A stretch of DNA of 64,000 bases from a bacterium. GTDB taxonomy: Bacteria > UBP18 > UBA7526. Positions 1 through 64,000 of the stretch are shown here, in pieces; position 1 is the first letter of the stretch; each line of letters opens with the position of its first letter. Under the pieces are notes generated by a model. The model worked only from the letters and a program-made list of their open reading frames with translations. It did no database searches and was not told the DNA's origin. The translations under genes were made by a program, and so were the position numbers. The stretch lies in the NCBI GenBank assembly GCA_030619985.1, contig JAUXAI010000002.1, positions 167 through 64,166 on the forward strand, written 5' to 3'.

Positions 1-960
1 CTCACCCACATGATCGCTACGACCTTGGGTTTAAAAGAGGATTATGATGACTTTCTATGCTTCATTGGGCTGAAGGGAGACTTTGCCATCGATCCGGCAA
101 CAGGAGAGGTGAGTAAATTCGCCCAATCCTTCTATGAGACATATGAGAAGAACTTCAAGAATCTGCTCACCCCCCTGAAGTCCCGACCCACCATGTTCGA
201 TATTACCCAGAGGGAGAAGACCTCTCTTCTTTCCCGGATCACAGAACTCATCCATGGGACCTGTGGCGGGGGCTTCCAGTACTTCTATAACGATAGGGCG
301 AAGTCTTTGAAGGGAGTGGACCAGGTAGACCTTCTCTTCACCTCTTTGTCCAAGTATGGAAGAAGAAACCCTAAGATATCGAATCTAAAGAGGCTCGATC
401 ACTTCTTAGGAGAGATTCCCTATCGCTGGGTCATCCAGCAACTATACAAATATTATTTAAGGGATTGGGAGAGCGCTAGCCACCTCTTAGATTCCACCAT
501 CTCCATAGGGAAGATGGGTCGGGTGGCCATCCAGCTCTTCATTGGAGAGAATGTTCCCTTGCTGCCCATGGTGGGCTCGGTGAAGCTCCATGATCTCACT
601 AAGGAATCGAGTGAGAAGCATGTCCTCTTAGTCATGGTCAATAAGGAGCCTGATGGAGGAACCCACTTCTCCCTTCGTGCCACCTCGGATAGGATACACT
701 GTGGTAAAATCTGCCATACCCTGGCCAGTAGGCTGGTGAGGAAGTATGGCTTTCCAGACTTGATTACTGGAGGAGGCCATAGCCGGGCGGCAGAATGCAA
801 TACCCGGACAGCACCCGTTCCTACCCCCGCCGCCATACTGGCCTTCTTCAGATTATATGAACAGTTAAGAGACCTCTCCTTAAGGGCAGACAAGAATGGA
901 CTTAGGAAGAGGGAGAGAGAGATCGCTATAGATCTGGGCCTGGATTATCTCAAGAGTTAA
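1..960 (+). CDS. 5'-truncated ORF (open to window start); hypothetical protein with DHHA1-like GGGH motif
   Basis: The frame of ORF 10..960 stays open back to base 1. 'ITGGGHSRAAE' resembles the GGGH motif of DHH/DHHA1 phosphoesterases. Nothing else was recognised. Confidence 0.35.
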   Translation, partial: LTHMIATTLGLKEDYDDFLCFIGLKGDFAIDPATGEVSKFAQSFYETYEKNFKNLLTPLKSRPTMFDITQREKTSLLSRITELIHGTCGGGFQYFYNDRAKSLKGVDQVDLLFTSLSKYGRRNPKISNLKRLDHFLGEIPYRWVIQQLYKYYLRDWESASHLLDSTISIGKMGRVAIQLFIGENVPLLPMVGSVKLHDLTKESSEKHVLLVMVNKEPDGGTHFSLRATSDRIHCGKICHTLASRLVRKYGFPDLITGGGHSRAAECNTRTAPVPTPAAILAFFRLYEQLRDLSLRADKNGLRKREREIAIDLGLDYLKS

Positions 961-972
961 ACAGAGGAAGAG

Positions 973-1444
973 ATGAGATCATTTTCAAAGATTATCTTGA
1001 TAGTGGTTTTGGGTTGTCTTATCACCTCATCATCGTTCGCCAAAAGAAAGGTAAAGGAGGCTGTGGTAAAGATCTACACAGTATATAATGAACATGATTA
1101 CTATGATCCCTGGCAGATGTCGGGTCAATTACTACTATGAGGGGGAACCAACAGAGGAACGAAGAGAGGTGATTGTACTGGCGAAGGTCCTGGCTGATGA
1201 AGTCAATGTGGGCTATCACAACTGGAGGTATAATGTGATCTCTTATGTCAATGGTAAGAAGATTTCTACTATGAAGGACCTGGTAAGGGCTTTTGAGGAT
1301 TATGAAGGAAGATACCACACCATGGTAGATGAACGGGGCTATGAAATAGTCTTGGAGAGAGACAAAGTCCAGGAAGCCAACCAGAGAATCTTAAAGAAGT
1401 ATAAGATTAATTCTGATCGCTCGGAAAACTTGAGGAGTTTCTGA
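973..1444 (+). pseudogene. Remnant of a Deg2/Deg9-like S1C serine protease; the N-terminal and C-terminal pieces are in different frames and the catalytic core is missing
   Basis: ATG 973 encodes a signal-like MRSFSKIILIVVLGCLITSSSFA followed by VVKIYTVYNEHDYYDPWQ (typical start of this protease family), then stops at 1138-1140. The overlapping ORF 1088..1444 encodes only the C-terminal PDZ-like tail (VLAKVLADEVNVGY...ILKKYKINSDRS). About 350 codons of trypsin-like core are absent. Confidence 0.55.
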
Positions 1445-1445
1445 T

Positions 1446-2306
1446 ATGGAGAAGATTAAGATTGGGGTGATTGGGGGAACGGGATTATATGATATCAAGG
1501 GCTTAGAGGATATAAAAGAGGTGAAGCCCTCTACTCCTTTCGGTGAGCCCTCAGATAATATAATCACTGGTACTTTGGAAGGGAAGAGGGTGGCCTTTCT
1601 CCCTCGCCATGCCAGGGGGCACAGGATCATGCCTACGGAACTAAATAATAAGGCCAACATTTATGCCTTGAAATCTCTTGGGGTAGAATGGATCATTGCT
1701 TTTTCTGCTGTGGGAAGCATGAAGGAGGAGATTAGGCCCCAGGACTTCTTCATCCCCGATCAACTATTCGATAGGACGAAGACCAGGGTCCCTACCTTCT
1801 TTGGGGATGGGATTGTAGCCCATATCTCCTTCGCCGACCCCTACTGTCCGACCTTGAGCAAGATACTATATGAGAGAGGCAAGGACCTGGGATACCGGAT
1901 ACATAAGGGCGGGACCTATCTCTGTATCGAAGGGCCAGCCTTCTCTACCCGAGCAGAGTCCAGGATATATCGCAGTTGGGGGGTGGAGGTCATTGGGATG
2001 ACCAACCTCCCAGAGGTAAAGCTTGCCCGGGAGGCAGAGATCTGCTATACCACCGTGGCTCTGGTTACGGACTATGACGTGTGGCACGTAACAGAAGAGG
2101 TGAGCGTTGAGACCGTGATGAAGAATTTAGAGGCAAATACCTTAAAAGCAAAGGAACTGGTAAAGGCGGTCATTCCCAAAATACCAGATAAGAGGGAATG
2201 TTCCTGTGCCACTGCCTTAGCCAATGTCATTATTACCCAGAAAGATGCCATACCAGAGAAGAGGAAGAAGGAACTGAATTTACTTATTGGGAAATACTTC
2301 AAGTGA
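1446..2306 (+). CDS. mtnP: S-methyl-5'-thioadenosine phosphorylase (MTAP, PNP family 2)
   Basis: GVIGGTGLY, FLPRHARGH, EGPAFSTRAES and GMTNLPEVKLAREAEICY are collinear with MTAP. Confidence 0.85.
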   Translation: MEKIKIGVIGGTGLYDIKGLEDIKEVKPSTPFGEPSDNIITGTLEGKRVAFLPRHARGHRIMPTELNNKANIYALKSLGVEWIIAFSAVGSMKEEIRPQDFFIPDQLFDRTKTRVPTFFGDGIVAHISFADPYCPTLSKILYERGKDLGYRIHKGGTYLCIEGPAFSTRAESRIYRSWGVEVIGMTNLPEVKLAREAEICYTTVALVTDYDVWHVTEEVSVETVMKNLEANTLKAKELVKAVIPKIPDKRECSCATALANVIITQKDAIPEKRKKELNLLIGKYFK

Positions 2307-2310
2307 GAAG

Positions 2311-2369
2311 TTTACAGTAACCAGCGAACAGTAACCAGTATTTTTACTGTAAACTGGTTACTGGTTACT
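2311..2369. repeat. Word-repeat inverted repeat (putative terminator hairpin), CAGTAAC family
   Basis: Left arm tttacagtaaccagcgaacagtaaccagta, right arm tactgtaaactggttactggttac. Confidence 0.8.
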
Positions 2370-2392
2370 TCCCAAAAAACAAGGGGGGAGAG

Positions 2393-3370
2393 ATGGTTAG
2401 GATTGGAAGGAACTTTACTAATCTATTGGAATTGGATTATGTAAGCGAGAAAGATAGAGAGAGATTTAAGAGAGGTGAGATAGATGTCCCGGATTTGGAT
2501 GCCCTGGCTCAGATAAAGTTCAAGAGGGATATTCCTAAACAAATAGAAGTAGCAAAAGAAATCGGCCTGGACCATATAGAACTTGATGGCGGGGTGCCCA
2601 ATCCCTTCTTGGAGATGAGGGAGGAAGAGATGGTAAGAGCAAGGCAAGCGGCAAAGGAGTGCGAGATCACTATCTCTTTACATCTCCCCTATACTTATGT
2701 GGGAGCAAGCACCTGTGCTTTCCAGGAGGTGGACCGGGAATTGGCGGTTACCTTACAGAAGAGATACTTAAAGTTTGCTGAAGGAGTGGGGGCAATCAAT
2801 GCCATCATGCATCCGGGGACCGTTCCCTTCTATCAGGCCGGCCCCCAGTATCAAGAGGATTTGAAGAAGAGCCTCATTAAGAGTCTGGTAGAATTGGCAA
2901 AGACCTCTAAAGAGTTGGAAATCTCCTTTCATGTTGAGAATAATACCACCTTTGATATCGTCTTCGTAGAGCCAGAGGAGATCTATCCAGTAATTGAGGA
3001 AGTGAAGAAGAAGGGGTTGGAGATTTATTACTGCTTTGACATTGGCCACTGGTTCACCAGGGCAGATGGAACTCCACCCAAGGAGATTCCAGATCCTCCA
3101 GAGAGTATTATGGAGAAGATTCCCGCGGAACTCCTAAAAGAGATCCATCTCAATGACTATATCCCCAAGATCAAGAAGTTCCACCCTCCCCTACATTACC
3201 AGAAGGGTCCCCTGAAGAGGAAGAACTTAGAGAGATTTGCTGAAATTGTAAAGGAAAAGGGGGTGGAACTGGTTGTTGTTGAGACTGCGGTGAGGGATCC
3301 TGAAGAACTGTTAAATGCTCATAAGCTTCTCCGAGATGAGACAGACTATCTAAATAGTATTTTTAAATAG
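2393..3370 (+). CDS. Xylose-isomerase-like TIM-barrel (sugar phosphate isomerase/epimerase-like) protein, paralog A
   Basis: HIELDG, IMHPG, HVENN, FDIGHWFTRAD and HLNDY blocks are present. It is clearly paralogous to 62354..63349, sharing GRNFTN, FDIGHWFTRAD and GPLKRKNLE. Confidence 0.5.
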   Translation: MVRIGRNFTNLLELDYVSEKDRERFKRGEIDVPDLDALAQIKFKRDIPKQIEVAKEIGLDHIELDGGVPNPFLEMREEEMVRARQAAKECEITISLHLPYTYVGASTCAFQEVDRELAVTLQKRYLKFAEGVGAINAIMHPGTVPFYQAGPQYQEDLKKSLIKSLVELAKTSKELEISFHVENNTTFDIVFVEPEEIYPVIEEVKKKGLEIYYCFDIGHWFTRADGTPPKEIPDPPESIMEKIPAELLKEIHLNDYIPKIKKFHPPLHYQKGPLKRKNLERFAEIVKEKGVELVVVETAVRDPEELLNAHKLLRDETDYLNSIFK

Positions 3371-3380
3371 CATAGAAGAA

Positions 3381-3578
3381 AGTAACCAGCAACTAGCGAA
3401 CAGTAACCAGTGAAACTATAGATTATCAGAACATCAGAGTATCAGAATGAGAATTCAGAATACCAGATTTAATTTTTCCAATCTGACCTTCTGGTATCTG
3501 TCCTTCTCCATCTGATGATCTGGTTATCTGATACTCTTCTACTTTTTCGCTGTTAACTGTAAACTGGTTACTGTAAAC
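3381..3578. repeat. Nested word-repeat inverted repeats (CAGTAAC outer, ATCAGAA/TCTGAT inner)
   Basis: agtaaccagc..cagtaaccagtg | ttatcagaacatcagagtatcagaa..cagaataccagat || atctgacc..ctggtatctg..atctgatgatctggttatctgatac | ctgttaactgtaaactggttactgtaaac. Confidence 0.75.
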
Positions 3579-3626
3579 TCCCGAACGGAGCCCTGAACCA
3601 TACGGTTCAGGGCGGAGTGAAGGTTA

Positions 3627-4274
3627 ATGGTTAAGAAGGAGTGCAGGAATATATTCATTTTGGGCAGGCCGGGATGTGGAAAGAGCGAGCTATATAGAAG
3701 GCTCACCCCGAGATTGAAGGAGGAGGGGTTTGCCCAAGAATTTGTCAGGGTAGATGACTTCCCAAAACTCTGGAATGTCTTTGTCAACGATAAGAATTTT
3801 AGGAGATGTAAACCGACAGAGGATGGGGGATATAAAGTCACCGATCCCAAGGTCTGGGATGACATCCTGAAAGAGGTGAATAGGGACGTCAAGAAACTGG
3901 ATAAGGCGGGAAGGATTATCTTCATTGAGTTCTCCCGTTCAAACTATGTCCATTCCCTGAAAAACTTTGATAAGGGAATCCTGAATAAATCTCTTATTGT
4001 CTATATTGACTGTTCCTTTGAGACCTGCTGGAAGAGAAATGTGAGAAGGCATGAGACGGTCCTGGCTGCAGGAGTAGATAACCATCTGGTACCACGTGAG
4101 GAGATGGAAGAGACCTATCTTCACGATGATAAAGATGAATTGCTAAGATTTGGAGAAGAATCAAAGATACCCATAGTAGTGGTCAATACCGATTATGAGG
4201 GAAAGGCCCACTATAAGGGAATAGTAGAAAGGATCACGAAAGCAATAAAAAACTTTAAACGCAAACACGGATGA
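3627..4274 (+). CDS. P-loop NTPase / small kinase-like protein
   Basis: Walker A GRPGCGKSE lies near the N-terminus of a 215-aa protein. The specific family was not recognised. The C-terminal KRKHG is encoded by a repeat. Confidence 0.4.
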   Translation: MVKKECRNIFILGRPGCGKSELYRRLTPRLKEEGFAQEFVRVDDFPKLWNVFVNDKNFRRCKPTEDGGYKVTDPKVWDDILKEVNRDVKKLDKAGRIIFIEFSRSNYVHSLKNFDKGILNKSLIVYIDCSFETCWKRNVRRHETVLAAGVDNHLVPREEMEETYLHDDKDELLRFGEESKIPIVVVNTDYEGKAHYKGIVERITKAIKNFKRKHG

Positions 4275-4381
4275 ACACGGATAACAACACAGATTAGCAC
4301 AGATTTAATCCGTGACAATCCGCGGTGTTTTTGCCCAAGCAGTAAGCAATACAAAAAATCCGTGTCAGAAGGAGGGAAGAG
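4257..4381 (+). repeat. ~120-nt direct repeat, copy 1 (CACGGAT/CACAGAT words plus ATCCGTG arm plus leader)
   Basis: About 90% identical by eye to 4805-4927. Starts in the last codons (KRKHG) of the upstream CDS and ends at the next start codon. Confidence 0.8.
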
Positions 4382-4822
4382 ATGACCTTTCAGGAATCGG
4401 ATTACCCTGGTCTAAAGAGGGAGATGGTAAATCTCATTCATAAGTATAAGAACCCAGCCCTGGTGGTTGAGGTATTGAAGGAGATCTGGGAGACCCATAA
4501 GCAGATCCCCATCTATCCTGGAATAATCTCCATGTGTCTGCCCAGTATGGTGAAAGAGAAGAAGATAGGGGAACTCAAGAAGGGAGAGAGGGTACTCATT
4601 AAGACGGGGACTTTAGAGATATTGGGTACTGTTAAATTAAAAAAGAAGGATAGGATTGTTTTAGAGAATTCAGAAGTATTGAAACGCCCCAAGAGTAGGG
4701 AAGTAAAGAATGAGGAAGTGAAGAAGGTTCTGAGTTTGGAGAGGGGGGTCCTGGAAAAGATATGGCCCACTTTAGTATTCAAAGACGCAGATGACCGCAG
4801 ATCAAAACGCAAACACGGATGA
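4382..4822 (+). CDS. Hypothetical protein
   Basis: 146-aa ORF with an RBS (ggagggaagag) and no recognised motif. The last ~12 codons (DADDRRSKRKHG) are encoded by CGCAGAT/CACGGAT word repeats. The ORF is bracketed by ~120-nt direct repeats. Confidence 0.4.
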   Translation: MTFQESDYPGLKREMVNLIHKYKNPALVVEVLKEIWETHKQIPIYPGIISMCLPSMVKEKKIGELKKGERVLIKTGTLEILGTVKLKKKDRIVLENSEVLKRPKSREVKNEEVKKVLSLERGVLEKIWPTLVFKDADDRRSKRKHG

Positions 4823-4927
4823 GCACAGATACAACACAGATTAACACAGATAAATCCGTGACAATCCGCGGTGTTTTTTGCCCAAGCAGTACGCAATACA
4901 AAAAATCCGTGTCAAAAGGAGAAAAGA
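4805..4927 (+). repeat. ~120-nt direct repeat, copy 2
   Basis: See 4257-4381. The two copies bracket ORF 4382..4822. Confidence 0.8.
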
Positions 4928-6169
4928 ATGGAGTATAAAGTAAAGAAAGGCGATATCTATATCCTGAAAGGGCCGGGAAAGGTGAGAGTAAAGAGGGGAA
5001 GAATGGAAGCGGTGGGAAAGAGTGTTGAAGAAAATGAAGAGGTCTTTATTCCTCCGGGCAAGACCATTCCCTTAGAGGCCGAAGAAAAATCCACTCTTTC
5101 TATAGAAGTAAAGAGGCCCGGCGAGATAAGGAAAATTAAAGAGAGAACCATCCCTTCCTCCTGGGATGATCTTATCTCCCGCATTGTAAAAGAAAAAGCC
5201 AGGACAATTCTCGTTTTAGGAGAGGTGGATACGGGAAAGACCTTCTTCGCTACCTATTTAGCGAATAAACTCCTGGAGAAGGGAGTAAGGCCGGCGGTCC
5301 TGGATGGTGACCCGGGCCAGAGCGACATCGGTATCCCAGGGACTTTGGGATTGGCGGTTCTAAAGAAGCAGGTGGTCTTTTTAACTCAAGCCAAGATATC
5401 TGCCCTCTACTTCGTGGGCTCCCATTCCCCGGGGCTGCACTTTTTACCCACTATTGTGGGAACCAAGAGATTGGCAGAGGCTGGTCTGAAGAAAGCGAAT
5501 ACCGTCATTGTCAATACCACGGGTTGGGTACAGAGCGATGGAGGGAGAGCGCTCAAGAGATCAAAGATTGAGATTCTCTCTCCAGAGATCATCGTTCTTT
5601 TGCAGAGGAAGGATGAGTTAGAGCATCTGGTTAAGAGTTACGATCCCAAAAAGATTGTCCGAATCCATGTCTCAAAGAAGGCCTCCTTTACCAGTGAGAA
5701 GGAGAGGAAGAAGCTGAGGGAACTGCCCAGCACAAGGTATTTTAAAGGGGCCAGGAAGATTAGACTTCCCCTGGAGAGAATAGCAACTGATAGATGCTAT
5801 TTCGGGACAGGAAGAGAGATGAAAATTCCCGGGACTCTTTATGCCGAGAGACTATCTGGCTTTGAAGGAACATTGGTTGTTACCCAAAAGCCTCTTCCTC
5901 AAGAGAGATTGAATGAGCTGGGTAAAGAATTGGGAAATATCAGAAACATCGTTGCTGGCGAGGAGAAGGGAATACTGGTCGGCCTCTTGGATGAAAAAGG
6001 CGATACCTTAGGAATGGGGAGGATAGAAGAGATCGATTATAAGAAAAAAGGAATCTTTTTAACTACCCCGGTTAAAGATGGAGGGAGAATAAGGATCATC
6101 CAGTTTGGCTCCTTAAGGATTACTCCCGAGGGAAAAGAAGCGGGCTTTATCTCCCCTGGTTACTTCTAA
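4928..6169 (+). CDS. Clp1/Grc3-family polynucleotide 5'-hydroxyl kinase-like protein
   Basis: Start moved to ATG 4928 (RBS aaaggag). GEVDTGKTF (P-loop), LDGDPGQS and NTTGW occur in the order typical of Clp1-type kinases, after an N-terminal beta-rich domain. Confidence 0.65.
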   Translation: MEYKVKKGDIYILKGPGKVRVKRGRMEAVGKSVEENEEVFIPPGKTIPLEAEEKSTLSIEVKRPGEIRKIKERTIPSSWDDLISRIVKEKARTILVLGEVDTGKTFFATYLANKLLEKGVRPAVLDGDPGQSDIGIPGTLGLAVLKKQVVFLTQAKISALYFVGSHSPGLHFLPTIVGTKRLAEAGLKKANTVIVNTTGWVQSDGGRALKRSKIEILSPEIIVLLQRKDELEHLVKSYDPKKIVRIHVSKKASFTSEKERKKLRELPSTRYFKGARKIRLPLERIATDRCYFGTGREMKIPGTLYAERLSGFEGTLVVTQKPLPQERLNELGKELGNIRNIVAGEEKGILVGLLDEKGDTLGMGRIEEIDYKKKGIFLTTPVKDGGRIRIIQFGSLRITPEGKEAGFISPGYF

Positions 6170-6170
6170 A

Positions 6171-7952
6171 ATGGGGAGGAGAATGAAGATCAGTCTGGCA
6201 GGAAAGATTGCTGGATTTGTGATCTTGATCATTGTGATCATCATGTCCTTAGTGGCTGGTATCACTCTCAAAAGGGAGGAGAGGACAGCCACTGACCAGA
6301 TGATCAAGAGGGCAAAGGATATTACCAATGCCCTGGCCACAACCTCCATCACTACCATCCTAGCCAATGATTACATCACCCTGGCCCAGATAGTAGAGGG
6401 AATAGATAAGAAGGGTGAGGATATCGATTATGTCATCATTCTGAATGATATCTACCAAGTCATGGCTCATACAGATGAGAGCCTGGTGGGTAAGACCTTG
6501 AGTGATCCAATAAGTATCGAGGCCCAGAGGGCCAGGACAACCCTCTTACAGATTACCCCAGAGGAGAGGTATGATGTCGCCGTGCCCATCCTCTCCCAGG
6601 GAAGGAGGATCGGCCTGGTTCGGGTAGGCTTTTCATCTCTACCCTTAAAAGCAAGGATTGCTGAGACCCGAGATCGCATCTTTCTTCTGACCATTGGCCT
6701 GCTCATCCTGGGGATTATCATCTCCTTGCTCCTAGCAGCCACCATCACCCGACCGATAAATAGGTTAGTTCAAGCTGCCAAGAAAATCGGCAAGGGAGAT
6801 CTGGGAGCTAGGGTGAGGATTGCCTCTCGAGATGAGGTGGGAGAGTTGGGAGAGGTATTTAATGAGATGTCGAAGCGGCTCTCCGGAAGCTTTCGATCGC
6901 TTGAGGAGAAGAGCACTCTCCTATCCAGAGCAAAGGAGGAGCTTAACCAGAGGGTCCTGGATCTCCAGATGCTCCAAAGACTCTCTACAAAGATAAGTTC
7001 CAACCTGGAGAAAGAAGATCTCTTGAGGCTCATCGTAGAGCTGTTCATGGAGGTGGCTCAGGTGGAGAAAGGATCTCTCATGCTCTGGGACGAGAAGAAG
7101 AAGAGGCTTTCCATCGCTTACGGTATTGGAATAAGTGAGGAGGCCAAAAAGCGTCTGAGCCTAAAGAGGGGAGAAGGGATTGCTGGTAGCGTATTTGAGA
7201 AGAAGAAGTCCATGGTAATCAATGACACCTTAAGGGATCGGCGCTATAAGCCTCTGGAGACAGAGAAGAAATTACATAGGACAGAGACTTTACTTGCTCT
7301 TCCCCTGGTGGCCAAGGGAGAGGGGGTAGGAGTGATTACCCTCTCCAATAAGGTCTCCCGCCAGCCATTCATTAGAAGGGATGAGGAGCTCTTGTCTACC
7401 TTAGCAAGCCATGCTGCGGTAGCCATCCAGAACGCTATGTTATATGAGCAAGCGATTCACGATGGATTGACCGGCCTCTACGCCCATACCTTCTTCCAGA
7501 ATTACCTGAAGCAGGAGATGAGGAAGGCCAAGCGCTATGAGACCTCGTTATCCTTGCTCATGTTAGACGTCGATCACTTCAAGAGATTCAACGATACCTA
7601 TGGTCATCCGGCTGGGGATACGGTTTTAGTGAATATCGCCCATCTCTTAGAGCAAGCCATAAGGGGAGTGGATATCGCTGCCCGCTACGGAGGAGAGGAA
7701 TTCGCCCTTATCCTGCCTGAGACGGATGCCAAGGGAGCCTATCTCTTAGCAGAGCGCCTGCGGAAGAAGGTCCAGACATTTGACTTTCTGAAAGGAAAGA
7801 AGAAGAGAGTCAAGATTACGATGAGTATTGGGGTGGCCAGTTATAAGAAGGGTATGCGTAAGGAAGTACTGATCGGCCAGGCAGACCAGGCTCTCTATCG
7901 CGCTAAAAGAGAAGGAAGGAATAGGGTCTGCATATATAAAAGTAACCAGTAA
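6171..7952 (+). CDS. Membrane-anchored HAMP-GAF-GGDEF diguanylate cyclase
   Basis: Two TM segments flank a periplasmic-like domain, followed by a HAMP-like linker and a GAF-like region. The GGDEF domain has DVDHFKRFNDTYGH and RYGGEEF. The stop codon lies inside the CAGTAAC word repeat. Confidence 0.85.
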   Translation: MGRRMKISLAGKIAGFVILIIVIIMSLVAGITLKREERTATDQMIKRAKDITNALATTSITTILANDYITLAQIVEGIDKKGEDIDYVIILNDIYQVMAHTDESLVGKTLSDPISIEAQRARTTLLQITPEERYDVAVPILSQGRRIGLVRVGFSSLPLKARIAETRDRIFLLTIGLLILGIIISLLLAATITRPINRLVQAAKKIGKGDLGARVRIASRDEVGELGEVFNEMSKRLSGSFRSLEEKSTLLSRAKEELNQRVLDLQMLQRLSTKISSNLEKEDLLRLIVELFMEVAQVEKGSLMLWDEKKKRLSIAYGIGISEEAKKRLSLKRGEGIAGSVFEKKKSMVINDTLRDRRYKPLETEKKLHRTETLLALPLVAKGEGVGVITLSNKVSRQPFIRRDEELLSTLASHAAVAIQNAMLYEQAIHDGLTGLYAHTFFQNYLKQEMRKAKRYETSLSLLMLDVDHFKRFNDTYGHPAGDTVLVNIAHLLEQAIRGVDIAARYGGEEFALILPETDAKGAYLLAERLRKKVQTFDFLKGKKKRVKITMSIGVASYKKGMRKEVLIGQADQALYRAKREGRNRVCIYKSNQ

Positions 7953-8024
7953 CCAGTGAACAGTAACCAGTGAACAATTGTTACTTATTCATTGTAAATT
8001 GTAAATTTCCCGACGAAGTCGGGG
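7941..8024. repeat. Word-repeat inverted repeat plus small cccgac/gtcggg hairpin upstream of the BMC-H gene
   Basis: agtaaccagtaaccagtgaacagtaaccagtgaac / ttgttacttattcattgtaaattgtaaattt, then tcccgacgaagtcgggg. Confidence 0.7.
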
Positions 8025-8042
8025 TAAGAGGAGGTGAAGAAA

Positions 8043-8333
8043 ATGGAAGAAACAAAAGAAGCGTTGGGGATGATTGAGACCAAGGGACTGGTAACCCTTA
8101 TCGAGGCTACGGATGCCATGATCAAGGCGGCCAAGGTGAGACTGGTTGGCTATGAGAAGATCGGTGCAGGCTATGTCACCACCTTAGTGAGAGGCGACGT
8201 TGCCGCCTGTAAGGCAGCCTGCGATGCTGGTGCCAGTGCTGCCCAGAAGGTGGGGGAACTGATAAGCGTTCATGTCATTCCCAGGCCTCATCCGGACCTG
8301 GAAGGGGTAATGCCTATCACTCCCGGTAAATAG
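8043..8333 (+). CDS. BMC-H shell protein (PduA/EutM-like hexamer)
   Basis: [11 protein letters not shown]...AMIKAAKV...[17 protein letters not shown]...VHVIPRPH is a canonical Pfam00936-type sequence. Start set to ATG 8043 after gaggagg. Confidence 0.9.
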
Positions 8334-8632
8334 CACAGATCATCACAGATTATTTACAGATGGCCACAGATCGCAGATTATAAAATTCGAAATTCTAATA
8401 TCGAAAGCCCAATGCGCTTTGCTTGCATTGGAGAGAGTATAAATTTTAAACTCTGACTAAACAATATCTAAATTCGAAATTCAAATAACCAAAACTGTTT
8501 TGAGTTTAGAACATTCGGATTTTGAATTTGTTTTGGATTTAGAATTTTGTGCTTAGGATTTTTTGGAATTTGGATGCTACTAAATATCTGTGATCTGTGT
8601 GAATCTGTTTCTTATCTGTGTAAATCTGTGTT
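8334..8632. repeat. Three-layer nested inverted repeat (CACAGAT/ATCTGTG outer, AAATTCGAAATTC/GAATTT inner, ccaatgc/gcattgg core)
   Basis: A 300-nt spacer between the BMC-H gene and tpiA. The arms are readable directly in the sequence. Confidence 0.8.
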
Positions 8633-8646
8633 TAGGGGGGGAGTTT

Positions 8647-9402
8647 ATGCGCCGGCCAATAATTGCCGGGAACTGGAAGATGAATAAGACCATCGACCAG
8701 TCCCTGGACTTAGTGACTAAATTAAAGTCCGAGGTCGCCCAAGTCAACGATCTTGACATTGTAGTCTGTCCTCCTTTTACCTCTCTCTTTGCGGTGGGCA
8801 AGGCTATTCGGGGAACGAACATCTTTCTTGGTGCCCAGGATATTTACTGGGAGGAGAAGGGAGCCTATACGGGAGAGGTTTCACCAGGGATGCTTATTGA
8901 TGTGGGCTGTAGATATGTCATCATCGGCCATTCAGAGAGGAGGCAGTTCTTCACTGAGACGAATCAATCAGTGAATAGGAAGGTAAAGACGGCGCTAAAG
9001 TTCGGCCTCACTCCTATAATGTGTGTAGGAGAAAGGTTAGAGGAGAGGGAGAGGGGAGTAACCGAAGGGGTGCTGAGAGAGCACATCACCCGGGGATTGG
9101 AGAGTCTACCTAGGGAAGAGGTGTTGAAGATAGTCATTGCCTATGAGCCGGTATGGGCCATTGGAACAGGAAAGACCGCTACTCCAGATCAAGCACAAGA
9201 GGTACATTCTTTCATTAGAAAGCTCTTAAGAGAACTCTATGATGAGGTTACTACCTCTAAGGTCAGAATCCAATATGGAGGAAGCGTCAAACCAGAAAAC
9301 ATTTCTCTTCTAATGAAGGAAAAGGATATCGATGGCGCCTTAGTAGGGGGAGCAAGCCTCGATGCCAGATCCTTTGCCCAAATCATCAAATACGAAAGAT
9401 AG
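8647..9402 (+). CDS. tpiA: Triosephosphate isomerase
   Basis: [31 protein letters not shown] and YGGSV are present. The ORF-track start 8590 lies in ATCTGTG word repeats, so the start was moved to ATG 8647. Confidence 0.9.
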
Positions 9403-9564
9403 TAAGGGGTTTATGGTTGACGGTGTACGGTTCACGGTAAAAGACGGTAAACGGTAAACAGTCCCGACGGATGTCGGAACAGGCAAATTGAATAATAATT
9501 ATTCATCAGCGGGGCAAGTAAAACGCACCGCTCAACGGCCAACGGTTCAGTAAGGAAAGAAGAC
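9403..9564. repeat. ACGGT-word array plus several short hairpins
   Basis: ttgacggtgtacggttcacggtaaaagacggtaaacggtaaacag, followed by the hairpins ccgac-ggat-gtcgg, gaataataattattc and agcgg..ccgct. Confidence 0.65.
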
Positions 9565-10212
9565 GTGTACGATGAGAAGTTAGTTCGTTCTATTGTGAAG
9601 GAAGTCTTAGATAAGTTAAGCCTTGCCCCTAGAGCACCTTCGGGAAAGATTCCAGTCGGCCTCTCCAATAGGCACCTACACCTTACCACAAAAGATTTGG
9701 AGATCCTATTCGGAAAGGGAGCGAAACTGACAAAACTGAGGGACCTCTCCCAGCCAGGGCAGTTTGCTGCCAATGAAACCGTCACCTTAGTGGGACCAAA
9801 GGGAAGGATGGATAAAGTGCGCATCCTTGGTCCGGTAAGAAAAGAAACCCAGGTGGAGGTCTCAAGAACAGATAGTTATATCCTGGGGATCAAGCCTCCC
9901 GTGAGGATCTCTGGGGATATAAAGGGCTCAGGCGGAATAAAGATTATCGGACACAAGGGAGAGATTGACTTAAGGGAAGGAGTGATTATTGCCCAGCGCC
10001 ATATCCATATGTCTCCAGATGAGGCAAGGGGCTTTGGGGTGAAGGATGGGGATATAGTAAAGGTAAAAGTAGCCGGCGAAAGAGCATTGATATTCGATAA
10101 TATCATAATAAGGTCCGGACCAACCCATAAGTTAGATTTCCATATAGATATTGATGAGGCCAATGCCGCTGGTCTCTCCCAGGGAGACTTAATAGAGATC
10201 ATAAAAAGTTAA
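9565..10212 (+). CDS. pduL: Phosphate acyltransferase PduL
   Basis: Two PduL repeats are present (GLSNRHLHLT and AQRHIHMSPDEA). The N-terminal amphipathic YDEKLVRSIVKEVLDKL looks like an encapsulation peptide. GTG start. Confidence 0.8.
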   Translation: MYDEKLVRSIVKEVLDKLSLAPRAPSGKIPVGLSNRHLHLTTKDLEILFGKGAKLTKLRDLSQPGQFAANETVTLVGPKGRMDKVRILGPVRKETQVEVSRTDSYILGIKPPVRISGDIKGSGGIKIIGHKGEIDLREGVIIAQRHIHMSPDEARGFGVKDGDIVKVKVAGERALIFDNIIIRSGPTHKLDFHIDIDEANAAGLSQGDLIEIIKS

Positions 10213-10220
10213 GATAAAGA

Positions 10221-10287
10221 GCAACCAGTAACCAGCGAACAGTAACCAGTTTTTTTTACTGTAAACTGTTCACTGTAAACTGTTAAC
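10221..10287. repeat. Word-repeat inverted repeat, CAGTAAC family
   Basis: gcaaccagtaaccagcgaacagtaaccag / tactgtaaactgttcactgtaaactgttaac. Confidence 0.8.
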
Positions 10288-10313
10288 TAATACCAACCTT
10301 AAAGGGGGTAAGA

Positions 10314-11534
10314 GTGAAGACATTAGTACTAAACTGCGGTAGTTCCTCTGTGAAGTATGAACTGATTGAGATTGAGAAAGAGTCTATCTTGGCCAAGGGG
10401 ATTGTGGAACGCATCGGGATGAGCGGAGCCCTCCTTACCCATCAGGTTGGGAAGAAGAAGCCGGTAAAGACGGCAGCAGAGGTCTTAGACCATAGAGAGG
10501 CAATAAAATTGGCCCTGGATGCCTTACTCCATTCCAAGACTGGAGTCATTAAGGATAAGAAAGAGATTGTTGCTGTCGGTCACCGAGTAGTCCATGGGGG
10601 AGAGAAATTTGCTACTTCAGTCCTGGTTACTGAGGAGGTAAAAGAAGGTATAGCGGATTGCATAGAACTTGCTCCTCTACATAACCCCCATAACCTGAGG
10701 GGAATCATGGCCTGTGAGGAACTCCTTCCCGGGATCCCCCAGGTAGCGGTCTTCGATACTGCCTTCCATCAGACCATGCCTAGATATGCCTATATCTATG
10801 GATTGCCTTACACTCAGTATCGTAAATATGGGATAAGGAGATACGGCTTTCACGGGACTTCCCACCTCTATGTCTCCCAGAGAGTGGCTCATCTCGTGGA
10901 TAGGCCCTTGACAGATTTAAAGGTCATCACCTGCCACCTAGGGAATGGAGTCAGTATTGCTGCCATTAAGGGAGGGGTATCCATCGATACCTCAATGGGT
11001 TTTACCCCCTTAGAGGGGTTAGTCATGGGAACCAGATGCGGGGATATCGATCCAGCTATCGTCTTGTATATCATGACTAATGAAGGATTATCCATAAATG
11101 AGGTAAATACCATGCTTAACTTCCACTCTGGTCTTCAGGGATTATCAGGAGTGAGCAGTGATATGTATGATATCCTGGAAGAGGAGAAGAAGGGGAATGA
11201 CCGGGCAAGATTGGCCATAGAGATCTTCACCTATCATATAAGAAAATATATCGCCAGTTATGCCGGAGTCATGGGAGGAGTGGATGCTATCGTCTTCACT
11301 GCCGGGATTGGCGAAAATGCTCCCAGAATAAGAGCCTTGAGTTGTGCTGGGTTGGAATTTTTAGGGGTGGTTATCGATAAGGAGAGGAACGAGAAGACAA
11401 TAAAGAAGGAGGGGGAGATAAGCGCTCCCAATTCAAAGGTCAAAGTCTATTGCATTCCAACCAATGAGGAACTGGTTATTGCTCGGGATACCTACAGTGT
11501 AATTACTAGAGGAAGGAGGAGGAGGAAGAAATGA
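10314..11534 (+). CDS. ackA: Acetate kinase
   Basis: LVLNCGSSSVKY, GHRVVHGG, FHGTSH and AGIGEN are present. Confidence 0.95.
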   Translation: MKTLVLNCGSSSVKYELIEIEKESILAKGIVERIGMSGALLTHQVGKKKPVKTAAEVLDHREAIKLALDALLHSKTGVIKDKKEIVAVGHRVVHGGEKFATSVLVTEEVKEGIADCIELAPLHNPHNLRGIMACEELLPGIPQVAVFDTAFHQTMPRYAYIYGLPYTQYRKYGIRRYGFHGTSHLYVSQRVAHLVDRPLTDLKVITCHLGNGVSIAAIKGGVSIDTSMGFTPLEGLVMGTRCGDIDPAIVLYIMTNEGLSINEVNTMLNFHSGLQGLSGVSSDMYDILEEEKKGNDRARLAIEIFTYHIRKYIASYAGVMGGVDAIVFTAGIGENAPRIRALSCAGLEFLGVVIDKERNEKTIKKEGEISAPNSKVKVYCIPTNEELVIARDTYSVITRGRRRRKK

Positions 11535-11821
11535 TATTTGCTAAGGTAATCGGTACTGTTGTGGCCACCAGGAAGGATGAGAAGATAGAAGGGTGTAAGT
11601 TATTGGCGATTCAGCCCATAAGCATGGAAGGAAAAGAAGAAGGGTTTCCTCTGGTAGCCATCGATGCTGTGGGAGCTGGAATCGGGGAGGTGGTCCTGAT
11701 CGCCAAGGGCTCCTCTGCCCGTCAGACAGTAAGGACTAAGGATACTCCTACGGATGCGGTAATCATGGCCATTGTCGATACCATTGAGGCAGAAGGTAAG
11801 GTTTTATTTAGAAAATCTTGA
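11531..11821 (+). CDS. BMC-P pentameric vertex protein (EutN/CcmL family) 1
   Basis: MIFAKVIGTVVATRK...LLAIQP...AIDAVGAGIGEVVL. ATGA overlap with the ackA stop. Confidence 0.85.
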   Translation: MIFAKVIGTVVATRKDEKIEGCKLLAIQPISMEGKEEGFPLVAIDAVGAGIGEVVLIAKGSSARQTVRTKDTPTDAVIMAIVDTIEAEGKVLFRKS

Positions 11822-11854
11822 ATGCGGATAGAAGGTTTACAGTTGACACCGTTT

Positions 11855-11939
11855 ACGGTAAGAGACGGTTAACAGTAAACAGCGAGGCCAAAGGCCGAGC
11901 GGGTAAACTGTAAACTATCCGAGCGAAGTGAGGATGAAG
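11855..11939 (+). promoter_or_regulatory. ~85-nt conserved leader, copy 1 (upstream of the aldehyde dehydrogenase gene)
   Basis: About 90% identical by eye to 15472-15555. Contains the ggcc-aaa-ggcc hairpin and ends in tccgagcgaagtgaggatgaag. Confidence 0.7.
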
Positions 11940-13367
11940 ATGGAGATCAGTCCAGAGAAGATAAGAGAAGTTGTTAAGGAAATTGTAGAAAGAGTGACCA
12001 AGGAAGAAGCCAAGCCTTCTGGTAAAGGAGAAACAGAAGGCTTGGGGGTCTTTCCCAATGTAGAGGAAGCCATTGAGGCAGCAAGGGTTGCCCAGAGGGA
12101 GCTCTTCCGGGAGAGCCTGGAGAAGAGGAGTAAGTACATCGAAGCCATAAGGGAGGCCTCTATCCGGGAAGCAGAAAGCTTAGCCAGGTTGGCCTGGGAA
12201 GAGACCGGTATGGGAAGATGGGAGGACAAGGTCCAGAAGAATCTGTTAGCTGCCCAGAAGACCCCTGGAGTAGAGGATCTACATCCCGTTGCCTATACTG
12301 GGGATCATGGTTTAACCTTGGAGGAGAGGGCTCCCTTTGGAGTAATTGGTGCCGTGGCTCCTTCTACCAATCCTTCTTCAACCATAATAAATAATGCCAT
12401 CTCTATTATCGCTGCCGGGAATAGCGTGGTTTTTGCTCCCCATCCAGCAGCCAAGAAGGTATCCCTGAAATCCATTCAGATTCTTAATGAAGCGATTATA
12501 AAAGCGGGTGGTCCAGCAAATTTAATGACCACTGCTGCCCAGCCCTCTATTGAAGAGGCCCAGACACTATTCAAGCATCCCAAAATAAAGCTCATCATGG
12601 TTACTGGTGGGCCAGCGGTTGTCAAAGCTGCCATGGCCTGTGGGAAGAAGGTGATCGCTGCTGGACCGGGAAACCCCCCAGTAGTTGTGGATGAGACTTC
12701 AGACTTAGAGCATGCCTGTGACTCCATTATTAAGGGAGCAATGTTTGACAATGGTGTCTTATGTACTGCAGAAAAAGAGATCATTGCCGTAGAAGCCATT
12801 GCCGATAGATTATTGGAATTATTACGCAAGGATCCGCGGACCTACGAATTAAAGAAGGATGAGTTTGAGAGATTGACCAAGGCGGCCATATTGGAACCAG
12901 GTGGCCCAGGGAAGGAACCCAAAGTAAGCAGGGAATACATAGGGAAGGACGCCACTTTAATCGCTTCCAAGATTGGAGTAAAAGTACCAGAGAGTACTAG
13001 ACTCTTATTCTGTGAAGTGGACCGAAACCACGCTTTCGTCTGGACAGAGCAGCTCATGCCGGTCATTCCCTTTGTCAGGGTAAAGGATGTTGATGAGGCA
13101 ATTAATTTTGCTGTAGAAGTTGAACAGGCCAATAAGCATACCGCTATCATGCATTCCTTAAATGTGGCCAATCTGACCAAGATGGCCAAGACCGCTCAAG
13201 TTTCCATCTTCGTTAAGAATGCCCCTTCCTATGCTGGCTTGGGCTATGAGGGAGAGGGATATGCTGCCCTTTCCATTGCTACCCCCACTGGTGAAGGCCT
13301 GATCAAAACCAGCAACTTCACCAGACCTCTAAGATGTGTCCTAGTGGACTACTTCAGAATAGCCTAA
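11940..13367 (+). CDS. CoA-acylating aldehyde dehydrogenase (EutE/PduP-like) with N-terminal encapsulation-peptide-like helix
   Basis: AGPGNPPVVVDE and NGVLCTAEKE (catalytic Cys) are present, with N-terminal EISPEKIREVVKEIVERV. Start chosen by analogy with the conserved leader ...gaggatgaagATG; 11934 is also possible. Confidence 0.85.
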   Translation: MEISPEKIREVVKEIVERVTKEEAKPSGKGETEGLGVFPNVEEAIEAARVAQRELFRESLEKRSKYIEAIREASIREAESLARLAWEETGMGRWEDKVQKNLLAAQKTPGVEDLHPVAYTGDHGLTLEERAPFGVIGAVAPSTNPSSTIINNAISIIAAGNSVVFAPHPAAKKVSLKSIQILNEAIIKAGGPANLMTTAAQPSIEEAQTLFKHPKIKLIMVTGGPAVVKAAMACGKKVIAAGPGNPPVVVDETSDLEHACDSIIKGAMFDNGVLCTAEKEIIAVEAIADRLLELLRKDPRTYELKKDEFERLTKAAILEPGGPGKEPKVSREYIGKDATLIASKIGVKVPESTRLLFCEVDRNHAFVWTEQLMPVIPFVRVKDVDEAINFAVEVEQANKHTAIMHSLNVANLTKMAKTAQVSIFVKNAPSYAGLGYEGEGYAALSIATPTGEGLIKTSNFTRPLRCVLVDYFRIA

Positions 13368-13370
13368 AAT

Positions 13371-13448
13371 AGTTGATAAGTTGACTAGTTGACAAGTTAG
13401 TAAGTAAATTCTTCCTTGTCAACTTGTATACGTGTTTCCTTGTTAACT
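13371..13448. repeat. Word-repeat inverted repeat, AGTTGAC/GTCAACT family
   Basis: agttgataagttgactagttgacaagttagtaag / cttgtcaacttgtatacgtgtttccttgttaact. Confidence 0.75.
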
Positions 13449-13449
13449 G

Positions 13450-14784
13450 ATGGTAGAGATGGATAGAAAAGAGATTATCGAAAAGGTAAGGGATGCGGGA
13501 GTAGTGGGAGCAGGGGGAGCGGGCTTTCCCACTCATGTGAAGTTAGAAGCCAAGGTAGAGTATGTCATCGCCAATGGTGCGGAGTGCGAGCCTCTCTTGC
13601 GCATCGATCAGCAATTGATGGCTTCTCAAGCGAATAAAGTGATCAGAGGATTAGAACTGGTAATGAAGGCCACCGGTGCCAAGAAGGGATTTATTGCTTT
13701 AAAAGAAAAATATAAAGAGGCCATCGCTGCTTTAACATCCCACATCCCACATCCCACATCCCACATCGAACTATTTATCCTCGCCGATTTCTACCCCGCA
13801 GGTGATGAACAGATCCTGGTCTATGAGGTATTGAAAAGGATTGTCCCTGAAGGAGGGATTCCTCTTAATGTAGGAGTAGTAGTAGATAATGTAGGAACTC
13901 TTATTAATATCGCAGATGCTATAGAAAGAAAGCCGGTTACCCATCGCTATCTCACAATATCCGGGGCGGTAAAGGGAGCGAAGTCAGTGAAGGTTCCCGT
14001 GGGGATGAGTGTGGGAGAGGTAATAAGATTAGCTGAACCAAAGATAGAGAATTTCTCTGTCCTAGATGGCGGTCCTATGATGGGGAAACTGATTGAAGAT
14101 CTGGATTCCCCAGTGATGAAGACCACCACGGGATTGATCGTTCTTCCCAAAGACCATAATGTAATTATGAACAAGACCTTAGAGATGAGAAAAATCCTAA
14201 GGAAGACTATGCTCTGTATGCAGTGCACTGACTGTACCGAGCTCTGTCCCAGGTACTTAATCGGCCATTCCTTAAAACCCCATAAGATAATGAGGCACGT
14301 GGGATATGAGATGAGGAAGGAACTGAATGATATTACTGCTGCCTTCCTCTGCTCAGAATGTGGTTTATGTAATCTATATGCTTGTCCTTTTGGACTATCA
14401 CCACTCAGGGTAAATCAGGAGATTAAGAAGGAATTAACAGAGGCCAAGGTTAAAAATCCCCATAAGGAGGCTCCGAAGGAAGCCCATCCCATGATAGAGT
14501 ATCGCAGGGTTCCCACAGCAAGGATTATTTCAAGGATTGGGGTGGAGGAGTATAATGTTGACGCTCCCTTAGAAAAAAGGGGATATCGGACGAACCTTGT
14601 CAGGATTCCTCTCTCTCAGCATGTGGGAGCAAGATCGGTCCCCATAGCGAAGTTGAATGACAAGGTAAAGGTGGGAGACCTAATTGCCGATATTCCCAGA
14701 GGGGCTCTGGGAGCCAGAATTCACGCCTCGATAGAAGGAAAGATAACCGACATCGAAGACTATATTACTATCGAAGCCCAGTAA
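13450..14784 (+). CDS. PduS/RnfC-like NAD(P)H-binding iron-sulfur flavoprotein
   Basis: AGVVGAGGAGFPTHVKL...NGAECEPLL is present, with two Cys clusters (CMQCTDCTELCP and CSECGLCNLYACP). Contains the CACATCC heptamer array. Confidence 0.75.
   Translation: MVEMDRKEIIEKVRDAGVVGAGGAGFPTHVKLEAKVEYVIANGAECEPLLRIDQQLMASQANKVIRGLELVMKATGAKKGFIALKEKYKEAIAALTSHIPHPTSHIELFILADFYPAGDEQILVYEVLKRIVPEGGIPLNVGVVVDNVGTLINIADAIERKPVTHRYLTISGAVKGAKSVKVPVGMSVGEVIRLAEPKIENFSVLDGGPMMGKLIEDLDSPVMKTTTGLIVLPKDHNVIMNKTLEMRKILRKTMLCMQCTDCTELCPRYLIGHSLKPHKIMRHVGYEMRKELNDITAAFLCSECGLCNLYACPFGLSPLRVNQEIKKELTEAKVKNPHKEAPKEAHPMIEYRRVPTARIISRIGVEEYNVDAPLEKRGYRTNLVRIPLSQHVGARSVPIAKLNDKVKVGDLIADIPRGALGARIHASIEGKITDIEDYITIEAQ
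13734..13768 (+). repeat. Intragenic heptamer tandem array (CACATCC x5) in the pduS-like CDS
   Basis: aacatcc cacatcc cacatcc cacatcc cacatcg, encoding SHIPHPTSHI. Confidence 0.9.
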
Positions 14785-14870
14785 AGTACCCAGTTAATAG
14801 CAGTTAACAACAGTTAATAACAGTTGCTTTTTTAATGAGGTAACCGATATTAACCGCATACTTGTTAACT

Positions 14871-14891
14871 TCCGAGTGAAACGAGGATGAA
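14871..14891 (+). promoter_or_regulatory. Conserved SD leader TCCGAGTGAAACGAGGATGAA
   Basis: The same 20-mer family precedes the ATGs at 11940, 15556 and 43747. Degenerate versions lie at 17207-17225, 17564-17586, 3579-3626 and 32232-32250. Confidence 0.7.
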
Positions 14892-15443
14892 ATGGTTAGA
14901 AATGCCATCGGCATGGTGGAAGTGAATAGCGTTGCCCGGGGATTTGAGGTCTGCGATGCCATGATGAAGGTAGCGGCGGTGGATTTGATTGAATCCTTTA
15001 GTATCTGCCCTGGTAAATATATCGTCTTGGTAATGGGAGACGTGGCTAGTACCCGGTCTTCAGTCGATAAGGGGAAGGAAGTGGGGAAGGAGACGGTAAT
15101 GGATAGCTTCGTCATTCCCAATGTCCATACCGATGTCTTCCCGGCCATAATGGGAACCACAGTAATTAAGGAGTTAAAAGCAATTGGTGTAATAGAGACC
15201 TTCTCAGTATCGGCCATCATCCTGGCCGCAGATGCTGCCGTAAAAGCGGCCAAAATTGAACTCATCGAGGTTCGCTTAGCAAAGGGATTAGCAGGCAAGG
15301 GCTTCGTTACCTTAACGGGAGAGGTGGACGCGGTAAAGGCGGCCATAGATGCTGGCTGTAGGGAGATAGAGAAGGAAGGACTATTAGTGAACCGAACCGT
15401 TATTCCCAAGCCCCATGAGGCACTGAGAAAAGCATTATTATAA
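14892..15443 (+). CDS. pduT: Tandem-domain BMC-T shell protein, PduT-like
   Basis: Two BMC domains in 183 aa. It is collinear with PduT, including ICPGKY (the Cys that ligates the pore Fe-S cluster in PduT) and the C-terminal VIPKPHE. Confidence 0.75.
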   Translation: MVRNAIGMVEVNSVARGFEVCDAMMKVAAVDLIESFSICPGKYIVLVMGDVASTRSSVDKGKEVGKETVMDSFVIPNVHTDVFPAIMGTTVIKELKAIGVIETFSVSAIILAADAAVKAAKIELIEVRLAKGLAGKGFVTLTGEVDAVKAAIDAGCREIEKEGLLVNRTVIPKPHEALRKALL

Positions 15444-15471
15444 TAGGTTTACGGTTCACGGTGTACGGTTT

Positions 15472-15555
15472 ACGGTAAAAGACGGTTAACGGTAAACAGC
15501 GAAGCCAGAGGCCGAGCGGGTAAACTGTAAACTATCCGAGTGAAACGAGGATGAG
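15472..15555 (+). promoter_or_regulatory. ~85-nt conserved leader, copy 2 (upstream of the 76-aa BMC-locus ORF)
   Basis: See 11855-11939. Ends in tccgagtgaaacgaggatgag directly before the ATG. Confidence 0.7.
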
Positions 15556-15786
15556 ATGGATAAAGAGAAGTTGATTCAAATCGTTACTGAAGAGGTCCAG
15601 AAGGAGTTGGCTGAAAAGGGAAAAGTGGCTCCCCCCACAGGGAAGAAGATGCTTATTACCGAAGAGGAGATGCTCCAAGTAGCCAAAAGAGGGGAGAAGG
15701 AGTTGAGGGTTCCCAAGAATGCCATCATCACTCCCTTTGCCCGGGATAGGGCCCTGGAATTCAGAATCAAAATCATCAAAGAGTAA
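15556..15786 (+). CDS. Small BMC-locus protein with encapsulation-peptide-like N-terminus
   Basis: 76 aa. An N-terminal amphipathic helix (KEKLIQIVTEEVQKELAEKG) is followed by a Pro-rich linker. It shares the ~85-nt leader of the aldehyde dehydrogenase gene. Confidence 0.45.
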   Translation: MDKEKLIQIVTEEVQKELAEKGKVAPPTGKKMLITEEEMLQVAKRGEKELRVPKNAIITPFARDRALEFRIKIIKE

Positions 15787-15885
15787 AATGACAAGGGTGA
15801 CAAGGGTGGCAATGGTAGCAAGGGCGACAAGGGTTTTAAACCCCTGTTACCCCTGTACCCCTTGTTCCCCCTGTAACCCCTGAGG
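15787..15885. repeat. Word-repeat inverted repeat, GTGACAAGG / CCCCTGT family
   Basis: gacaagggtgacaagggtggcaatggtagcaagggcgacaagggt / cccctgttacccctgtaccccttgttccccctgtaacccctg. Related to 23315-23392. Confidence 0.8.
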
Positions 15886-15891
15886 TAAGGC

Positions 15892-16425
15892 ATGGTTTCT
15901 GAAGATATCATAAAGAAGATTGCTGAAGAAGTGGCCACTAAGTTAAAGACTTCTGAAGTTCCTCCTAAGGATGAGAAGAGGATTGCCATGGGAAGCGATC
16001 ACGGTGGGTTCCCCTTAAAAGAGGAATTGAGAAAGTATCTCGATGAATTAGGATATAAAGTAAAGGACTGCGGTCCCTATAGCCTGGAGTCCTGCGATTA
16101 TCCCGATTATGCTCATCTGGTTGCCTCAGAAGTAGTAAAAGGAGAATGTTCTAAAGGAATAATGATTGATGGTGCGGGAATGGGCTCCTGCATCGTCTGT
16201 AATAAGGTTCCCGGAATAAGGGCTGCCTTAGCCTACGATACCTTTACTGCCAAGATGGCCAGTGAACATGATGATGCCAATGTTCTATGTCTTGGGGGCC
16301 AGACCATAGGGATTGCTTTAGCAAAGGATATGGTTAAGGTGTGGCTGGAAACCAAGTTCGCTGGTGGTCGCCATGCCCGAAGGGTAGATAAGATCATGGG
16401 GATAGAAAAGAAGTATCTCAAATGA
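15892..16425 (+). CDS. rpiB: Ribose-5-phosphate isomerase B (RpiB/LacAB family) with N-terminal extension
   Basis: IAMGSDHGGF, CGPYS..CDYPD and GAGMGSCIVCNKVPGIRAA are present. The ~30-aa extension EDIIKKIAEEVATKLK is encapsulation-peptide-like. Confidence 0.85.
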   Translation: MVSEDIIKKIAEEVATKLKTSEVPPKDEKRIAMGSDHGGFPLKEELRKYLDELGYKVKDCGPYSLESCDYPDYAHLVASEVVKGECSKGIMIDGAGMGSCIVCNKVPGIRAALAYDTFTAKMASEHDDANVLCLGGQTIGIALAKDMVKVWLETKFAGGRHARRVDKIMGIEKKYLK

Positions 16426-16432
16426 GGAAGCT

Positions 16433-16711
16433 ATGAAATTAGCAAAGGTGATCGGAACCGTAGTTGCCTCTCAGAAGTATGAGACATTGGAAGGGGCGAA
16501 GTTACTCATCATTCAGCCTCTAACCTGGGAGGAGAAGAAGCCCATAGACAAGCCCCAGGTGGCTGTAGATACTGTCCAAGCGGGGATCGGGGATTATGTC
16601 TTCTATGTTGAAGCAAGGGAAGCTTCCCTACCCCTATTACCTGAGATTGCTCCGGTCGATGCGGGCATCGTAGGCATCGTGGATTCCGTAGACATCCATG
16701 AGGAAGAATAG
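16433..16711 (+). CDS. BMC-P vertex protein (EutN/CcmL family) 2
   Basis: MKLAKVIGTVVASQK...LLIIQP...AVDTVQAGIGDYV. Confidence 0.8.
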   Translation: MKLAKVIGTVVASQKYETLEGAKLLIIQPLTWEEKKPIDKPQVAVDTVQAGIGDYVFYVEAREASLPLLPEIAPVDAGIVGIVDSVDIHEEE

Positions 16712-16760
16712 TCAGCCTCTTCGGCTGATCCACCGATAAGGTGGAAAAGGGGGTGATAGA

Positions 16761-17048
16761 ATGGGACGGAGACTTTTAATACTGGGCTTAGTAGTTGCTA
16801 TTCTACTGGCTGGCTGCGCTGCGGTAACTACTAAGAAAATCCCGGCCAAGGTCTGGATCAAAGTGGGGCAAGCCAACATAAGAAGTACAGCTACAATCGA
16901 GAGTAAGATAGTTATTACTCTTAGACAAGGCGCTCGACTAAAGGTCTTGGAAGAGAGCAGAAACTGGTATAAGGTTAGACTACCCGATAAAAGAATGGGC
17001 TGGATTCACAAATCTTTGGTCACTCCAACCAAGCCCAGGCCTAAGTAA
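16761..17048 (+). CDS. SH3b-domain lipoprotein
   Basis: Lipobox LLAGC after a signal peptide. VGQANIRS...WYKV....GWIH is a bacterial SH3 pattern. Confidence 0.6.
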   Translation: MGRRLLILGLVVAILLAGCAAVTTKKIPAKVWIKVGQANIRSTATIESKIVITLRQGARLKVLEESRNWYKVRLPDKRMGWIHKSLVTPTKPRPK

Positions 17049-17206
17049 AGCGAACAGTAACGAGCAGACTCTAGAGTAATCAGTAACCAGCCCGCCGAAG
17101 GCGAGGTCTCGCCCCTTTGGGGCGGACGAACAGCCCGTCCTCCGCAGTAGCAGACTACTGCTACGGAGGATGGATAACCAGTTTTTAATTACTGTAAACT
17201 GTTAAC
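17049..17206. repeat. Composite structured spacer (CAGTAAC words plus several GC-rich hairpins)
   Basis: Hairpins cgcc-gaag-gcg, cgcccc-ttt-ggggcg and cctccgcagtagcag...ctgctacggagg, flanked by cagtaac / ttactgtaaactgttaac words. Confidence 0.7.
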
Positions 17207-17225
17207 TCCCGAATGAAATGAGGGT

Positions 17226-17501
17226 ATGATGATTATTGCTAAGGTAACTGGGGTAGTGGTGGCTACTAGGAAGAATAAGCACCTGGAAGGGTATAGGCTT
17301 TTAATTGTCCAACCACTGGATAAAAAATTAAAGCCTGAAGGGAATTCTATGATGGCTGTGGATCAGAGTTATGCCGGTTTCGGGGAGACGGTTTTAGTCA
17401 TTGATGAGGGAAATTCTGCCCGTCAGGTATTCGGCAATCCCGAGATCCCGGTGAGAACTTTTATCGCAGGAGTAATAGACCGCATCGATATTGAAAGTTA
17501 G
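17226..17501 (+). CDS. BMC-P vertex protein (EutN/CcmL family) 3
   Basis: MMIIAKVTGVVVATRK...LLIVQP...AVDQSYAGFGETVL. Confidence 0.8.
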   Translation: MMIIAKVTGVVVATRKNKHLEGYRLLIVQPLDKKLKPEGNSMMAVDQSYAGFGETVLVIDEGNSARQVFGNPEIPVRTFIAGVIDRIDIES

Positions 17502-17562
17502 TTTACAGTAACCAGCGAACAGTAACCAGCAGAAAAGAAACTGTAAACTGGTTACTGGTTAC
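17502..17562. repeat. Word-repeat inverted repeat, CAGTAAC family (near-copy of 2311-2369)
   Basis: tttacagtaaccagcgaacagtaaccagc / ctgtaaactggttactggttac. Confidence 0.8.
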
Positions 17563-17586
17563 TTCCCGAATATGAGGAGTATAGTT

Positions 17587-18417
17587 ATGGCTGAGTTCGA
17601 CGAACTAATAGATAGGATTACTAGGAATGTTATGAGGCGTCTTAGGGAAGAGGATCTTGAAGGTAAGATTAGTCTTCCTATAGCAAGCGTGAATCATATT
17701 ATCTCCGCTGGGGCAGATAGAATAGGAGCTATTCTTGGAGCAAAAACAGACGAAGAGGAGATCGCCCGCACTATTGATCATACCTATCTTAAGCCAGATG
17801 CTACAGTAGAGAAGATTACTCAGTTATGTGAAGAGGCAAAGAAGTATAACTTTGCCACCGTCTGTGTTAATCCCAACTATGTTGCCCTTTGCTCTCAGCT
17901 ATTAAAGGATACCCCAGTAAAAGTGACCTGTGTGGTAGGTTTTCCTTTAGGAGCCACGACCTCTACTGCCAAGGCCATGGAGACCAGGGATGCCATCGCC
18001 AATGGAGCGGATGAGATCGATATGGTGATGAATATCGGGGCTCTGAAGTCAAAGAATTATGATTTGGTAAAGAAGGATATTCAGGCGGTGGTTAATGCCG
18101 CCAATGGGAGGACGGTCAAGGTAATCTTAGAGACCGCATTATTAACTCAAGAAGAGAAGATAAAGGCCTGCCAGATAACCAAGGAAGCCGGAGCAGATTT
18201 CGTCAAAACGAGTACTGGCTTTGGTCCTAGTGGAGCAACGGTAGCCGATGTTGCTCTTATGCGTCGCATAGTTGGTCCCATTATGGGAGTAAAGGCCGCG
18301 GGAGGGATTCGTACCCTTGAGGATGTCCAGGCCCTGCTCAAGGCTGGAGCAACGAGGATTGGTGCCTCAGCAAGCGTAGCTATCATAAAGGGAACTCCAG
18401 CAGAAGCCGGCTACTAA
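17587..18417 (+). CDS. deoC: Deoxyribose-phosphate aldolase with N-terminal encapsulation-peptide-like helix
   Basis: [24 protein letters not shown] and [10 protein letters not shown] (Schiff-base Lys) are present, with N-terminal [18 protein letters not shown]. The start was moved to ATG 17587, downstream of the gagga in the conserved leader. Confidence 0.9.
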
Positions 18418-18502
18418 ACACGGATAACAACACTAATACACACGGATTTATCCGTGATAATCTGTGTTCCAAATCCGTGATAATCCGCGTTGAGGAGAGT
18501 AG
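18418..18502. repeat. Word-repeat inverted repeat, CACGGAT/ATCCGTG family
   Basis: acacggataacaacactaatacacacggat / ttatccgtgataatctgtgttccaaatccgtgataatccgcg. Confidence 0.8.
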
Positions 18503-19747
18503 ATGAGAAGTTTGAAGGATGTTGATCCTGAGATCTATAAAGCGATAGAGGATGAGAAGCGAAGGGAGAAGGAATGCTTGGAGCTCATCGCTTCTGAGAA
18601 CTTTGTCTCTGATGCGGTTATGGAGGCCCAGAAATCGGTAATGACCAATAAGTATGCTGAGGGCTATCCAGGGAAGAGGTACTATGGAGGCTGTCAGTTT
18701 GTAGATGTGGCAGAGAGTTTAGCCATCGAGAGGGCGAAGGAGTTATTTGACTGTGAGTATGTCAATGTCCAGCCTCACTCCGGAACCCAGGCCAATATGG
18801 CAGTCTACTTCGCTTGTCTTGATATAGGGGATACCATGCTCTCTATGAAGCTTTCCCATGGCGGCCACCTCTCTCACGGAAGTCCAGTCAGCTTCTCTGG
18901 AAAATACTTTAATGTTGTCTTCTATGGTGTAGATAGGGAGACAGAAACCATTGACTATGATGAGGTGCTGAGGATTGCCAAGGAGTGTAAGCCGAAGCTC
19001 ATCATCTGTGGAGCGAGCGCCTACCCCCGAATCATTGACTTCGAAAAGTTTAAGAAAATTGCGGATGAGGTAGGCGCTTATCTTTTAGCAGACATCGCCC
19101 ATATTGCAGGACTGGTAGCTGCCAAGCTCCATCCTGACCCTGTTCCTCACTGTGACTTCGTTACCACCACCACCCACAAGACCCTAAGAGGCCCTCGCTC
19201 CGGGATGATCATGTGCCAGGAGAAGCATGCCAAGATGATAGATAAGATGGTTTTTCCTGGGATTCAGGGTGGGCCTTTCATGCATACCATTGCTGCCAAG
19301 GCGGTCTGCTTTGCCCAAGCCCTGAAACCAGATTTCAGGGAATATCAGAAGAGAATTATTAAGAATGCTAAAACTCTGGCAGAAGGACTAAGAGAAGAGG
19401 GCTTCAGGCTCGTCTCTGGGGGAACAGATAATCACCTAATGCTCGTTGATCTCACAGATAAGAATATTACCGGTAAGGATGCCGAGGAAGCCTTAGAAAA
19501 GGCAGGGATCGTGGTCAATAAGAATACCATTCCCTTTGAGAAGAGAAGTCCCTTCATTACCAGTGGTTTGAGGATTGGGACGCCAGCCCTAACTACCAGA
19601 GGAATGAAAGAAGATGAGATGAGACAGATTGCTAAGTGGATTGGAAAGATCTTAAAGGACATAAAGGATGAGAAAGCAATTAGTGAAGTAAAAAGCGAGG
19701 TTAAAAAGTTGTGTGATAAATTTCCCCTCTATTTAGACGCAGATTAA
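18503..19747 (+). CDS. glyA: Serine hydroxymethyltransferase
   Basis: [20 protein letters not shown] and [12 protein letters not shown] are present. The last codons (DAD-stop) lie in CGCAGAT words. Confidence 0.95.
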
Positions 19748-19829
19748 CGCAGATGGCGAGGAGGCATACGGAAAATGGCCGCAGATGACCGCAGATTAAA
19801 ATACAGATGACAATACGAATAAATACGGT
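19736..19829. repeat. CGCAGAT-word array following glyA
   Basis: gacgcagattaacgcagatgg...ccgcagatgaccgcagattaaaatacagatgac. Paired with the ATCTGT words of the downstream leader. Confidence 0.75.
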
Positions 19830-19893
19830 TTATCTGTGATAATCTGTATCCTTTAATCTGTGCTAATCTGTGATTATAAGGAGGTTTACAAAG
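19830..19893 (+). promoter_or_regulatory. 64-nt conserved leader, copy 1 (ATCTGTG words plus TAAGGAGGTTTACAAAG)
   Basis: 63/64 identical to 40881-40944 by my count. The last 51 nt are largely shared with 54758-54808. Confidence 0.8.
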
Positions 19894-21066
19894 ATGGAAA
19901 GAGAGATGATCGCTAAGAGGATGTCCAGGATTGGAACAGAGACCGCCTTCGAGGTCTTGGCAAAGGCCAAGGCCCTGGAAAGAGAAGGAAAGGAGATTAT
20001 ACACTTACAGATTGGGGAGCCGGACTTCGATACTCCAGAGAATATCAAGGAAGCAGGGATTAGAGCGATCAGAGAGAATAAGACCCATTATGGACCCTCT
20101 GCTGGATTGTGGGAAGCAAGGGAGTGCTTTGCCAAATATATCTCAAAAACCAGAAATATCCCGGTTGATCCAGAAGAGGTGGTGGTCACTCCCGGGGGAA
20201 AGCCCATCCTATTCTTCTCCATCTTAGCCTGTATCGATGAGGGGGATGAGGTCCTATATCCCAATCCGGCTTATCCTATCTATGAATCGATGATCAACTT
20301 CGTGGGAGCCAAGGCGGTTCCTATTCCCATACAGGAGGAGAAGGGTTTTGTCTTCGATATCAAAGATCTGGAGGAGAGGATTACCAAAAAGACGAAGATG
20401 CTCGTTCTTAACTCTCCAGCCAACCCTACCAGTGGGGTCATCTCCAAGGAGGGCTTGGAAGAGATTGCCAAGGTCGCTGTGACCAATGATCTCTTGGTTC
20501 TATCTGACGAGATTTACTCTAGGATCATTTACGAAGGGGAGCATCATTCCATCGCCTCCTTTCCCGGAATGAAGGAGAGAACCATCATCTTAGAGGGCCA
20601 CTCCAAGACCTATGCCATGACTGGTTGGAGATTGGGATATGGGGTGATGAATAGAGAGATTGCAGAAAAGGTAACCAAGTTAATGACCAACTCCAACTCC
20701 TGTACCGCAACCTTCACTCAGATTGCCGGAATAGAGGCTATCAATGGGCCACAGGATGCAGTAGACAAGATGGTGGCTGAGTTCAAAAGAAGAAGGGATG
20801 TTATTGTTAAGGGCTTGAATAAGATTCCCAAGATTAGCTGTCGTAACCCCCTTGGTGCCTTCTATGTCTTCCCCAATATAAAGGAGACAGGAAAGAGATC
20901 TCAGGAATTGGCAGACTACCTTCTTAATGAAGCGGGAGTGGCAGTTCTATCCGGGACCTCTTTTGGTGAGTATGGAGAGGGCTATATTCGGCTCTCCTAT
21001 GCTACCTCCATTGAGAATATTAAAAAAGGCCTGGAAAAAATTGAGGCTGGCTTAGCTAAACTTTAG
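19894..21066 (+). CDS. Class I/II pyridoxal-phosphate aminotransferase (aspartate aminotransferase-like)
   Basis: LQIGEPDFDTP, NSPANPTG-like and HSKTYAMTGWRLGY are present. Start moved to the ATG after the taaggaggtttacaaag leader. Confidence 0.8.
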   Translation: MEREMIAKRMSRIGTETAFEVLAKAKALEREGKEIIHLQIGEPDFDTPENIKEAGIRAIRENKTHYGPSAGLWEARECFAKYISKTRNIPVDPEEVVVTPGGKPILFFSILACIDEGDEVLYPNPAYPIYESMINFVGAKAVPIPIQEEKGFVFDIKDLEERITKKTKMLVLNSPANPTSGVISKEGLEEIAKVAVTNDLLVLSDEIYSRIIYEGEHHSIASFPGMKERTIILEGHSKTYAMTGWRLGYGVMNREIAEKVTKLMTNSNSCTATFTQIAGIEAINGPQDAVDKMVAEFKRRRDVIVKGLNKIPKISCRNPLGAFYVFPNIKETGKRSQELADYLLNEAGVAVLSGTSFGEYGEGYIRLSYATSIENIKKGLEKIEAGLAKL

Positions 21067-21117
21067 ACGCCGAAACGCTAAACCCCGATTTACATCGGGA
21101 CGCAAAGGCGCAGAAAA

Positions 21118-21984
21118 ATGTATAGAATAGTGACCAAGAAGAGATTAGCACCAGAGATCACTCTATTCCAGATAAAGGCGCCCTTGATCGCTAGAAAGGC
21201 CCTGCCCGGTCAATTCGTCATCCTGAGGATCGATGAGCAGGGAGAACGGATCCCCTTGACCATCTATGAGGCGGATGGAGCCCAGGGCAGGATAACCATC
21301 ATCTTCCAGGAGGTGGGAAAGACTACCAAGAAGCTCTCTACCCTGAAGGTGGGGGATTCCCTCCCGGATCTTTTGGGCCCTTTGGGGAAACCTACCTCTA
21401 TAGAGAAGTATGGGGAGGTGCTTGCTATTGGAGGGGGCATCGGGATCATTCCCTTAGTTCCTATTGCAAGAGCGCTAAAAGAGGCTGGGAATAGGATTAC
21501 CACCATCCTGGGAGCTAGAACTAGGGATCTCATTATCTTAGAGAAAGAGATGAAGGATTTAAGCCGGGAGATCTATATCACTACTGACGATGGTTCCTAT
21601 GGTGAGGAGGGCCTGGTAACTGATGCCTTGAAGGAACTGATCGCCCAGAAGAAAAGGATGGATCAGGTCCTGGCTATAGGACCTTTGATCATGATGAAGA
21701 AGGTCTGTGAGATCACTAAAAGGGAGAAAATTCCCACTATGGTAAGCCTCAATACCATCATGGTGGATGGCACTGGGATGTGTGGAAGCTGTCGTGTACG
21801 AGTAGGAGAAGAGAATAGGTTCGTCTGCGTCCATGGTCCAGAATTCCCAGGAGAACTGGTAGATTTCGATGAGCTGTTGGCTCGGGAGAAGCGATTTGAA
21901 AGAGAAGAGAGGATAGCTTTAGAGAGATATGAGGAAGAACTTAAGGGTGAGAATGCCCAGGCAGAGGCCAGAGGAGAGGATTAA
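21118..21984 (+). CDS. NfnA/PyrK-like ferredoxin-NADP reductase-type electron-transfer subunit
   Basis: FAD/NAD-binding fold (RIPLTI, GGGIGI) with a C-terminal 2Fe-2S motif (GTGMCGSCRV...C.HGPEF). Confidence 0.7.
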   Translation: MYRIVTKKRLAPEITLFQIKAPLIARKALPGQFVILRIDEQGERIPLTIYEADGAQGRITIIFQEVGKTTKKLSTLKVGDSLPDLLGPLGKPTSIEKYGEVLAIGGGIGIIPLVPIARALKEAGNRITTILGARTRDLIILEKEMKDLSREIYITTDDGSYGEEGLVTDALKELIAQKKRMDQVLAIGPLIMMKKVCEITKREKIPTMVSLNTIMVDGTGMCGSCRVRVGEENRFVCVHGPEFPGELVDFDELLAREKRFEREERIALERYEEELKGENAQAEARGED

Positions 21985-23314
21985 GAACTTCGCAGAGGTA
22001 GCCCTGGGATATAGCGCAGAAGAAGCGAAAGAAGAGGCAAGTAGATGTCTGGGGTGTTCCCCGGCACCCTGTAAGGAGGGATGTCCGGTAGGGATAGACA
22101 TCCCGGGATTCGTCTTGCATATAAAGGAAGGAAGGTTCGATTCTGCCCTCAATCTCCTGTGGGAGAAGAATAACCTGCCCGCCATCTGTGGTCGGGTCTG
22201 CCCCCAAGAGACCCGGTGTGAGACCCTCTGTATTCTGGGCAAAAAAGGGGAACCGGTAGCCATCGGGAGACTGGAGAGGTTCGTTGCTGATTGGGGCAGG
22301 TCACAGGATTTTAAATTCCGAACCCCGAACCCCGAACTCCGAACTATGAAGGTAACGGTAGTAGGCTCTGGTCCGGCAGGGTTGACCGCAGCAGCCGACC
22401 TGGCCAACTTAGGATATAGAGTGACCATATTCGAATCTTTGCATCTTCCGGGAGGAGTGCTTAGGTATGGTATCCCGGGCTTTAGGCTGTCCAAGCGAAT
22501 TCTGGATTTCGAGATCGAGGGAATAAAGAGGCTGGGGGTAGAGATCCGGACAAATATGCTCATAGGTAAGGTATTTACTTTAGAGGATTTATTCGAACAA
22601 GGATATAAGGCCATCTTCATCGGCACTGGAGCCGGACTCCCTCGTTTTTTAAGCATCCCGGGAGAGAATCTGGCTGGGATCTATTCGGCGAATGAGTTTT
22701 TAACCCGGGTCAACCTGATGGAGGCCCACAGGTTCCCGGAGTACGACACCCCGGTTAGAAGGGGAAAGAAGGTGACGGTAATCGGGGCGGGAAATGTGGC
22801 CTTCGATGCCGCCCGGGTTGCTCGGCGCCTGGGAGCAGAAGAAGTAACCATCACCTATAGAAGAAGCGAACAGGAGATGCCTGCGCGTCGGGAAGAGATA
22901 GAGCATGCTAAGGAAGAGGGAGTGAAGATAAAACTCCTGACCTTGCCCATACGCTTTCTGGGAGATGAACGAGGATGGGTGAAAGGGATGGAGTGTACCC
23001 GAATGAGATTGGGGAAGCCCGATGAGAGCGGGAGGAGGAGACCCTTACCCATTGAAGGTTCTCAGTTTATAATGGAAGTAGATACGGTAGTGGTGGCCAT
23101 AGGCCAGGGGCCCAACCCACTGTTGCCTTCCTATACTCCGAACCTGGAGACCACTTCCAAGGGTCATATCCTGGTGGATAAGGATGGGGCCACCCCTATC
23201 CCGGGAGTCTTCGCGGGGGGGGATATAATACCGGGCGAGCCCACGGTGATCGATGCCATGGGCCATGGAAAGAGGGCCGCCCGGGCCATAGACAGATATT
23301 TGCGGCAAGGGTGA
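21953..23314 (+). CDS. NfnB/GltD-like NADPH-dependent oxidoreductase (glutamate synthase small-subunit family)
   Basis: EERIKNFAEV, Cys clusters, VTVVGSGPAGLTAAADL and GGD..PG are present. Start at 21953 (or 21929); it overlaps the end of the upstream gene. Contains the CCGAACY heptamer array. Confidence 0.8.
   Translation: MPRQRPEERIKNFAEVALGYSAEEAKEEASRCLGCSPAPCKEGCPVGIDIPGFVLHIKEGRFDSALNLLWEKNNLPAICGRVCPQETRCETLCILGKKGEPVAIGRLERFVADWGRSQDFKFRTPNPELRTMKVTVVGSGPAGLTAAADLANLGYRVTIFESLHLPGGVLRYGIPGFRLSKRILDFEIEGIKRLGVEIRTNMLIGKVFTLEDLFEQGYKAIFIGTGAGLPRFLSIPGENLAGIYSANEFLTRVNLMEAHRFPEYDTPVRRGKKVTVIGAGNVAFDAARVARRLGAEEVTITYRRSEQEMPARREEIEHAKEEGVKIKLLTLPIRFLGDERGWVKGMECTRMRLGKPDESGRRRPLPIEGSQFIMEVDTVVVAIGQGPNPLLPSYTPNLETTSKGHILVDKDGATPIPGVFAGGDIIPGEPTVIDAMGHGKRAARAIDRYLRQG
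22318..22345 (+). repeat. Intragenic heptamer tandem array (CCGAACY x4) in the nfnB-like CDS
   Basis: ccgaacc ccgaacc ccgaact ccgaact, encoding RTPNPELRT just before the GSGPAG fold. Confidence 0.9.
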
Positions 23315-23392
23315 CACGGGTAGCAAGGGGAACAAGGGTTTAATCCCCTGTTACCCTTGTAGCCCCTGTTCCCCCTGTAACCCCTGAGATAG
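23315..23392. repeat. Word-repeat inverted repeat, GACAAGGG / CCCCTGT family
   Basis: gtgacacgggtagcaaggggaacaagggt / cccctgttacccttgtagcccctgttccccctgtaacccctg. Confidence 0.8.
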
Positions 23393-23405
23393 GAGGTTTA
23401 CAAAG

Positions 23406-23459
23406 ATGGAGAAGAAGTTAACCGTGAAGGAGACTGGAAACCAAAGGAGGCGTTTATGA
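23406..23459 (+). CDS. 17-codon upstream ORF (MEKKLTVKETGNQRRRL) coupled to the next gene
   Basis: It starts exactly where the conserved leader ggaggtttacaaagATG places start codons. Its TGA overlaps ATG 23456 (tttATGA). Confidence 0.25.
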   Translation: MEKKLTVKETGNQRRRL

Positions 23460-24133
23460 ACATCGCTTATGAATTGGAGATGAAGCTCCGGCCACCTCAA
23501 AAGGAAATGCTACCTTATCCACCAAAGTTTATTACCCTGGCATCTGGAGAAAAAATGGTGATCCGGCAGGTAAAAAGAGAAGAAATTCCTTTACTTCTTG
23601 AAGTGATAGAACCTTTGATAAAGATAGAGAAGGACTTCTATGATATTGTGGCGGCCCGCTTTTATGCCGAACTGTTGGGGTTCTTCCGTTACCGGGTTCG
23701 TGATGAGTATTGCCTTGTAGGAACAATAGATGGGGTTGTCACAAGTATCTGTAATGGACGGCTTGTCAATGATGATCTGGGTATGAGTTATCACACCATG
23801 ACTATAAAGAGAGGCCTTCGCTGTGGAGCACAAATGTTCGCTGCCAAGATGGAATACCACATAGAGATCCTGAATCAGAAAGAAGTGTTTATTGTAGCCG
23901 AAAGTCCTATCGGTTTTCGAAGATGGATGATCGAATATCAACTCGTGCCCAGATTTCATGTGCAACACGAATTAGGAGGAGTTCCTACCTATATTCTGAC
24001 CAGGGATCTTTATTTCGCTGCAAAGGAGAGACTGGTTACTGGAACCCGTCCGGTGCCAAAAGGACTTTTGGAAACATCAGATACTCTCATTCTCCCTGAA
24101 GAGTATCCCCAAATACCGGGGTGGCGCAGATGA
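23456..24133 (+). CDS. Hypothetical protein (possibly GNAT-like fold)
   Basis: 225 aa with no firm motif. It is translationally coupled on both sides, by ATGA with the upstream 17-codon ORF and ATGA with the thiolase gene. Confidence 0.3.
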   Translation: MNIAYELEMKLRPPQKEMLPYPPKFITLASGEKMVIRQVKREEIPLLLEVIEPLIKIEKDFYDIVAARFYAELLGFFRYRVRDEYCLVGTIDGVVTSICNGRLVNDDLGMSYHTMTIKRGLRCGAQMFAAKMEYHIEILNQKEVFIVAESPIGFRRWMIEYQLVPRFHVQHELGGVPTYILTRDLYFAAKERLVTGTRPVPKGLLETSDTLILPEEYPQIPGWRR

Positions 24134-25311
24134 GAAAAGTGGGAGTAGTAGGAATTGGACATACCAAATTCGGCAATCTTAGTGATTATGAACTGGTCGA
24201 CATCATGGCCTATGCCTCGCTAAATGCCATGGAAGATGCTGGTATTGATGGGGGGATCGACCAGGTTATGGTGGGCAACATGGGAGCAGGTATGTTGAAT
24301 CATCAGACAGGAATTGAATCTGCTCTGGTTTCTACGCTTAATCTGGAACCGGCAATGGCTGAGTTAGTCAGCAATGGCCCGGCCTCGGGTTCATCAGCAT
24401 TCAAGATGGGCTATATGGCTATCGTCTCTGGAATGGCCGATGTGGTTCTGGTTACTGCGGGAGAGCAGATGCGAAGAATTACTGGTTGGGAAGCAACAGA
24501 TTTCGTAGCCACATTATCTCATCCCGAAGTTGAATATCCCTATGGCCTGACTTTACCAGCTTTTGCCGCCATGTTTACTAGAGCGTATATGGCTAAATAT
24601 GGTCTGACAGAAAGACAGTTATCTTTGATTTCCGTAAAAGACCATCTAAATGCAGAAAAAAATCCTTTTGCTCATGTCCAATTACCAGTAACCATGGAAG
24701 GGATTGCAGACAGTTCCCATGCTTCTGTTGTCAATTCTTACGTTTCAGAACCTTTACGCTTATATCATATGTGCCCTGTTTCAGATGGAGCAGCTTCTGT
24801 TGTGATGTGTGCTATGGATGGGGCTGCGAGATTTAAAAAGAAACCAGTACGAATTGCCGGTATTGGTTCAGCTACCGATACCCATTGCGTTCATAATAGA
24901 AAAGATCCTTTGGATTTGAAAGCTGTTCGCCTGGCCGCTGAGACGGCTTATAAAATGGCCGGTATCGGACCCAAAGATATCTCTTTTGCTGAACTTCACG
25001 ATGCTTTTGTAATTTTGGAACTTTGTCTTGCTGAAGAGGTTGGTTTCTTTAAAAAGGGTAAGGCAATCGAAGCAATTGAGAAAGGTGAAACTGAAGTTTC
25101 CGGAAGATTACCAATTAATCCTTCCGGAGGATTGAAAGCCAAAGGTCATCCTGTGGGGGCCACCGGTATTTCTCAAATATATGAACTGGTAAAGCAACTG
25201 CGAGGTGAAGCTGAGAAAGGCCGTCAGGTTAAAAATCCAAAATATGGTCTGGCGGTCAATTTTGGAGGATTTGGAAACAATGTCGTAGCTACCATTTTGG
25301 CAAAGGAGTAG
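24130..25311 (+). CDS. Thiolase-like protein (SCP-x / archaeal-type acetyl-CoA acetyltransferase family)
   Basis: VGVVGIGHTKFG, MCPVSDGAAS, ELHDAF and NPSGGLKAKGHPVGATG are present. Confidence 0.75.
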   Translation: MRKVGVVGIGHTKFGNLSDYELVDIMAYASLNAMEDAGIDGGIDQVMVGNMGAGMLNHQTGIESALVSTLNLEPAMAELVSNGPASGSSAFKMGYMAIVSGMADVVLVTAGEQMRRITGWEATDFVATLSHPEVEYPYGLTLPAFAAMFTRAYMAKYGLTERQLSLISVKDHLNAEKNPFAHVQLPVTMEGIADSSHASVVNSYVSEPLRLYHMCPVSDGAASVVMCAMDGAARFKKKPVRIAGIGSATDTHCVHNRKDPLDLKAVRLAAETAYKMAGIGPKDISFAELHDAFVILELCLAEEVGFFKKGKAIEAIEKGETEVSGRLPINPSGGLKAKGHPVGATGISQIYELVKQLRGEAEKGRQVKNPKYGLAVNFGGFGNNVVATILAKE

Positions 25312-25314
25312 TAA

Positions 25315-25713
25315 ATGTATAAAATAGATAAAAATGTCTATGCTTACAGATGCCCTAAATGCGGGCAACTCCATTATCCCGCCCCAATGCGCTGTAAAAA
25401 ATGTGGATATCGGCGCTATCCTGAGCAGGAAATTGAACCGAATTTCCAGAAAGAAGGATATAAACCTTGGGAAAAGACCCCTTTAAAAGGTTCTTGTAAA
25501 CTTCTAACTTATACTAGACTCTGGAACTTGCCAATAGGATTTGACCAGCGCTATCTGGACTTTGGCCTGGTTGAGTTTGAGAACGGCATAAGAGCATCGG
25601 GACGATTATTGGTAGATAAACCAAAAATAGGGATGAAACTGAATGTCAGGGTGGAAAAGATTAAAGAATTTTATGGCAAGGTTTGTTATGGTCTTCAATT
25701 TGTGAAACCCTGA
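25315..25713 (+). CDS. DUF35-type Zn-ribbon/OB-fold protein (thiolase partner)
   Basis: CPKCGQLHYPAPMRCKKCG zinc ribbon followed by an OB-like C-terminus, immediately after the thiolase gene. Confidence 0.65.
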   Translation: MYKIDKNVYAYRCPKCGQLHYPAPMRCKKCGYRRYPEQEIEPNFQKEGYKPWEKTPLKGSCKLLTYTRLWNLPIGFDQRYLDFGLVEFENGIRASGRLLVDKPKIGMKLNVRVEKIKEFYGKVCYGLQFVKP

Positions 25714-25785
25714 TGGGACTGGCCAATAGAAGGGTTAAAGATGCAAAATAGAATAAAAAAAATTTCAGATACTAAGGAGGAAAAA

Positions 25786-27069
25786 ATGACTAGAGATTAC
25801 CGGAAAGGAATGCAATTCTTAACCGATGCCCGGGAGCGGTTGGATATGGTGGCTAAGAAGTTAAGACTGGACCCAGGACTGGTGGATAAACTCAAGTTTC
25901 CCAAAAGAGCCCTAATTGTCTCCATACCAGTGAAGATGGATAATGGGCGTTTGAGAGTATTTACTGGCTATCGGGTGCAGCATAATGTAGACCGGGGGCC
26001 GGCCAAAGGAGGAATAAGATACCATCCCGAGGTTACCTTGGAGGAGGTTACTGCCTTAGCCATGCTCATGACCTGGAAGTGCGCTGTAGTGAATATTCCC
26101 TTTGGGGGAGCAAAGGGAGGGGTATACTGTAACCCCAGGGAGATGTCTTTAAAGGAACTGGAGGGATTGACCAGAAGGTTTACTTACGAGATCATGATGA
26201 TGATCGGTCCGGAGAAGGACATCGCGGCTCCCGATGTTTATACTAATCCTCAGGTTATGTCCTGGATGATGGATACCTACAGTATGCATCAGGGATTCTC
26301 TGTTCCTGGGGTGGTTACCGGAAAGCCGGTCCATCTGGGAGGCTCAAAGGGAAGGCTCGATGCTACGGGAAGAGGGGTGATGTTCATCACTCGGGAGGGA
26401 TTGAAACACCTTGGGCTTTCTTTGAAAGGAGCAACCATTGCCATCCAGGGATTCGGGAATGTGGGAAGCGCCTGTGCCAAGCTGTTGCATGAGGTAGGGG
26501 CAAGGATTGTAGCGGTCAGCGATATCAGTGGCGGTCTATTCAATCCTAAAGGGATAGACATCCCTTCTTTGATAAAACATGTAAAAAGAACTAAATATAA
26601 AGTTATTAAGGGCTTCAAGGGTCCGCAGTTCATCAGTGATTTTAAAAGAGCGAATGAGAAACTATTTGGATTAGAGGTTGATGTCCTCATTCCTGCTGCC
26701 CTGGAGAATCAGATCACAGAGGAGAATGCTGGGATCATAAAAGCCAAGATGATTACTGAGGCGGCCAATGGTCCTATCACTCCAAGAGCGGATAAGATAC
26801 TGGCCAAGAAGAAGATATTCATCATTCCCGATATCCTGGCCAATGCCGCTGGGGTGGTGGTCTCCTACTTTGAATGGGTCCAGGATACCCAGGCCCTCTT
26901 CTGGAAGGAGGAAGAGGTCAATCGAAGGTTAGAGGAGATCATGACCGAGGCTTTCTATGATGTCCTGCGCGCTGCGAAGAAGCACAGAGTAGATATGAGG
27001 ATGGCCGCCTATATGCTTGCTGTCTCAAGGGTAGCAGAGGCTACCAGGTTAAGAGGAATCTATCCCTAA
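25786..27069 (+). CDS. gdh: Glutamate dehydrogenase, copy 1
   Basis: YRVQHNVDRGPAKGGIRYHP, GGAKGG and IQGFGNVG are present. Start moved to ATG 25786 after aaggagg. Confidence 0.9.
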   Translation: MTRDYRKGMQFLTDARERLDMVAKKLRLDPGLVDKLKFPKRALIVSIPVKMDNGRLRVFTGYRVQHNVDRGPAKGGIRYHPEVTLEEVTALAMLMTWKCAVVNIPFGGAKGGVYCNPREMSLKELEGLTRRFTYEIMMMIGPEKDIAAPDVYTNPQVMSWMMDTYSMHQGFSVPGVVTGKPVHLGGSKGRLDATGRGVMFITREGLKHLGLSLKGATIAIQGFGNVGSACAKLLHEVGARIVAVSDISGGLFNPKGIDIPSLIKHVKRTKYKVIKGFKGPQFISDFKRANEKLFGLEVDVLIPAALENQITEENAGIIKAKMITEAANGPITPRADKILAKKKIFIIPDILANAAGVVVSYFEWVQDTQALFWKEEEVNRRLEEIMTEAFYDVLRAAKKHRVDMRMAAYMLAVSRVAEATRLRGIYP

Positions 27070-27118
27070 AACGCGAATCATCGCGAATAAAGAAAGGACG
27101 CGAATCATCGCGAATAAA
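27070..27118 (+). repeat. Two direct 21-nt copies (ACGCGAATCATCGCGAATAAA) upstream of hisF
   Basis: The copies lie at 27071-27091 and 27098-27118. Confidence 0.8.
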
Positions 27119-27148
27119 AAAACGTTAGTAAAGAGAATAATTCCCTGT

Positions 27149-27886
27149 TTGGATGTCAAGGATGGCCGGGTGGTTAAGGGGGTAAAGTTCGTTGATCTGA
27201 AGGATGTGGGAGATCCGGCCGAAATCGCCACCCTCTATGAAAAAGAGGGAGCGGATGAGTTGGCCTTCCTGGATATTAGTGCTACTGTGGAGAAGAGAAA
27301 GACCATGCTTCCCTGGGTGAAGAAGGTAGCGCAAGCGATAAATATACCACTCACTGTGGGGGGAGGAATTGGAAACCTTGAGGATATAGAAAAGATACTC
27401 GAAGCGGGGGCAAGTAAAATAGCCATCAATACCGCAGCGGTCAGAAATCCAGGTTTAGTAAAAGAGGCCTCTCAAAAGTTTGGTTCTCAGCGTATCATTG
27501 TAGCCGTCGATACCAGAAAAAATCCCAGTATGCCTTCAGGATATGAGGTGGTTGTTGAGGGAGGAAAGACCCCTACGGGCAAGGATGCTATCCAGTGGGC
27601 CAAAGAGGTAAAGAATTTGGGAGCAGGGGGGATTTTACCTACCAGTATTGATGCTGATGGGACAAAGAAGGGATATGACATCCATTCCATTCGTTTAATT
27701 GCTGAGGCCACTGGCCTCCCAGTCATCGCCTCTGGCGGTGCAGGGAACTTGGAGCACTTATATCAAGCCCTGACAGAAGGAAAGGCAGACGCTGTCTTGG
27801 CGGCTTCTATCTTTCACTTCCGGGAGTATACTATAAGAGAGGCCAAGGAATACTTAAAGAAAAAGGGAGTAGCAGTTCGTTTATAA
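27149..27886 (+). CDS. hisF: Imidazole glycerol phosphate synthase cyclase subunit (N-terminus unresolved)
   Basis: DVKDGRVVKG, DELAFLDI, GGGI and ASGGAG are present. The conserved KRIIPC strand is encoded in frame just upstream (27131-27148), but no ATG/GTG/TTG precedes it. Confidence 0.8.
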   Translation: MDVKDGRVVKGVKFVDLKDVGDPAEIATLYEKEGADELAFLDISATVEKRKTMLPWVKKVAQAINIPLTVGGGIGNLEDIEKILEAGASKIAINTAAVRNPGLVKEASQKFGSQRIIVAVDTRKNPSMPSGYEVVVEGGKTPTGKDAIQWAKEVKNLGAGGILPTSIDADGTKKGYDIHSIRLIAEATGLPVIASGGAGNLEHLYQALTEGKADAVLAASIFHFREYTIREAKEYLKKKGVAVRL

Positions 27887-27898
27887 AAAGGTTTATCT

Positions 27899-29371
27899 AT
27901 GTATTATCCAAGCCTAAAAGAATTTATTCGGAAATCTAAGAGAGGAAACCTCATCCCGGTCTATAAAGAAATCTTGGCAGACTTTGAAACTCCGGTCTCT
28001 GCCTTCACCAAGATCGATACTGGTGACTATGCCTATCTCTTAGAGAGCGCAGAGAAGGGAGAGAAATTAGGTCGCTATTCTTTTTTAGGGAGCAACCCTT
28101 CTTTAATATTTAAGAGCAAAGGAAGAAGAGTAGAGATAATTAGCGAGGGAAAAAAGAAAATCCAAGAGGTATTCGACCCCCTCATTACTTTGAAGAAGTT
28201 AATGGCAGATTATAAGTTCGTAAAGGTTAAGGGGCTTCCCAGGTTCGTGGGAGGGATGGTGGGCTATCTCGCTTATGATATGGTGCGCTTCTTTGAAGAA
28301 ATCCCGGACGAGAACCCGGATGACCTGAACCTTCCGGATGCCATCTTTCTCTTAGCCGATACCCTTCTCATCTTCGATCATTTAGAGCATAAGATAAAGG
28401 TGATCTCTAATGCCAGGATTAAAGAGAGCCCGAAGAAAGCCTACCAAGAGGCGATTGAAAAGATTAAGGATTTGATAGAGAAACTAAAGAAGCCTGTTAA
28501 AAAAGGGTTAAAGGTTAAGGGTCAAGGGTTAAGGTTTAGAGTAAGGTCGAATTTTACAAAAGAGGGATTTAAGAAAAAGGTAAGGAAAGCGAAGGAGTAT
28601 ATTAGAGCAGGGGATATCATTCAGGTCGTTCTCTCTCAGAGATTAGAGACTAAAATTACTGTTAATTCCTTTGATATCTATCGCGCACTACGAACCATCA
28701 ACCCCTCCCCCTATATGTATTATCTGAAGTGTAAGGATTTGAAGCTGGTCGGTTCTTCACCAGAGATTTTAGTGAGGTTAGAGGAGGGAATGGTAGAAGT
28801 AAGACCCATTGCCGGGACCAGGCATCGAGGAAAGACTTCAAAGGAGGACCAAGCCTTAGAAAAAGAACTCCTTGTCCACCCTAAGGATAGAGCAGAGCAT
28901 ATGATGCTTGTTGACTTGGGGAAGGAGGATGTAGGAAAAGTGTCAAGGCCCGGAAGCGTGAGAGTAAATGAACTCATGGTCATCGAAAAATACTCCCATG
29001 TGATGCACATTGTGAGTGACATTACTGGAAGACTACGGAAAAATAAAGATTCTTTCGATGTCCTGCGCTCTAACTTCCCTGCCGGAACAGTTGTCGGTGC
29101 CCCAAGGAAAAGGGCCCTGGAGATTATTGATGAGTTAGAGCCAGTAAGAAGGGGACCCTATGCCGGAGCAGTGGGCTACTTTTCTTTTTCCGGGAATCTC
29201 GATACCGGCATTACCATTAGAACCATAGTCATTAAAGGAAACCAGGCCTATATCCAGGCAGGAGCAGGAATCATTGCTGAATCTATTCCAGAGAAAGAAT
29301 ATCAGGAGACCATAAATAAGGCAAGAGCGCTTGTAAGAGCGGTAGAGATGGCAGAGAGAGGCCTTGAATAA
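27899..29371 (+). CDS. trpE: Anthranilate synthase component I (TrpE/PabB family)
   Basis: LLESAE, SPEILV, PIAGTR, DRAEHMMLVDL and GAVGY are present. Contains the GGTTAAG heptamer array. Confidence 0.8.
   Translation: MYYPSLKEFIRKSKRGNLIPVYKEILADFETPVSAFTKIDTGDYAYLLESAEKGEKLGRYSFLGSNPSLIFKSKGRRVEIISEGKKKIQEVFDPLITLKKLMADYKFVKVKGLPRFVGGMVGYLAYDMVRFFEEIPDENPDDLNLPDAIFLLADTLLIFDHLEHKIKVISNARIKESPKKAYQEAIEKIKDLIEKLKKPVKKGLKVKGQGLRFRVRSNFTKEGFKKKVRKAKEYIRAGDIIQVVLSQRLETKITVNSFDIYRALRTINPSPYMYYLKCKDLKLVGSSPEILVRLEEGMVEVRPIAGTRHRGKTSKEDQALEKELLVHPKDRAEHMMLVDLGKEDVGKVSRPGSVRVNELMVIEKYSHVMHIVSDITGRLRKNKDSFDVLRSNFPAGTVVGAPRKRALEIIDELEPVRRGPYAGAVGYFSFSGNLDTGITIRTIVIKGNQAYIQAGAGIIAESIPEKEYQETINKARALVRAVEMAERGLE
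28506..28547 (+). repeat. Intragenic heptamer tandem array (GGTTAAG-like x6) in trpE
   Basis: ggttaaa ggttaag ggtcaag ggttaag gtttaga gtaaggt, encoding GLKVKGQGLRFRVRS. Confidence 0.85.
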
Positions 29372-29489
29372 AGTAAGCAGGTGAGCAGGTGGGAAAGTGA
29401 GCAGGTGAGTCGCGGGAAAAAATCTGTGTTAATCTGTGTTTTTTAATCTGTGCTAATCTGTGCATAAAGAGATTTACAAAGAGAAAGAG
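29372..29489. repeat. GCAGGTGAG-word array followed by the ATCTGTG-word leader
   Basis: agtaagcaggtgagcaggtgggaaagtgagcaggtgag ... aatctgtgttaatctgtgttttttaatctgtgctaatctgtg. Confidence 0.75.
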
Positions 29490-30308
29490 ATGATTAGGTT
29501 TACTAAGATGTCTGCCAGTGGGAATGATTTCATTGTGATAGATAATCGAGAAAAGCAGATCCTGGATACTGGATCCTGGATGCTGGATTTTGTTAAAAAA
29601 ATATGTAAACGTAAAATAAATATAGGTGCAGATGGCCTGTTGCTTATTGAAGGCTCAGAAAAGGCAGATTTCAAGATGAGGGTCTTCAATCCCGATGGGG
29701 GAGAGGTTGAGATGTGTGGTAATGGGGCGAGGTGCGTCGCCCTTTGGGCGAAATCAAAAATCAAAAATCAAAAATCAAAATGCAAAATTGAGACCGAGGC
29801 TGGGATTCTGGAAGCAGAGGTCGTCTCTGACAATACAGTAAAACTGAAGATGAGCGACCCTGTTGATACCAGATTGAATTTTAAGCTTTTAGTGGGAGAT
29901 AAAGAATATGAGGTCCACACTATCAACACCGGCGTTCCCCATGTTGTTCTCTTTACAGAGGATTTAGAAAAAGCAAAAGTAAAAGAAATAGGAAAAAAAA
30001 TCAGGTATCACCAGGAATTTGCCCCGGAAGGAACGAATGTCAATTTTATAAGAGTAAGGGATGGGAACTCCCTTGACATCAGAACCTACGAAAGGGGAGT
30101 GGAGGATGAGACCTTAGCCTGCGGGACAGGAGCAGCTGCCTCTGCCATCATCTCCCATCTATTGGGCAGAACAAAAGCCCCCACTAAGATGCATACCAAA
30201 AGCGGTTCTATTCTTACAGTATACTTTGATTTTTCCCACTCTAAGATCACCGATCTTTATTTAGAAGGAGATGCGGAAATTATCTATCAAGGAGTTTTAT
30301 ATGGTTAG
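29490..30308 (+). CDS. dapF: Diaminopimelate epimerase
   Basis: FTKMSASGNDFIVIDN, MCGNGARC and ACGTGAAAS are present. Contains the AAATCAA heptamer array. The stop codon TAG overlaps GGTTAGAA, the first base pairs of junction repeat J1. Confidence 0.85.
   Translation: MIRFTKMSASGNDFIVIDNREKQILDTGSWMLDFVKKICKRKINIGADGLLLIEGSEKADFKMRVFNPDGGEVEMCGNGARCVALWAKSKIKNQKSKCKIETEAGILEAEVVSDNTVKLKMSDPVDTRLNFKLLVGDKEYEVHTINTGVPHVVLFTEDLEKAKVKEIGKKIRYHQEFAPEGTNVNFIRVRDGNSLDIRTYERGVEDETLACGTGAAASAIISHLLGRTKAPTKMHTKSGSILTVYFDFSHSKITDLYLEGDAEIIYQGVLYG
29751..29792 (+). repeat. Intragenic heptamer tandem array (AAATCAA x4 plus 2 degenerate) in dapF
   Basis: aaatcaa x4, then aatgcaa and aattgag, encoding KSKIKNQKSKCKIE. 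Confidence 0.9.
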
Positions 30309-30357
30309 AAATAACCGTAATTGTAATTTCATTAGGCAGATAAACCTAATGTTAGAT
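30304..30357 (+). repeat. Junction repeat J1, copy 1 (starts in the dapF stop codon)
   Basis: GTTAGAAATAACCGTAATTGTAATTTCATTAGGCAGATAAACCTAATGTTAGAT. Confidence 0.8.
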
Positions 30358-30385
30358 TTCATCGTGCAACGTTGAGGAAAAGAAG

Positions 30386-30793
30386 ATGAATATTTTCGAC
30401 TTCCCATTTTCTCATCCAGTTATCTACTGGGGTATAGCCTCACTTATGAGCCTGTATCAAGGAATAAGAGGGATATTTATTCAAAGGCATACCGTTGCCG
30501 TTCAAAATGTCGGGCTAGAAGCTGCCGACCCAAAACGCCAACCATGGACATTGAAAGAGCAAATTATAGTTCATAGAATTCATGACTTCATTTTCAACTT
30601 CGTATGCTCAATTGCCGGATACATAGCGCTGTATGCTATTTGCATAATTTTCCTCGACATAAATGACTTATCAAAAATAGAAACAGGCACAGGGATTATT
30701 CTAAGTTTATTGACTCTTGTATCTTTGGCTGGCATATCCGGGGTACTTCCACCACTGTTACTTTTCGGAAAATTATTTGGAAAAGTAGGATAA
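30386..30793 (+). CDS. Cassette ORF 1: small multi-pass membrane protein
   Basis: 135 aa with 3-4 hydrophobic helices, RBS gaggaaaag and no recognised family. Confidence 0.5.
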   Translation: MNIFDFPFSHPVIYWGIASLMSLYQGIRGIFIQRHTVAVQNVGLEAADPKRQPWTLKEQIIVHRIHDFIFNFVCSIAGYIALYAICIIFLDINDLSKIETGTGIILSLLTLVSLAGISGVLPPLLLFGKLFGKVG

Positions 30794-30801
30794 AAAATAA
30801 A

Positions 30802-30857
30802 ATCTAACAGTTGCTGTAGCTGACTCCTTATTTTTGTAAGGATTTTAATGGTTAGAA
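30802..30857 (+). repeat. attC-like site (weak) after cassette ORF 1
   Basis: ATCTAAC at 30802 and GTTAGAA at 30851. Only a short central stem (tcctta/taagga) is present. GTTAGAC at 30898 is an alternative end. Confidence 0.3.
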
Positions 30858-30904
30858 ATAGCCGTAATTGTAATTTTATTAGTACAGATAAACCTATGTT
30901 AGAC
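30836..30904 (+). repeat. Junction repeat J1, copy 2 (full length, with pseudo-dapF 3' end)
   Basis: GTAAGGATTTTAATGGTTAGAAATAGCCGTAATTGTAATTTTATTAGTACAGATAAACCTATGTTAGAC. The first 15 nt resemble the dapF end caaggagttttatatgg. Confidence 0.8.
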
Positions 30905-30942
30905 GACTGTAACGCCTCATAGAGGCACACGGGAGGGCTCGC

Positions 30943-32031
30943 ATGGTACAGGAAGGATTAAGACTATTCTATTCCTATTCCCACGCAGACGAAGGATTCC
31001 GTAGTCAGCTTGAAAAACACTTGGCAATTCTCCGGCGAAAGGGGAGCATCAGGGACTGGAGCGATCGACGGATTGCTCCCGGAGCTGAGTGGAAGGAAGA
31101 AATTGACAATGCTCTAGAAGCCGCGGACATTATTCTACTTCTAGTCAGCGCTGACTTTCTTGCATCAGATTATTGTTACGACGTCGAGCTGGAACGTGCC
31201 TTAGCCCGCCACAAGAAGGGTGATGCATTGGTCGTACCTATAATTATCAGACCAGTGGATCTCGAAGACTCGCCTCTCGCTGGATTGCAAGCATTGCCGA
31301 CTAACGCGAAAGCAGTCACAACATGGGACAACCGTGACGAGGCTTGGCTTAACGTCGCTCGCGGCATCCGTATCGCCTGCAGTAACATTCAGGAACTCAA
31401 ACGGGGTTCCACAACAGAGAAGGCGGACTCAGCAACCCAGGCACTACTCGAGGAAAAGAAGGCGGATTTTGGAATTTTGGATTTCAGCGCAGAACTCGAA
31501 GTCGCGATGCAGGTTGCCATCGACTGTCAAAATGCCATCACTAAACACACGGAAGAGGTCACAGAGGCACTCCAGTCAGGAACGACTAGAGCACTCCAAT
31601 TGAAGTCCTCCACTATGCCTGGTAAGGCAACTAGACTCCGGCAAATCGCTGGTTCAATGGCTGCCGCTCTAGCCGCATACGCAAAGAAAATAGAGAACAC
31701 CGCCAGCGAGCTAGAGGAATCTTGGGACCGAGTAGACGAGTTCTTGCCTAAGCTACTTGAGCTCAGTGATGTCGAGAAGGAGCGAGAACACGTTCCCGAG
31801 TTGCGGACGACCATTCTAGGTGCGATGGACTCAGTTGAGGGTGCCAGAGAGAGCGCAATGGGGGCCGCGGAATCTCTGGCTGAGCTTGCAAAACTAAGTG
31901 CAGCCCTCAAGATAGGCGCGAATAGGGCCAAGAAGGGAATCCAGGCAGTTGTTGAACAGTACTGGCGGATTGAAAACTCAATGCGGCAGACATTGTCCAG
32001 ACTGGATGACTTGTTCGGTATGAGCGACTAG
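30943..32031 (+). CDS. Cassette ORF 2: TIR-domain protein with alpha-helical C-terminal domain
   Basis: The N-terminal ~145 aa (LFYSYSHADE...ILLLVSADFLASDYCYDVELERAL...VPIIIRP) fit the bacterial TIR_2 pattern, including the conserved Glu. The remaining ~215 aa are Ala/Glu/Leu-rich helical. Confidence 0.8.
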   Translation: MVQEGLRLFYSYSHADEGFRSQLEKHLAILRRKGSIRDWSDRRIAPGAEWKEEIDNALEAADIILLLVSADFLASDYCYDVELERALARHKKGDALVVPIIIRPVDLEDSPLAGLQALPTNAKAVTTWDNRDEAWLNVARGIRIACSNIQELKRGSTTEKADSATQALLEEKKADFGILDFSAELEVAMQVAIDCQNAITKHTEEVTEALQSGTTRALQLKSSTMPGKATRLRQIAGSMAAALAAYAKKIENTASELEESWDRVDEFLPKLLELSDVEKEREHVPELRTTILGAMDSVEGARESAMGAAESLAELAKLSAALKIGANRAKKGIQAVVEQYWRIENSMRQTLSRLDDLFGMSD

Positions 32032-32065
32032 GACAGACAACCCGCCGGCGAGCAGAAAGGAACCC

Positions 32066-32150
32066 GTCTAACTTTGCGTTAACCTGACGGTCGCCCCTGT
32101 CACAGTCCTTGCGGGGCAAGGCGGGCGCCAGGGTCGCCCGCAAGTTATGC
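32066..32150 (+). repeat. attC-like site after the TIR cassette
   Basis: GTCTAACTTTGCG ... CGCAAGTTATGC, with an inner stem cctgacggtcgcc / ggcgccagg. Confidence 0.5.
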
Positions 32151-32154
32151 CGAC

Positions 32155-32197
32155 GTTATCTGACATTTTACACCATCAGAATTTGAATAGCTTTATC
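32155..32197 (+). repeat. Junction repeat J2, copy A
   Basis: GTTATCTGACATTTTACACCATCAGAATTTGAATAGCTTTATC. Confidence 0.8.
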
Positions 32198-32256
32198 GCT
32201 GTAATCGTCTTTCAAAATCTCTGTAATCAGATTCCGAGCGTAGTGAGGATATCTTA

Positions 32257-32290
32257 TAATTTTATTAGTCCAGATAAACCTATGTTAGCA
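32257..32290 (+). repeat. Junction repeat J1, copy 3 (3' half)
   Basis: TAATTTTATTAGTCCAGATAAACCTATGTTAGCA. Confidence 0.75.
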
Positions 32291-32307
32291 GCAATAAAAA
32301 AGGAGGA

Positions 32308-32697
32308 ATGACGATGTCACAATGGGACCAATTACAAATGGATACAAAGGTCACGCAAATATTAAATGTTCAGTCACACGAACCAGGTCATCATTTTGGC
32401 AGACCTTTCTTAACTCCGTATCAAATTGCAATCAGCTTTCAACAACGATTTCCGCAAGATTTCCAAACAATTGGAAAACCAGTTGGAGGAAAAGGAACTG
32501 GACAACAAGACTCTCTTGCGCAATACATTGCCCTTGAACTTTCCAAACGCATTAAAGACAGGAAGATTACCAATATAGAGGGAAGATTTTTGCATCGTGC
32601 AAATCTTCATTCACTTGAATATGAAGTGAATAATCAGATAATTGAATCATCATCGATACAGGCTTACGACTTGTCTATGTTTAGACTGATTGATTGA
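32308..32697 (+). CDS. Cassette ORF 3: hypothetical protein
   Basis: 129 aa, strong RBS aaggagg, no motif recognised. Confidence 0.45.
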   Translation: MTMSQWDQLQMDTKVTQILNVQSHEPGHHFGRPFLTPYQIAISFQQRFPQDFQTIGKPVGGKGTGQQDSLAQYIALELSKRIKDRKITNIEGRFLHRANLHSLEYEVNNQIIESSSIQAYDLSMFRLID

Positions 32698-32706
32698 AAA
32701 TTGAGC

Positions 32707-32778
32707 TGCTAACAAAACGCTGCACCTGACCGCTATTCCGCTGAGCTCCATAGTGGCAGGTGAGATTGGTCATTAGGT
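32707..32778 (+). repeat. Degenerate attC-like site between ORF 3 and ORF 4
   Basis: TGCTAAC ... cacctg / caggtg stem ... ATTAGGT. The last box has A instead of G. Confidence 0.35.
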
Positions 32779-32787
32779 GTAATAAAG

Positions 32788-33354
32788 ATGATTGAAATAC
32801 TTACAGCTATACTTGTCATAGTTACTGGATTTTATGCTTGGGTAACTTTTAAAATTTTAAAGGCAAATGAGTCAGTTCTTAAAGAAATGCGTGGCCAACA
32901 GGAAGCGCTATTTAGGCCATACATCTCTATTTCTCCTGTTGTATACACTGATAATCCAATATTTTTTCTTAAGGTTCACAACACGGGGCGATCATCAGCT
33001 GACAATTTGAGTTTAACAATTGACAAAGATTTTTACCAGTTTGGCGAAAAGAAAGATGACAGAAACTTACGTAATTTCAGTGCATTCTCTAGCAAAATAG
33101 ATAGTTTTGTTCCTAATGCTCAGATGCTTTTTTACTTAGCCCAAGGATTTGTGATTTTCGGTAAAGATGCAAAAAAAGATATAACTCCAAGTATATTTAC
33201 TGTTACTGCGCAGTATGAATTTTCAGGGAAGTCAGTACAAGAGCAAACCGTTATTGATCTTAGACCATACTTCAAGAGTGCTATACCACAAGACCCTATT
33301 GTGTCGAAGTTAAAAGATATAAAGAAAAGTATTGATAAAAAGAAAATCACCTAA
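32788..33354 (+). CDS. Cassette ORF 4: N-terminally anchored hypothetical protein
   Basis: 188 aa with one N-terminal TM helix. Very AT-rich by eye. The TAA stop lies inside the ACCTAAC box. Confidence 0.5.
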   Translation: MIEILTAILVIVTGFYAWVTFKILKANESVLKEMRGQQEALFRPYISISPVVYTDNPIFFLKVHNTGRSSADNLSLTIDKDFYQFGEKKDDRNLRNFSAFSSKIDSFVPNAQMLFYLAQGFVIFGKDAKKDITPSIFTVTAQYEFSGKSVQEQTVIDLRPYFKSAIPQDPIVSKLKDIKKSIDKKKIT

Positions 33355-33434
33355 CAATGGTATCAATCTGGCAGCTTGGCTTGCAGCCAAGTGCCCTCGT
33401 TTCTGTCGGCTGCAGCTTATACCTGTCGTTAGGC
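33349..33434 (+). repeat. attC-like site after ORF 4
   Basis: ACCTAACaatggtatcaatctggcagc ... gctgcagcttatacctgtcGTTAGGC. The arms pair with bulges. Confidence 0.65.
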
Positions 33435-33462
33435 ACACATTAAAATAGATTGCGAGGTTCGT

Positions 33463-33921
33463 ATGAAAATAATTCCTCACAACTTCAGGCATGCCAGAGA
33501 CATTGTCGCATCGAAAGGATTACATGACGAAGTGGATACCATCATAAAGGAGCTGCATCGTGGATGGTTGAAAAAAAAGACTGGCCTTCTTGCTTTTCAA
33601 AAGGAAATCCTCAACAAGTACCGGTGGACACCTGAATATTCCATCGGTATTGAAAATCGAAGATATGCCTATGATGGATTCAAGGAAGGTCTTGCATTTG
33701 AGATTGAATGGAATGTTTCAGAAAAAATACTTGAAGTCATACTAAAAATGCAATTTGGTTTTGTGACAGGCCAGGTCGAAGCTGGCTTGATTGTGAACGT
33801 ACGAAGCGATGCGAAGAATTCGCCCATACCACCAGAAGAAGCCGGTGGTGCAAAAGAGATCGAAGAAATGAAATGCATAATTACTGTGCCACTTTATTTA
33901 GTTGTATTTGGAAAGGATTAA
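33463..33921 (+). CDS. Cassette ORF 5: hypothetical protein, possible PD-(D/E)xK-type nuclease fold
   Basis: 152 aa. YDGFKEGLAFEIEWN gives a D-x8-E-x-E pattern reminiscent of BglII/BamHI-like active sites. This is weak, motif-level evidence only. Confidence 0.4.
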   Translation: MKIIPHNFRHARDIVASKGLHDEVDTIIKELHRGWLKKKTGLLAFQKEILNKYRWTPEYSIGIENRRYAYDGFKEGLAFEIEWNVSEKILEVILKMQFGFVTGQVEAGLIVNVRSDAKNSPIPPEEAGGAKEIEEMKCIITVPLYLVVFGKD

Positions 33922-33944
33922 TACGCATCAAGTGAAAGTGTGGT

Positions 33945-34030
33945 GCCTAACAGTCGCGTGCAGCAGATGACTATGGCTGTCATGCCGGGGCACGCCAGCC
34001 TTGTCACTGCTGAAGCGAAGATCGTTAAAG
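33945..34030 (+). repeat. attC-like site after ORF 5
   Basis: GCCTAACagtcgcgtgcagcagatgac ... gtcactgctgaagcgaagatcGTTAAAG. Confidence 0.6.
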
Positions 34031-34098
34031 AATGTATATGAAATAACAAAAATGCCCAGTAGCAGGACTTCTTTTATCCGCAAACCGTTATGGTCTTC
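34031..34098 (+). other. ORF-less spacer between an attC-like site and junction repeat J1 copy 4 (possible empty cassette)
   Basis: No ORF of useful length. Bounded by GTTAAAG (34024) and the pseudo-dapF-end/J1 copy at 34099. Confidence 0.3.
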
Positions 34099-34167
34099 GT
34101 AAGGATTTTAATAGTTAGAAATAGCCGTAGTTGTAATTTTATTAGTATAGATAAACCTATGTTAGGC
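34099..34167 (+). repeat. Junction repeat J1, copy 4 (full length, with pseudo-dapF 3' end)
   Basis: GTAAGGATTTTAATAGTTAGAAATAGCCGTAGTTGTAATTTTATTAGTATAGATAAACCTATGTTAGGC. Confidence 0.8.
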
Positions 34168-34187
34168 GATAAAAGGAGTAGATAACA

Positions 34188-34631
34188 ATGGTCACATATG
34201 GAATAAATTGGGTTGCTATAGTTGGCATCATTGGAACTTTGGCTGGAGTCTGTGTGGGCGCATTTGTCACTTGGAAGATTCAAGAAAGGCAGTTTAAACA
34301 TTCTGATGCCACACGGTTTCAAAAAGATAGACTTGATACTTATGCACAATATACAGGTGCCGCCAACCTTGCAGTATCTTATTGGATAGTCAACCAACAA
34401 AATCCAGATGCCACTGAAAAGTTTATCGACTTATTTGAGAGGGTACGGTTGGTGGCAACAGATGAAGTTATGAAACACGCCAATTTATTGCATGAGAAAT
34501 TTGGTGAGATTCAAAGACTAGGAAGTGAGACAAAAATACCTGAGAAGAATTTATTAGAATTCAATCTAATTGTTGGAAATTTCGTAAATGCGGCAAGAAA
34601 TGAGTTGCGAATCAGGGAAAACAACTCCTAA
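34188..34631 (+). CDS. Cassette ORF 6: N-terminally anchored hypothetical protein
   Basis: 147 aa, RBS aaaaggag, one N-terminal TM helix then a helical domain. The TAA stop lies inside the TCCTAAC box. Confidence 0.5.
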   Translation: MVTYGINWVAIVGIIGTLAGVCVGAFVTWKIQERQFKHSDATRFQKDRLDTYAQYTGAANLAVSYWIVNQQNPDATEKFIDLFERVRLVATDEVMKHANLLHEKFGEIQRLGSETKIPEKNLLEFNLIVGNFVNAARNELRIRENNS

Positions 34632-34692
34632 CCAGTCACTGCACCCGACCAAAAAACTGGCGCTTTTTGGCGGGTGAGCTTGGATGTTATCT
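34626..34692 (+). repeat. attC-like site after ORF 6
   Basis: TCCTAACcagtcactgcacccgacc ... ggcgggtgagcttggatGTTATCT. Confidence 0.6.
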
Positions 34693-34747
34693 GCAGATCG
34701 TATATTCTGCCGGACTTTGGGTATTCTCTCTGCCCGGACTTATTAGT

Positions 34748-34990
34748 ATGCACAAGAGCCTTGATAATTTCGCAATTCCAAAAGTCAATTTTTTGGTTTA
34801 TGGGGGATTTTCATTTTTAGTAGTAATCCTTGCAATTCTTACTACAATAAATTTTTTCGTTTCTCCGTATAAATCGATATGGAAATTAATAGGTGAGAAT
34901 GTTTGGACACCTATCCTAATATTTCTTGGTATCCTTGTAGTTGGTAACATCGGAAGAGTAGCTGTCATGTCTAAATTTATGAAAAAATAA
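34748..34990 (+). CDS. Cassette ORF 7: small membrane protein (start uncertain)
   Basis: The ORF-track start (TTG 34667) lies inside the preceding attC-like site. ATG 34748 gives an ~80-aa two-TM protein. No clear RBS. Confidence 0.35.
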   Translation: MHKSLDNFAIPKVNFLVYGGFSFLVVILAILTTINFFVSPYKSIWKLIGENVWTPILIFLGILVVGNIGRVAVMSKFMKK

Positions 34991-34994
34991 TTTC

Positions 34995-35049
34995 TCATAA
35001 CAAGGCGCTACACCTGACTGTTACCCACCGCTAATTTCGAATGTTAAGT
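34995..35049 (+). repeat. Short, weak attC-like site after ORF 7
   Basis: TCATAAC ... GTTAAGT 55 nt apart. Internal pairing is poor by eye. Confidence 0.3.
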
Positions 35050-35072
35050 GCTCAGAAAAGAAAGGATTAAGG

Positions 35073-35630
35073 ATGTCATTGCTGAAATTGCTTTTCTCAC
35101 GGAAGTTCAGAACCCTGAGAAAATTACTGTTTGAAGTCCGAATGTTTTGGCCACCATCCCAAGCTGATGATTTTCTCAGCAAACTCCGATTCTTCTCATT
35201 CCTTTTCTACAGTCACGGATTTCTGGGTGTGAATCAAATTCCTGCATTTCCCAATGCATACAAAAATATCACCCCTGATGTGTTTAGAAAAACGTACATC
35301 GTTCTGCCGTTCTACTTTGCCCTACGGTCGGGACTACAAGACTCTAGCTTGACTTCGGTTGAACAGCTAGTAGTCACGCTCTCTCAAAAGTACCCGACTC
35401 TAGACGCTGACATTCTGCAACGACTTTCGTCGGAATGGCAAGACGCGAATCGTGAGGAACTGGATAGACTTCTGTATGAGCAATTCAAAGCTCAAGGGGT
35501 TTTTCGCAAGGTCTTTACTGCAACGGATGCCGAAGTTGAAAAGTGGTTTGGGAATTTCCTCAACCAAACATTTGACCACGCCATGCAGTTTTCAGTTTCA
35601 AGAAGTTCAGCGTCTGCGAATAACACCTAA
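35073..35630 (+). CDS. Cassette ORF 8: hypothetical protein
   Basis: 185 aa, RBS aaaggattaagg. The TAA stop lies inside the ACCTAAC box. Confidence 0.45.
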   Translation: MSLLKLLFSRKFRTLRKLLFEVRMFWPPSQADDFLSKLRFFSFLFYSHGFLGVNQIPAFPNAYKNITPDVFRKTYIVLPFYFALRSGLQDSSLTSVEQLVVTLSQKYPTLDADILQRLSSEWQDANREELDRLLYEQFKAQGVFRKVFTATDAEVEKWFGNFLNQTFDHAMQFSVSRSSASANNT

Positions 35631-35698
35631 CTAGAGCATTCAGGCGACTTGGTGTTCCGCGCTGCCCCACACCAAGCGCCTTATTCCGAGCGTTATCT
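35625..35698 (+). repeat. attC-like site after ORF 8
   Basis: ACCTAACtagagcattcaggcgacttggtgt ... acaccaagcgccttattccgagcGTTATCT. Confidence 0.65.
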
Positions 35699-35730
35699 AC
35701 TATTTTACAACATCAGAATTTAGGATTTTG
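35692..35730 (+). repeat. Junction repeat J2, copy B (diverged)
   Basis: GTTATCTACTATTTTACAACATCAGAATTTAGGATTTTG. Confidence 0.6.
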
Positions 35731-35740
35731 CCAAAATATT

Positions 35741-35781
35741 GTAAGGTCTAGCTTGTTAGTACAGATAAACCTATGTTAGGA
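35741..35781 (+). repeat. Junction repeat J1, copy 5 (internally deleted)
   Basis: GTAAGGtctagcttGTTAGTACAGATAAACCTATGTTAGGA. The downstream ATTTCAT matches copy 1. Confidence 0.7.
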
Positions 35782-35819
35782 TTTCATTGATAGAATTAAT
35801 TCAATCCAAGGAGGTTGAG

Positions 35820-36206
35820 ATGGTTACGGTAGCAGATATTATGACTCGGGAAGTTGTTACCATCCAAGCAAAAGCACCTTTACGAGAGGCTTTATTCAAG
35901 CTGGTCCAAAATAAGATCAGCGGTCTGCCGGTGGTTAACCAAAAGAATGAGCTGGTGGGAATTATTACCGAGAAGGATATGTTAAATTTCATTCTCAGTG
36001 GCAGTCTGCCTCAGACTGTGGTAAAAGAGGCCATGACCAAAGAGGTGATATGCTTCCCTCCTGACACACCCTATGAAAAGCTTTGCCTCAGCTTGATTGA
36101 ACACAACTTCCGGCGCATTCCGATTGTGGAGGGGAAAAAAGTGGTGGGAATCGTAGCCAGGAGAGATTTGCTCCGCGAAATTTCTCGATTTTATGGTCAG
36201 AAGTGA
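35820..36206 (+). CDS. Cassette ORF 9: CBS-domain pair protein
   Basis: VADIMTREVVT...ISGLPVV....LVGIITEKD and ...FRRIPIVEGKKVVGIVARRDL give two CBS motifs. Start moved to ATG 35820 after aaggagg. Confidence 0.7.
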   Translation: MVTVADIMTREVVTIQAKAPLREALFKLVQNKISGLPVVNQKNELVGIITEKDMLNFILSGSLPQTVVKEAMTKEVICFPPDTPYEKLCLSLIEHNFRRIPIVEGKKVVGIVARRDLLREISRFYGQK

Positions 36207-36226
36207 AGGATTTGGTTATAGACAAA

Positions 36227-36293
36227 TCCTAACCCATCGCTCCACTCGACCGTGACTGCTCCGCTGCCCCGGCGAGTGAGATTATTGTTATCT
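36227..36293 (+). repeat. attC-like site after the CBS cassette
   Basis: TCCTAACccatcgctccactcgacc ... ggcgagtgagattattGTTATCT. Confidence 0.6.
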
Positions 36294-36329
36294 GCCATTT
36301 TGCAGCATCAGAATTTGAATAGCTTTATC
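36287..36329 (+). repeat. Junction repeat J2, copy C
   Basis: GTTATCTGCCATTTTGCAGCATCAGAATTTGAATAGCTTTATC, followed by a host-type ATCTGTG leader copy up to 36385. Confidence 0.8.
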
Positions 36330-36430
36330 AGTGCTAATCCGTGTCATTTAATCTGTGCTAATCTGTGAAGATTGCCGAACCCCGCACCAGAACAAGTTCG
36401 GTGCGGGACAGGCTCCGTGAGGCTTATCTT

Positions 36431-36457
36431 ATTAGTACAGATAAACCTATGTTGGGC
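36431..36457 (+). repeat. Junction repeat J1, copy 6 (3' part)
   Basis: ATTAGTACAGATAAACCTATGTTGGGC. Confidence 0.7.
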
Positions 36458-36497
36458 AATCAACCGACGCACAATAGCACAACGGAAAGGAGGAGGT

Positions 36498-36908
36498 ATG
36501 AAGAGACCTACAGTGATTATTGCCGTATTGATGATGCTGACTGTTGGAGTATCATTCCTTGGCTGTTCAAAGCGGGAACAAGGAGCCGTGTTGCTTCAGG
36601 AGGAGCTTGGCACGAGCAAACAAGAAGCCCTAGCCACAAGCGCAAAGGAAGTTGGTGAGTCCGCGCGTACGACAAAGACCAGCGCGGAATTTGTTCTCAA
36701 AAACAAAACTTCATTCTGGTTGACGCTATCTATTGATGGGGAGAAGAGCTGTTCAGCGCCTCCAGGCGATCAATGCGTCGATCTTGTTACCCCTGGATGG
36801 CACAACCTGAAGGCCGAGGAAACATTAAATCCTGAAAATTATGTCACCAGGACTGCTGATATTCCACCTGAGGGCGCAATATGGACAATTACTGAAAAGA
36901 AAAAGTAA
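36498..36908 (+). CDS. Cassette ORF 10: lipoprotein
   Basis: ATG 36498 follows aaaggaggagg. MKRPTVIIAVLMMLTVGVSFLGC has a lipobox. The upstream part of ORF 36372.. is junction-repeat sequence. Confidence 0.6.
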   Translation: MKRPTVIIAVLMMLTVGVSFLGCSKREQGAVLLQEELGTSKQEALATSAKEVGESARTTKTSAEFVLKNKTSFWLTLSIDGEKSCSAPPGDQCVDLVTPGWHNLKAEETLNPENYVTRTADIPPEGAIWTITEKKK

Positions 36909-36968
36909 AAATTTGTGACAAAATAAGACGAAGGAATTCAATAAGAACTCGTTTAGAAAGGAGGTAAT

Positions 36969-37208
36969 GTGATGTCCACCGTTTCGATTATCTTCGGGAT
37001 CTTGGCAGTATTAGGTTACTTTGTGTTCGTTTTGAGTTGGGGCCAACCGTCCTGGGTTTTCTGGGGGTCGATCGCGGCCAGCGCGATTGCCATCGTCACA
37101 GGCTTCTTGACCAGGACCGCTCGCCGCGGAAAGATCGGGCTCATTCTAGGAGCTTTTGGCGTGGTCGTTGGGATCCTCATGATTCTGTATTTCACTTTTA
37201 CTGTCTAA
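36969..37208 (+). CDS. Cassette ORF 11: small two-TM membrane protein
   Basis: 79 aa, RBS aaaggagg. No attC-like site separates it from ORF 10, so they may form a two-gene cassette. The TAA stop lies inside the GTCTAAC box. Confidence 0.5.
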   Translation: MMSTVSIIFGILAVLGYFVFVLSWGQPSWVFWGSIAASAIAIVTGFLTRTARRGKIGLILGAFGVVVGILMILYFTFTV

Positions 37209-37270
37209 CAAGTCGTTGCAACGGACCCTAAACCACGTCGGGTTTAGGGCTCATGCTGGCGAGGTTATAA
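37203..37270 (+). repeat. attC-like site after ORFs 10-11
   Basis: GTCTAACaagtcg ... central perfect hairpin ccctaaacc/ggtttaggg ... ggcgagGTTATAA. Confidence 0.5.
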
Positions 37271-37283
37271 TCTTTCGGCATTG

Positions 37284-37307
37284 TCATGTACCCAACGTGG
37301 TACATGA
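37284..37307 (+). terminator. Perfect 9-bp hairpin at the right edge of the island
   Basis: tcatgtacc-caacgt-ggtacatga. No U-tract follows, so a terminator function is uncertain. Confidence 0.3.
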
Positions 37308-37326
37308 GAGCCACTGAACTCATTTC

Positions 37327-37369
37327 GTTATCTGCCATTTTACACCATCAAAATTTGAATAGCTTTATC
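37327..37369 (+). repeat. Junction repeat J2, copy D (right island boundary, upstream of the dapL-like gene)
   Basis: GTTATCTGCCATTTTACACCATCAAAATTTGAATAGCTTTATC. Confidence 0.8.
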
Positions 37370-37434
37370 TGTGCCCATCTGTGCTTTAGAATCTGTGCTC
37401 ATCTGTGCAGATGGCCGAGCCCCGCGAGGACATA

Positions 37435-38598
37435 ATGATTAAAAGAGCCCGAAGGATAGAGAAACTACCCGTTTACCTCTTTGCCCAGATCGATAGGGCG
37501 AAGAGAGAAGCCATTGCCAAAGGTGTGGATATCATTGACTTCGGAGTGGGGGATCCCGATCTCCCTACCCCTAATCATATCATTGAGGCATTATACAGAG
37601 CCGCCCAGGACCCTAAGAATCATAGGTACCCTTCTTATGAAGGAATGCTCAAATTCCGGGAAGCGGTTGCTTCCTGGTATAAGAAGAGATTTAATGTAGA
37701 ACTGGATCCAGAGAGAGAAGTCCTTACCCTGATCGGAGCCAAAGAGGGGATAGGTCATCTTCCTTTAGCCTTTATAAATGAGGGAGATATCGCCCTCATT
37801 CCCGATCCGGGTTATCCCGTCTATCGGGCGGGAGTGACCTTTGCTGCTGGAATTTCCCATCCCATGCCTTTATTGAGGGAAAATGATTTCCTACCAGATT
37901 TGGGGACCATTGATAGAAAGATCGCTAAGAAAGCAAAATTAATCTTTCTGAACTATCCCAATAATCCCATCTCTAGCGTAGCGAATAAAGATTTCTTCAG
38001 GAAAGTGGTTACATTCGCTAAGGAGAATGATGTTATCGTCTGTCATGATGCCACCTATTCCGAGCTGGGCTACGAGGGCTATAAGCCACCCAGTTTCTTG
38101 GAGATAGCAGGAGCGAAGGAGGTGGGAATAGAATTCCACTCCTTGTCTAAGACCTATAATATGACCGGCTGGAGAATAGGCTTTGCCGTTGGCAATAGTG
38201 ATATCTTGGCTGGGTTGGGAAGCATAAAGACCAATATCGATTCCGGGGTCTTCCAGGCCATTCAGTATGCTGGCATTGAGGCCTTGACTGGTCCCCAGGA
38301 GTGCATCGAAAAGAATGTTGACACTTATAGGGAGAGAAGGGATATCTTGGTAAATGGATTGAATAGACTGGGTTGGGATGTTCCTCTACCAAAGGTAGCC
38401 TTCTACGTCTGGATTCCCGTGCCCAAAGGATATACTTCAGCCAAAATCTGCGAAACTCTTTTGAATAAATGCGGAATCGTCATGACCCCGGGGAACGGTT
38501 TTGGTAAATCTGGCGAAGGTTATATTCGGGCGGCTCTCACAGTCGATAAGTCAAGAATAGAAGAAGCGATAAAAAGAATAGAGAATTTAAAACTTTGA
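37435..38598 (+). CDS. Class I aminotransferase, probable LL-diaminopimelate aminotransferase
   Basis: IEKLPVYLFAQIDR, DFGVGDPDLPTP, NYPNNP and SLSKTYNMTGWRIGF are present. The dapF neighbourhood supports the call. Start moved to ATG 37435. Confidence 0.6.
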   Translation: MIKRARRIEKLPVYLFAQIDRAKREAIAKGVDIIDFGVGDPDLPTPNHIIEALYRAAQDPKNHRYPSYEGMLKFREAVASWYKKRFNVELDPEREVLTLIGAKEGIGHLPLAFINEGDIALIPDPGYPVYRAGVTFAAGISHPMPLLRENDFLPDLGTIDRKIAKKAKLIFLNYPNNPISSVANKDFFRKVVTFAKENDVIVCHDATYSELGYEGYKPPSFLEIAGAKEVGIEFHSLSKTYNMTGWRIGFAVGNSDILAGLGSIKTNIDSGVFQAIQYAGIEALTGPQECIEKNVDTYRERRDILVNGLNRLGWDVPLPKVAFYVWIPVPKGYTSAKICETLLNKCGIVMTPGNGFGKSGEGYIRAALTVDKSRIEEAIKRIENLKL

Positions 38599-38614
38599 TA
38601 AGGAGATTATAGAG

Positions 38615-39865
38615 ATGGAAGAGAGATTGAATTCTTTTCAGATTGGACTGAAATTACTGGATAGGGCAGCGGAAAAACTTAAACTCGATCCCGGCTTGCA
38701 TAAGAAGCTCAGGTATCCCAAGAGACAGCTCATTGTCTCCATTCCAGTGAAGATGGACGATGGTTCCTTAGAGGTATTCACTGGTTATCGGGTACAGCAT
38801 AATGTGGATCGTGGCCCGGCAAAAGGGGGGATAAGATATCATCCCACGGTTACCCTGGATGAGATAAAGGCCCTGGCCATGGCCATGACCTGGAAGTGCG
38901 CTGTAGTGGGCATCCCTTATGGAGGAGCAAAAGGAGGGGTGAAGTGCAATCCAAAGGAGATGTCTCTGGGAGAGATAGAGAGACTGACCAGGAGATATAC
39001 CTATGAGATCTCGGTCATCATCGGACCAGAGAAGGACATTCCGGCACCCGATGTCTATACCGATTCCCAGACCATGTCCTGGATGATGGATACCTATTCC
39101 ATGGCCCAGGGTTTTACTGTTCCTGGGGTAGTGACTGGGAAGCCACTGGCGCTGGGTGGTACCAGGGGTAGAAAGGATGCTACCTCCTGGGGAGTGGTAT
39201 TTGTTATCCAACAGGCCATTCAACATCTTGGTCTAAACCTTAAAGGGGCAACCATAGCAGTCCAGGGATATGGTGCAGCCGGTGCTGGAATAGTCCGGAT
39301 CTTAGGAGAGAAGGGTGCCCGAATAATCGCTGTTTCTGATTCCCGGGGAGGGATCTATAATGGGAAAGGCCTCGATCCTACTAAACTCGCGGAATATAAG
39401 AGTAGAACCGGCTCGGTGAAGGAATATGAAAGAGGAGAAGCAGTCTCCAATGAAGAGCTTCTGGAACTGAAATGTGATGTTTTGGTCCCCGCCGCCTTAG
39501 AAAACCAGATCACAGAAGAGAATGTGGAAAGAATAAAGGCTAAGATTATTGCCGAGGCGGCCAATGGGCCGACTACTCCTGGAGCGGATGAGATACTGGC
39601 TAAGAATAAGATATTCGTCATTCCGGATATCTTAGCCAATGCTGGTGGGGTAACGGTCAGTTATTTTGAATGGATGCAGGACCTTCAGTCCCACTTCTGG
39701 ACAGAGGAAGAGGTGAATGCTCAATTAGAGAAGGTGATGGTGAAGGGTTTTCAGGATGTCTTGAAGGTTTCTCGAGAAGAGCGCGTAGATATGAGGACCG
39801 CTGCCTATATGTTAGCCGTTTCTCGAGTGGCAGAGGCTACGAGGTTAAGGGGAATCTATCCCTGA
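38615..39865 (+). CDS. gdh: Glutamate dehydrogenase, copy 2
   Basis: Same motifs as copy 1, with long identical blocks (YRVQHNVDRGPAKGGIRYHP, AAYMLAVSRVAEATRLRGIYP). Confidence 0.9.
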   Translation: MEERLNSFQIGLKLLDRAAEKLKLDPGLHKKLRYPKRQLIVSIPVKMDDGSLEVFTGYRVQHNVDRGPAKGGIRYHPTVTLDEIKALAMAMTWKCAVVGIPYGGAKGGVKCNPKEMSLGEIERLTRRYTYEISVIIGPEKDIPAPDVYTDSQTMSWMMDTYSMAQGFTVPGVVTGKPLALGGTRGRKDATSWGVVFVIQQAIQHLGLNLKGATIAVQGYGAAGAGIVRILGEKGARIIAVSDSRGGIYNGKGLDPTKLAEYKSRTGSVKEYERGEAVSNEELLELKCDVLVPAALENQITEENVERIKAKIIAEAANGPTTPGADEILAKNKIFVIPDILANAGGVTVSYFEWMQDLQSHFWTEEEVNAQLEKVMVKGFQDVLKVSREERVDMRTAAYMLAVSRVAEATRLRGIYP

Positions 39866-39970
39866 ACGCAGATGACCGCAGATCCAAACGCAGATGATCG
39901 CAGATATCTGTGCCAATCTGTATCTTTTAATCTGTGTTAATCTGTGTGCCGACTAAAAGGAGGCAAGAAG
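39866..39970. repeat. Word-repeat inverted repeat, CGCAGAT/ATCTGTG
   Basis: acgcagatgaccgcagatccaaacgcagatgatcgcagat / atctgtgccaatctgtatcttttaatctgtgttaatctgtg. Confidence 0.8.
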
Positions 39971-40837
39971 ATGGAGAAGAAAAAGAGACCGGATATTAAG
40001 GAACTAGAGAAGGAAGCAACAGAGATCAGAAAGGATATCATCAAGATGCTGGGTGAAGCAGGGAGCGGCCACCCCGGCGGCTCATTATCATCTGTTGAGA
40101 TCCTGACCGGGCTTTACTACTATAAACTGCGCTATAATCCCAAGAAACCTGATTGGCCAGATAGGGATAGGTTCATCCTCTCCAAAGGGCATGTTTGTCC
40201 CAGTCTATATACCATTATGGCCAGATGTGGCTACTTCCCAAAAGAGGAATTAATGACCTTAAGGAAGTTACATTCCCGGTTGCAGGGACACCCCCATATG
40301 CTCTACCTTTCTGGCTTGGAGACCTCCTGCGGCTCTTTAGGCCAAGGGCTATCCATCGCCAATGGTATTGCTTTGGGAGCTCGGATGGACAAGAAAGACT
40401 ACCGGGTCTATTGTTTATTAGGGGATGGGGAGACGGATGAGGGACAGGTCTGGGAGGCGGCCATGACCGCCAGTCATTATAAGCTGAATAATCTCTGTGC
40501 CATCATCGATCGGAATAGACTGCAGATCGATGGCTTCACTGAGGATGTTATGAAATTAGAATCAGTAAAGGAGAGGTGGGCATCCTTCGGCTGGCATGTC
40601 ATCGAGATCGATGGTCATAATATAAAGGAAGTGATGGATGCCTATGATGAGGCGGAGAGGACAAAGGGGAAGCCCACCATGATTATTGCCCATACCATAA
40701 AAGGGAAAGGGGTCTCCTTCATGGAGGATAAGGCAGAGTGGCATGGTGTGGCACCCAAGGGAGAGCAGATAGAACTGGCCTTAAAAGAACTAAATATGAA
40801 ACCAACTAAGGAACAACTGGAAGAGGCAGAGGGGTAG
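39971..40837 (+). CDS. Transketolase, N-terminal (TPP-binding) subunit
   Basis: GSGHPGGSLS, SKGH and LGDGE..EGQVWEA are present. Split-type transketolase. Confidence 0.9.
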   Translation: MEKKKRPDIKELEKEATEIRKDIIKMLGEAGSGHPGGSLSSVEILTGLYYYKLRYNPKKPDWPDRDRFILSKGHVCPSLYTIMARCGYFPKEELMTLRKLHSRLQGHPHMLYLSGLETSCGSLGQGLSIANGIALGARMDKKDYRVYCLLGDGETDEGQVWEAAMTASHYKLNNLCAIIDRNRLQIDGFTEDVMKLESVKERWASFGWHVIEIDGHNIKEVMDAYDEAERTKGKPTMIIAHTIKGKGVSFMEDKAEWHGVAPKGEQIELALKELNMKPTKEQLEEAEG

Positions 40838-40880
40838 GACGCAGATGACCGCAGATAATATTGACGCAGATGACCGCAGA
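40838..40880. repeat. CGCAGAT-word array after the transketolase N-subunit gene
   Basis: gacgcagatgaccgcagataatattgacgcagatgaccgcaga. Confidence 0.8.
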
Positions 40881-40944
40881 TTATCTGTGATAATCTGTAT
40901 CCTTTAATCTGTGTTAATCTGTGATTATAAGGAGGTTTACAAAG
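40881..40944 (+). promoter_or_regulatory. 64-nt conserved leader, copy 2
   Basis: See 19830-19893. Precedes the transketolase C-terminal subunit gene. Confidence 0.8.
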
Positions 40945-41889
40945 ATGACAGAGATGAAAGCGACGAGGGACGGATATGGAGAGGCATTGGTAGAATTGGG
41001 AAAAACCAATCCCAAAGTGGTTGTCTTAGGTGCGGACTTAACCGATTCTACCCGGACATTGTGGTTTGCTGAGAAGTTTCCGGATCGGTTCTTCGAGATC
41101 GGGATTGCCGAGCAGGATATGCTCAATACTGCGGCTGGATTAAGTTTAACGGGCAAGATTCCCTTTGTCTCAACCTATGGGGTATTCATTGCCGGAAGGG
41201 CCTGGGATCAGATAAGGACTACCATCTGCTATGCTAACTTGAATGTCAAGATCGGAGGGGCCCATGGTGGGGTGAGCGTTGGCCCGGATGGTGCCACCCA
41301 CCAGGCATTGGAGGAGATCACCTTGATGAGGGTATTGCCCAATATGAAGGTCATCGTCCCCTGTGATGCCATCGAGACCTATAAGGCGACCATGAAGGCC
41401 GCAGAGATTAAAGGTCCGGTATATATCCGCTTTGGAAGGGAGAAGATACCAGTGATTACTAAGAAGGATACCCCTTTCAAGCTCGGAAAGGCGGCTACTT
41501 TCAGAGAAGGGAAGGACGTCTCTTTGATCGCCTGTGGCTATATGGTCTGTGAATCATTGAAGGCGGCAGAGAAGTTAGAGAAGAAGGGAGTAAGTGCCAG
41601 AGTAATTAACCTTCATACGATAAAGCCCATTGATAAGGAGGCAATTATAAAGGCAGCTAAAGAGACCGGAGCCATCGTCGCCTGTGAGGAACATCAGATC
41701 ATGGGAGGGTTTGGGAGTGCTGTAGCAGAGGTAGTAGTGGAGAACTATCCCGTCCCCATGAGGTTCATTGGCATTCAGGATAGGTTTGGAGAGTCGGGAA
41801 CACCCGAGGAACTGATCAAAGAGTTTAACCTCGATTCTAGCGATATCGTAAAGGCAGTAGAAGAAGTCCTGAAACACAAACACGGATGA
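40945..41889 (+). CDS. Transketolase, C-terminal (pyrimidine-binding) subunit
   Basis: FEIGIAEQDM, GATHQALEE and HTIKPID are present. Start moved to the ATG after the conserved leader. The C-terminal KHKHG is encoded by CACGGAT words. Confidence 0.9.
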   Translation: MTEMKATRDGYGEALVELGKTNPKVVVLGADLTDSTRTLWFAEKFPDRFFEIGIAEQDMLNTAAGLSLTGKIPFVSTYGVFIAGRAWDQIRTTICYANLNVKIGGAHGGVSVGPDGATHQALEEITLMRVLPNMKVIVPCDAIETYKATMKAAEIKGPVYIRFGREKIPVITKKDTPFKLGKAATFREGKDVSLIACGYMVCESLKAAEKLEKKGVSARVINLHTIKPIDKEAIIKAAKETGAIVACEEHQIMGGFGSAVAEVVVENYPVPMRFIGIQDRFGESGTPEELIKEFNLDSSDIVKAVEEVLKHKHG

Positions 41890-41986
41890 GCACAGATTTA
41901 CAAAAACGGATGGGCACGGATTAAATCAGTGCTAATCAGTGTAGTAAAATCAGTGCAAATCTGTGATTAAGAAGGAGGAAAAAGAG
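41890..41986. repeat. CACAGAT/CACGGAT words followed by ATCAGTG/ATCTGTG words
   Basis: gcacagatttacaaaaacggatgggcacggat / aaatcagtgctaatcagtgtagtaaaatcagtgcaaatctgtg. Confidence 0.75.
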
Positions 41987-43630
41987 ATGCCAGTCTTTAA
42001 AAGGATTAAAGAGGTTCTGAAGAAAAAGTTGAAGAAGGAAGTGGTGAAGAAACTTCTTAAAGTGGAGGTGATACCCAAGGCCACCATAGCCCAGAAGATG
42101 GCAGAACTCAAAGAGAAGAGGGAGAAGATCCTCCTGGGAGGTGGAAAGGAGAAGATCGAGACCCAGCATAAGAAGGGAAAGCTCACGGCAAGAGAGAGGA
42201 TCGATCTTTTGTTGGATGATGGAAGCTTTGAGGAGACGGACATCTTCGTTGAGCACCGGGCAAAGGAATTAGGGATGGATAAGAAGGAGCTCCCTGGTGA
42301 GGGAGTAGTCACCGGCTATGGTCATATAGATGGAAGAAGGGTCTGTCTCTTTGCCCAGGACTTCACAGTTGCTGGGGGTTCCTTAGGAGAGATGCACGCC
42401 CAGAAGATATGTAAGGTCATGGACCTGGCCATGAAGATGGGCGTTCCTCTAATTGGGATAAATGACTCTGGAGGAGCAAGGATTCAGGAAGGGGTGGATT
42501 CCCTAAAAGGTTATGGAGATATATTCTATAGGAATACTATTGCCTCTGGAGTAATTCCCCAGATCTCGGTCATCTTAGGCCCCTGTGCCGGAGGGGCGGT
42601 CTATTCCCCGGCCATCACCGACTTTACCTTTATGGTGAAGGGGATTAGCAGGATGTTCATCACTGGCCCGGATGTGGTAAAGACCGTCACTGGTGAGGAT
42701 GTTAGTCAGGAGGAGCTGGGAGGGGCCATGGCCCATAACCAATTATCCGGGGTAGCCCACTTTGCCTGCGAATCTGAGGAGGAGGCCTTCAACCTCTTGA
42801 AGAAACTCTTAAGTTATATCCCTTCCAATAACCTGGAGGAGCCGGCCATCGTCGATCTTGGTGATGATCCCAATAGGCAGGATGAGACCTTAGCCAATCT
42901 GGTCCCCACCATCCCCAAGAAGCCCTATAATGTGCGGGATGTGATTGAGAAGGTGGTCGATGCTTCCGAGTTCTTCGAGATCCAGTCCTATTTCGCCCCC
43001 AATATGGTCATCGGCTTTGGAAGATTGAACGGTTACTCCGTAGGCATTATTGCCAATCAGCCTAAGGTTCTGGCTGGGGTCTTGGATGTCAACTCCTCTG
43101 ATAAGGCAGCCAGGTTTGTCAGATTCTGCGACTCTTTTAATATCCCTCTGGTTACCTTTGTCGATGTCCCAGGATACCTGCCCGGAACGGATCAGGAACA
43201 CGGGGGAGTGATTAGGCATGGAGCAAAGCTCTTATATGCCTACTCGGAGGCCACAGTGCCCAAATTAACCGTCATCCTGAGGAAGGCATACGGAGGGGCC
43301 TACATCGGGATGTGTTCTCGACACTTGGGAGCGGATGCCGTCTATGCCTGGCCCACAGCAGAGATCGCGGTCATGGGCCCTCAGGGAGCAGCAGAGATCG
43401 TATATAAGAAGGAGATCGCCTCAAGCAAAAAGCCTCAAGAGATCCTCGCTCAAAAAGTGGCGGAGTATACAGAGAAGTTCGCCAATCCCTATGTTGCTGC
43501 CCACCGGGGATATGTGGATAAGGTCATTGAACCCTATGAGACGAGACCACAACTCATCAAGGCTCTTGAGATGTTCTCTTCAAAGGGAGAGTCCCGACCC
43601 CAGAAGAAGCACGGGAACATCCCGTTGTAA
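41987..43630 (+). CDS. Acyl-CoA carboxyltransferase (methylmalonyl-CoA decarboxylase alpha / propionyl-CoA carboxylase beta family)
   Basis: [35 protein letters not shown] and AYGGAY are present. Confidence 0.85.
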
Positions 43631-43726
43631 AAGTAACCAGAAGTTAACAAGTTACAAGTTAACAAGGATATAAGTTAACACGAAACTTACTTATCAACTT
43701 GTCAACTTATTAACTTGTTAACTAAT
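43631..43726. repeat. Word-repeat inverted repeat, AAGTTAAC/GTTAACTT family
   Basis: gaagttaacaagttacaagttaacaagg..aagttaac / cttatcaacttgtcaacttattaacttgttaac. Confidence 0.8.
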
Positions 43727-43746
43727 TCCGAGTGAAACGAGGATGA
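43727..43746 (+). promoter_or_regulatory. Conserved SD leader TCCGAGTGAAACGAGGATGA
   Basis: Identical to the leaders at 14871 and 15535. Lies directly before ATG 43747. Confidence 0.7.
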
Positions 43747-44019
43747 ATGGCAGGTTTTCCTATTCCCAGGGTACCCATTATTACTCCCCACCAGATTATT
43801 GTTATTGCCCCCATTACGGGAATAATCATGGAGATTAAGAAGAGGGTGGGTAATAGAGTGAAGGCCGGAGATACGCTCCTTATCCTAGAGGCTATGAAGA
43901 TGGAGAATGAGATTGTAACCCCAGGATTAGGAGTAGTAAAAGAGATAAGGGTTAAGAAGGGCCAGAAGGTTAAGACTGGTGCTCCCCTAGTAGTCATTAC
44001 CCCTTTAGGGAAAAAGTGA
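43747..44019 (+). CDS. Biotinyl-domain carrier protein
   Basis: A 90-aa protein with the biotinylation motif LEAMKMENE. Confidence 0.7.
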
Positions 44020-45533
44020 TGTTCAAGAAGATACTGATCGCCAATCGGGGAGAGATTGCGGTAAGGATCATCAGGGCCTGCCGGGAACTGGGCATCCAGA
44101 CCGTGGCTATCTACTCCTCAGTTGATAGAGCAAGCCTCTACGTCAAGCTGGCGCACGAGGCCTATTTATTAGGAGGACCCCAACCCAAGGAGAGCTACCT
44201 CAATATGAAAAAGATCATCGAGATCGCTAAGTCAAGTGGGGCCCAGGCCATCCATCCGGGATATGGCTTCTTGGCAGAGAATCCAAAGTTTGTTAAATTA
44301 TGTGAGAAGAATAGAATAAAGTTCATCGGCCCAGATTCCCTCACCATGGAGAGGGTGGGGAATAAGCTCTTGGCCAGAAAGATTGTGGAGGAGGCCGGGG
44401 TTCCTATAATACCGGGTTCAAAAGAACCGATAAAGAGTAATAAGGAGGCCCGGGATTTGGCCCGAAGATTAGGGCTTCCGATAATAATCAAGGCCGCCTT
44501 TGGTGGAGGAGGGAGGGGGCTGCGCCGGGTGAATAAGTTAAAAGAGTTGCCTGGTGCTTTGAAAGTGGCACGCCTTGAAGCCCGGGTCTCCTTTGATGAC
44601 CCTTCTCTCTATATTGAGAAGTATATCAGGAATCCCAAGCACATCGAGGTTCAGATATTGGCCGATGAGCATAATAATATGATTCATCTTGGGGAGAGGG
44701 ACTGCACTATACAGAGAAGGTATCAGAAACTTTTAGAGGAGACGCCCTCTCCAGTGGTCGATGAGAAATTGAGAAATAGATTGGGAGAGGCAGCGCTAAA
44801 GGCCGCAAAAGCCGTGGAATATACTAATGCTGGGACGGTAGAATTTATCTTAGATGAGAGAAAGAACTTCTACTTTATTGAGATCAATGCCAGAATCCAG
44901 GTGGAGCACTCTGTTACTGAGAGAGTAACCGGGGTGGATCTAGTTAAGGCTCAGATAAGATTGGCCACTGGTGAGAGGTTACGTTTCAGGCAGAAAGATA
45001 TTTCCTTAGATGGATGTGCTATGGAGTGCCGAATAAATGTTGAAGATCCCTTGAATGACTTTACTCCTTCTCCAGGAACGATCAGAAACCTGAGATTCCC
45101 AGGAGGGCTGGGAGTAAGGGTAGATAGCTCTATCTATTCCGGGTATACCATTCCTCTATACTACGATACCCTGATCGCCAAGCTCACTGTCTGGGGGAAG
45201 GACAGGGAAGAGGTGATAAGAAGGATGGGAGCGGCCTTGAATGAATTCATTATCGAAGGGGTGAAGACCACTGTTCCCTTACATAAGGCCATTCTCTGTG
45301 AAAGGGATTTTCAAAGGGGAAGGATAAGCCTCTCCTTCATTGAGAGGCATAGGTTACTTAAGAGGTTAAAGGTGAATAATCGGGCCTCAGAGAAGATAGC
45401 AGTCATTGCCGGCTGTCTCCTCGCCTATCGGAACTGTAAGAAACCCCCTCTAAAAAGGGAGAAGAAGAGAGAGAATCTCTGGAGGAGAGGGTTCGCCGAA
45501 AGCAAGTGGCAGAGAGGATTGAAGAAGATATGA
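44019..45533 (+). CDS. accC: Biotin carboxylase
   Basis: [32 protein letters not shown] and [11 protein letters not shown] are present. ATG 44019 overlaps the upstream TGA. Confidence 0.9.
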
Positions 45534-46012
45534 GATTCCGGGTCGCTGTTGGTAACGATCACTATCAGGTAGAGGTAAAGGAACCGGGGATGATCGTCGT
45601 GAACGGCAGGCCATATCATGTCGATTTGAACCAGGACTCCCTTCTGGTCAATAACCGCTCCTATGAGATATCCTCTTTGGAGGAGGAGAATGGCCTTCCT
45701 ACCCTGATCTCTGTCAATCAGGAGATCTATCGTTTAGAGATAGAGGAGGCAGAGAAGCTTGCTGGCCGACGAAAGATAGAGAGATTAGAAGGAAAAGAAG
45801 AGGGAACCATTATCTCACCCATGAGTGGCCAGATAATAAGTGTTGAGGCCCATGAAGGAGATCGGGTGGAGAAGAACGAGGTCATCCTCATTTTGGAGGC
45901 CATGAAGATGGAGAGTGAAGTCTTTAGTCCCAAGGAGGGAAGAATAAAGGAGATCCAGGTGGCCAAGGGGGATATGGTAAATACCGGAGATGTCTTAGCA
46001 ATCATAGAATAA
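45530..46012 (+). CDS. Second biotinyl/lipoyl-domain protein
   Basis: C-terminal SPMSGQI...[11 protein letters not shown] biotinyl domain. ATGA overlap with the accC stop. Confidence 0.65.
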   Translation: MRFRVAVGNDHYQVEVKEPGMIVVNGRPYHVDLNQDSLLVNNRSYEISSLEEENGLPTLISVNQEIYRLEIEEAEKLAGRRKIERLEGKEEGTIISPMSGQIISVEAHEGDRVEKNEVILILEAMKMESEVFSPKEGRIKEIQVAKGDMVNTGDVLAIIE

Positions 46013-46109
46013 GTAGTGGATATGGGATGTGAGTAATGAGATGTGAGATTGAAAATCCCAAATCGCAGATCACACATCCCACATCGCTTTCGTCTATTGG
46101 GGAGGAAGG
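46013..46109. repeat. Word-repeat inverted repeat, GGGATGTGAG / CACATCCC family
   Basis: tatgggatgtgagtaatgagatgtgag / cagatcacacatcccacatcgc. This is the same word as the intragenic array at 13734. Confidence 0.75.
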
Positions 46110-47297
46110 GTGAAGAAGCCGTTAAAGGGAATTAGGGTCTTAGACTTTACCAGAGTTTTAGCTGGACCTTACTGCGCCATGATGCTCTGTGATATGGGAG
46201 CAGAGGTGATAAAGGTTGAGAGACCCAGAACTGGTGACGATGCCCGCTTCTTCGGTCCCTTCATTAAAGGGGAGAGCGGCTACTATATGAGCCTCAATCG
46301 GGGGAAGAAGTCCATCACTTTAAACCTGAAGCATGAGGAAGGAAAGAAGATTGTAAGAAGATTAATAAAGAAGGTAGATGTTATCTTGGAGAACTTTCGA
46401 CCAGGGACTATGGATAAACTAGGCTTTGGTTACGAAGATGTTAAGAAGATAAATCCCAGGGTAATCTATGCCTCAACCTCTGGCTATGGCCAGACCGGGC
46501 CCATATCCCGGATGGCAGGATATGACATCGTTGCCCAGGCAGTGGGCGGAATAATGTCCATCACCGGCTCTCCCGATGGTCCTCCTACCAGGGTGGGAAC
46601 CTCCATCGCTGATATCTTAGCCGGGATGTTCACCGCTTATGGAATAATGATCGCTCTCTATAATCGAGAACAGACGGGGAAGGGTTCCCGGATCGATGTG
46701 GCCATGGTCGACTCCGTAGCCTCTGTTTTAGAGAATGCCATCATAAGATACTTTGCTACGGGAAAATCACCCACGCCCATTGGATCGAGACATCCTTCTC
46801 TGGCGCCCTTTGACATGTTTAGGGCCAAGGATGGCTATATGGTAATCGCCATCGGCAATGAGAATCTATGGTATCGTTTCTGTCAAGCGATAGGGAAAAA
46901 GGAACTCCTCAAGGATCCCAGGCTTGCGAATAATAAAAAGAGAGTGAAGAATGAAAGGATTCTTAAATCCCTGATTGAGAGATGGACAAAGAAAAAGACG
47001 GTTAAAGAACTTTTAATTATCTTTAATAAACGGGGTATTCCCTGCGGCCCGGTGAATAGCATGGAGAGGATGGTGCGCCATCCTCAGATTCTATTTCGCA
47101 ACATGATCCAAGAGATCAAACATCCTGCAGCGGGAAGGATCAAGATGGCTGGAATTCCTCTAAAGATGGCTGGATTCTCAGACAAAATTCCTGGACGACC
47201 CCCCTTATTAGGAGAGCATACAGAAGAAATCTTAAGAAAGTATCTCAGGTATAGCCCAAAAAGAATTAAAGCATTAAAGAAAGAGGGAGTAATTTAA
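46110..47297 (+). CDS. Family III CoA-transferase (CaiB/BaiF/Frc type)
   Basis: GIRVLDFTRVLAGPYCAMMLCDMGAEVIKVE and ENFRPG are present. GTG start. Confidence 0.85.
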   Translation: MKKPLKGIRVLDFTRVLAGPYCAMMLCDMGAEVIKVERPRTGDDARFFGPFIKGESGYYMSLNRGKKSITLNLKHEEGKKIVRRLIKKVDVILENFRPGTMDKLGFGYEDVKKINPRVIYASTSGYGQTGPISRMAGYDIVAQAVGGIMSITGSPDGPPTRVGTSIADILAGMFTAYGIMIALYNREQTGKGSRIDVAMVDSVASVLENAIIRYFATGKSPTPIGSRHPSLAPFDMFRAKDGYMVIAIGNENLWYRFCQAIGKKELLKDPRLANNKKRVKNERILKSLIERWTKKKTVKELLIIFNKRGIPCGPVNSMERMVRHPQILFRNMIQEIKHPAAGRIKMAGIPLKMAGFSDKIPGRPPLLGEHTEEILRKYLRYSPKRIKALKKEGVI

Positions 47298-47396
47298 ACG
47301 CGGATTCATACGGATTGATTACGGATTCATACGGATTTATCTGTGCTCATCCGTGTCATAATCAGCGCTAATCTGTGTATAAAGAGGTTTACAAAG
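47298..47396. repeat. ACGGATT-word array plus ATCTGTG/ATCCGTG leader
   Basis: acgcggattcatacggattgattacggattcatacggatt / tatctgtgctcatccgtgtcataatcagcgctaatctgtg. Confidence 0.8.
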
Positions 47397-49229
47397 TTGA
47401 ATTACGGGTATCAAGGAAAGATACTGGAAGTCGATCTCACCGCTCAGAAGATATCCCAAAGAGAAGTAAGTGAGGAGGATGTTGAGAAGTACCTCATGGG
47501 AAGCGGCCTATCAGCCAAGATATTATCTGAAGAGTCTGATCTATCCCTTGACCCCTTCGATCCGCGTAATCCGTTGATCTTTATGGCTGGCCTTTTGACT
47601 GGAACCATGGTTCCTACTGCCTGTAAGTTAAGCGTCTGTAGTAAGAGCCCTCTGACTGGGATATGGAATGAGTCCACAGTAGGGGGTCACTGGCCCGCCC
47701 AGTTCAAATTCACAGGATATGATGGAATAATCATTAGAGGAAAATCAGCGAAGCCGGTCTATCTCTGGATTAATGATGAGAAATGCGAAATGCGGGATGC
47801 GGAAGGCGTTTGGGGAAGAGATACTTTTGAGACGAATGAGATATTGAAGAAAGAGACGGATGAGAAGGCACTTGTGGCCTCCATCGGCCAAGCGGGAGAA
47901 AACCTATCTAAGATTTCCAGCATTGTCTTCGATGGAATGAATGCCCGGAATGCTGCCCGAGGTGGACTGGGAGCAGTGATGGGCTCCAAGTTCCTGAAGG
48001 CCATTGTGGTAAGAGGAAAGAAGAGACCAGAGGTTAAGGATCGGGAGGCCTTAAGAGAACTATTGAAGAAGGAGATTCCAGCAATAAAGGAGAAGGCAGA
48101 GGGATTGAGCGCATTCGGAACATCAGGTGGCGCAGTAGCGGTTGAATCCTTCGGTGACCTACCAATAAAAAACTGGCAACTGGGCTCCTGGGAAGAGGGG
48201 ATTAAGAGAATATCTGGACAGAAGATGAGGGAAACGATCTGGGTGAGGCACTACCACTGCTTTGCCTGTCCCATAGGCTGTGCCAAGATTGTCAAAGGCG
48301 ATGGGAAGTATGGAAAATTCTATGGCCACTATCCAGAATATGAGACGGTGGCCCTGCTGGGGGCAAACTGTTTGAATAATGATTTAGAACTCCTGGCCTA
48401 TACAAATGAGTTATGTAACAGATTCGGACTGGATACCATCTCTACGGGAAATACTTTGGCCTTTGCTATGGAGTGCTATGAAAAAGGAAAGATTACCAAA
48501 GAGGACACGGATGGTCTTGAGATAAAGTGGGGAGCGCCAAAGGCCATGATTACTCTCATAAATCAGATTGCCGAGAAAGAGGGATTCGCTGGAGAATATC
48601 TAATAGATGGCCCAGTCTTTGCAGCGGAAAGAATTGGCAAAAGAACGATGGAGTTTGTTTCCCAGACAAAGGGCCTTGACTACCCCGCCCACGATCCTCG
48701 AGGACACTTTAGTATGGCCCTCTCCTATGCTACGTCAGTAAGAGGTGCCTGCCACTTAGAGGGATTGACCTATTTCCTCGATCGGGGACTAAAGATAGAA
48801 GACTTTGGGTATGTAGAACCACCCGATCAGTTTAAAGAAGAGGATAAGCCGGAGATCGTCTATAACCTACAAAACTTCTTATCTATCTATAACCCCTTAG
48901 GTATCTGCAAGTTCCTGATGGGAAGGGCAGAGCCCTCCCAGGTCGCAAGGTGGGTTAATAGGGTCACCGGCTTTGAGATGGATAAGAGAGAACTCTTGAA
49001 GGTCGGGGAAAGGTTATTCAATCTTAAGAGACTCTATGATATAAAATTAGGAATCTCAGGTAAGGATGATACTTTACCCCAACGCTTATTAACTGCTAAG
49101 CCGGATGGCAAGGCAAAGGGAAAGGTCCCTGATCTGAAGAAGATGCTTCCTGAATACTATAGACTTCGGGGCTGGAATGAAAAGGGAATCCCCACCAAGG
49201 AGAGGTTAAAGGAACTAGATTTAGTATAA
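47397..49229 (+). CDS. Aldehyde:ferredoxin oxidoreductase (tungsten/molybdenum AOR family)
   Basis: GYQGKILEVDLT and CFACPIGC are present, in a ~610-aa protein. Start set to TTG 47397, at the position where sibling leaders (ggtttacaaag) carry ATG. Confidence 0.8.
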   Translation: MNYGYQGKILEVDLTAQKISQREVSEEDVEKYLMGSGLSAKILSEESDLSLDPFDPRNPLIFMAGLLTGTMVPTACKLSVCSKSPLTGIWNESTVGGHWPAQFKFTGYDGIIIRGKSAKPVYLWINDEKCEMRDAEGVWGRDTFETNEILKKETDEKALVASIGQAGENLSKISSIVFDGMNARNAARGGLGAVMGSKFLKAIVVRGKKRPEVKDREALRELLKKEIPAIKEKAEGLSAFGTSGGAVAVESFGDLPIKNWQLGSWEEGIKRISGQKMRETIWVRHYHCFACPIGCAKIVKGDGKYGKFYGHYPEYETVALLGANCLNNDLELLAYTNELCNRFGLDTISTGNTLAFAMECYEKGKITKEDTDGLEIKWGAPKAMITLINQIAEKEGFAGEYLIDGPVFAAERIGKRTMEFVSQTKGLDYPAHDPRGHFSMALSYATSVRGACHLEGLTYFLDRGLKIEDFGYVEPPDQFKEEDKPEIVYNLQNFLSIYNPLGICKFLMGRAEPSQVARWVNRVTGFEMDKRELLKVGERLFNLKRLYDIKLGISGKDDTLPQRLLTAKPDGKAKGKVPDLKKMLPEYYRLRGWNEKGIPTKERLKELDLV

Positions 49230-49241
49230 AAGGAGGTAACT

Positions 49242-50150
49242 ATGGCAAAAGTAGTAAGAGGGGGATTAATTCAGGCCAAGAATGTTGTTCCGCCAACCAA
49301 GGATACTTCCAAGATGAGTGAGAAGAAAATCAAGAAGGAGATTGATGAAATTAAGGAGGCCATGTTAGAGAAGCATATTAAGATGACAGAGAAAGCAGCA
49401 AAGAAAGGGGTTCAGGTCTTATGCTATGAGGAACTCTTCAACGTTCCTTACTTCCCGGCAGAGCATCATATGAGATGGTACTATGCCGCAGAGCCCATCC
49501 CTGGACCAACCACAAAAGAGATCGCAAAATTGGCCAAGAAACATTCTATGGTCATCGTGGTTCCTATCTATGAAAGGGCCATGGCCGGGGTCTATTACAA
49601 CTCGGCAGCGGTCATCGATGCTGATGGCAAGTTATTGGGAACTACCAGGAAGATGCACATCCCCCATGTCCATCCCGGATTCTATGAGAAGTATTACTTC
49701 AAGCCGGGAAATACAGACTATCCTGTCTTCCAGACTGCCTATGCCAAGGTTGCGCCTTACATCTGTTATGATAGACATTTCCCTGACGGAGCGAGGATCC
49801 TGGGATTGCATGGATGTGAGATTATGTTCAATCCTTCTGCCACTACGGCCGGGGTTTCGAAATATCTTTGGGAGTTAGAGCAGCCGGCCCATGCCGTGGC
49901 CAACGGTTACTTTGTGGGAGCAATAAATAGGGTAGGGACGGAGAAGCCCTGGAACTGGGGAAGGTTCTATGGCTCCAGTTACTTCTGCAATCCAAAGGGA
50001 AAGATCATTGCCCAGGCAAGTGAGAACAAGGATGAATTGGTAGTAGCCGATCTTGACCTGGATGAGATCGAAGAGATAAGGCAGGCCTGGCAGTTCTATA
50101 GAGACAGAAGACCAGAGACCTACGGAGACCTGACGAAACTTTTACCGTAA
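49242..50150 (+). CDS. Carbon-nitrogen hydrolase, probable beta-ureidopropionase
   Basis: Nitrilase-superfamily pattern (YEELF..., RKMHIP, ICYDRHFPD). The context with dihydropyrimidinase and DPD supports the call. Confidence 0.7.
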   Translation: MAKVVRGGLIQAKNVVPPTKDTSKMSEKKIKKEIDEIKEAMLEKHIKMTEKAAKKGVQVLCYEELFNVPYFPAEHHMRWYYAAEPIPGPTTKEIAKLAKKHSMVIVVPIYERAMAGVYYNSAAVIDADGKLLGTTRKMHIPHVHPGFYEKYYFKPGNTDYPVFQTAYAKVAPYICYDRHFPDGARILGLHGCEIMFNPSATTAGVSKYLWELEQPAHAVANGYFVGAINRVGTEKPWNWGRFYGSSYFCNPKGKIIAQASENKDELVVADLDLDEIEEIRQAWQFYRDRRPETYGDLTKLLP

Positions 50151-50229
50151 ACGCAGATAATTTAGTTCGGAGTTAGGAGATCAAGCCATTACTTTCACGA
50201 AGAACGAGGAAAGGAGAAAATGAATAAAG

Positions 50230-50709
50230 ATGAAGAAATTATTGATTATTGGGGTTTTAGCAGCGGTGGGAGTAGTTTATTTGGGTTGTGCAAAGGAAGA
50301 GGCCGGGCGCAAATTTCCAACACAAATAGAAGAGTACTCTAAAAAAGCAATTACTAATCTGCCATTATGTCCGAGTATGGAATCTAGTATTATGATAACT
50401 TATACTGGCCGTCGAGGTTGGGCAGTTGTATTTTATGGAGCATATAAAACTGAAGAAGCGGCTAAGATAGAGTACAATAAGGCAGAAGAAAACGGACGTA
50501 AAAGGTACGAAGTGGGAGACATCGAAGGTAGGTATAAGACTTCATTTTTGCATAATACGGTTAATGTATCTTTTGGCTGGCGGGAAGGAAAAATTTTTAA
50601 AATCGTAACCATTAGTAAACAAAAGCAGGCAAACGAAAACATTGATGATATTGAAGAACAATTAAAAGAAAAATTACCCTTGTTTATTGACGCATTTAAG
50701 GGATTATAA
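50230..50709 (+). CDS. Lipoprotein, unknown function
   Basis: MKKLLIIGVLAAVGVVYLGC has a lipobox. AT-rich by eye. Confidence 0.5.
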   Translation: MKKLLIIGVLAAVGVVYLGCAKEEAGRKFPTQIEEYSKKAITNLPLCPSMESSIMITYTGRRGWAVVFYGAYKTEEAAKIEYNKAEENGRKRYEVGDIEGRYKTSFLHNTVNVSFGWREGKIFKIVTISKQKQANENIDDIEEQLKEKLPLFIDAFKGL

Positions 50710-50825
50710 AGTAGTTATACCGCTTGGGGGTACAATTTTAGCTCGTCCACACTCATTCCATTCCCGGTCGCTTAATGGAGAGTTATCGAAAATTGCTTTA
50801 GAACGAATGTAGGAAATAAAAGGAC

Positions 50826-51311
50826 ATGAAAGTAAATGAGTATACTAGAAACTATTTTAAGATAATCATCGCGGTCGCGGCCATCTGTTTGTTTATCATA
50901 GGATGTGGTAGAGGAATGGACCCCTCAGCAGAGTATGATGGGATAATTAATGTAGATGATGAAAATTTTGGTGAAGTGGTTTTACATTCTGAATTGCCGG
51001 TGTTCGTTTATTTTTACGGTGCAGGCTGCAAACCAAGTTGGCGTGAGATGCCCCGTGTGAAGAGGTTAGCGAATAGGGCTAAAGGAAAACTGAAAGTCTG
51101 TAAGATTGAAGTTGCTACTGTATATATTTTGCAAGCACAAGACATACCCAATCCGATTATTTCCAAAAGATATAGGCTTGGGTGCTTGCCAATAGTAATA
51201 GTTTTTAATGATGGGAGAGAGGTTGTCCGAGACTTCAAGGGTGTTCATCCTGGTCTTCATTATGTGGATATTAATCCGATTTTGAAGAGGTTAACAGGAG
51301 AAAGATTCTGA
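50826..51311 (+). CDS. Thioredoxin-fold lipoprotein (single-Cys variant)
   Basis: Lipobox [16 protein letters not shown] sits at the position of the WCGPC motif. Confidence 0.45.
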
Positions 51312-51336
51312 ACGGAAAAGGAGGAGGTGGAAAGAG

Positions 51337-51660
51337 ATGATTGTAACCACCACACCTACTATTGAGGGAAAGAAGATCCTGAAGTATCTGGGCATCGTTA
51401 CTGGGGAGGCCATCATGGGGGCCAACATCTTCAAGGACTTTTTTGCCTCCATCACTGACATCGTTGGAGGAAGAAGTGCCACTTATGAAAAGGAGCTTAG
51501 GCGGGCACAAGAAATAGCAACAAAGGAGATGGAGGAGAGGGCTCAGGAGAGAGGAGCAAATGCCATCATTGGGGTGGATCTTGACTATGAGGTACTTGGA
51601 AAATCGGGTAGTATGCTTATGGTTACCGTGAGCGGCACTGCGGTTCAGATTGAATATTAA
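51337..51660 (+). CDS. ybjQ: YbjQ/UPF0145 family protein
   Basis: [18 protein letters not shown]...[13 protein letters not shown]. Confidence 0.8.
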
Positions 51661-51692
51661 TGGCGATTTAGGATAAGGTAAGGAGGTAAAGG

Positions 51693-53069
51693 ATGGATCT
51701 TTTAATTAAGAATGGAAAGATAATAACAGCCTCTGAGGCCTATCGGGCCGATGTCGGTATCAGGGGAGGAAAGATCGTAGCAATTGGCAAGAACCTAAGG
51801 CCAAAGAAAGGAACTCAGGTCATCGATGCCCGGGGGAAGTTAGTCATGCCGGGAACCATTGACCCCCATGTCCACTGTGAGCTCCCCTTTTGTGGGACGG
51901 TCTCTGCCGACTTCTTTCTTGAGACGGCCTCTGCTGCGGCAGGAGGAATCACCACCATTATTGATTTTGCCATTCAGGCAAAAGGAACGAGCATGAAAGA
52001 GACCGTTAGGGCCAGGAAGAAATTAGCAGATCCCAAGGTGGCCATTGATTATGGGCTTCATGTAGGGATTACCGATTGGAAGAATAAAAGGACTCAGAAA
52101 GAATTGCCCGAAGTCATCAAGAGCGGCATCCCAACTTTTAAGATGTTCATGATCTACCGGGGGGAGGGATGGATGAGCGACGATGCTGACCTCTATGAGG
52201 CCTTAAGTTTAGTCAAGAGATACGGAGGAAGGATTGGAGTCCACGCAGAAAATGTTTATGTCACCGAAACCTTAACGGAAAAATATTTAAAAGATAAGAA
52301 ATTCGCTACCTATAACCATGCCCTCACCAGGCCGAACTTCACTGAAGGAGAAGCCATTCAGAGAGCCATCACCTTAGCCGAAGCAGCCCAGGGTTCTCTC
52401 TACATCGTCCATATGTCTACCAAAGAGGGGTTAGAAGCGGTAAGGGAGGGAAAAAAGAGAGGAGTAGACGTCTATGCCGAGACCTGCCCCCAGTACCTCT
52501 TCCTGACCGATGATCTATTCAAGAAGAAGAACGGGCACTGGTATGCCACCTGCCCTCCGATTAGAAAGAGAGCCGATTGTCTTGCTCTCTGGGAGGGGCT
52601 GGAGGAAGGGACGATACTCAACATGGGAACTGATACTTGCACCTTTAATACCAAGCAGAAGGCCCTCTGGAAGGGGGTCTTTGCCAAGATTCCCTTTGGC
52701 ATGCCGGGATTGGAAACCTTCCTGCCCATGATGTATACCGCTTGTGTGAAGCGAGGATGGAGCATTAATGACTTAGTAGCGATCACTTCCACCAATAGCG
52801 CCAAGATATTCGGTCTCTATCCTAAGAAGGGAACCATCGCCATCGGTTCTGATGCCGATCTGGTGATCCTCGATCCTAAGAAGCGGGTGACTATTTTACC
52901 CAAGAGGCTGCAGTCCACCTGTGACTGGAATCCTTATACCGGACGGAAGTTAGTGGGCTATCCAGTGATGACTATCTCCCGGGGAAGGATTATCGCTAAG
53001 GATGGCAAGTTTGTGGGAGAAAAAGGTTGGGGCCGATTTGTTCCCAGGAAGGCCTACGGCCGCATATAA
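51693..53069 (+). CDS. Dihydropyrimidinase / D-hydantoinase
   Basis: LLIKNGKI, GTIDPHVH and a KMFM-type carboxylated-Lys region are present, with cyclic amidohydrolase length. Confidence 0.8.
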   Translation: MDLLIKNGKIITASEAYRADVGIRGGKIVAIGKNLRPKKGTQVIDARGKLVMPGTIDPHVHCELPFCGTVSADFFLETASAAAGGITTIIDFAIQAKGTSMKETVRARKKLADPKVAIDYGLHVGITDWKNKRTQKELPEVIKSGIPTFKMFMIYRGEGWMSDDADLYEALSLVKRYGGRIGVHAENVYVTETLTEKYLKDKKFATYNHALTRPNFTEGEAIQRAITLAEAAQGSLYIVHMSTKEGLEAVREGKKRGVDVYAETCPQYLFLTDDLFKKKNGHWYATCPPIRKRADCLALWEGLEEGTILNMGTDTCTFNTKQKALWKGVFAKIPFGMPGLETFLPMMYTACVKRGWSINDLVAITSTNSAKIFGLYPKKGTIAIGSDADLVILDPKKRVTILPKRLQSTCDWNPYTGRKLVGYPVMTISRGRIIAKDGKFVGEKGWGRFVPRKAYGRI

Positions 53070-53250
53070 ACGCAGATGACCGCAGATCAAAACGCAGATG
53101 CCGGATGCGCTTCGCTGGCATCCGAGAGAGCATCAAATTGATTAATATTTGATCATCAACGGCGGAGAACGAAGTGCGCCGTTTAATATTAAGCAATGGC
53201 CGCAGATTTATCTGTGATTATCTGTACCTTTAATCTGTGAAGATCTGTGT
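53070..53250. repeat. Nested spacer: CGCAGAT words, three small hairpins, ATCTGTG words
   Basis: Inner hairpins are ggatgc-gcttcgctg-gcatcc, atcaaat..atttgat and aacggcg-gagaacgaagtg-cgccgtt. Confidence 0.75.
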
Positions 53251-53271
53251 TTGAAAAAAGAGGAGAGTGAA

Positions 53272-54615
53272 ATGACCAAAACAGAGGAGATGGTTAAGGC
53301 ATTAACAGAGCATACCTATGGTACCTGGAGACGGCAGGAGGGATGGAAAACACCACTATTTATCAAGGATGCCGAAGGGGTTTATATCTACGATGAGAAG
53401 AATAGGCCCATCCTCGATTTTTCCTCTCAACTGATGTGTTCCAATCTGGGCCATAAGAATAAGGTAATAATCGAGGCCATAGTAAAACAAGCGGAGAAGA
53501 TGCCCTACATAAGTCCGGGCTTTGCCTGTGAAATAAGGGCAAAAGCAACCGCGGCCCTACTCACTGTATTGCCTAAAGGCTTGGACCAAATCTTTTATTC
53601 TACCTCTGGCACGGAAGCCAATGAAGCAGCAATGAAGATAACCAGGCAATATATGTTTCCTAACTTCAAGGTCATCTCCAGATATCATTCCTATCATGGG
53701 GCTACCGCGGTAGGGGTCTCTTTGACCGGAGATACCAGAAGATTCTATGCCGAGAGGGCAAGATGTACTGTACCGGGCATCGTCTTTGCTCCCGATGTCT
53801 ACTGTTATCGCTGTCCCTTTGGATTAAAATATCCTGATTGTAATATCCAGTGTGTGGAATATCTGGACTATATGATTAAGGAAGAGGGGAATGTAGCAGC
53901 CATCTTTATAGAGCCGGTAGTGGGTACCAATGGTAAATTAGTTCCTCCCAAAGAATATCTTCCTCGATTAAAAGAGATCTGCGATGAGAATGGGATATTG
54001 CTCATTGCCGATGAAGTAATGAGTGGTTGGTATAGAACAGGCCCGGCCTGGGCTTTAGATAATTGGAATGTCAAGCCCGATATATTGACTACCGCCAAAG
54101 GATGTTCTGCGGCCTATGCTCCGGTGGGAGTTACGGCAACTACCAAAAAGATCAAGGACCATTTTGAAGATAAAGTCATGTGTCATGGCCATACCTATGC
54201 CATGCATCCCCTGGTCTTGGCAGCCATCCCAGCAGCAATAGCAGAGTATAAGAAACTCATGGCGAGTGGGCTTCCTAAGAAAGTCAGCAAGCATATGGAG
54301 AAGAAATTATCTGAATTGAAAAAGCGTCACGAATGCATCGGAGATGTAAGAGGAATCGGTCATTTCTGGGCCTTGGAATTAGTGAAGAATAGGAAGACGA
54401 GAGAGCCCTTCAATGTGAAGGCTGATAAGTTCACTACCAAGCCCATTATGACTGACAAGGTAGCAGCAGCAGCGTTGAAAAAGGGGCTATACATCGTTAG
54501 CTGGTATGACCACCTCTGTGTTGCCCCTCCTTTGATTATTACAGAAAAGCAAGTAGACGAAGGGATAGCAGTGCTTGATGAGGTATTGAAGATTGGGGAT
54601 CAAAACGCAGATTGA
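53272..54615 (+). CDS. Class III (omega) aminotransferase, candidate beta-alanine/beta-aminoisobutyrate aminotransferase
   Basis: STSGTEANE, YHG, IADEV..GW.RTG and TTAKG are present. The last codons (QNAD-stop) are encoded by CGCAGAT words. Confidence 0.75.
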   Translation: MTKTEEMVKALTEHTYGTWRRQEGWKTPLFIKDAEGVYIYDEKNRPILDFSSQLMCSNLGHKNKVIIEAIVKQAEKMPYISPGFACEIRAKATAALLTVLPKGLDQIFYSTSGTEANEAAMKITRQYMFPNFKVISRYHSYHGATAVGVSLTGDTRRFYAERARCTVPGIVFAPDVYCYRCPFGLKYPDCNIQCVEYLDYMIKEEGNVAAIFIEPVVGTNGKLVPPKEYLPRLKEICDENGILLIADEVMSGWYRTGPAWALDNWNVKPDILTTAKGCSAAYAPVGVTATTKKIKDHFEDKVMCHGHTYAMHPLVLAAIPAAIAEYKKLMASGLPKKVSKHMEKKLSELKKRHECIGDVRGIGHFWALELVKNRKTREPFNVKADKFTTKPIMTDKVAAAALKKGLYIVSWYDHLCVAPPLIITEKQVDEGIAVLDEVLKIGDQNAD

Positions 54616-54757
54616 CGCAGATGGCAAGGAGATTAAACGCAAAAGGACGCAGATGATCGCAGATTAAGGCACAGATAACAACACTGATACACACGGATTT
54701 ATCTGTGCAAATGCTTAATTATTTATGCTCTCTAGGATGCTAACGAAGTGCATCCTG
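54598..54757. repeat. CGCAGAT/CACAGAT word array plus ggatgc-taacgaagt-gcatcc hairpin
   Basis: aaaacgcagattgacgcagatgg..gacgcagatgatcgcagattaaggcacagataac..cacacggat. The hairpin is an inverted relative of the one at ~53105. Confidence 0.75.
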
Positions 54758-54808
54758 TAATCTGTATCCTTTAATCTGTGCTAATCTGTGATTATAAGGG
54801 AGTATAAA
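54758..54808 (+). promoter_or_regulatory. Conserved leader, copy 3 (diverges after TAAGG)
   Basis: taatctgtatcctttaatctgtgctaatctgtgattataagg is identical to copy 1. Precedes the fused DPD gene. Confidence 0.75.
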
Positions 54809-57427
54809 ATGAAATCTGCCAAAAGGAAGACTAATAAGATAGAAAACATTTTAGATATGGAGAAGGGTTTTGACCTTAGTCAGGCTATTATTGAAGCTTC
54901 AAGATGCTTGTTGTGTTATGATGCTCCCTGTAGTCAGGAATGTCCGGCTGATACTGACCCGGGAACTTTTATCAGAAAATTGCGATTAAGAGATATTAAG
55001 GGGGCGGTAAGGACCATTAAAGAAAACAATATTTTAGGGGGTATATGCGGGATTGTCTGTCCCAATGAAAAACTGTGTCAAAAGGCCTGCAGTGCAACTG
55101 AAATTGACCGACCCATTGAGATAGGAAAATTACAGAGATTCCTGGTGGAATACGCCTGGCAGACAGGTTTTAATCCCCTGGAAAAAGGTTCCAAGAGAAA
55201 ACAGAAAGTTGCCATTGTGGGCTCCGGGCCTGCGGGATTATCCTGCGCTGCTGAATTAGCCAAAGAAGGGTTTAACGTGACTGTTTTTGAATCAAGAGAG
55301 AAACCGGGTGGAGTGCTGCGATATGGTGTTCCGGAGTTCAGGTTGAACAGTGAATTTCTTGATAGAGAAATGGAAGATGTTAAGAAGCTTGGCGTTAAAA
55401 TTAAATGTAATTCTCGAATAGGAGCTAAAGGTGTTGATAATCTTATTAAAAAAGGATTTAAGGCGGTATTTATAGCGACCGGTCTCTGGAACCCCTATAA
55501 AATCAAGATACCGGGTTCTGACTTAAAAAACGTTACCACGGCTACCGAGTTTTTGAAAACCGTTCGTAATGGAAACAAAGGTAAGATTACCCGAATGGTC
55601 AAGAATAAGAACGTGGCTATTATTGGAGGCGGTTCGGTAGCAATGGATGTTGCCAATACCTGCAAAGGACTTGGCGCAAAAAAGGTATATTGTATATGTC
55701 TGGAAAGTTTGATAGAGATCCCTGCTGCTAAAGATGACCTCGAAATGGCAAGAGATAATTTCGTTATTATTAAACCCCAATGTCAGGTAACGGAAATAAT
55801 CGGGGAGAGGGGCCGGGTTGCGGGAGTAAAAGGGAACGAAACGGAATGGGTCAAACCAAATTTATTTATACCAGCAAATGCTCGGTCGGTATCAGGTACA
55901 GAATTCGATCTCAAAGTCAATACGGTTGTTATGGCAATTGGTTCAGGTCCGGAGGCGGGAATCAGGGATTTATCTTCAAAAATTAAGTATAAAAGGAATA
56001 ACCTGATAAACACGAAAAGGGACGGCATATCCACTGCGCATAAAAAGATTTTTGCCGGTGGAGATATAGTCAGGGGAGCGGCACTTGCCGTAGAGGCCGT
56101 GGCGGATGGAAAGGAAGCGGCAAAGAAGATAATCAGGAGTTTGAGTAAAACAAACATGCAGCTTACCGAAAGGATAAAAATGGCTAAAACGAAAGATCTA
56201 AGTATTGAGATGTGCGGGGTCAGGTTTCTCACACCGTTTTTATTATCTTCTTCACCGGTATCTAATACCGGGGAGATGATTGGAAGGGCGTTTGACCACG
56301 GGTTTGGCGGTGTTGCCTATAAAACCCTTGGCTTTGATAAAATAAAAATAATACATCCATCTCCCAGAATGGCAAAATACAATTATGGAAACGAAAAATT
56401 AGTTGGTCTTCAAAACGTTGAACAGATAACGGATAGACCGCTTAAAGATAATCTTCAGGATATTAAATACCTGAAGAAACACTGGCCAAAACACGTTGTT
56501 ATAGCAAGTCTTATGGGTTTTTCAGAATATGAATGGATTGAACTGGCAAAGATGGCTGAAGGAATTGGCTCAGATATGCTTGAACTGAATTTTTCCTGCC
56601 CCCACATGACAGTGGAAGGTGCAGGTATGAAGGTAGGGCAGGCGTTCGATCTTATAGAAAGGTTTACTGCTGCGGTAAGAAATGTTGTTAAAATACCGAT
56701 ACTGGCAAAAATGACCCCCAATATTACTGACATGATTGAGCCGGCATTATTCGCTAAAAAAGGTGGGGCAGATGGTATCACTGCAATTAACACTGTTCGC
56801 GCTCTTACTGAGATTGGACTGAACGATTATGTTCCTGAACCCAATATTGCCGGGAAGGGCGCAATAAGCGGATATTCGGGTCCGGCGGTTAAACCAATTG
56901 GTTTGAGGTTTATTGCGGAAATGGCCCAGTCTTCCGAATTAAATTTACCTCTTGTAGGTTGCGGGGGAATAGAGACCTGGATTGATGCGGTTGAATACCT
57001 GTTATGCGGGGCTTCTGTTGTTCAGATGACCACCGGTGTTATACATTATGGTCACCGGATTGTTGAAGATATGTGCGAGGGCCTTTCCGATTTTATGGAG
57101 GAAAAGGGGTATAAGAAAGTTAAGGATATTGTTGGCAAAGCATTGCCTCATATTCATCCCACAGATGCCTTTGATTTGAAACGTCAGGGAATTGCAGAAT
57201 TTGACCTTGACCGCTGCATTGGCTGCGGCCAGTGTTATATTGTCTGCCAGGATGCTGGGGGACAATCTCTTGAATGGGATGGTGAAAAACGAAGACCAAT
57301 TCAGGATGAAGAAAAATGTTTAAGCTGTATGATCTGCTCTTTTATATGTCCGGTAGATAATCCACCTATGATAACTTATAAAGAAGTTAAAAATAAAAAA
57401 CCGGTTGTTCCACCTGTGTCAAAATAA
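54809..57427 (+). CDS. Fused dihydropyrimidine dehydrogenase (PreT-like GltD module plus PreA-like DHODH module with C-terminal 2x[4Fe-4S])
   Basis: CLLCYDAPCSQECP, VAIVGSGPAGLSCAAELA, ELNFSCPH, and CIGCGQCYIVCQD with CLSCMICSFICP are present. Confidence 0.8.
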   Translation: MKSAKRKTNKIENILDMEKGFDLSQAIIEASRCLLCYDAPCSQECPADTDPGTFIRKLRLRDIKGAVRTIKENNILGGICGIVCPNEKLCQKACSATEIDRPIEIGKLQRFLVEYAWQTGFNPLEKGSKRKQKVAIVGSGPAGLSCAAELAKEGFNVTVFESREKPGGVLRYGVPEFRLNSEFLDREMEDVKKLGVKIKCNSRIGAKGVDNLIKKGFKAVFIATGLWNPYKIKIPGSDLKNVTTATEFLKTVRNGNKGKITRMVKNKNVAIIGGGSVAMDVANTCKGLGAKKVYCICLESLIEIPAAKDDLEMARDNFVIIKPQCQVTEIIGERGRVAGVKGNETEWVKPNLFIPANARSVSGTEFDLKVNTVVMAIGSGPEAGIRDLSSKIKYKRNNLINTKRDGISTAHKKIFAGGDIVRGAALAVEAVADGKEAAKKIIRSLSKTNMQLTERIKMAKTKDLSIEMCGVRFLTPFLLSSSPVSNTGEMIGRAFDHGFGGVAYKTLGFDKIKIIHPSPRMAKYNYGNEKLVGLQNVEQITDRPLKDNLQDIKYLKKHWPKHVVIASLMGFSEYEWIELAKMAEGIGSDMLELNFSCPHMTVEGAGMKVGQAFDLIERFTAAVRNVVKIPILAKMTPNITDMIEPALFAKKGGADGITAINTVRALTEIGLNDYVPEPNIAGKGAISGYSGPAVKPIGLRFIAEMAQSSELNLPLVGCGGIETWIDAVEYLLCGASVVQMTTGVIHYGHRIVEDMCEGLSDFMEEKGYKKVKDIVGKALPHIHPTDAFDLKRQGIAEFDLDRCIGCGQCYIVCQDAGGQSLEWDGEKRRPIQDEEKCLSCMICSFICPVDNPPMITYKEVKNKKPVVPPVSK

Positions 57428-57525
57428 AAAAGATGGAGATAGATATCTGCGGTTATCTGTGTATTCCATCTGTGATCATCTGTTTCTTTTAATCTGTGCT
57501 AATCTGTGAAGATTGTCGAACGGTA
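57428..57525 (+). repeat. ATCTGTG-word leader upstream of deoB
   Basis: tttaatctgtgctaatctgtgaagattgtcgaac matches island positions ~36348-36381 at 33/34 by my count. Confidence 0.75.
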
Positions 57526-57558
57526 GTGAGACTTATCTTGACCATTGAGGAGACGGGT

Positions 57559-58737
57559 GTGGGTGAGATTAATAGGGTTGTCTTAATTGTCCTGGATAGC
57601 GTGGGAGTAGGCGAGCTTCCCGATGCTGATAAGTTTGGGGATAAGGGTTCCAATACCTTGGGTCACATCGCCCAGGCGGTAGGGGGATTGTCCCTTCCTA
57701 ACCTGAGGTGGCTAGGGATAGGGAACATCATAGATATCAAAGGGGTTCCTCCCGTAGATAAACCCTGGGGAGCCTATGGAAAGATGGCTGAAATGAACCA
57801 TGAGAAGGCTACCACCTCTGGTCACTGGGAGATTGCGGGTCTCATCCTGAGGAAGAGATTTCCTACCTATCCTAAGGGTTTTCCGGAGGAGGTCATCAAG
57901 GCCTTCTCTAAGAAGATTGGCAGAGGAATTTTAGGGAATAAGAAGGCCTCGGGAACAGTAATCATTGAGGAGTATGCCTCAGAGCATATCGAGACCGGGA
58001 AACCAATTATCTATACCTCTGCGGATAGTGTCTTCCAGATCGCTGCCCATGAAGAGGTCATTCCCGTAGAGAAGCTCTATGAATTCTGTCGCATCGCAAG
58101 GAAGATGTTGACTGGGAAGTATAGTGTAGAAAGGGTTATCGCCCGACCATTCGTTGGTGAACTAGGATACTTAGTAAGAACAGATAGGAGGAAGGACTTC
58201 TCCGTTCCTCCTCCAGAGGCTACCCTTCTCGATCGCTTCAAGGAAAAGGGTTATCAAGTGATGGGGATCGGGAAGATCGGGGACATCTTCGCTGGTAAGG
58301 GATTGACAGAAGAGATTCACACCAAAGGAAATATGGATGGGGTGGATAAGCTGATCTCGGCTATGAAAGAGAAGAGCAGAGGCCTTATCTTCATCAATCT
58401 TGTGGACTTTGATTCTCTCTATGGCCATCGGAATAACCCCGAAGGGTATGCCAATGCTTTAGAGGCCTTCGATGCCCGCTTACCTCAGATCGTAGCCAAT
58501 CTCAGGGAGGACGATCTATTGATTTTGACTGCAGACCATGGCTGTGATCCCACCTTTCCCGGAACAGACCATACCAGGGAGTATGTTCTCCTCTTGGTTT
58601 ATGGCCAGAGAGCAAAGGGGGGCATAAACCTAGGGATCAGGGAGACCTTTGCCGATATCGCCCAGACCATCGCTGAGCTATTCGCTTTTGAACTCTTTAA
58701 AATAGGGAAGAGCTTCAAGAAGGAAATATTAGAATGA
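57559..58737 (+). CDS. deoB: Phosphopentomutase
   Basis: [28 protein letters not shown] and TADHGCDP are present. Start set to GTG 57559 after gaggag, because the ORF-track start lies in leader repeats. Confidence 0.85.
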
Positions 58738-59774
58738 GGAGGATCTCGCCCGCTCTGGTCCATAGCCTTCCCAAGTGTGACCTCCACGTCCATCTCGATG
58801 GCTCGGTGCGGGTGGGGACCATAAGGGATGCTGCGAATAAGATGGGGGTCAGGCTCCCTACTCAGGATTTGAAGGAATTGACAAAATATGTCCAGGTCCC
58901 GCCTGATTGCCGAAGCCTCTCCGACTTCCTTAAAGCCTTTGAGGTATTCTATCCTGTCCTGAAGGACCCGGAGATCTTGGAGAGGATCTCCTATGAGTTA
59001 TGTGAGGATGCTAGTAAAGAGAATATAAGGTATATGGAGGTGAGATTTGCTCCCGTGCTTCAGGTGAAGAAAGGCTTTCCTATGGTGGAGGTGGTCAAGA
59101 GCGTCCTTAAGGGTCTCAAGAGAGGAGAGAGGGATTTTAAAATAAGGACCCTCCTTTTATTATGCTGCTATCGCTCAGAACCTCCTATCACCTCCATCCA
59201 GACCGTTAATCTCGCCTTAAAGTATAAAGAGGATGGAGTAGCCGGGATTGACCTGGCAGGGGATGAAGCCCACTTCCCAGTGGGGGAAAGGAAGGAGGCC
59301 TTCCTCATCGCTAAGAAGAATGACCTCCCGGCCACGGTCCACGCGGGAGAGGCGGGAGGAGCGGAGAATATAAGGTTTGCCCTGGAGGCCCTGGGAGCCA
59401 GGCGCATCGGCCACGGGGTTCGCCTAAAAGAGGATCCCGATCTGTTAGAAAAAGTAAAAAGAGATAAGATCCCTTTGGAGATGTGTCTCACTTCCAATGT
59501 CCAAACCCAGGTAGTTAAAGAGTATGACCTTCACCCTTTTAGGGAATACTATGATCTGGGAATTCCGGTCACTATAAATACTGATGATCGAAGCGTATCC
59601 AACATCACCCTGACCAGCGAGATAATAAGGGCCATCGAGTACTATCAGCTCTCTTTAGAGGATATTAAGAGAATAACTTTAAACGGCATAGAGTATGCTT
59701 TTACCACTGAGAAAGAAAAGGGGGGTTTGAAGAAAAATTTTGAGAGAGAGTTTCAGGAGTTGGGAATAGACTAA
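58734..59774 (+). CDS. add: Adenosine deaminase
   Basis: [17 protein letters not shown] and TINTDD are present. ATGA overlap with deoB. Confidence 0.85.
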
Positions 59775-59888
59775 AGCAGGCAGGTAAGCAAGTGATGAAA
59801 CGGAGATGCGGAGACACGGAGAAACGGGGAAGATCTCCGGTTCACCGGTTCCCCGATTCACCGTGTCATCTTCACGAGGAGAGAAAGT
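59775..59888. repeat. Word-repeat inverted repeat, ACGGAGA / TCACCG family
   Basis: gaaacggagatgcggagacacggagaaacgggga / tctccggttcaccggttccccgattcaccgtgtc. Confidence 0.75.
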
Positions 59889-60689
59889 ATGGGAAAGATA
59901 GAGGAGAGTGTAGAATTTATTCGTGGGAAGACGGATGTGAAGCCAGAGATTGGGATCATTTTGGGCTCTGGCCTGGGTTCATTGGCAGATGAGATGGAGG
60001 GGGTTAGCATACCCTATAAGGATATTCCTCACTTTCCAGTATCAAGGGTTCCGGGACATAAGGGGAATCTGGTCATGGGAGAACTGGAAGGGAAGAAAAT
60101 AGTAGCCATGCAGGGAAGAAGCCACTTCTATGAGGGCCATTCTCTAGATGAAATCACCTATCCCGTTAGGGTGATGAGGGAACTGGGAGCGACAGTCTTG
60201 CTGGTGACCAATGCTGGCGGAGGAATAGATAAGGACTTCAGACCTGGGAATTTAATGCTCATCATCGATCATATCAATTTCATGGGAGCAAACCCCTTGA
60301 GAGGAAGGAAAGAATTCGTTGATCTGACCTTCGCCTATGATAAAGAATTAATAGAACTAACAGAGCGAATAGCTAAGGATCAAGGAATCGAGATTAAGAA
60401 GGGGGTCTATATCGCAGTCCCTGGACCGAGCTATGAGACCCCTTCAGAGATCAAGGCTTTTGAGAAATTAGGGGCAGATGCCGTGGGTATGTCTACCATT
60501 CCTGAGGTCATCGTTGCCAAAAGCTTGGGGATGAGGGTTCTGGGCATCTCCTGTATTACCAATATGGCCGCTGGAATCTTGAAAAAGCCCCTAAGTCATG
60601 AAGAAGTTATTGAGACCACCAAGAAAGTAGAAGCCAAATTTAAGAAGTTAGTGAGAAAAATTATCACTAAAATACAGTTAACAAGTTGA
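59889..60689 (+). CDS. punA: Purine nucleoside phosphorylase (PunA type)
   Basis: GIILGSGLG, HFP.S.VPGH and QGR.HFYEG are present. The C-terminal IQLTS-stop is encoded by the AGTTGAC word repeat. Confidence 0.85.
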   Translation: MGKIEESVEFIRGKTDVKPEIGIILGSGLGSLADEMEGVSIPYKDIPHFPVSRVPGHKGNLVMGELEGKKIVAMQGRSHFYEGHSLDEITYPVRVMRELGATVLLVTNAGGGIDKDFRPGNLMLIIDHINFMGANPLRGRKEFVDLTFAYDKELIELTERIAKDQGIEIKKGVYIAVPGPSYETPSEIKAFEKLGADAVGMSTIPEVIVAKSLGMRVLGISCITNMAAGILKKPLSHEEVIETTKKVEAKFKKLVRKIITKIQLTS

Positions 60690-60858
60690 CAAGGATACAA
60701 GTTGACAAGATTGTCCAAAGCCGTTAGTAGTTGGATAAGGGTTAGGTGTTTAAAGACCAACTACCTAACCTAACAACCAAACTAACAACCTAACCTTAGC
60801 CCTAACCAAATGTTTTTTTATTCACTTATCAACTTATTGACTTATTAACTTGTCAACT
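60674..60858 (+). repeat. ~180-nt composite nested repeat, copy 1 (AGTTGAC outer, GGTTAGG/CCTAACC inner)
   Basis: Direct repeat of 63325-63500. Starts in the last codons of punA. Confidence 0.8.
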
Positions 60859-60878
60859 ATGTTTATTAGGAGATAAAA

Positions 60879-62207
60879 ATGAGGGTTTATGATATTATTC
60901 TGAAGAAGAGGAATGGAGAAAGATTAAGTAAGGAAGAGATCAATTTCATGATCGAGGGCTACTGCAAAGAAGAGATTCCCGATTACCAGATGGCGGCCTT
61001 CCTGATGGCGGTCTACTTCCAGGGGATGTCTCCAGAGGAGGCAACGGATCTCACCATGGCCATGGTCAACTCTGGCGATAGAGTAGACCTGAAAGCGATC
61101 GCGGGTTTCAAGGTCGATAAGCACTCCACAGGAGGAGTAGGGGATACCACGACCCTAGTGCTTGGTCCTATAGTTGCTGCTGCGGGAGGGAAGGTAGCCA
61201 AGATGACGGGAAGGGGACTGGGCCATACCGGAGGAACAATAGATAAGTTGGAATCCATCCCGGGATTCAGAACCTCCCTTACTATGGAAGAGTTTACAGA
61301 GAATGTGAATAGAATTGGTTTGGCTTTGATGGGTCAGACAAAGGAATTGGCACCCGCAGATAAGAGAATCTATGCCCTGAGGGATGTCACAGCGACTGTG
61401 GACTCCACCCCCTTAATTGCAGGAAGCATCTTGAGCAAGAAACTGGCTGCCGGGTCAGATGGGATTGTCCTGGATGTCAAGACTGGATCCGGGGCCTTTA
61501 TGGTGAAGTATGAGGATGCCTTAGCCTTAGCAGAGGCCATGGTCGCCATTGGTGAGGGAGCGGGAAAGAGGATGGTGGCTCTCATTACCAGTATGGAGGA
61601 GCCCTTGGGTCAGGCAATAGGCAATGCCATTGAAGTCAAAGAAGCCATAGATACTCTGAAAGGAGAAGGCCCTAAGGATTTAGAAGAGTTATGCATTGAA
61701 CTGGGAGCGAACATGCTCCTAATCTCTGAGGTGGTGAGGAATCTGAAGGAAGCCAGGGAAAGGTTGAGGGAAGTAATTGAGAATAGAAAGGGTCTGGAGA
61801 AACTGAAGGAGATGGTCAAGACTCAGGGAGGGGATCCAAAGGCAATCGATGATCCTTCTCTCCTTCCCCAGTGCAAAGAAAGGATAGAGGTAGAGAGTCT
61901 AGGAGAAGGATATGTCCAGAAGATAGATGCCTTCTCCGTGGGAGTAAGTTCCCAGGTCTTGGGTGCCGGAAGGCAGAAGAAGGAGGATGTCATCGATTCC
62001 AGTGTAGGGGTCCTCTTGAAGAAAAAGATAGGCGATAAGGTAAAGGCAGGTGAACCCTTAGCCATCTTTCATACCGATGGCGATAGGAAAAAGATAGAGA
62101 ACGCAAAGGAGAAGTTCTTAGCAAGTTACTCCATAGGAAAAGAGAAGGTTAAGAAGCCTAAGTTCTTCTATGCCCGGGTGACGAAGAAAGGAGTAGAGGA
62201 ACTCTAA
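60879..62207 (+). CDS. pdp: Pyrimidine-nucleoside (thymidine) phosphorylase
   Basis: DIILKKRNG, IPDYQMAAFLMAVYFQGM and VDKHSTGGVGD are present. Confidence 0.9.
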   Translation: MRVYDIILKKRNGERLSKEEINFMIEGYCKEEIPDYQMAAFLMAVYFQGMSPEEATDLTMAMVNSGDRVDLKAIAGFKVDKHSTGGVGDTTTLVLGPIVAAAGGKVAKMTGRGLGHTGGTIDKLESIPGFRTSLTMEEFTENVNRIGLALMGQTKELAPADKRIYALRDVTATVDSTPLIAGSILSKKLAAGSDGIVLDVKTGSGAFMVKYEDALALAEAMVAIGEGAGKRMVALITSMEEPLGQAIGNAIEVKEAIDTLKGEGPKDLEELCIELGANMLLISEVVRNLKEARERLREVIENRKGLEKLKEMVKTQGGDPKAIDDPSLLPQCKERIEVESLGEGYVQKIDAFSVGVSSQVLGAGRQKKEDVIDSSVGVLLKKKIGDKVKAGEPLAIFHTDGDRKKIENAKEKFLASYSIGKEKVKKPKFFYARVTKKGVEEL

Positions 62208-62353
62208 ACAACAATGCAAAGTGGGAAAGTGAGCCCCGAACCAATCCCTTTGGGATGCTACGGGGCAGGCAGGTGGGACGGTGAAACGGGGATCTGTGAT
62301 CTGTGGCCATCTGTAAATAATCTGTGATGATCTGTGGTTAAAAAGGAGATGAT
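62208..62353. repeat. GTGGGAAAGTGAG words plus ATCTGTG-word leader
   Basis: 62292-62336 is the reverse complement of 8334-8378 (44/45 by my count). Confidence 0.8.
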
Positions 62354-63349
62354 ATGGAGCTGGGTCGAAATTTCACTAACACCTTTGTCTTGGATGAGTT
62401 GAGTAAAGAGGATCAAAGGAAGGTCTTAAAAGGAGAGTATGATCTCTTTAGCATGAATGCCTTGGGATTGGTTAAGTTTAAGAAAGACATTTTTTTCCAG
62501 ATTAAATTGGCCAAGGAGTTGGGTCTGGACCATATCGAACTGGATGGCGATGTCCCTAATCCTTATCCAGATTTCAGTAGGGAAGAGAGAGAAAAGGTGA
62601 AAGAAAAAGCAAGGAAAGAGGGGATTTCATTATCCCTTCATCTCTCCTATTCCAATGTGGGTTCGAGCGTCTGCAGTTTACAAGAGCTGGACAGAAGAAA
62701 AGCAGTGGAATTACAGAAGGTATACATTGATTTTGCTTCTGATATCGGAGCGAGGTATCTTATTATGCATCCGGGAAGCGCTCCCTTTTATATGGTCTCT
62801 AAACTTTATCTTGAGAAGTTGAAAGAGGCCTTAGTCAAGACTTTAGTAGAGTTAGGAAGTTATGCTCAGGAGAGGGATTTGCTTTTGCATTTAGAGAATA
62901 ATGTCGCCTTCGATAACATCTTCGTTGAGCCCGAGGATTGCATTGGGGTGGTTGAGGAAGCAAGGAAGAAGGGGGCAGAGGTCTACTTTAACTTCGATAT
63001 TGGACACTGGTTTACCAGAGCAGATTGTGGGAAAGATATTCCTGATGAGCCAGAAAGGGTGATGGAAAAAATCCCTAGGGAGCTGGTAAAGGAACTCCAC
63101 CTCAATGACTATGTTCCTGGGAAAAAGACCTTCCATCCACCGTTACATTTGGAGACTGGGCCCTTAAAAAGAAAAAACCTTGAGAATTATTTTGAGATCG
63201 TAAAGAAATTAGAGCCGGAACTCATCGTCCTGGAGACGGCCTATAAGTATCTCGATCAGGTGAAGAATAGGAAAAAGATTCTGGAAGAGGAAACAGCCTA
63301 CATCAAAGAGTTGTTGGCGAGTATACAAGTTAACAAGGGAACAAGTTGA
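62354..63349 (+). CDS. Xylose-isomerase-like TIM-barrel protein, paralog B
   Basis: Paralog of 2393..3370, with the same motif blocks. The C-terminal IQVNKGTS-stop is encoded by the AGTTGAC word repeat. Confidence 0.5.
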   Translation: MELGRNFTNTFVLDELSKEDQRKVLKGEYDLFSMNALGLVKFKKDIFFQIKLAKELGLDHIELDGDVPNPYPDFSREEREKVKEKARKEGISLSLHLSYSNVGSSVCSLQELDRRKAVELQKVYIDFASDIGARYLIMHPGSAPFYMVSKLYLEKLKEALVKTLVELGSYAQERDLLLHLENNVAFDNIFVEPEDCIGVVEEARKKGAEVYFNFDIGHWFTRADCGKDIPDEPERVMEKIPRELVKELHLNDYVPGKKTFHPPLHLETGPLKRKNLENYFEIVKKLEPELIVLETAYKYLDQVKNRKKILEEETAYIKELLASIQVNKGTS

Positions 63350-63500
63350 CAAGATTGTCCAAAGTCGTTGGTAGTTGGGTTAAGACAAAGTAGTGAGTTT
63401 AGTAGTTGGGTAAGGGTTAGGTGTTTAAAGACCAACTACCTAACCTTAACCCTAACCAAATGTTTTCTTATTAACTTATCAACTAATCAACTTGTCAACT
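63325..63500 (+). repeat. ~180-nt composite nested repeat, copy 2
   Basis: Shares acaagttgacaagattgtccaaag, gggttaggtgtttaaagaccaactacctaacc, ccctaaccaaatgtttt and aacttgtcaact with copy 1. Confidence 0.8.
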
Positions 63501-63509
63501 CTTGCGGGA

Positions 63510-64000
63510 ATGGCTATGGCTAAGAAAACGAAAGAGAAGATCGTCTGTGTCATCGATACTGAGACCACAGGAAGAAGGAAGAATGGAGGGGAGATCATCG
63601 AACTGGGAGCAATGAAGTACTCCTATAAGAATGGAAAGGCTAAAATCCTGGAAAGGTTCTTTAGGCGCATCAGGCCCAAGACAGATTACTTCAATCCCCA
63701 GGCCTTAGTAGTGAATGAGATAAATCCTGAGACCCTGAAGAATAAGCCTCCCATAGAAGAGGTCCTCCCCGAATTTTTAAATTTTATAAAGGGGAGCATC
63801 CTGGTCGTCCATCGGGCGGGATTTGATATTGATTTCATACGAGCGGCGATAAGGGAGTGTAACCTTCAGGTGCCGAATAATTGGGTCTGCGATACGGCAA
63901 AGATGGGGGGCATGCTCTTCAAGAAGAGAAACCTCCACTTAGAGGATATGATGAGAGAATTCAGAATAAAGAGGCCCTTTGGAAGGCATAAGTCCTGGAT
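63510..64000 (+). CDS. DEDD-type 3'-5' exonuclease (DnaQ/epsilon-like), 3'-truncated by window end
   Basis: Absent from the ORF track because no stop is reached. ATG 63510 (or 63516). VIDTETTG (ExoI) and VVHRAGFDIDF (ExoII-like) are present. Confidence 0.7.
   Translation, partial: MAMAKKTKEKIVCVIDTETTGRRKNGGEIIELGAMKYSYKNGKAKILERFFRRIRPKTDYFNPQALVVNEINPETLKNKPPIEEVLPEFLNFIKGSILVVHRAGFDIDFIRAAIRECNLQVPNNWVCDTAKMGGMLFKKRNLHLEDMMREFRIKRPFGRHKSW

Follow-up and report, generated by a model that had tools for sequence, protein, structure and literature searches.

A probable integron-type gene-cassette array without a nearby integrase at a conserved docking site between dapF and dapL

The window analysed here, a 64-kb stretch that makes up nearly the whole of a 64.2-kb contig from an uncultivated bacterium, holds a gene-cassette array in the region 30286-37434, between dapF and dapL. 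We consider it likely, at a probability of about 75%, that this is an integron-type cassette array without a nearby integrase (a CALIN) at a conserved docking site. The attC identity of its palindromes is supported, as they behave as integron attC sites in both of our class-1-derived tests.

Flanks and cassette genes

All features described below lie on the + strand. The left flank is dapF (29508..30308), whose 266-aa product, diaminopimelate epimerase, scores 255.8 bits against TIGR00652 (cut-off 114.65), and the right flank is dapL (37435..38598), encoding LL-diaminopimelate aminotransferase (626.3 bits against TIGR03540, cut-off 593.25). Both scores exceed the curated cut-offs and confirm the lysine-pathway assignment made in an earlier note on this DNA. 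The note also took the two genes to be neighbours normally, and they are 2-261 bp apart in 20 of 96 unrelated genomes from other phyla.

Eleven co-oriented ORFs had been noted between 30386 and 37208, and all are found there in the ORF listing. Most cassettes consist of one ORF followed by a canonical attC, and their GC content ranges from 0.31 to 0.52, in line with the compositional differences seen earlier by eye. ORF1 (30386..30793; 135 aa) codes for a small membrane protein in which two segments are hydrophobic, and has no family match, as is also the case for ORF3 (32308..32697, 129 aa) and ORF8 (35073..35630, 185 aa). The 362-aa product of ORF2 (30943..32031, GC 0.52) has an N-terminal TIR domain of the ThsB type (Pfam TIR_2, 1e-15; PADLOC ThsB1, 1.8e-55), followed by a helical C-terminal half. 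N-terminal membrane anchors are present in ORF4 (32788..33354, 188 aa, GC 0.34), the TAA stop of which lies within R'', and, from the ORF listing and the analysis of hydrophobic segments and composition, in ORF6 (34188..34631, 147 aa); the same analysis gives two membrane segments for ORF7 (34748..34990, 80 aa). The compact endonuclease-like product of ORF5 (33463..33921, 152 aa) is a predicted BglII/BamHI-fold nuclease: seven of 13 family members match Pfam Endonuc-BglII (best 3.9e-20), and a structure model with a pLDDT of 90.7 retrieves BglII in Foldseek (TM 0.71-0.73), then OkrAI, BamHI and BstYI. No methyltransferase adjoins it. ORF9 (35820..36206) encodes a 128-aa CBS-pair protein (Pfam CBS, 2e-34). 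Finally, ORF10 and ORF11 form a two-gene cassette (36498..37208) that is 96.7% identical to positions 3036-3830 of the related locus L169, with no attC site at the boundary between the two genes. ORF10 (136 aa) starts with a hydrophobic segment ending in LGC, which by eye may be read as a lipoprotein signal and was not flagged by the lipobox pattern scan; ORF11 (78 aa) has three membrane segments. The content proposed earlier is therefore recovered as a ThsB-like TIR protein, a predicted nuclease, a CBS-pair protein, membrane proteins and one putative lipoprotein, and is partly defence-related. As a side observation, the 90% identity cluster of ORF8 extends to four other contig sets. One member lies on a 5932-bp JGI contig that agrees in length and source with the contig listed for relative DapF P0005 and may be identical with it.

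The attC sites

Canonical sites in this array run in the order R'' box, 5 nt, L'' box with two unpaired bases, variable loop, L', 5-6 nt and R' (GTTA). We derived an attC grammar from 12 genuine attC sites of class-1 cassettes, all of which obey it, and it also recovered two held-out attCs. On both strands of 1.81 Mb of unrelated loci it gave 18 matches, equivalent to ~0.035 per 7.1 kb of single strand, whereas the array has five, all on the + strand; elsewhere in the window there is one other match, and the - strand has none. A covariance model was trained on the same 12 sites, and on its scale genuine long-loop attCs score 14-27 bits and the maximum in 166 kb of control DNA is 13.3 bits. Its five top matches in the window, at 25.6 to 13.2 bits, all lie within the array on the + strand. 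Only two matches in the window are individually significant, which counts against the CALIN docking-site reading. In the loci of relatives the model finds seven more matches (19-32 bits, all + strand), six in dapF-dapL arrays and one in a separate array, L168. Both tests demand two unpaired bases at canonical positions, and it is by two such bases that integron integrases choose the strand.

The seven RYYYAAC-type boxes reported earlier (32066, 33349, 33945, 34626, 35625, 36227 and 37203) are all present, as are their GTTRRRY-type partners (32144, 33428, 34024, 34686, 35692, 36287 and 37264), and in four cassettes the TAA stop indeed sits inside the first box (33352, 34629, 35628 and 37206). 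Folded as bottom strands, all seven sites are more stable than their shuffles (z -1.9 to -3.5). The idea that a palindrome follows most ORFs stands for these seven and fails at three boundaries that have no foldable attC.

The best canonical site, at 34626..34692, reads TCCTAAC CAGTC ACT[G]CACCCG[A]CC ... CGGGTG AGC TTGGAT GTTATCT (R' at 34686), with one grammar mismatch, 25.6 bits (E 1.9e-4) and a fold z of -2.9. Close to it in form is 36227..36293, TCCTAAC CCATC GCT[C]CACTCG[A]CC ... CGAGTG AGA TTATT GTTATCT (R' at 36287; one mismatch, 13.2 bits, z -2.2). The site at 33349..33434 (ACCTAAC at 33349, GTTAGGC at 33428) has one mismatch, 16.9 bits and z -2.7, and that at 35625..35698 (ACCTAAC, with R' GTTATCT at 35692) has two mismatches, 13.2 bits and z -2.5. 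At 32066..32150, GTCTAAC (32066) serves as the outer R'' and GTTATGC (32144) as R' (-22.9 kcal/mol, z -3.0); the grammar match spans 32077-32150 and takes R'' as CGTTAAC at 32077, with two mismatches. The remaining boundaries deviate from the canonical form. The site at 32707..32778 has a mutated R' (ATTAGGT) and intact L''/L' pairing (CACCTG/CAGGTG; 20.5 bits, E 0.005), and an attC-like hairpin at 33945..34030 (GCCTAAC at 33945, GTTAAAG at 34024) has a strong stem (-20.3 kcal/mol, z -3.5) with non-canonical spacing and is matched by neither grammar nor covariance model. In the decayed site at 37203..37270 (GTCTAAC AAGTC GTTGCAACGGACC ... GTTATAA, R' at 37264; z -1.9, 11.3 bits) L' pairing is lost, and the sequence departs from the L169 copy after L''. 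Two half sites show no fold: one at 30802..30825, with R''-L'' only (ATCTAAC AGTT GCTGTAGCTGACT) fused to a D3 repeat module, a junction type also present in L164, L166 and L169, and one at 34995..35019 (TCATAAC AAGGC GCTACACCTGACT, repeat family D4) without an L' partner. Half or mutated attCs at three or four cassette boundaries count against the CALIN docking-site reading, and with several attCs decayed or truncated the array is probably partly frozen.

Docking half-site, repeat modules and relatives

The array borders are a near-invariant half-site, CAGATAAAC-CTAT-G|TT, on the left and G|TTATCTG-CCATTTTACA, upstream of dapL, on the right. The half-site CAGATAAACCTATG|TT follows dapF in seven of eight relatives, and the most distant one has a diverged form only. 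Across ~20 copies in seven genomes the CAGATAAACCTATG core is near-invariant, and conservation ends exactly at G|TT, directly after which the sequence is variable. The sequence GTTATCTG, which lies upstream of dapL, supplies the right half of a reconstructed imperfect inverted repeat, CAGATAAAC CTAT GTTATCTG, which appears attI-like; the full palindrome is present at L164 4599.

Three locus-specific repeat modules, overlooked in the earlier note together with the attI-like half-site and its copies, are found by repeat search and alignment. Within the array the half-site occurs six times, preceded either by a U module, which copies upstream sequence of the host type, or by a D3 module. The first D3/D2 module (30286..30359; anchored listing and alignment) overlaps the last codons of dapF, and its half-site variant at 30337-30351, CAGATAAACCTAATG|TTAGAT, has one extra A relative to the other copies; this 1-nt insertion counts against the CALIN docking-site reading. 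D3 copies at 30826..30898 (CCTTATTTTTGTAAGGATTTTAATGGTTAGAAATAGCCGTAATTGTAATTTTATTAGTA) and 34089..34161 end in a D2 core at 30885-30898 and, as TAGATAAACCTATG, at 34148-34161. U modules lie at 32155..32284 (D1 GTTATCTGACATTTTACACCATCAGAATTTGAATAGCTTTATC, word repeats, GTGAGGATATCT and a D2 core at 32271-32284), in short form at 35692..35775 (D2 core 35762-35775) and in full at 36287..36451 (D1, ATCTGTG words, a copy of the dapL-upstream sequence and a D2 core at 36438-36451). A further D1 with the dapL-upstream region, including GTTATCTG, spans 37327..37434, followed by host word repeats and a ribosome-binding site. The host word repeats had been described as missing. This is incorrect: words of the ATCTGTG type are present at 36337-36367 and 37367-37407. 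In the window a complete attC precedes the U module in three of three cases, which is not so in the relatives, and a promoter scan showed no enrichment; both results count against the CALIN docking-site reading.

In eight related genomes (DapF identity 64-86%) the dapF-dapL interval holds different cassettes; L001, L002, L163, L164, L166, L169 and L184 each have their own gene set, and Mrr, GmrSD, TIR and toxin-antitoxin genes are among the cassettes. The earlier proposal of an insertion hot spot is borne out, and the docking site seems conserved and lineage-specific. None of the relatives has an empty site, which counts against the CALIN docking-site reading. Two window cassettes recur in other arrays at 96-97% nucleotide identity. 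The CBS cassette (35775-36235) shares 95.7% identity with a cassette of L168, an unrelated array in which nothing else is similar within the 14 kb fetched, and homology begins at G|TTAG. The ORF10-ORF11 cassette, shared with L169 (flanking housekeeping genes 86-89% identical), is the farthest from dapF, which agrees with the polarity predicted for integrons.

Mechanism, alternatives and known systems

Searches with IntI1 and XerD queries (tblastn, E up to 10) found no tyrosine recombinase in the 64-kb window, and the fetched parts of the relatives' contigs gave chance-level matches only (E 0.2 or worse). With no integrase or Xer-type gene in 64 kb the array fits the CALIN definition, as had been suggested; the lack of an integrase within this scope also counts against the docking-site reading. 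On the CALIN docking-site reading, the array would be acted on by an IntI-type tyrosine recombinase whose gene lies elsewhere in the genome or is brought in by a mobile element. For a circular cassette, this enzyme would fold the attC bottom strand and recombine it with the double-stranded docking site, the crossover falling at G|TT as it does between attI and attC. The folded 34626-34692 site and the CAGATAAACCTATGTTATCTG site are candidate substrates. Internal half-site copies are probably additional points of entry and might provide promoters as well, and the last D1 copy would keep dapL expressed at any array length.

An unlikely alternative that still deserves real weight is a fossil: an ancestral chromosomal integron that lost its integrase, with attCs as relics and no site-specific recombination. 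The differences among relatives would then stem from DNA uptake followed by ordinary homologous or micro-homology recombination, anchored by dapF and dapL, the D2, D3 and U modules and a lineage-wide L'' motif, CTGCACCTGACC. Half, mutated or decayed attCs at 30802, 32707, 34995 and 37203 would be expected of such relics, and the fusion of D3 at one fixed point to five different R''-L'' halves, shared-cassette homology that stops at R'' or L'', the distant relative L184 with no canonical attC at all and 64 kb without an integrase all point the same way. Five attCs are nevertheless still canonical, unpaired bases included, and on its left side the CBS cassette breaks exactly at G|TT, in an array otherwise dissimilar over the 14 kb fetched. 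In addition, conservation of the half-site core far exceeds that of the housekeeping flanks, a sign that constraint acts on it at present.

We regard it as very improbable that a Xer-like or other tyrosine recombinase uses CAGATAA-ACCTATG-TTATCTG as a dif-like site, with cassettes integrating as XerCD-dependent elements do and attC likeness being convergent. The reconstructed site has a 7-nt centre flanked by inverted arms that end in ATAA and TTAT, as in the dif consensus, and IntI is absent from the window, but so is a Xer gene; the cassettes lack a double-stranded dif-like site, and the attCs match two models built from IntI1 substrates, down to the two bases used for strand choice. Least probable of all is an assembly artefact in which cassette sets of co-existing strains were joined via D2, D3 and U repeats into an array longer than the real one, for although the contig is metagenome-assembled and the locus hypervariable and repeat-containing, exact shared stretches are ~14-18 nt (read from alignments), below the k-mer lengths with which assemblies usually finish, the D1-D2 and D3 junctions inside the array are found again in separate assemblies of other samples (L002, L163, L164, L166, L169), and the order is the same in the independent assemblies L169/L170 and L166/L167.

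Compared with known integrons, homology of the shared cassettes of the probable CALIN breaks off at R'' or directly beyond it, whereas the canonical model predicts R'; this difference counts against the docking-site reading. The reconstructed inverted repeat is laid out like the simple site of attI1, the attI1 sequences being taken from plasmids, and the unpaired bases of the array attCs occupy the same positions as those in blaVIM-2 and aadA1.

Integron-type cassettes between dapF and dapL

The earlier note on this window proposed that an integron-type cassette array has been inserted between dapF (29508-30308, + strand; TIGR00652, 255.8 bits) and a dapL-like gene (37435-38598, + strand; LL-diaminopimelate aminotransferase model TIGR03540, 626.3 bits). 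Its account of the layout holds: between the two genes (30304-37434) lie eleven + strand ORFs of 78-362 aa, numbered here ORF1 to ORF11 from the dapF side, and the RYYYAAC and GTTRRRY boxes that it reported were all located correctly. In four cassettes the first box contains the TAA stop, and composition differs among cassettes, with GC contents of 0.31 to 0.52 compared with about 0.42-0.49 in the flanks. The flanking genes had also been taken for usual neighbours, and a DapL-like gene does lie 2-261 bp after dapF in 20 of 96 unrelated genomes (all with enough sequence downstream of dapF), so that the 7.1-kb gap represents an insertion into a common gene pair. Two glutamate dehydrogenase paralogues with ~72% nucleotide identity (25741-27069 and 38615-39865) bracket the hisF-trpE-dapF-array-dapL block. 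No tRNA genes were found, and Rfam gave no match, either at gathering thresholds or with E as high as 1.

An important question is whether the palindromes between the ORFs are attC sites. On bottom-strand folding seven of them beat shuffled sequences (z -1.9 to -3.5) and three other boundaries do not; the R'' and R' boxes are both present in inverted orientation in seven sites, with TAAC ... GTTA in all. Hairpin scanners gave 4 matches in an initial strict form, 6 array matches in a second form that was judged too noisy (shuffle mean 1.5, maximum 5) and many matches within coding regions in a relaxed form, and were replaced by a grammar taken from genuine attC sites. As a yardstick, twelve of these were read out of class 1 integrons fetched from plasmids (aadA1, aadA2, aadA5, aadB, aac(6')-29a, blaVIM-2, aacA4, arr-3, dfrA1, dfrA5, dfrA12 and dfrA14). 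The resulting grammar (NNNTAAC, 5 nt, 3 nt, extra base, 6 nt, extra base, loop, 6 nt, 3 nt, 5 or 6 nt, GTTA) fits all twelve, none with more than one mismatch among the nine L-box pairs, and also recovered two held-out attCs. With at most two mismatches in the 9 bp, it matches five + strand sites in the array, at 32077-32150, 33349-33434, 34626-34692, 35625-35698 and 36227-36293, as against one match in the rest of the window (3401-3558) and none on its - strand. Shuffles of the window gave a mean of 0.78 on both strands, and 1.81 Mb of unrelated loci gave 18 matches on both strands, none perfect; from this control rate only ~0.035 matches are expected in 7.1 kb of one strand. The sites at 33945 and 37203 fold, yet fail the grammar on spacing or pairing. 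The two unpaired L'' bases sit as in known attCs; an example is the array's ACT[G]CACCCG[A]CC beside GTT[G]CAGCCG[A]CC of blaVIM-2.

As a proxy for the IntegronFinder model, a covariance model was derived from the twelve class 1 attCs, whose arms were aligned alone with an N pad to place the 5-nt versus 6-nt spacer. Its five best matches in the window all lie in the array on the + strand (25.6, 20.5, 16.9, 13.2 and 13.2 bits), and a sixth array site ranks seventh in the window list. Two sites reach E values of 1.9e-4 and 0.005 and four more score 11-17 bits; genuine long-loop attCs score 14-27 bits, and the highest score in 166 kb of control DNA is 13.3 bits. The palindromes all differ from one another, as had been noticed, in that the attC loops all differ and the R''-L'' arm alone is shared. 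An intergenic palindromic run of (A)AGTTAAC / GTTAACTT words at 43631-43723 gives spurious hairpin-scanner and covariance matches.

With five canonical and three or four degenerate attCs in 7.1 kb, all on the + strand, the label of CALIN (attC sites clustered together with no integron integrase) fits. With IntI1 and XerD as tblastn queries and E values allowed up to 10, there was no match in the 64-kb window, which is almost all of the 64,211-bp contig, and there were only chance-level matches (E 0.2 or worse) in the relatives' loci. In unrelated loci the same queries picked up Xer genes with ease, and the IntI1 sequence used matches plasmid copies at 100% identity. The window contains no intI gene or pseudogene within 4 kb of the array (checked to 10 kb), nor the layout of a complete integron, with intI adjoining attI and divergent from the array; instead, dapF is co-oriented with the array, and in all relatives the first candidate entry half-site follows the end of dapF by 0-80 bp. 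A promoter and terminator scan showed no enrichment (16 sigma-70 sites against 16.0 expected), although the sigma-70 consensus may not be that of this lineage.

The cassette contents had been called almost entirely uncharacterised, with a TIR protein, a possible nuclease and a CBS protein picked out, and these three assignments can now be sharpened. ORF2 is of the ThsB type (Pfam TIR_2, 1e-15; PADLOC ThsB1, 1.8e-55), as in Thoeris systems, but differs from these in that the other array ORFs gave no match to ThsA, SIR2, SLOG or Macro (the PADLOC scan excluded ORF9). ORF5 falls in a small family, with Pfam Endonuc-BglII matches for 7 of 13 members. Its AlphaFold model, useless from the single sequence (pLDDT 38), reaches pLDDT 90.7 with the 13-sequence alignment and superposes on BglII with a TM-score of 0.71-0.73, and also on OkrAI, BamHI and BstYI. 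As modelled, ORF5 has the BglII/BamHI fold of these restriction endonucleases, but no methyltransferase domain was found in the array. Since neither the ThsA partner nor a methyltransferase was found there, ORF2 and ORF5 each fall short of a complete known system here. Among the other ORFs, ORF9 is a CBS pair, and membrane segments occur in ORF1, ORF4, ORF6, ORF7 and ORF11. The N terminus of ORF10 carries a hydrophobic segment that ends in LGC and, read by eye, is a putative lipoprotein signal, although the lipobox pattern did not flag it. ORF3 and ORF8 had no match in family searches.

Different cassettes at one position in relatives

The earlier note suggested that the position after dapF is a hot spot, and a comparison with close relatives, reached through DapF homologues and their contigs, bears this out: eight relatives with DapF 64-86% identical all have different cassettes between dapF and dapL. 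The content ranges from one small membrane ORF (locus L001) and two ORFs (L002) to DUF5674 and others (L163), ten ORFs including Mrr (L164), GmrSD, a CAP12-type TIR protein and others (L166), a nucleotidyltransferase pair and a RES-like gene followed by the window's ORF10-11 cassette (L169), and seven ORFs (L184, where DapF is only 64% identical). The attC grammar and the covariance model also match the relatives' arrays. A cassette for a 30-aa lysine-rich peptide (MGDKGKKDRDKQSRQTQAKKDAKKKKQERR), with an attC ahead (R' GTTAAGT), occurs at 4224-4316 in L163 and twice in L164 (4398-4490 and 6838-6930).

Nucleotide identity to the window is 79-90% for the housekeeping flanks and 96.7% for the ORF10-11 cassette (window 36426-37220, L169 3036-3830). 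The CBS cassette (window 35775-36235) is 95.7% identical to a copy (3657-4117) in L168, a separate array elsewhere ('PVC group bacterium'), and its homology starts exactly at G|TTAG; nothing else is shared between the window and this different co-oriented array. The L168 stretch (1-14088, GCA_043804695.1) encodes, among others, a HipA toxin-antitoxin pair and DUF6036, aldolase, CBS and AhpC-type proteins. Its attC-like sites are ~140 nt long (e.g. 873-1036), several other repeat families are present, and no recombinase was found in the 14 kb fetched. A third shared pair is formed by L164 1162-2118 and L184 12589-13554. Shared cassettes lose homology at or just past R'' or L'', with a different remaining attC, and such an end is not predicted by canonical crossover at R'.

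A candidate docking site and its internal copies

The earlier note overlooked three repeat modules that are confined to this locus. D2, which ends in the core CAGATAAACCTATG, precedes ORFs six times; D3 is a 74-nt extension of D2; and D1 (GTTATCTGCCATTTTACACCATCAGAATTTGAATAGCTTTATC) is found behind attCs three times and again upstream of dapL. D2 follows dapF in the seven closer relatives, with D1 seen before dapL in only four of these, and L184 has diverged forms only of both. Among the matches listed from DapF scans of genome and metagenome contigs, identity was at most 59% and none had D1 or D2. Across ~20 copies in seven genomes the D2 core is nearly invariant, and variation begins immediately after G|TT. 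This makes CAGATAAACCTATG|TT a candidate attI-like site, with its conservation boundary exactly at G|TT and a layout that matches attI1. Joining the half-site after dapF to the right half upstream of dapL gives CAGATAAAC CTAT GTTATCTG, an imperfect inverted repeat; the empty dapF-dapL junction expected without cassettes reads CAGATAAACCTATGTTATCTGCCATTTTACA, and the candidate double-stranded docking site CAGATAAACCTATGTTATCTG. The inverted repeat is intact at L164 4599, and L184 has a diverged, uninterrupted version directly after dapF. At L164 1130-1180 the dapF-side half-site is interrupted by an insert of ~55 nt with TAAACC on both sides, which could be a very small mobile element.

The claim that the word repeats typical of the host are missing from the array is wrong, because the dapL-nearest part of D1 consists of ATCTGTG word repeats, which precede many genes of this genome. 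ATCTGTG occurs 43 times in the window. Word repeats make up host intergenic regions (e.g. 29422-29463, 39860-39950, 53065-53255 and 54610-54795), with (A)CGCAGAT-type words after stop codons and AATCTGTGCTAATCTGTG-type words just ahead of start codons; one block, at 54710-54757 (AATGCTTAATTATTTATGCTCTCTAGGATGCTAACGAAGTGCATCCTG), is conserved and reappears upstream of dapL in L163 and L166.

D1, host-type upstream sequence carrying the usual pre-start word repeats and the D2 core together form what we call the U module, and the three internal U modules of the window all lie directly behind a complete attC with R' GTTATCT. Such a placement would be expected if a circle with the intact palindrome had inserted, a scenario supported only in part since the left ends of U differ in relatives. 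A tentative reading of the locus, to which we give a probability of roughly 0.3, is that of a lineage integron whose entry site has been uncoupled from the integrase gene, built into the essential dapF-dapL operon, and has itself become a mobile, ORF-less pseudo-cassette. Such a pseudo-cassette would consist of TTATCTG, D1, host-type upstream sequence and then CAGATAAACCTATG; its circular form would bear an intact attI-like palindrome and could insert behind any attC, multiplying entry points, and perhaps promoters, within the array. If true, a mobile U module would explain why the arrays resemble several dapF-dapL loci joined end to end.

Other processes could have shaped the junctions. Five different R''-L'' halves are joined to D3 at one fixed point, and the first half-site copy, next to dapF (30337-30351), reads CCTAATG where ~19 other copies read CCTATG; this extra A would alter the spacing of the putative core site. 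Together with the early loss of homology in shared cassettes, these features suggest that site-specific recombination may have been accompanied by simple decay, or by micro-homology recombination within the shared L'' motif. Campbell-type integration could have left duplicates of the dapF 3' end (as D3) and of the dapL 5' end (as U), but for D3 this reading was rejected, since dapF in relatives has other ends and the window's dapF tail is therefore itself D3-derived. Chimeric assembly is unlikely, because the repeat copies share only ~14-18 exact bases (read by eye from repeat alignments) and junctions of the same types are seen again in independent assemblies. D3 was also considered as an alternative, complete attC and rejected, with no fold and a covariance score of only 12.5 bits.

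Relation to known systems

CALINs are common, and their origin and continued activity are an unsettled question on which this locus bears. It provides a natural series in which one defined, conserved double-stranded site with no adjoining integrase carries different cassettes across at least nine related genomes, including both intact and decayed attCs and copies of the entry half-site inside arrays. The action of an integrase in trans on a dedicated chromosomal site, the mobilisation of attI-like sites and cassette expression in an operon split by an array thereby become testable. The locus is also a small candidate defence-gene reservoir in an uncultivated lineage: the window contributes the ThsB-like TIR protein and the compact BglII-fold nuclease, and relatives add toxin-antitoxin pairs, Mrr, GmrSD and the CAP12-type TIR protein. 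Descriptions already exist of integron cassettes and of defence genes carried by integrons, of CALINs and of the insertion of cassettes at genomic attG sites; we found no report of a cassette array tied to dapF, or of an array in the nearest named relatives of this lineage.

As described (Cury et al. 2016, PMC4889954), CALINs have no intI within 4 kb or 10 kb of the attC cluster, and the locus resembles them in having at least two attCs on one strand, a small array of ~10 boundaries and cassettes unlike those of mobile integrons. It differs in occupying one conserved position lineage-wide, inside a biosynthetic gene pair, and in the conserved attI-like site that bounds the array and recurs inside it; neither this bounding site nor its inner copies figure in that description.

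The same locus throughout the lineage with variable cassettes, as found in the eight relatives, is also a mark of sedentary chromosomal integrons. Unlike these, the dapF-dapL arrays of this lineage are short (1-11 genes), and the ~10 boundaries here compare with the more than ~19 highly similar attCs used to define the class. Xanthomonas integron arrays adjoin ilvD. Likenesses to the arrays of Vibrio and Xanthomonas (10.1101/2025.06.18.660453) are the fixed position across related species with variable cassettes, a lineage-specific attC consensus and older cassettes at the far end, to which defence genes among the cassettes can be added (10.1101/2024.07.02.601686). In those integrons intI and attI lie side by side at the start, whereas here dapF abuts the site with no intI or remnant.

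The candidate site itself resembles attI1 in layout. As read from plasmids, attI1 is GCCCTAAAAC AAA G|TT and then variable cassette sequence; its conserved left part ends TAAAAC-AAA-G|TT where D2 has TAAAC-CTAT-G|TT, and a GTTA-type direct repeat lies upstream at ~51 nt in attI1 and ~47 nt in D3. Beyond these short boxes there is no sequence similarity, and the putative site here lies apart from an integrase gene. Insertion at attG sites (10.1101/2022.09.11.507474), proposed as an origin of small CALINs, is similar in that the cassette's target is a double-stranded chromosomal site lying outside an integron, with crossover at G|WT and the integrase in trans; the site here is a candidate for such entry. 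The literature gives loss of the integrase, or else insertion at secondary or attG sites, as origins of CALINs (PMC4889954; 10.1101/2022.09.11.507474), and its accessible parts were found to make no mention of an attI-like site apart from any integrase and repeated in arrays. Whereas attG sites are described as loose (GWT with weak flanks) and scattered (10.1101/2022.09.11.507474), the site here is a 20-nt inverted repeat that is lineage-conserved, reused many times and duplicated. The array itself is of a known type, and the dedicated, duplicated docking site is the new part.

Follow-up and report, generated by a model that had tools for sequence, protein, structure and literature searches.

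A TIR-domain cassette protein with an uncharacterised C-terminal four-helix bundle, a candidate NADase defence effector

The window, that is, the whole stretch of 64,000 nucleotides of bacterial DNA that was analysed, carries at 30943..32031 (+ strand) a gene for a protein of 362 aa, in which an N-terminal TIR domain is joined to a C-terminal four-helix bundle. The gene sits on a mobile cassette. Its product is probably a stand-alone TIR NADase that is activated by a trigger and aborts infection, with the bundle serving as its sensor or assembly module, a reading that draws on comparisons of sequence and predicted fold. The same idea of a stand-alone TIR effector had been put forward in an earlier sequence-only reading of this DNA, and it withstood the TIR HMM search, the alignment of the conserved Glu and the comparison of the C-terminal domain with housekeeping families.

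The reading frame and its TIR head

The frame is complete and starts with ATG, 7 nt 5′ of which lies the ribosome-binding site GGGAGGG (30929-30935). All of the strings quoted in the earlier description (LFYSYSHADE, ADIILLLVSADFLASDYCYDVELERAL and VVPIIIRP) are present in its translation. Relatives of 361-371 aa align with at least 95% of the protein at 47-58% identity, and the existence of such full-length relatives shows that the frame is a genuine gene rather than a chance ORF. The window protein retains every residue that is invariant in the family alignment. Neither a signal peptide nor a secretion motif was found in its 362 aa, and transmembrane segments are absent. The higher GC and CpG content that had been noticed by eye is confirmed by calculation. 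The GC content of the ORF is 0.518 versus 0.34-0.44 in the adjoining cassette ORFs and 0.46 in the whole window, and its observed/expected CpG ratio is 0.94 versus 0.62 in the whole window.

The TIR domain spans residues 6-157 (30958..31413, + strand) and has a flavodoxin-like beta-alpha fold, as indicated by HMM, AF2 and Foldseek; in the AF2 model, strands at residues 6-11, 36-40, 63-68 and 96-101 alternate with helices. Pfam TIR_2 (PF13676) matches residues 9-119 with 58.7 bits (cut-off 28, E=1e-15), which bears out the TIR pattern recognised earlier, and Pfam TIR (PF01582) scores 30.4 bits against a cut-off of 21.3. The top matches of the AF2 model in Foldseek are all TIR domains, with a probability of 1.0 and TM(target) up to 0.70. 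Viral contigs yielded just two matches, both confined to the TIR domain, and no relative over the full length. The TIR subfamily to which the window protein belongs occurs mostly as an N-terminal effector on TPR, WD40, CHAT and AAA proteins. The best match in the defence library is PADLOC ThsB1 (PDLC00420), which is also the best one for the homologue P0003. In the window protein, it extends over residues 8-169 (E=1.8e-55, 186 bits) and covers the first 164 of the 319 model positions, corresponding to the TIR half only. Pfam ThsB_TIR matches the protein weakly.

The candidate catalytic residue is E82, encoded by GAG at 31186-31188 (+ strand). The Glu had been assigned to the catalytic position by its surroundings, and the alignment to solved TIR domains agrees with this assignment: E82 falls on the Glu of AbTir in 'NYELD', of Cat1 in 'D-ELEQ' and of the plant TIR AT1G72930 in 'D-ELV'. 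The residue is invariant in the family alignment of 14 sequences. By sequence, the closest relative with a solved structure is Cat1 (PDB 9mud, E=1.6e-7), which is an NADase. Judged by its aligned catalytic residue, the TIR head is presumably an NAD+ glycohydrolase.

The C-terminal bundle and its family

An acidic linker, residues ~155-176 (31405..31470, + strand), connects the two domains; AF2 gives residues 155-170 a pLDDT <50, and the full-length model has a pTM of 0.51, so that the relative orientation of TIR domain and bundle is of low confidence. The bundle itself, residues 177-358 (31471..32016, + strand), represents a sequence family of its own. When modelled alone, it reaches a pLDDT of 95.9 and a pTM of 0.88, and it consists of four helices of ~45 residues each (178-222, 228-274, 277-316 and 320-358). 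The C-terminal part had been described as Ala/Glu/Leu-rich and helical; indeed, the last 217 residues contain 14% Ala, 11.5% Glu and 11% Leu and are all-helical. The bundle is acidic (pI ~5), hydrophilic and soluble, with neither a transmembrane segment nor a hydrophobic hairpin, and the highest 19-residue hydropathy peak of the protein falls outside it, in a beta-strand of the TIR domain. The domain opens with the motif G177-x-x-D180-F, in which G177 is 98% and D180 is 100% conserved in an alignment of 42 sequences. The window protein, which is the seed of the family, carries the G-x-x-D-[FY] opening together with the conserved residues A236, A240, Y246, W261 and L322.

The bundle had not been recognised as any domain in the sequence-only reading, and it has no name in the libraries either: its scores in Pfam, NCBIfam and PADLOC all stay below the curated cut-offs, and it matches no housekeeping or curated family. 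Across 42 members of the bundle family, Pfam returned 43 different weak matches, each of them in at most two members, and NCBIfam and PADLOC searches of other architectures of the family still left the bundle without a named family. The PDB sequence-profile search with the bundle gave coiled-coil noise only (syntaxin, designed bundles). Structure prediction of the C-terminus and a subsequent Foldseek search yielded a four-helix bundle without a significant fold match, the best E being 0.15 against the PDB and 0.07 against BFVD. No recognisable ligand- or protein-binding feature was found in the bundle. Two possible identities were discarded. Hydro_N_hd scored 22 bits where its cut-off is 27, and was matched by only one of the 42 members. 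A HEPN domain was considered since it, too, folds as a bundle of four helices, but the Rx4-6H motif of HEPN domains is missing in the window protein and inconsistent across the family.

The bundle family is large: it comprises 506 clusters (50% identity) at E<=1e-10, and at the looser threshold of E<=1e-3 their number rises to 1994. These numbers come from an exhaustive search of cluster representatives, while a word-indexed profile search gave only 4 proteins. Bundle relatives align over 190-200 positions with E values down to 1e-73. The family alignment is too divergent for a pattern scan of viral contigs. Of the top 150 representatives, 91 have an NDT-like N-terminus, 15 carry TIR_2 there and 10 carry DUF4062; rarer heads are a Ser/Thr kinase (PD-T4-6-like, 3 representatives), a Cap12/Pycsar-type TIR (1) and an OLD/GajA-like ATPase-TOPRIM (1), and a few members are membrane-anchored. 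Almost all of the partners are TIR-superfamily enzymes, namely NDT-like, TIR_2, DUF4062 and Cap12-TIR.

The bundle behaves as a swappable module which is reused with alternative effector-type heads, and its presence on such heads supports a role in sensing or oligomerisation. Sensor-plus-effector defence proteins are built in this way, with an enzymatic head that varies and a C-terminal domain that stays constant, and the set of partner heads (Cap12-TIR, DUF4062, PD-T4-6-like kinase and OLD/GajA-like) is characteristic of phage defence.

The cassette array and the neighbouring genes

The TIR gene belongs to a cassette array at 30300..37400 (+ strand), which is made up of ~11 small co-oriented ORFs with attC-like sites and with J1 and D7 repeats. 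The array is flanked by dapF (29460-30308) and by an aminotransferase gene (37405-38598). The closest matches of the DapF protein share 53-55% identity with it and come from Syntrophales, Planctomycetia, Omnitrophota and Poribacteria. The array contains six J1 copies and four D7 copies. In addition to the one of the TIR cassette, it has at least 8 attC-like sites of the form CCTAAC...GTTAxxx, located downstream of small + strand ORFs in the interval from 30.3 to 37.4 kb. When 7 of the other candidate sites were folded, five gave z values of -2.2 to -3.7 and two were unremarkable (z=-1.2 and +0.4).

The gene had been taken for a single cassette bounded by J1 copy 2 and by its own attC-like site. 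Both elements are in place, J1 copy 2 upstream and an attC-like hairpin downstream, but J1 is no classical cassette boundary. The downstream site (32066..32161, + strand) was delimited by sequence and DNA fold and is GC-rich (0.642). Its outer pair is formed by GTCTAAC (32066-32072) and GTTATCT (32155-32161). Within it lies an imperfect inverted repeat (32081-32146), in which AAC (32081-32083) pairs with GTT (32144-32146) and one base is bulged; the bottom strand of this repeat folds as DNA with -24.2 kcal/mol (z=-2.6), and 3 of 200 shuffles fold equally well. An R′-like GTTATGC is found at 32144-32150, and both R′ GTTATGC and R″ CGTTAAC depart from the attC consensus. Rfam gave no match over the whole window.

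J1 copy 2 (30833..30906, + strand) belongs to the direct-repeat families D10 and D11 and was delimited by aligning the six copies of the window. It consists of an AT-rich conserved leader with a terminal GTTAGAC at 30898-30904, and directly 3′ of it the GC profile turns from host-like to GC-rich. A short ORF of this copy (30848-30922) encodes MVRNSRNCNFISTDKPMLDDCNAS and ends 20 nt upstream of the TIR start codon. The J1 core is present as an exact match in 66 metagenome contigs, where the left side is conserved and divergence begins directly after GTTAG. J1 is a leader or attI-like repeat and no attC site.

Like integron cassettes, the TIR gene is a compact single ORF of foreign composition, followed by an imperfect palindrome of its own that may be a recombination-type site and placed in a co-oriented array. 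Unlike described integrons, the 64 kb window contains no integron integrase, as judged by a tyrosine-recombinase motif search in six frames and by tblastn with a recombinase, and six attI-like J1 leader copies are scattered through the array. No Pc promoter was identified in the window. Recombinases beside the homologue P0010 and beside the J1 of L155 were dismissed as integron integrases, being Xer- or phage-type and below the integron-integrase cut-off. The array is CALIN-type at best, or its integrase lies >29 kb away. The setting of the TIR gene is mobile and compositionally foreign. Defence genes are known to be stored in integron cassettes (bioRxiv 10.1101/2024.07.02.601686), and the present array offers a non-Vibrio example, from an uncultured lineage, of a defence-type gene in an attC cassette array.

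The partner search agrees with the stand-alone character claimed before. The 52 other ORFs of the window include no ThsA, SIR2, SLOG or other PADLOC defence partner, and the 10 array ORFs searched with PADLOC gave zero matches; elsewhere in the window, PADLOC matched a housekeeping adenosine deaminase and gave two marginal hits to C3a186 ('C-3,4 desaturase', E=7e-8). No Macro, SLOG, ThsA or other candidate effector is present within 30 kb on either side of the TIR gene, no conserved antitoxin-sized gene was found beside it or its homologues, and eight homologue contexts share no common neighbour. The neighbourhoods of the homologues contain R-M genes and HEPN, HigB/HTH, DUF6602/AAA_15/AbiEii or transposase fragments, in one context each. 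These settings are those of mobile defence genes, as far as a handful of contexts tells. A distant homologue, P0053, adjoins a ThsB_TIR+SLATT pair. SLATT was rejected as a fixed partner of this distant subgroup, since P0012 is preceded by a gene that has no relationship to the SLATT gene of P0053.

Proposed function and relation to known systems

In the mechanism favoured here, the TIR NAD+ glycohydrolase, with E82 as its catalytic residue, would be kept inactive while the cell is uninfected. The bundle would act as the regulatory module, either through direct recognition of an infection cue or through a higher-order assembly needed by the TIR active sites. After the trigger, the bundle would gather the TIR domains and NAD+ would be depleted, with the result that the infected cell would stop growing before phage release (abortive infection). 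Proposed elements of this scheme are the cleavage of NAD+, the trigger, the assembly and the protection against phage. A broader view is put forward more tentatively, as a possibility of somewhat less than even weight: the bundle may be a widespread infection-sensing or assembly module over interchangeable heads (TIR, NDT-like, DUF4062/NIR, Cap12-type TIR, Ser/Thr kinase and OLD-type nuclease), and the window protein may be one member of an undescribed multi-effector, single-gene anti-phage family that spreads as cassettes.

DSR, Swarozyc, Vulcan and TIR-Avs are examples of single-protein sensors that deplete NAD+, an emerging major branch of bacterial immunity. The interest of these proteins lies in the non-enzymatic domain that recognises infection. 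Delimited here is a domain in this position that lacks a curated name, found on at least six kinds of effector head and in hundreds of sequence clusters. Should the bundle be a sensor, a new principle of recognition would be gained by identifying what triggers it, and the heads swapped in nature provide a ready-made experimental design.

Other explanations have to be weighed against a self-contained NADase, and the first of them is a Thoeris-like division of labour. ThsB proteins make signals rather than deplete NAD+, and the window protein could likewise produce an NAD-derived messenger (cADPR-type or other) for an effector located elsewhere in the genome, with the bundle as infection sensor. 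The strong ThsB1 match, common to the window protein and P0003, would fit such a role, as would the weak ThsB_TIR match and the position of P0053 beside a pair that is a proposed Thoeris type. However, the likeness to ThsB1 ends with the TIR half of the model, and the C-terminal domain is a different one. Thoeris itself was rejected because neither ThsA or another linked effector gene nor a conserved neighbour is found in the operon, the window or the eight homologue contexts. The bundle is, moreover, also carried by kinases and by a nuclease of OLD type, all of them terminal effectors that do not produce signals, and the TIR subfamily is mostly an N-terminal effector of multidomain proteins. 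A signal generator is considered unlikely. It is also improbable that the gene serves outside immunity, whether as an addiction module for the array, as an inter-bacterial or host-directed Tcp-like effector or as a regulator of the NAD pool, the bundle then being a constitutive dimerisation domain. Chromosomal cassette arrays often contain toxin-antitoxin cassettes, the bundle family has no known defence phenotype, and Tcp proteins (AbTir, TcpB/BtpA) do combine a TIR domain with an alpha-helical, probably oligomerising region; AbTir-like members join a coiled-coil dimerisation region to a TIR NADase, and AbTir is among both the sequence and the structure matches. Yet the domain order is opposite, the helical region of the window protein being C-terminal and a conserved 185-residue four-helix bundle family rather than a short coiled coil, and the gene resides in a cassette array of an environmental bacterium and not in a pathogen effector locus. 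The lack of an export or membrane signal in the protein and of an adjoining antitoxin-sized gene, together with partner heads typical of phage defence, argues against these roles as well.

Two further explanations are very unlikely. The bundle might be the killing module and the TIR domain its switch, the bundle then unfolding to enter membranes as ClyA, Hbl or MLKL do. Indeed, its top Foldseek matches include ClyA-family alpha-pore-forming toxins (AhlB/C, MakA/E, SmhB and ClyA) and a designed membrane-lytic bundle, and single weak Hbl matches appeared in the PDB profile search and in the Pfam search of the family. A pore-forming bundle was nevertheless rejected: all of these Foldseek matches are insignificant (E>=0.15, TM<=0.45), the acidic and hydrophilic bundle offers no hydrophobic segment for insertion, and a second effector would be redundant where the N-terminal partners are effector enzymes already. 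The gene might instead be a silent or decaying cassette, with an intact-looking ORF that is unexpressed or non-functional in its host. The lack of an identified integrase and Pc promoter in the window, the foreign composition and the relative P0010, which has lost the N-terminal part of the TIR domain in the family alignment, are compatible with decay; set against them are the full-length frame with every family-invariant residue kept, a good ribosome-binding site and a leader ORF that stops short of the start codon.

The preferred reading of a trigger-activated, single-protein NADase has its nearest parallels in DUF4062 systems. DUF4062 is a TIR-like NADase, and in Swarozyc the enzyme is switched on when its C-terminal auxiliary domain binds to the portal of the phage (bioRxiv 10.64898/2026.05.01.722283). 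In Vulcan, a DUF4062 NADase is combined with HEAT repeats and a phage protein is the trigger (10.64898/2026.09.04.749371). Like Swarozyc (KpSwz; DUF4062/NIR), the window protein is one polypeptide with an N-terminal TIR-superfamily domain, a Glu at the catalytic position and no partner gene. The layout is comparable too, as Swarozyc contains a helical stalk or linker and a non-enzymatic C-terminal domain that is needed for defence, and other members of the bundle family carry DUF4062 heads as Swarozyc does. The two proteins differ in that the window head is a canonical TIR_2, with DUF4062 absent from its Pfam matches, and in that the auxiliary domain of Swarozyc is HTH/winged-helix, whereas the C-terminus of the window protein is a four-helix bundle; no HTH or HEAT match was obtained for it by Pfam, Foldseek or family-wide Pfam.

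Cat1 (CRISPR-associated TIR 1) has the catalytic Glu motif in common with the window protein, and in it the TIR domain is likewise fused to a sensor domain. The sensor of Cat1 is a CARF domain which reads the cyclic-oligoadenylate signal of type III CRISPR; unlike it, the window has no CARF domain, CRISPR locus or cyclase. Cat1 is a filament-forming TIR, and its PDB entries were named pentagonal filament assemblies by their depositors.

The gene and its TIR domain

The ORF at 30943-32031 (+, ATG, 362 aa) described in the sequence-only reading is present, and its translation contains all the strings quoted there. A search of 5.8 billion proteins yields full-length relatives (P0002-P0007; 361-371 aa, 47-58% identity, at least 95% query coverage) as well as more distant full-length ones (P0011, P0012, P0015, P0039, and P0053), and an alignment of 14 sequences has 20 invariant positions, E82 among them. 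By sequence comparison, the ORF is a genuine gene. Its foreign composition had been recognized correctly because its GC content (0.518) and CpG observed/expected ratio (0.94) exceed those of the window (0.46 and 0.62), the GC of the small adjoining ORFs being 0.34-0.44.

Residues 9-119 score 58.7 bits with Pfam TIR_2, whose gathering score is 28; this upholds the bacterial TIR pattern, and PF01582 likewise scores above its cut-off. The AlphaFold2 model, built on the 14-sequence alignment, places a beta-alpha-beta domain at residues 6-157 (whole-chain mean pLDDT 83.8). All Foldseek matches in the PDB, with probability 1.0, are to TIR domains or the related DNPH1/NDT fold; among them are Hydra TRR-2, TLRs, plant L6/RUN1, AbTir, SARM1, and SPARTA. 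When the domain is aligned with each of the solved proteins nearest to it by sequence, namely Cat1 (a CRISPR-associated TIR, E=1.6e-7), a plant TIR, and AbTir, the Glu proposed for the catalytic position, E82 (GAG, 31186-31188), lies opposite the catalytic-motif Glu. Hundreds of TIR domains placed N-terminal to TPR, WD40, CHAT, and AAA/STAND modules share 55-65% identity with this TIR subtype, and that placement is typical of an effector domain. The TIR half of the protein is ordinary.

The C-terminal bundle and its varied heads

The novelty lies in the C-terminal domain family and its fusion pattern. The last 217 residues are rich in Ala (14%), Glu (11.5%), and Leu (11%), and the helical character ascribed to them is borne out by structure prediction: after an acidic, low-confidence linker (residues 155-170), four long helices follow from G177 on (about 178-221, 228-274, 277-316, and 320-358). 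A model of the bundle by itself, built on an alignment of 42 sequences, has very high confidence (pLDDT 95.9, pTM 0.88). The full-chain pTM is 0.51, with no confident prediction for the orientation of the TIR domain relative to the bundle.

The domain matches nothing curated. No Pfam, NCBIfam, or PADLOC family reaches its cut-off for the bundle, whether in the TIR-bundle protein or in other members, and a Pfam scan of the 42 aligned members gives 43 different weak matches, none common to more than two. A PDB sequence profile search finds only coiled-coil look-alikes. Foldseek searches with the bundle give no significant match either in the PDB, where designed bundles and weak ClyA-family toxins come up (best E=0.15, TM at most 0.45), or in BFVD (best E=0.07).

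The bundle profile, run exhaustively against 1.84 billion cluster representatives, matches 1994 of them at E<=1e-3; 506 of these reach E<=1e-10 and 13 reach E<=1e-30, and the match almost always spans the full ~195 positions. Conserved positions are G177, D180, E186, T203, A229, A236, A240, Y246, A247, W261, L287, L315, S319, and L322, the first two forming a G-x-x-D-F/Y motif at the opening of helix 1. Among the top 150 representatives, 91 carry as N-terminal head a nucleoside-2-deoxyribosyltransferase-like (NDT-like) domain, which also matches the PADLOC CBASS "Effector TIR" model; TIR_2 heads (15) and DUF4062 heads (10) follow, then PD-T4-6-type Ser/Thr kinases (3), one CAP12/Pycsar-type TIR (PDC-S35), and one OLD/GajA-like ATPase-TOPRIM. 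Membrane anchors occur in a few, and 18 have little or nothing N-terminal. TIR-superfamily N-glycosidase heads account for about nine-tenths of the representatives with a sizeable N-terminus. Source databases label these proteins "hypothetical"; the family is a candidate sensor module that is widespread, open to testing, and still without a name.

Neighbourhoods, named systems, and a possible mechanism

PADLOC matches none of the ten other array ORFs, and among the 52 other window ORFs, which encode housekeeping metabolism (a microcompartment cluster, SHMT, acetate kinase, transketolase, and others), only an adenosine deaminase and a marginal desaturase-like protein. The genes of P0003 and P0004 follow a Peptidase_M14 gene in a variable region where DUF6602, AAA_15, SIMPL, and AbiEii come in shuffled order. 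The P0003 gene is flanked by an 88-nt direct repeat of 77% identity (L001, an unrelated genome, 7804-7891 and 9401-9488), and its surroundings have a rearranged gene order when compared with the related locus L005. This points to a mobile single-gene unit in that genome as well, one with other repeats at its flanks. P0053 (L006) adjoins a ThsB_TIR (169 aa) and SLATT (287 aa) pair with overlapping ends (6513-7885), immediately upstream and inserted in an ilv operon; the group is a small defence islet, and the pair fits a Thoeris configuration recently proposed in the literature. P0010 (L009, 2232-3260), next to a phage-type integrase and methyltransferases, lacks TIR residues ~10-55 (first helix and strand) and keeps its bundle intact; it may be decaying, or its start may have been called wrongly. 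The gene immediately upstream of P0012 is unrelated. NDT-headed members lie near EcoRII/Vsr/Dcm and HEPN, near transposase fragments, or before an unannotated 618-aa gene, and a DUF4062-headed member lies near HigB/HTH. The 618-aa gene, 79 nt after NDT-headed P0130 on two independent contigs (L165 8144-10000, L166 1253-3109), may be a lineage-specific partner of that branch. Taken as a few individual loci, these contexts suggest a defence-type setting. No neighbour is conserved across the contexts compared, so the TIR-bundle protein is a stand-alone unit, as had been proposed.

Thoeris is defined by a linked effector; membership was rejected, none being found in the array, the window, or the homologue contexts. 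Unlike Cat1, whose sensor is a CARF domain, the protein has no CARF domain. Cat1 filaments, together with Swarozyc and Vulcan, count among the closest experimental precedents for the proposed mechanism. Tcp proteins have the opposite domain order. Swarozyc is a DUF4062 NADase whose auxiliary domain binds the phage portal, with a large active assembly (bioRxiv 10.64898/2026.05.01.722283), and Vulcan joins the same NADase to HEAT repeats and is triggered by a small phage protein (10.64898/2026.09.04.749371). The TIR-bundle protein differs from both in lacking a DUF4062 head and the HTH (Swarozyc) or HEAT (Vulcan) tail. It belongs to no named system and, by analogy, would work like these single-protein NADase sensors.

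The protein is probably a trigger-activated stand-alone NADase, with the bundle as switch, which arrests the infected cell. The bundle would hold the TIR enzyme off in the absence of infection and, upon infection, would turn it on by binding a phage component or nucleating TIR assembly; head-to-tail assemblies would create composite active sites, NAD+ would be hydrolysed, and the cell would arrest. The basis for this is a canonical TIR with its catalytic Glu, a predicted bundle on a flexible acidic linker, the lack of a partner gene, reuse of the bundle with other enzymatic heads, and a mobile, defence-like context. A further precedent is a systematic survey of TIR systems in which standalone TIRs, with other non-Thoeris contexts, are set aside as likely acting by NAD+ depletion rather than signalling.

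An unlikely alternative to the stand-alone NADase is a ThsB-like protein that makes a signal for an effector encoded elsewhere: the PADLOC ThsB1 match (residues 8-169, E=1.8e-55) covers only model positions 4-164 of 319. It is also rather improbable that the protein is a TIR toxin or enzyme outside immunity whose tail serves for dimerisation. A membrane-active bundle is very unlikely; with a pI of about 5, this is an acidic, soluble domain in which no hydrophobic segment was found. A silent cassette is equally hard to credit, and a GGGAGGG ribosome-binding site lies upstream of the start codon.

The cassette array and its repeats

An array of about 11 small co-oriented ORFs, most followed by a CCTAAC...(imperfect palindrome)...GTTAxxx site, occupies the interval from dapF (29460-30308) to an aminotransferase gene (37405-38598; Pfam Aminotran_1_2). 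The closest DapF sequences reach 55% identity, and the hits are spread over several phyla. Bottom-strand DNA folds of seven neighbouring sites have z of -2.2 to -3.7 in five, and of -1.2 and +0.4 in two. The attC-like site attributed to the TIR gene was found as a hairpin at 32081-32146 with AAC/GTT ends, a bulge, and z=-2.6, unlike its neighbours in its 64% GC. The sequence is AT-rich up to the GTTAG (30898-30902) of copy 2 of the J1 repeat, GC-rich immediately beyond it, and AT-rich again after the TIR-gene site, so that ~30899-32146 has the look of a single imported cassette. The 64-kb window encodes no tyrosine recombinase, and the array is at best an attC-site cluster without an integrase in view. 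Storage of anti-phage genes in integron cassettes is already documented (bioRxiv 10.1101/2024.07.02.601686). Another cassette ORF (33463-33921, +, 152 aa) weakly matches BglII restriction endonuclease (PF09195, E=7e-4, below cut-off), with no adjoining methyltransferase.

J1 copy 2 does lie upstream of the TIR gene, as described; J1 itself is not an attC site and has attI-like features, with three GTTAG direct repeats resembling DR1/DR2/R of attI1, and occurs six times in this one array (30286-30359, 30833-30906, 32250-32289, 34096-34169, 35741-35780, and 36417-36456). Its core, ATTAGTnnAGATAAACCTATGTT, is exact at 69 sites in 66 metagenome contigs (L098-L163), where the left side is conserved up to ~95 nt and divergence is complete right after GTTAG(G). 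Within J1 lie a ribosome-binding site (AGGAGG) and a short ORF (MVRNSRNCNFISTDKPML...) which crosses the junction and usually ends 0-25 nt before the downstream gene's start; J1 looks like an attI-like insertion point and translational-coupling leader. In L155, the short ORF is in frame with a 210-aa ORF, and a co-oriented Xer-like tyrosine recombinase (7065-7964, +; XerD 207 bits, integron-integrase model 103 bits against a cut-off of 265) ends ~100 nt upstream of J1 (8071). It may serve J1 sites, and is seen at one of ~38 sites with enough upstream sequence.

A second repeat, D7 (GTTATCTGCCATTTTACACCATCAGAATTTGAATAGC...; 32155-32253, 35693-35740, 36287-36385, and 37327-37425), begins at the R'-like GTTATCT of four attC-like sites. 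Its last copy is directly upstream of the housekeeping aminotransferase gene; the native region upstream of that gene was thus apparently duplicated together with blocks of cassettes.

Short tandem-like 12-mer arrays occur just upstream of start codons in many intergenic regions of the window (for example 19829-19896, 29416-29486, 39903-39970, 40880-40947, and 54748-54814; 2298-2376, 10209-10302, and 17489-17570; 43654-43723, 60781-60850, and 63431-63500). Unit families differ by window part (AATCTGTG(C/A)T; the complement-like CGCAGATGAC; GTAACCAG/ACTGTAAAC; AACTTATCAAC), and the arrays may be operator or promoter-associated repeats of the lineage. The microcompartment cluster at ~10300-18400, unrelated to the TIR-bundle finding, comprises three EutN/CcmL paralogues (11531, 16433, and 17226), BMC-domain shells, phosphate propanoyltransferase, and aldehyde-related enzymes.
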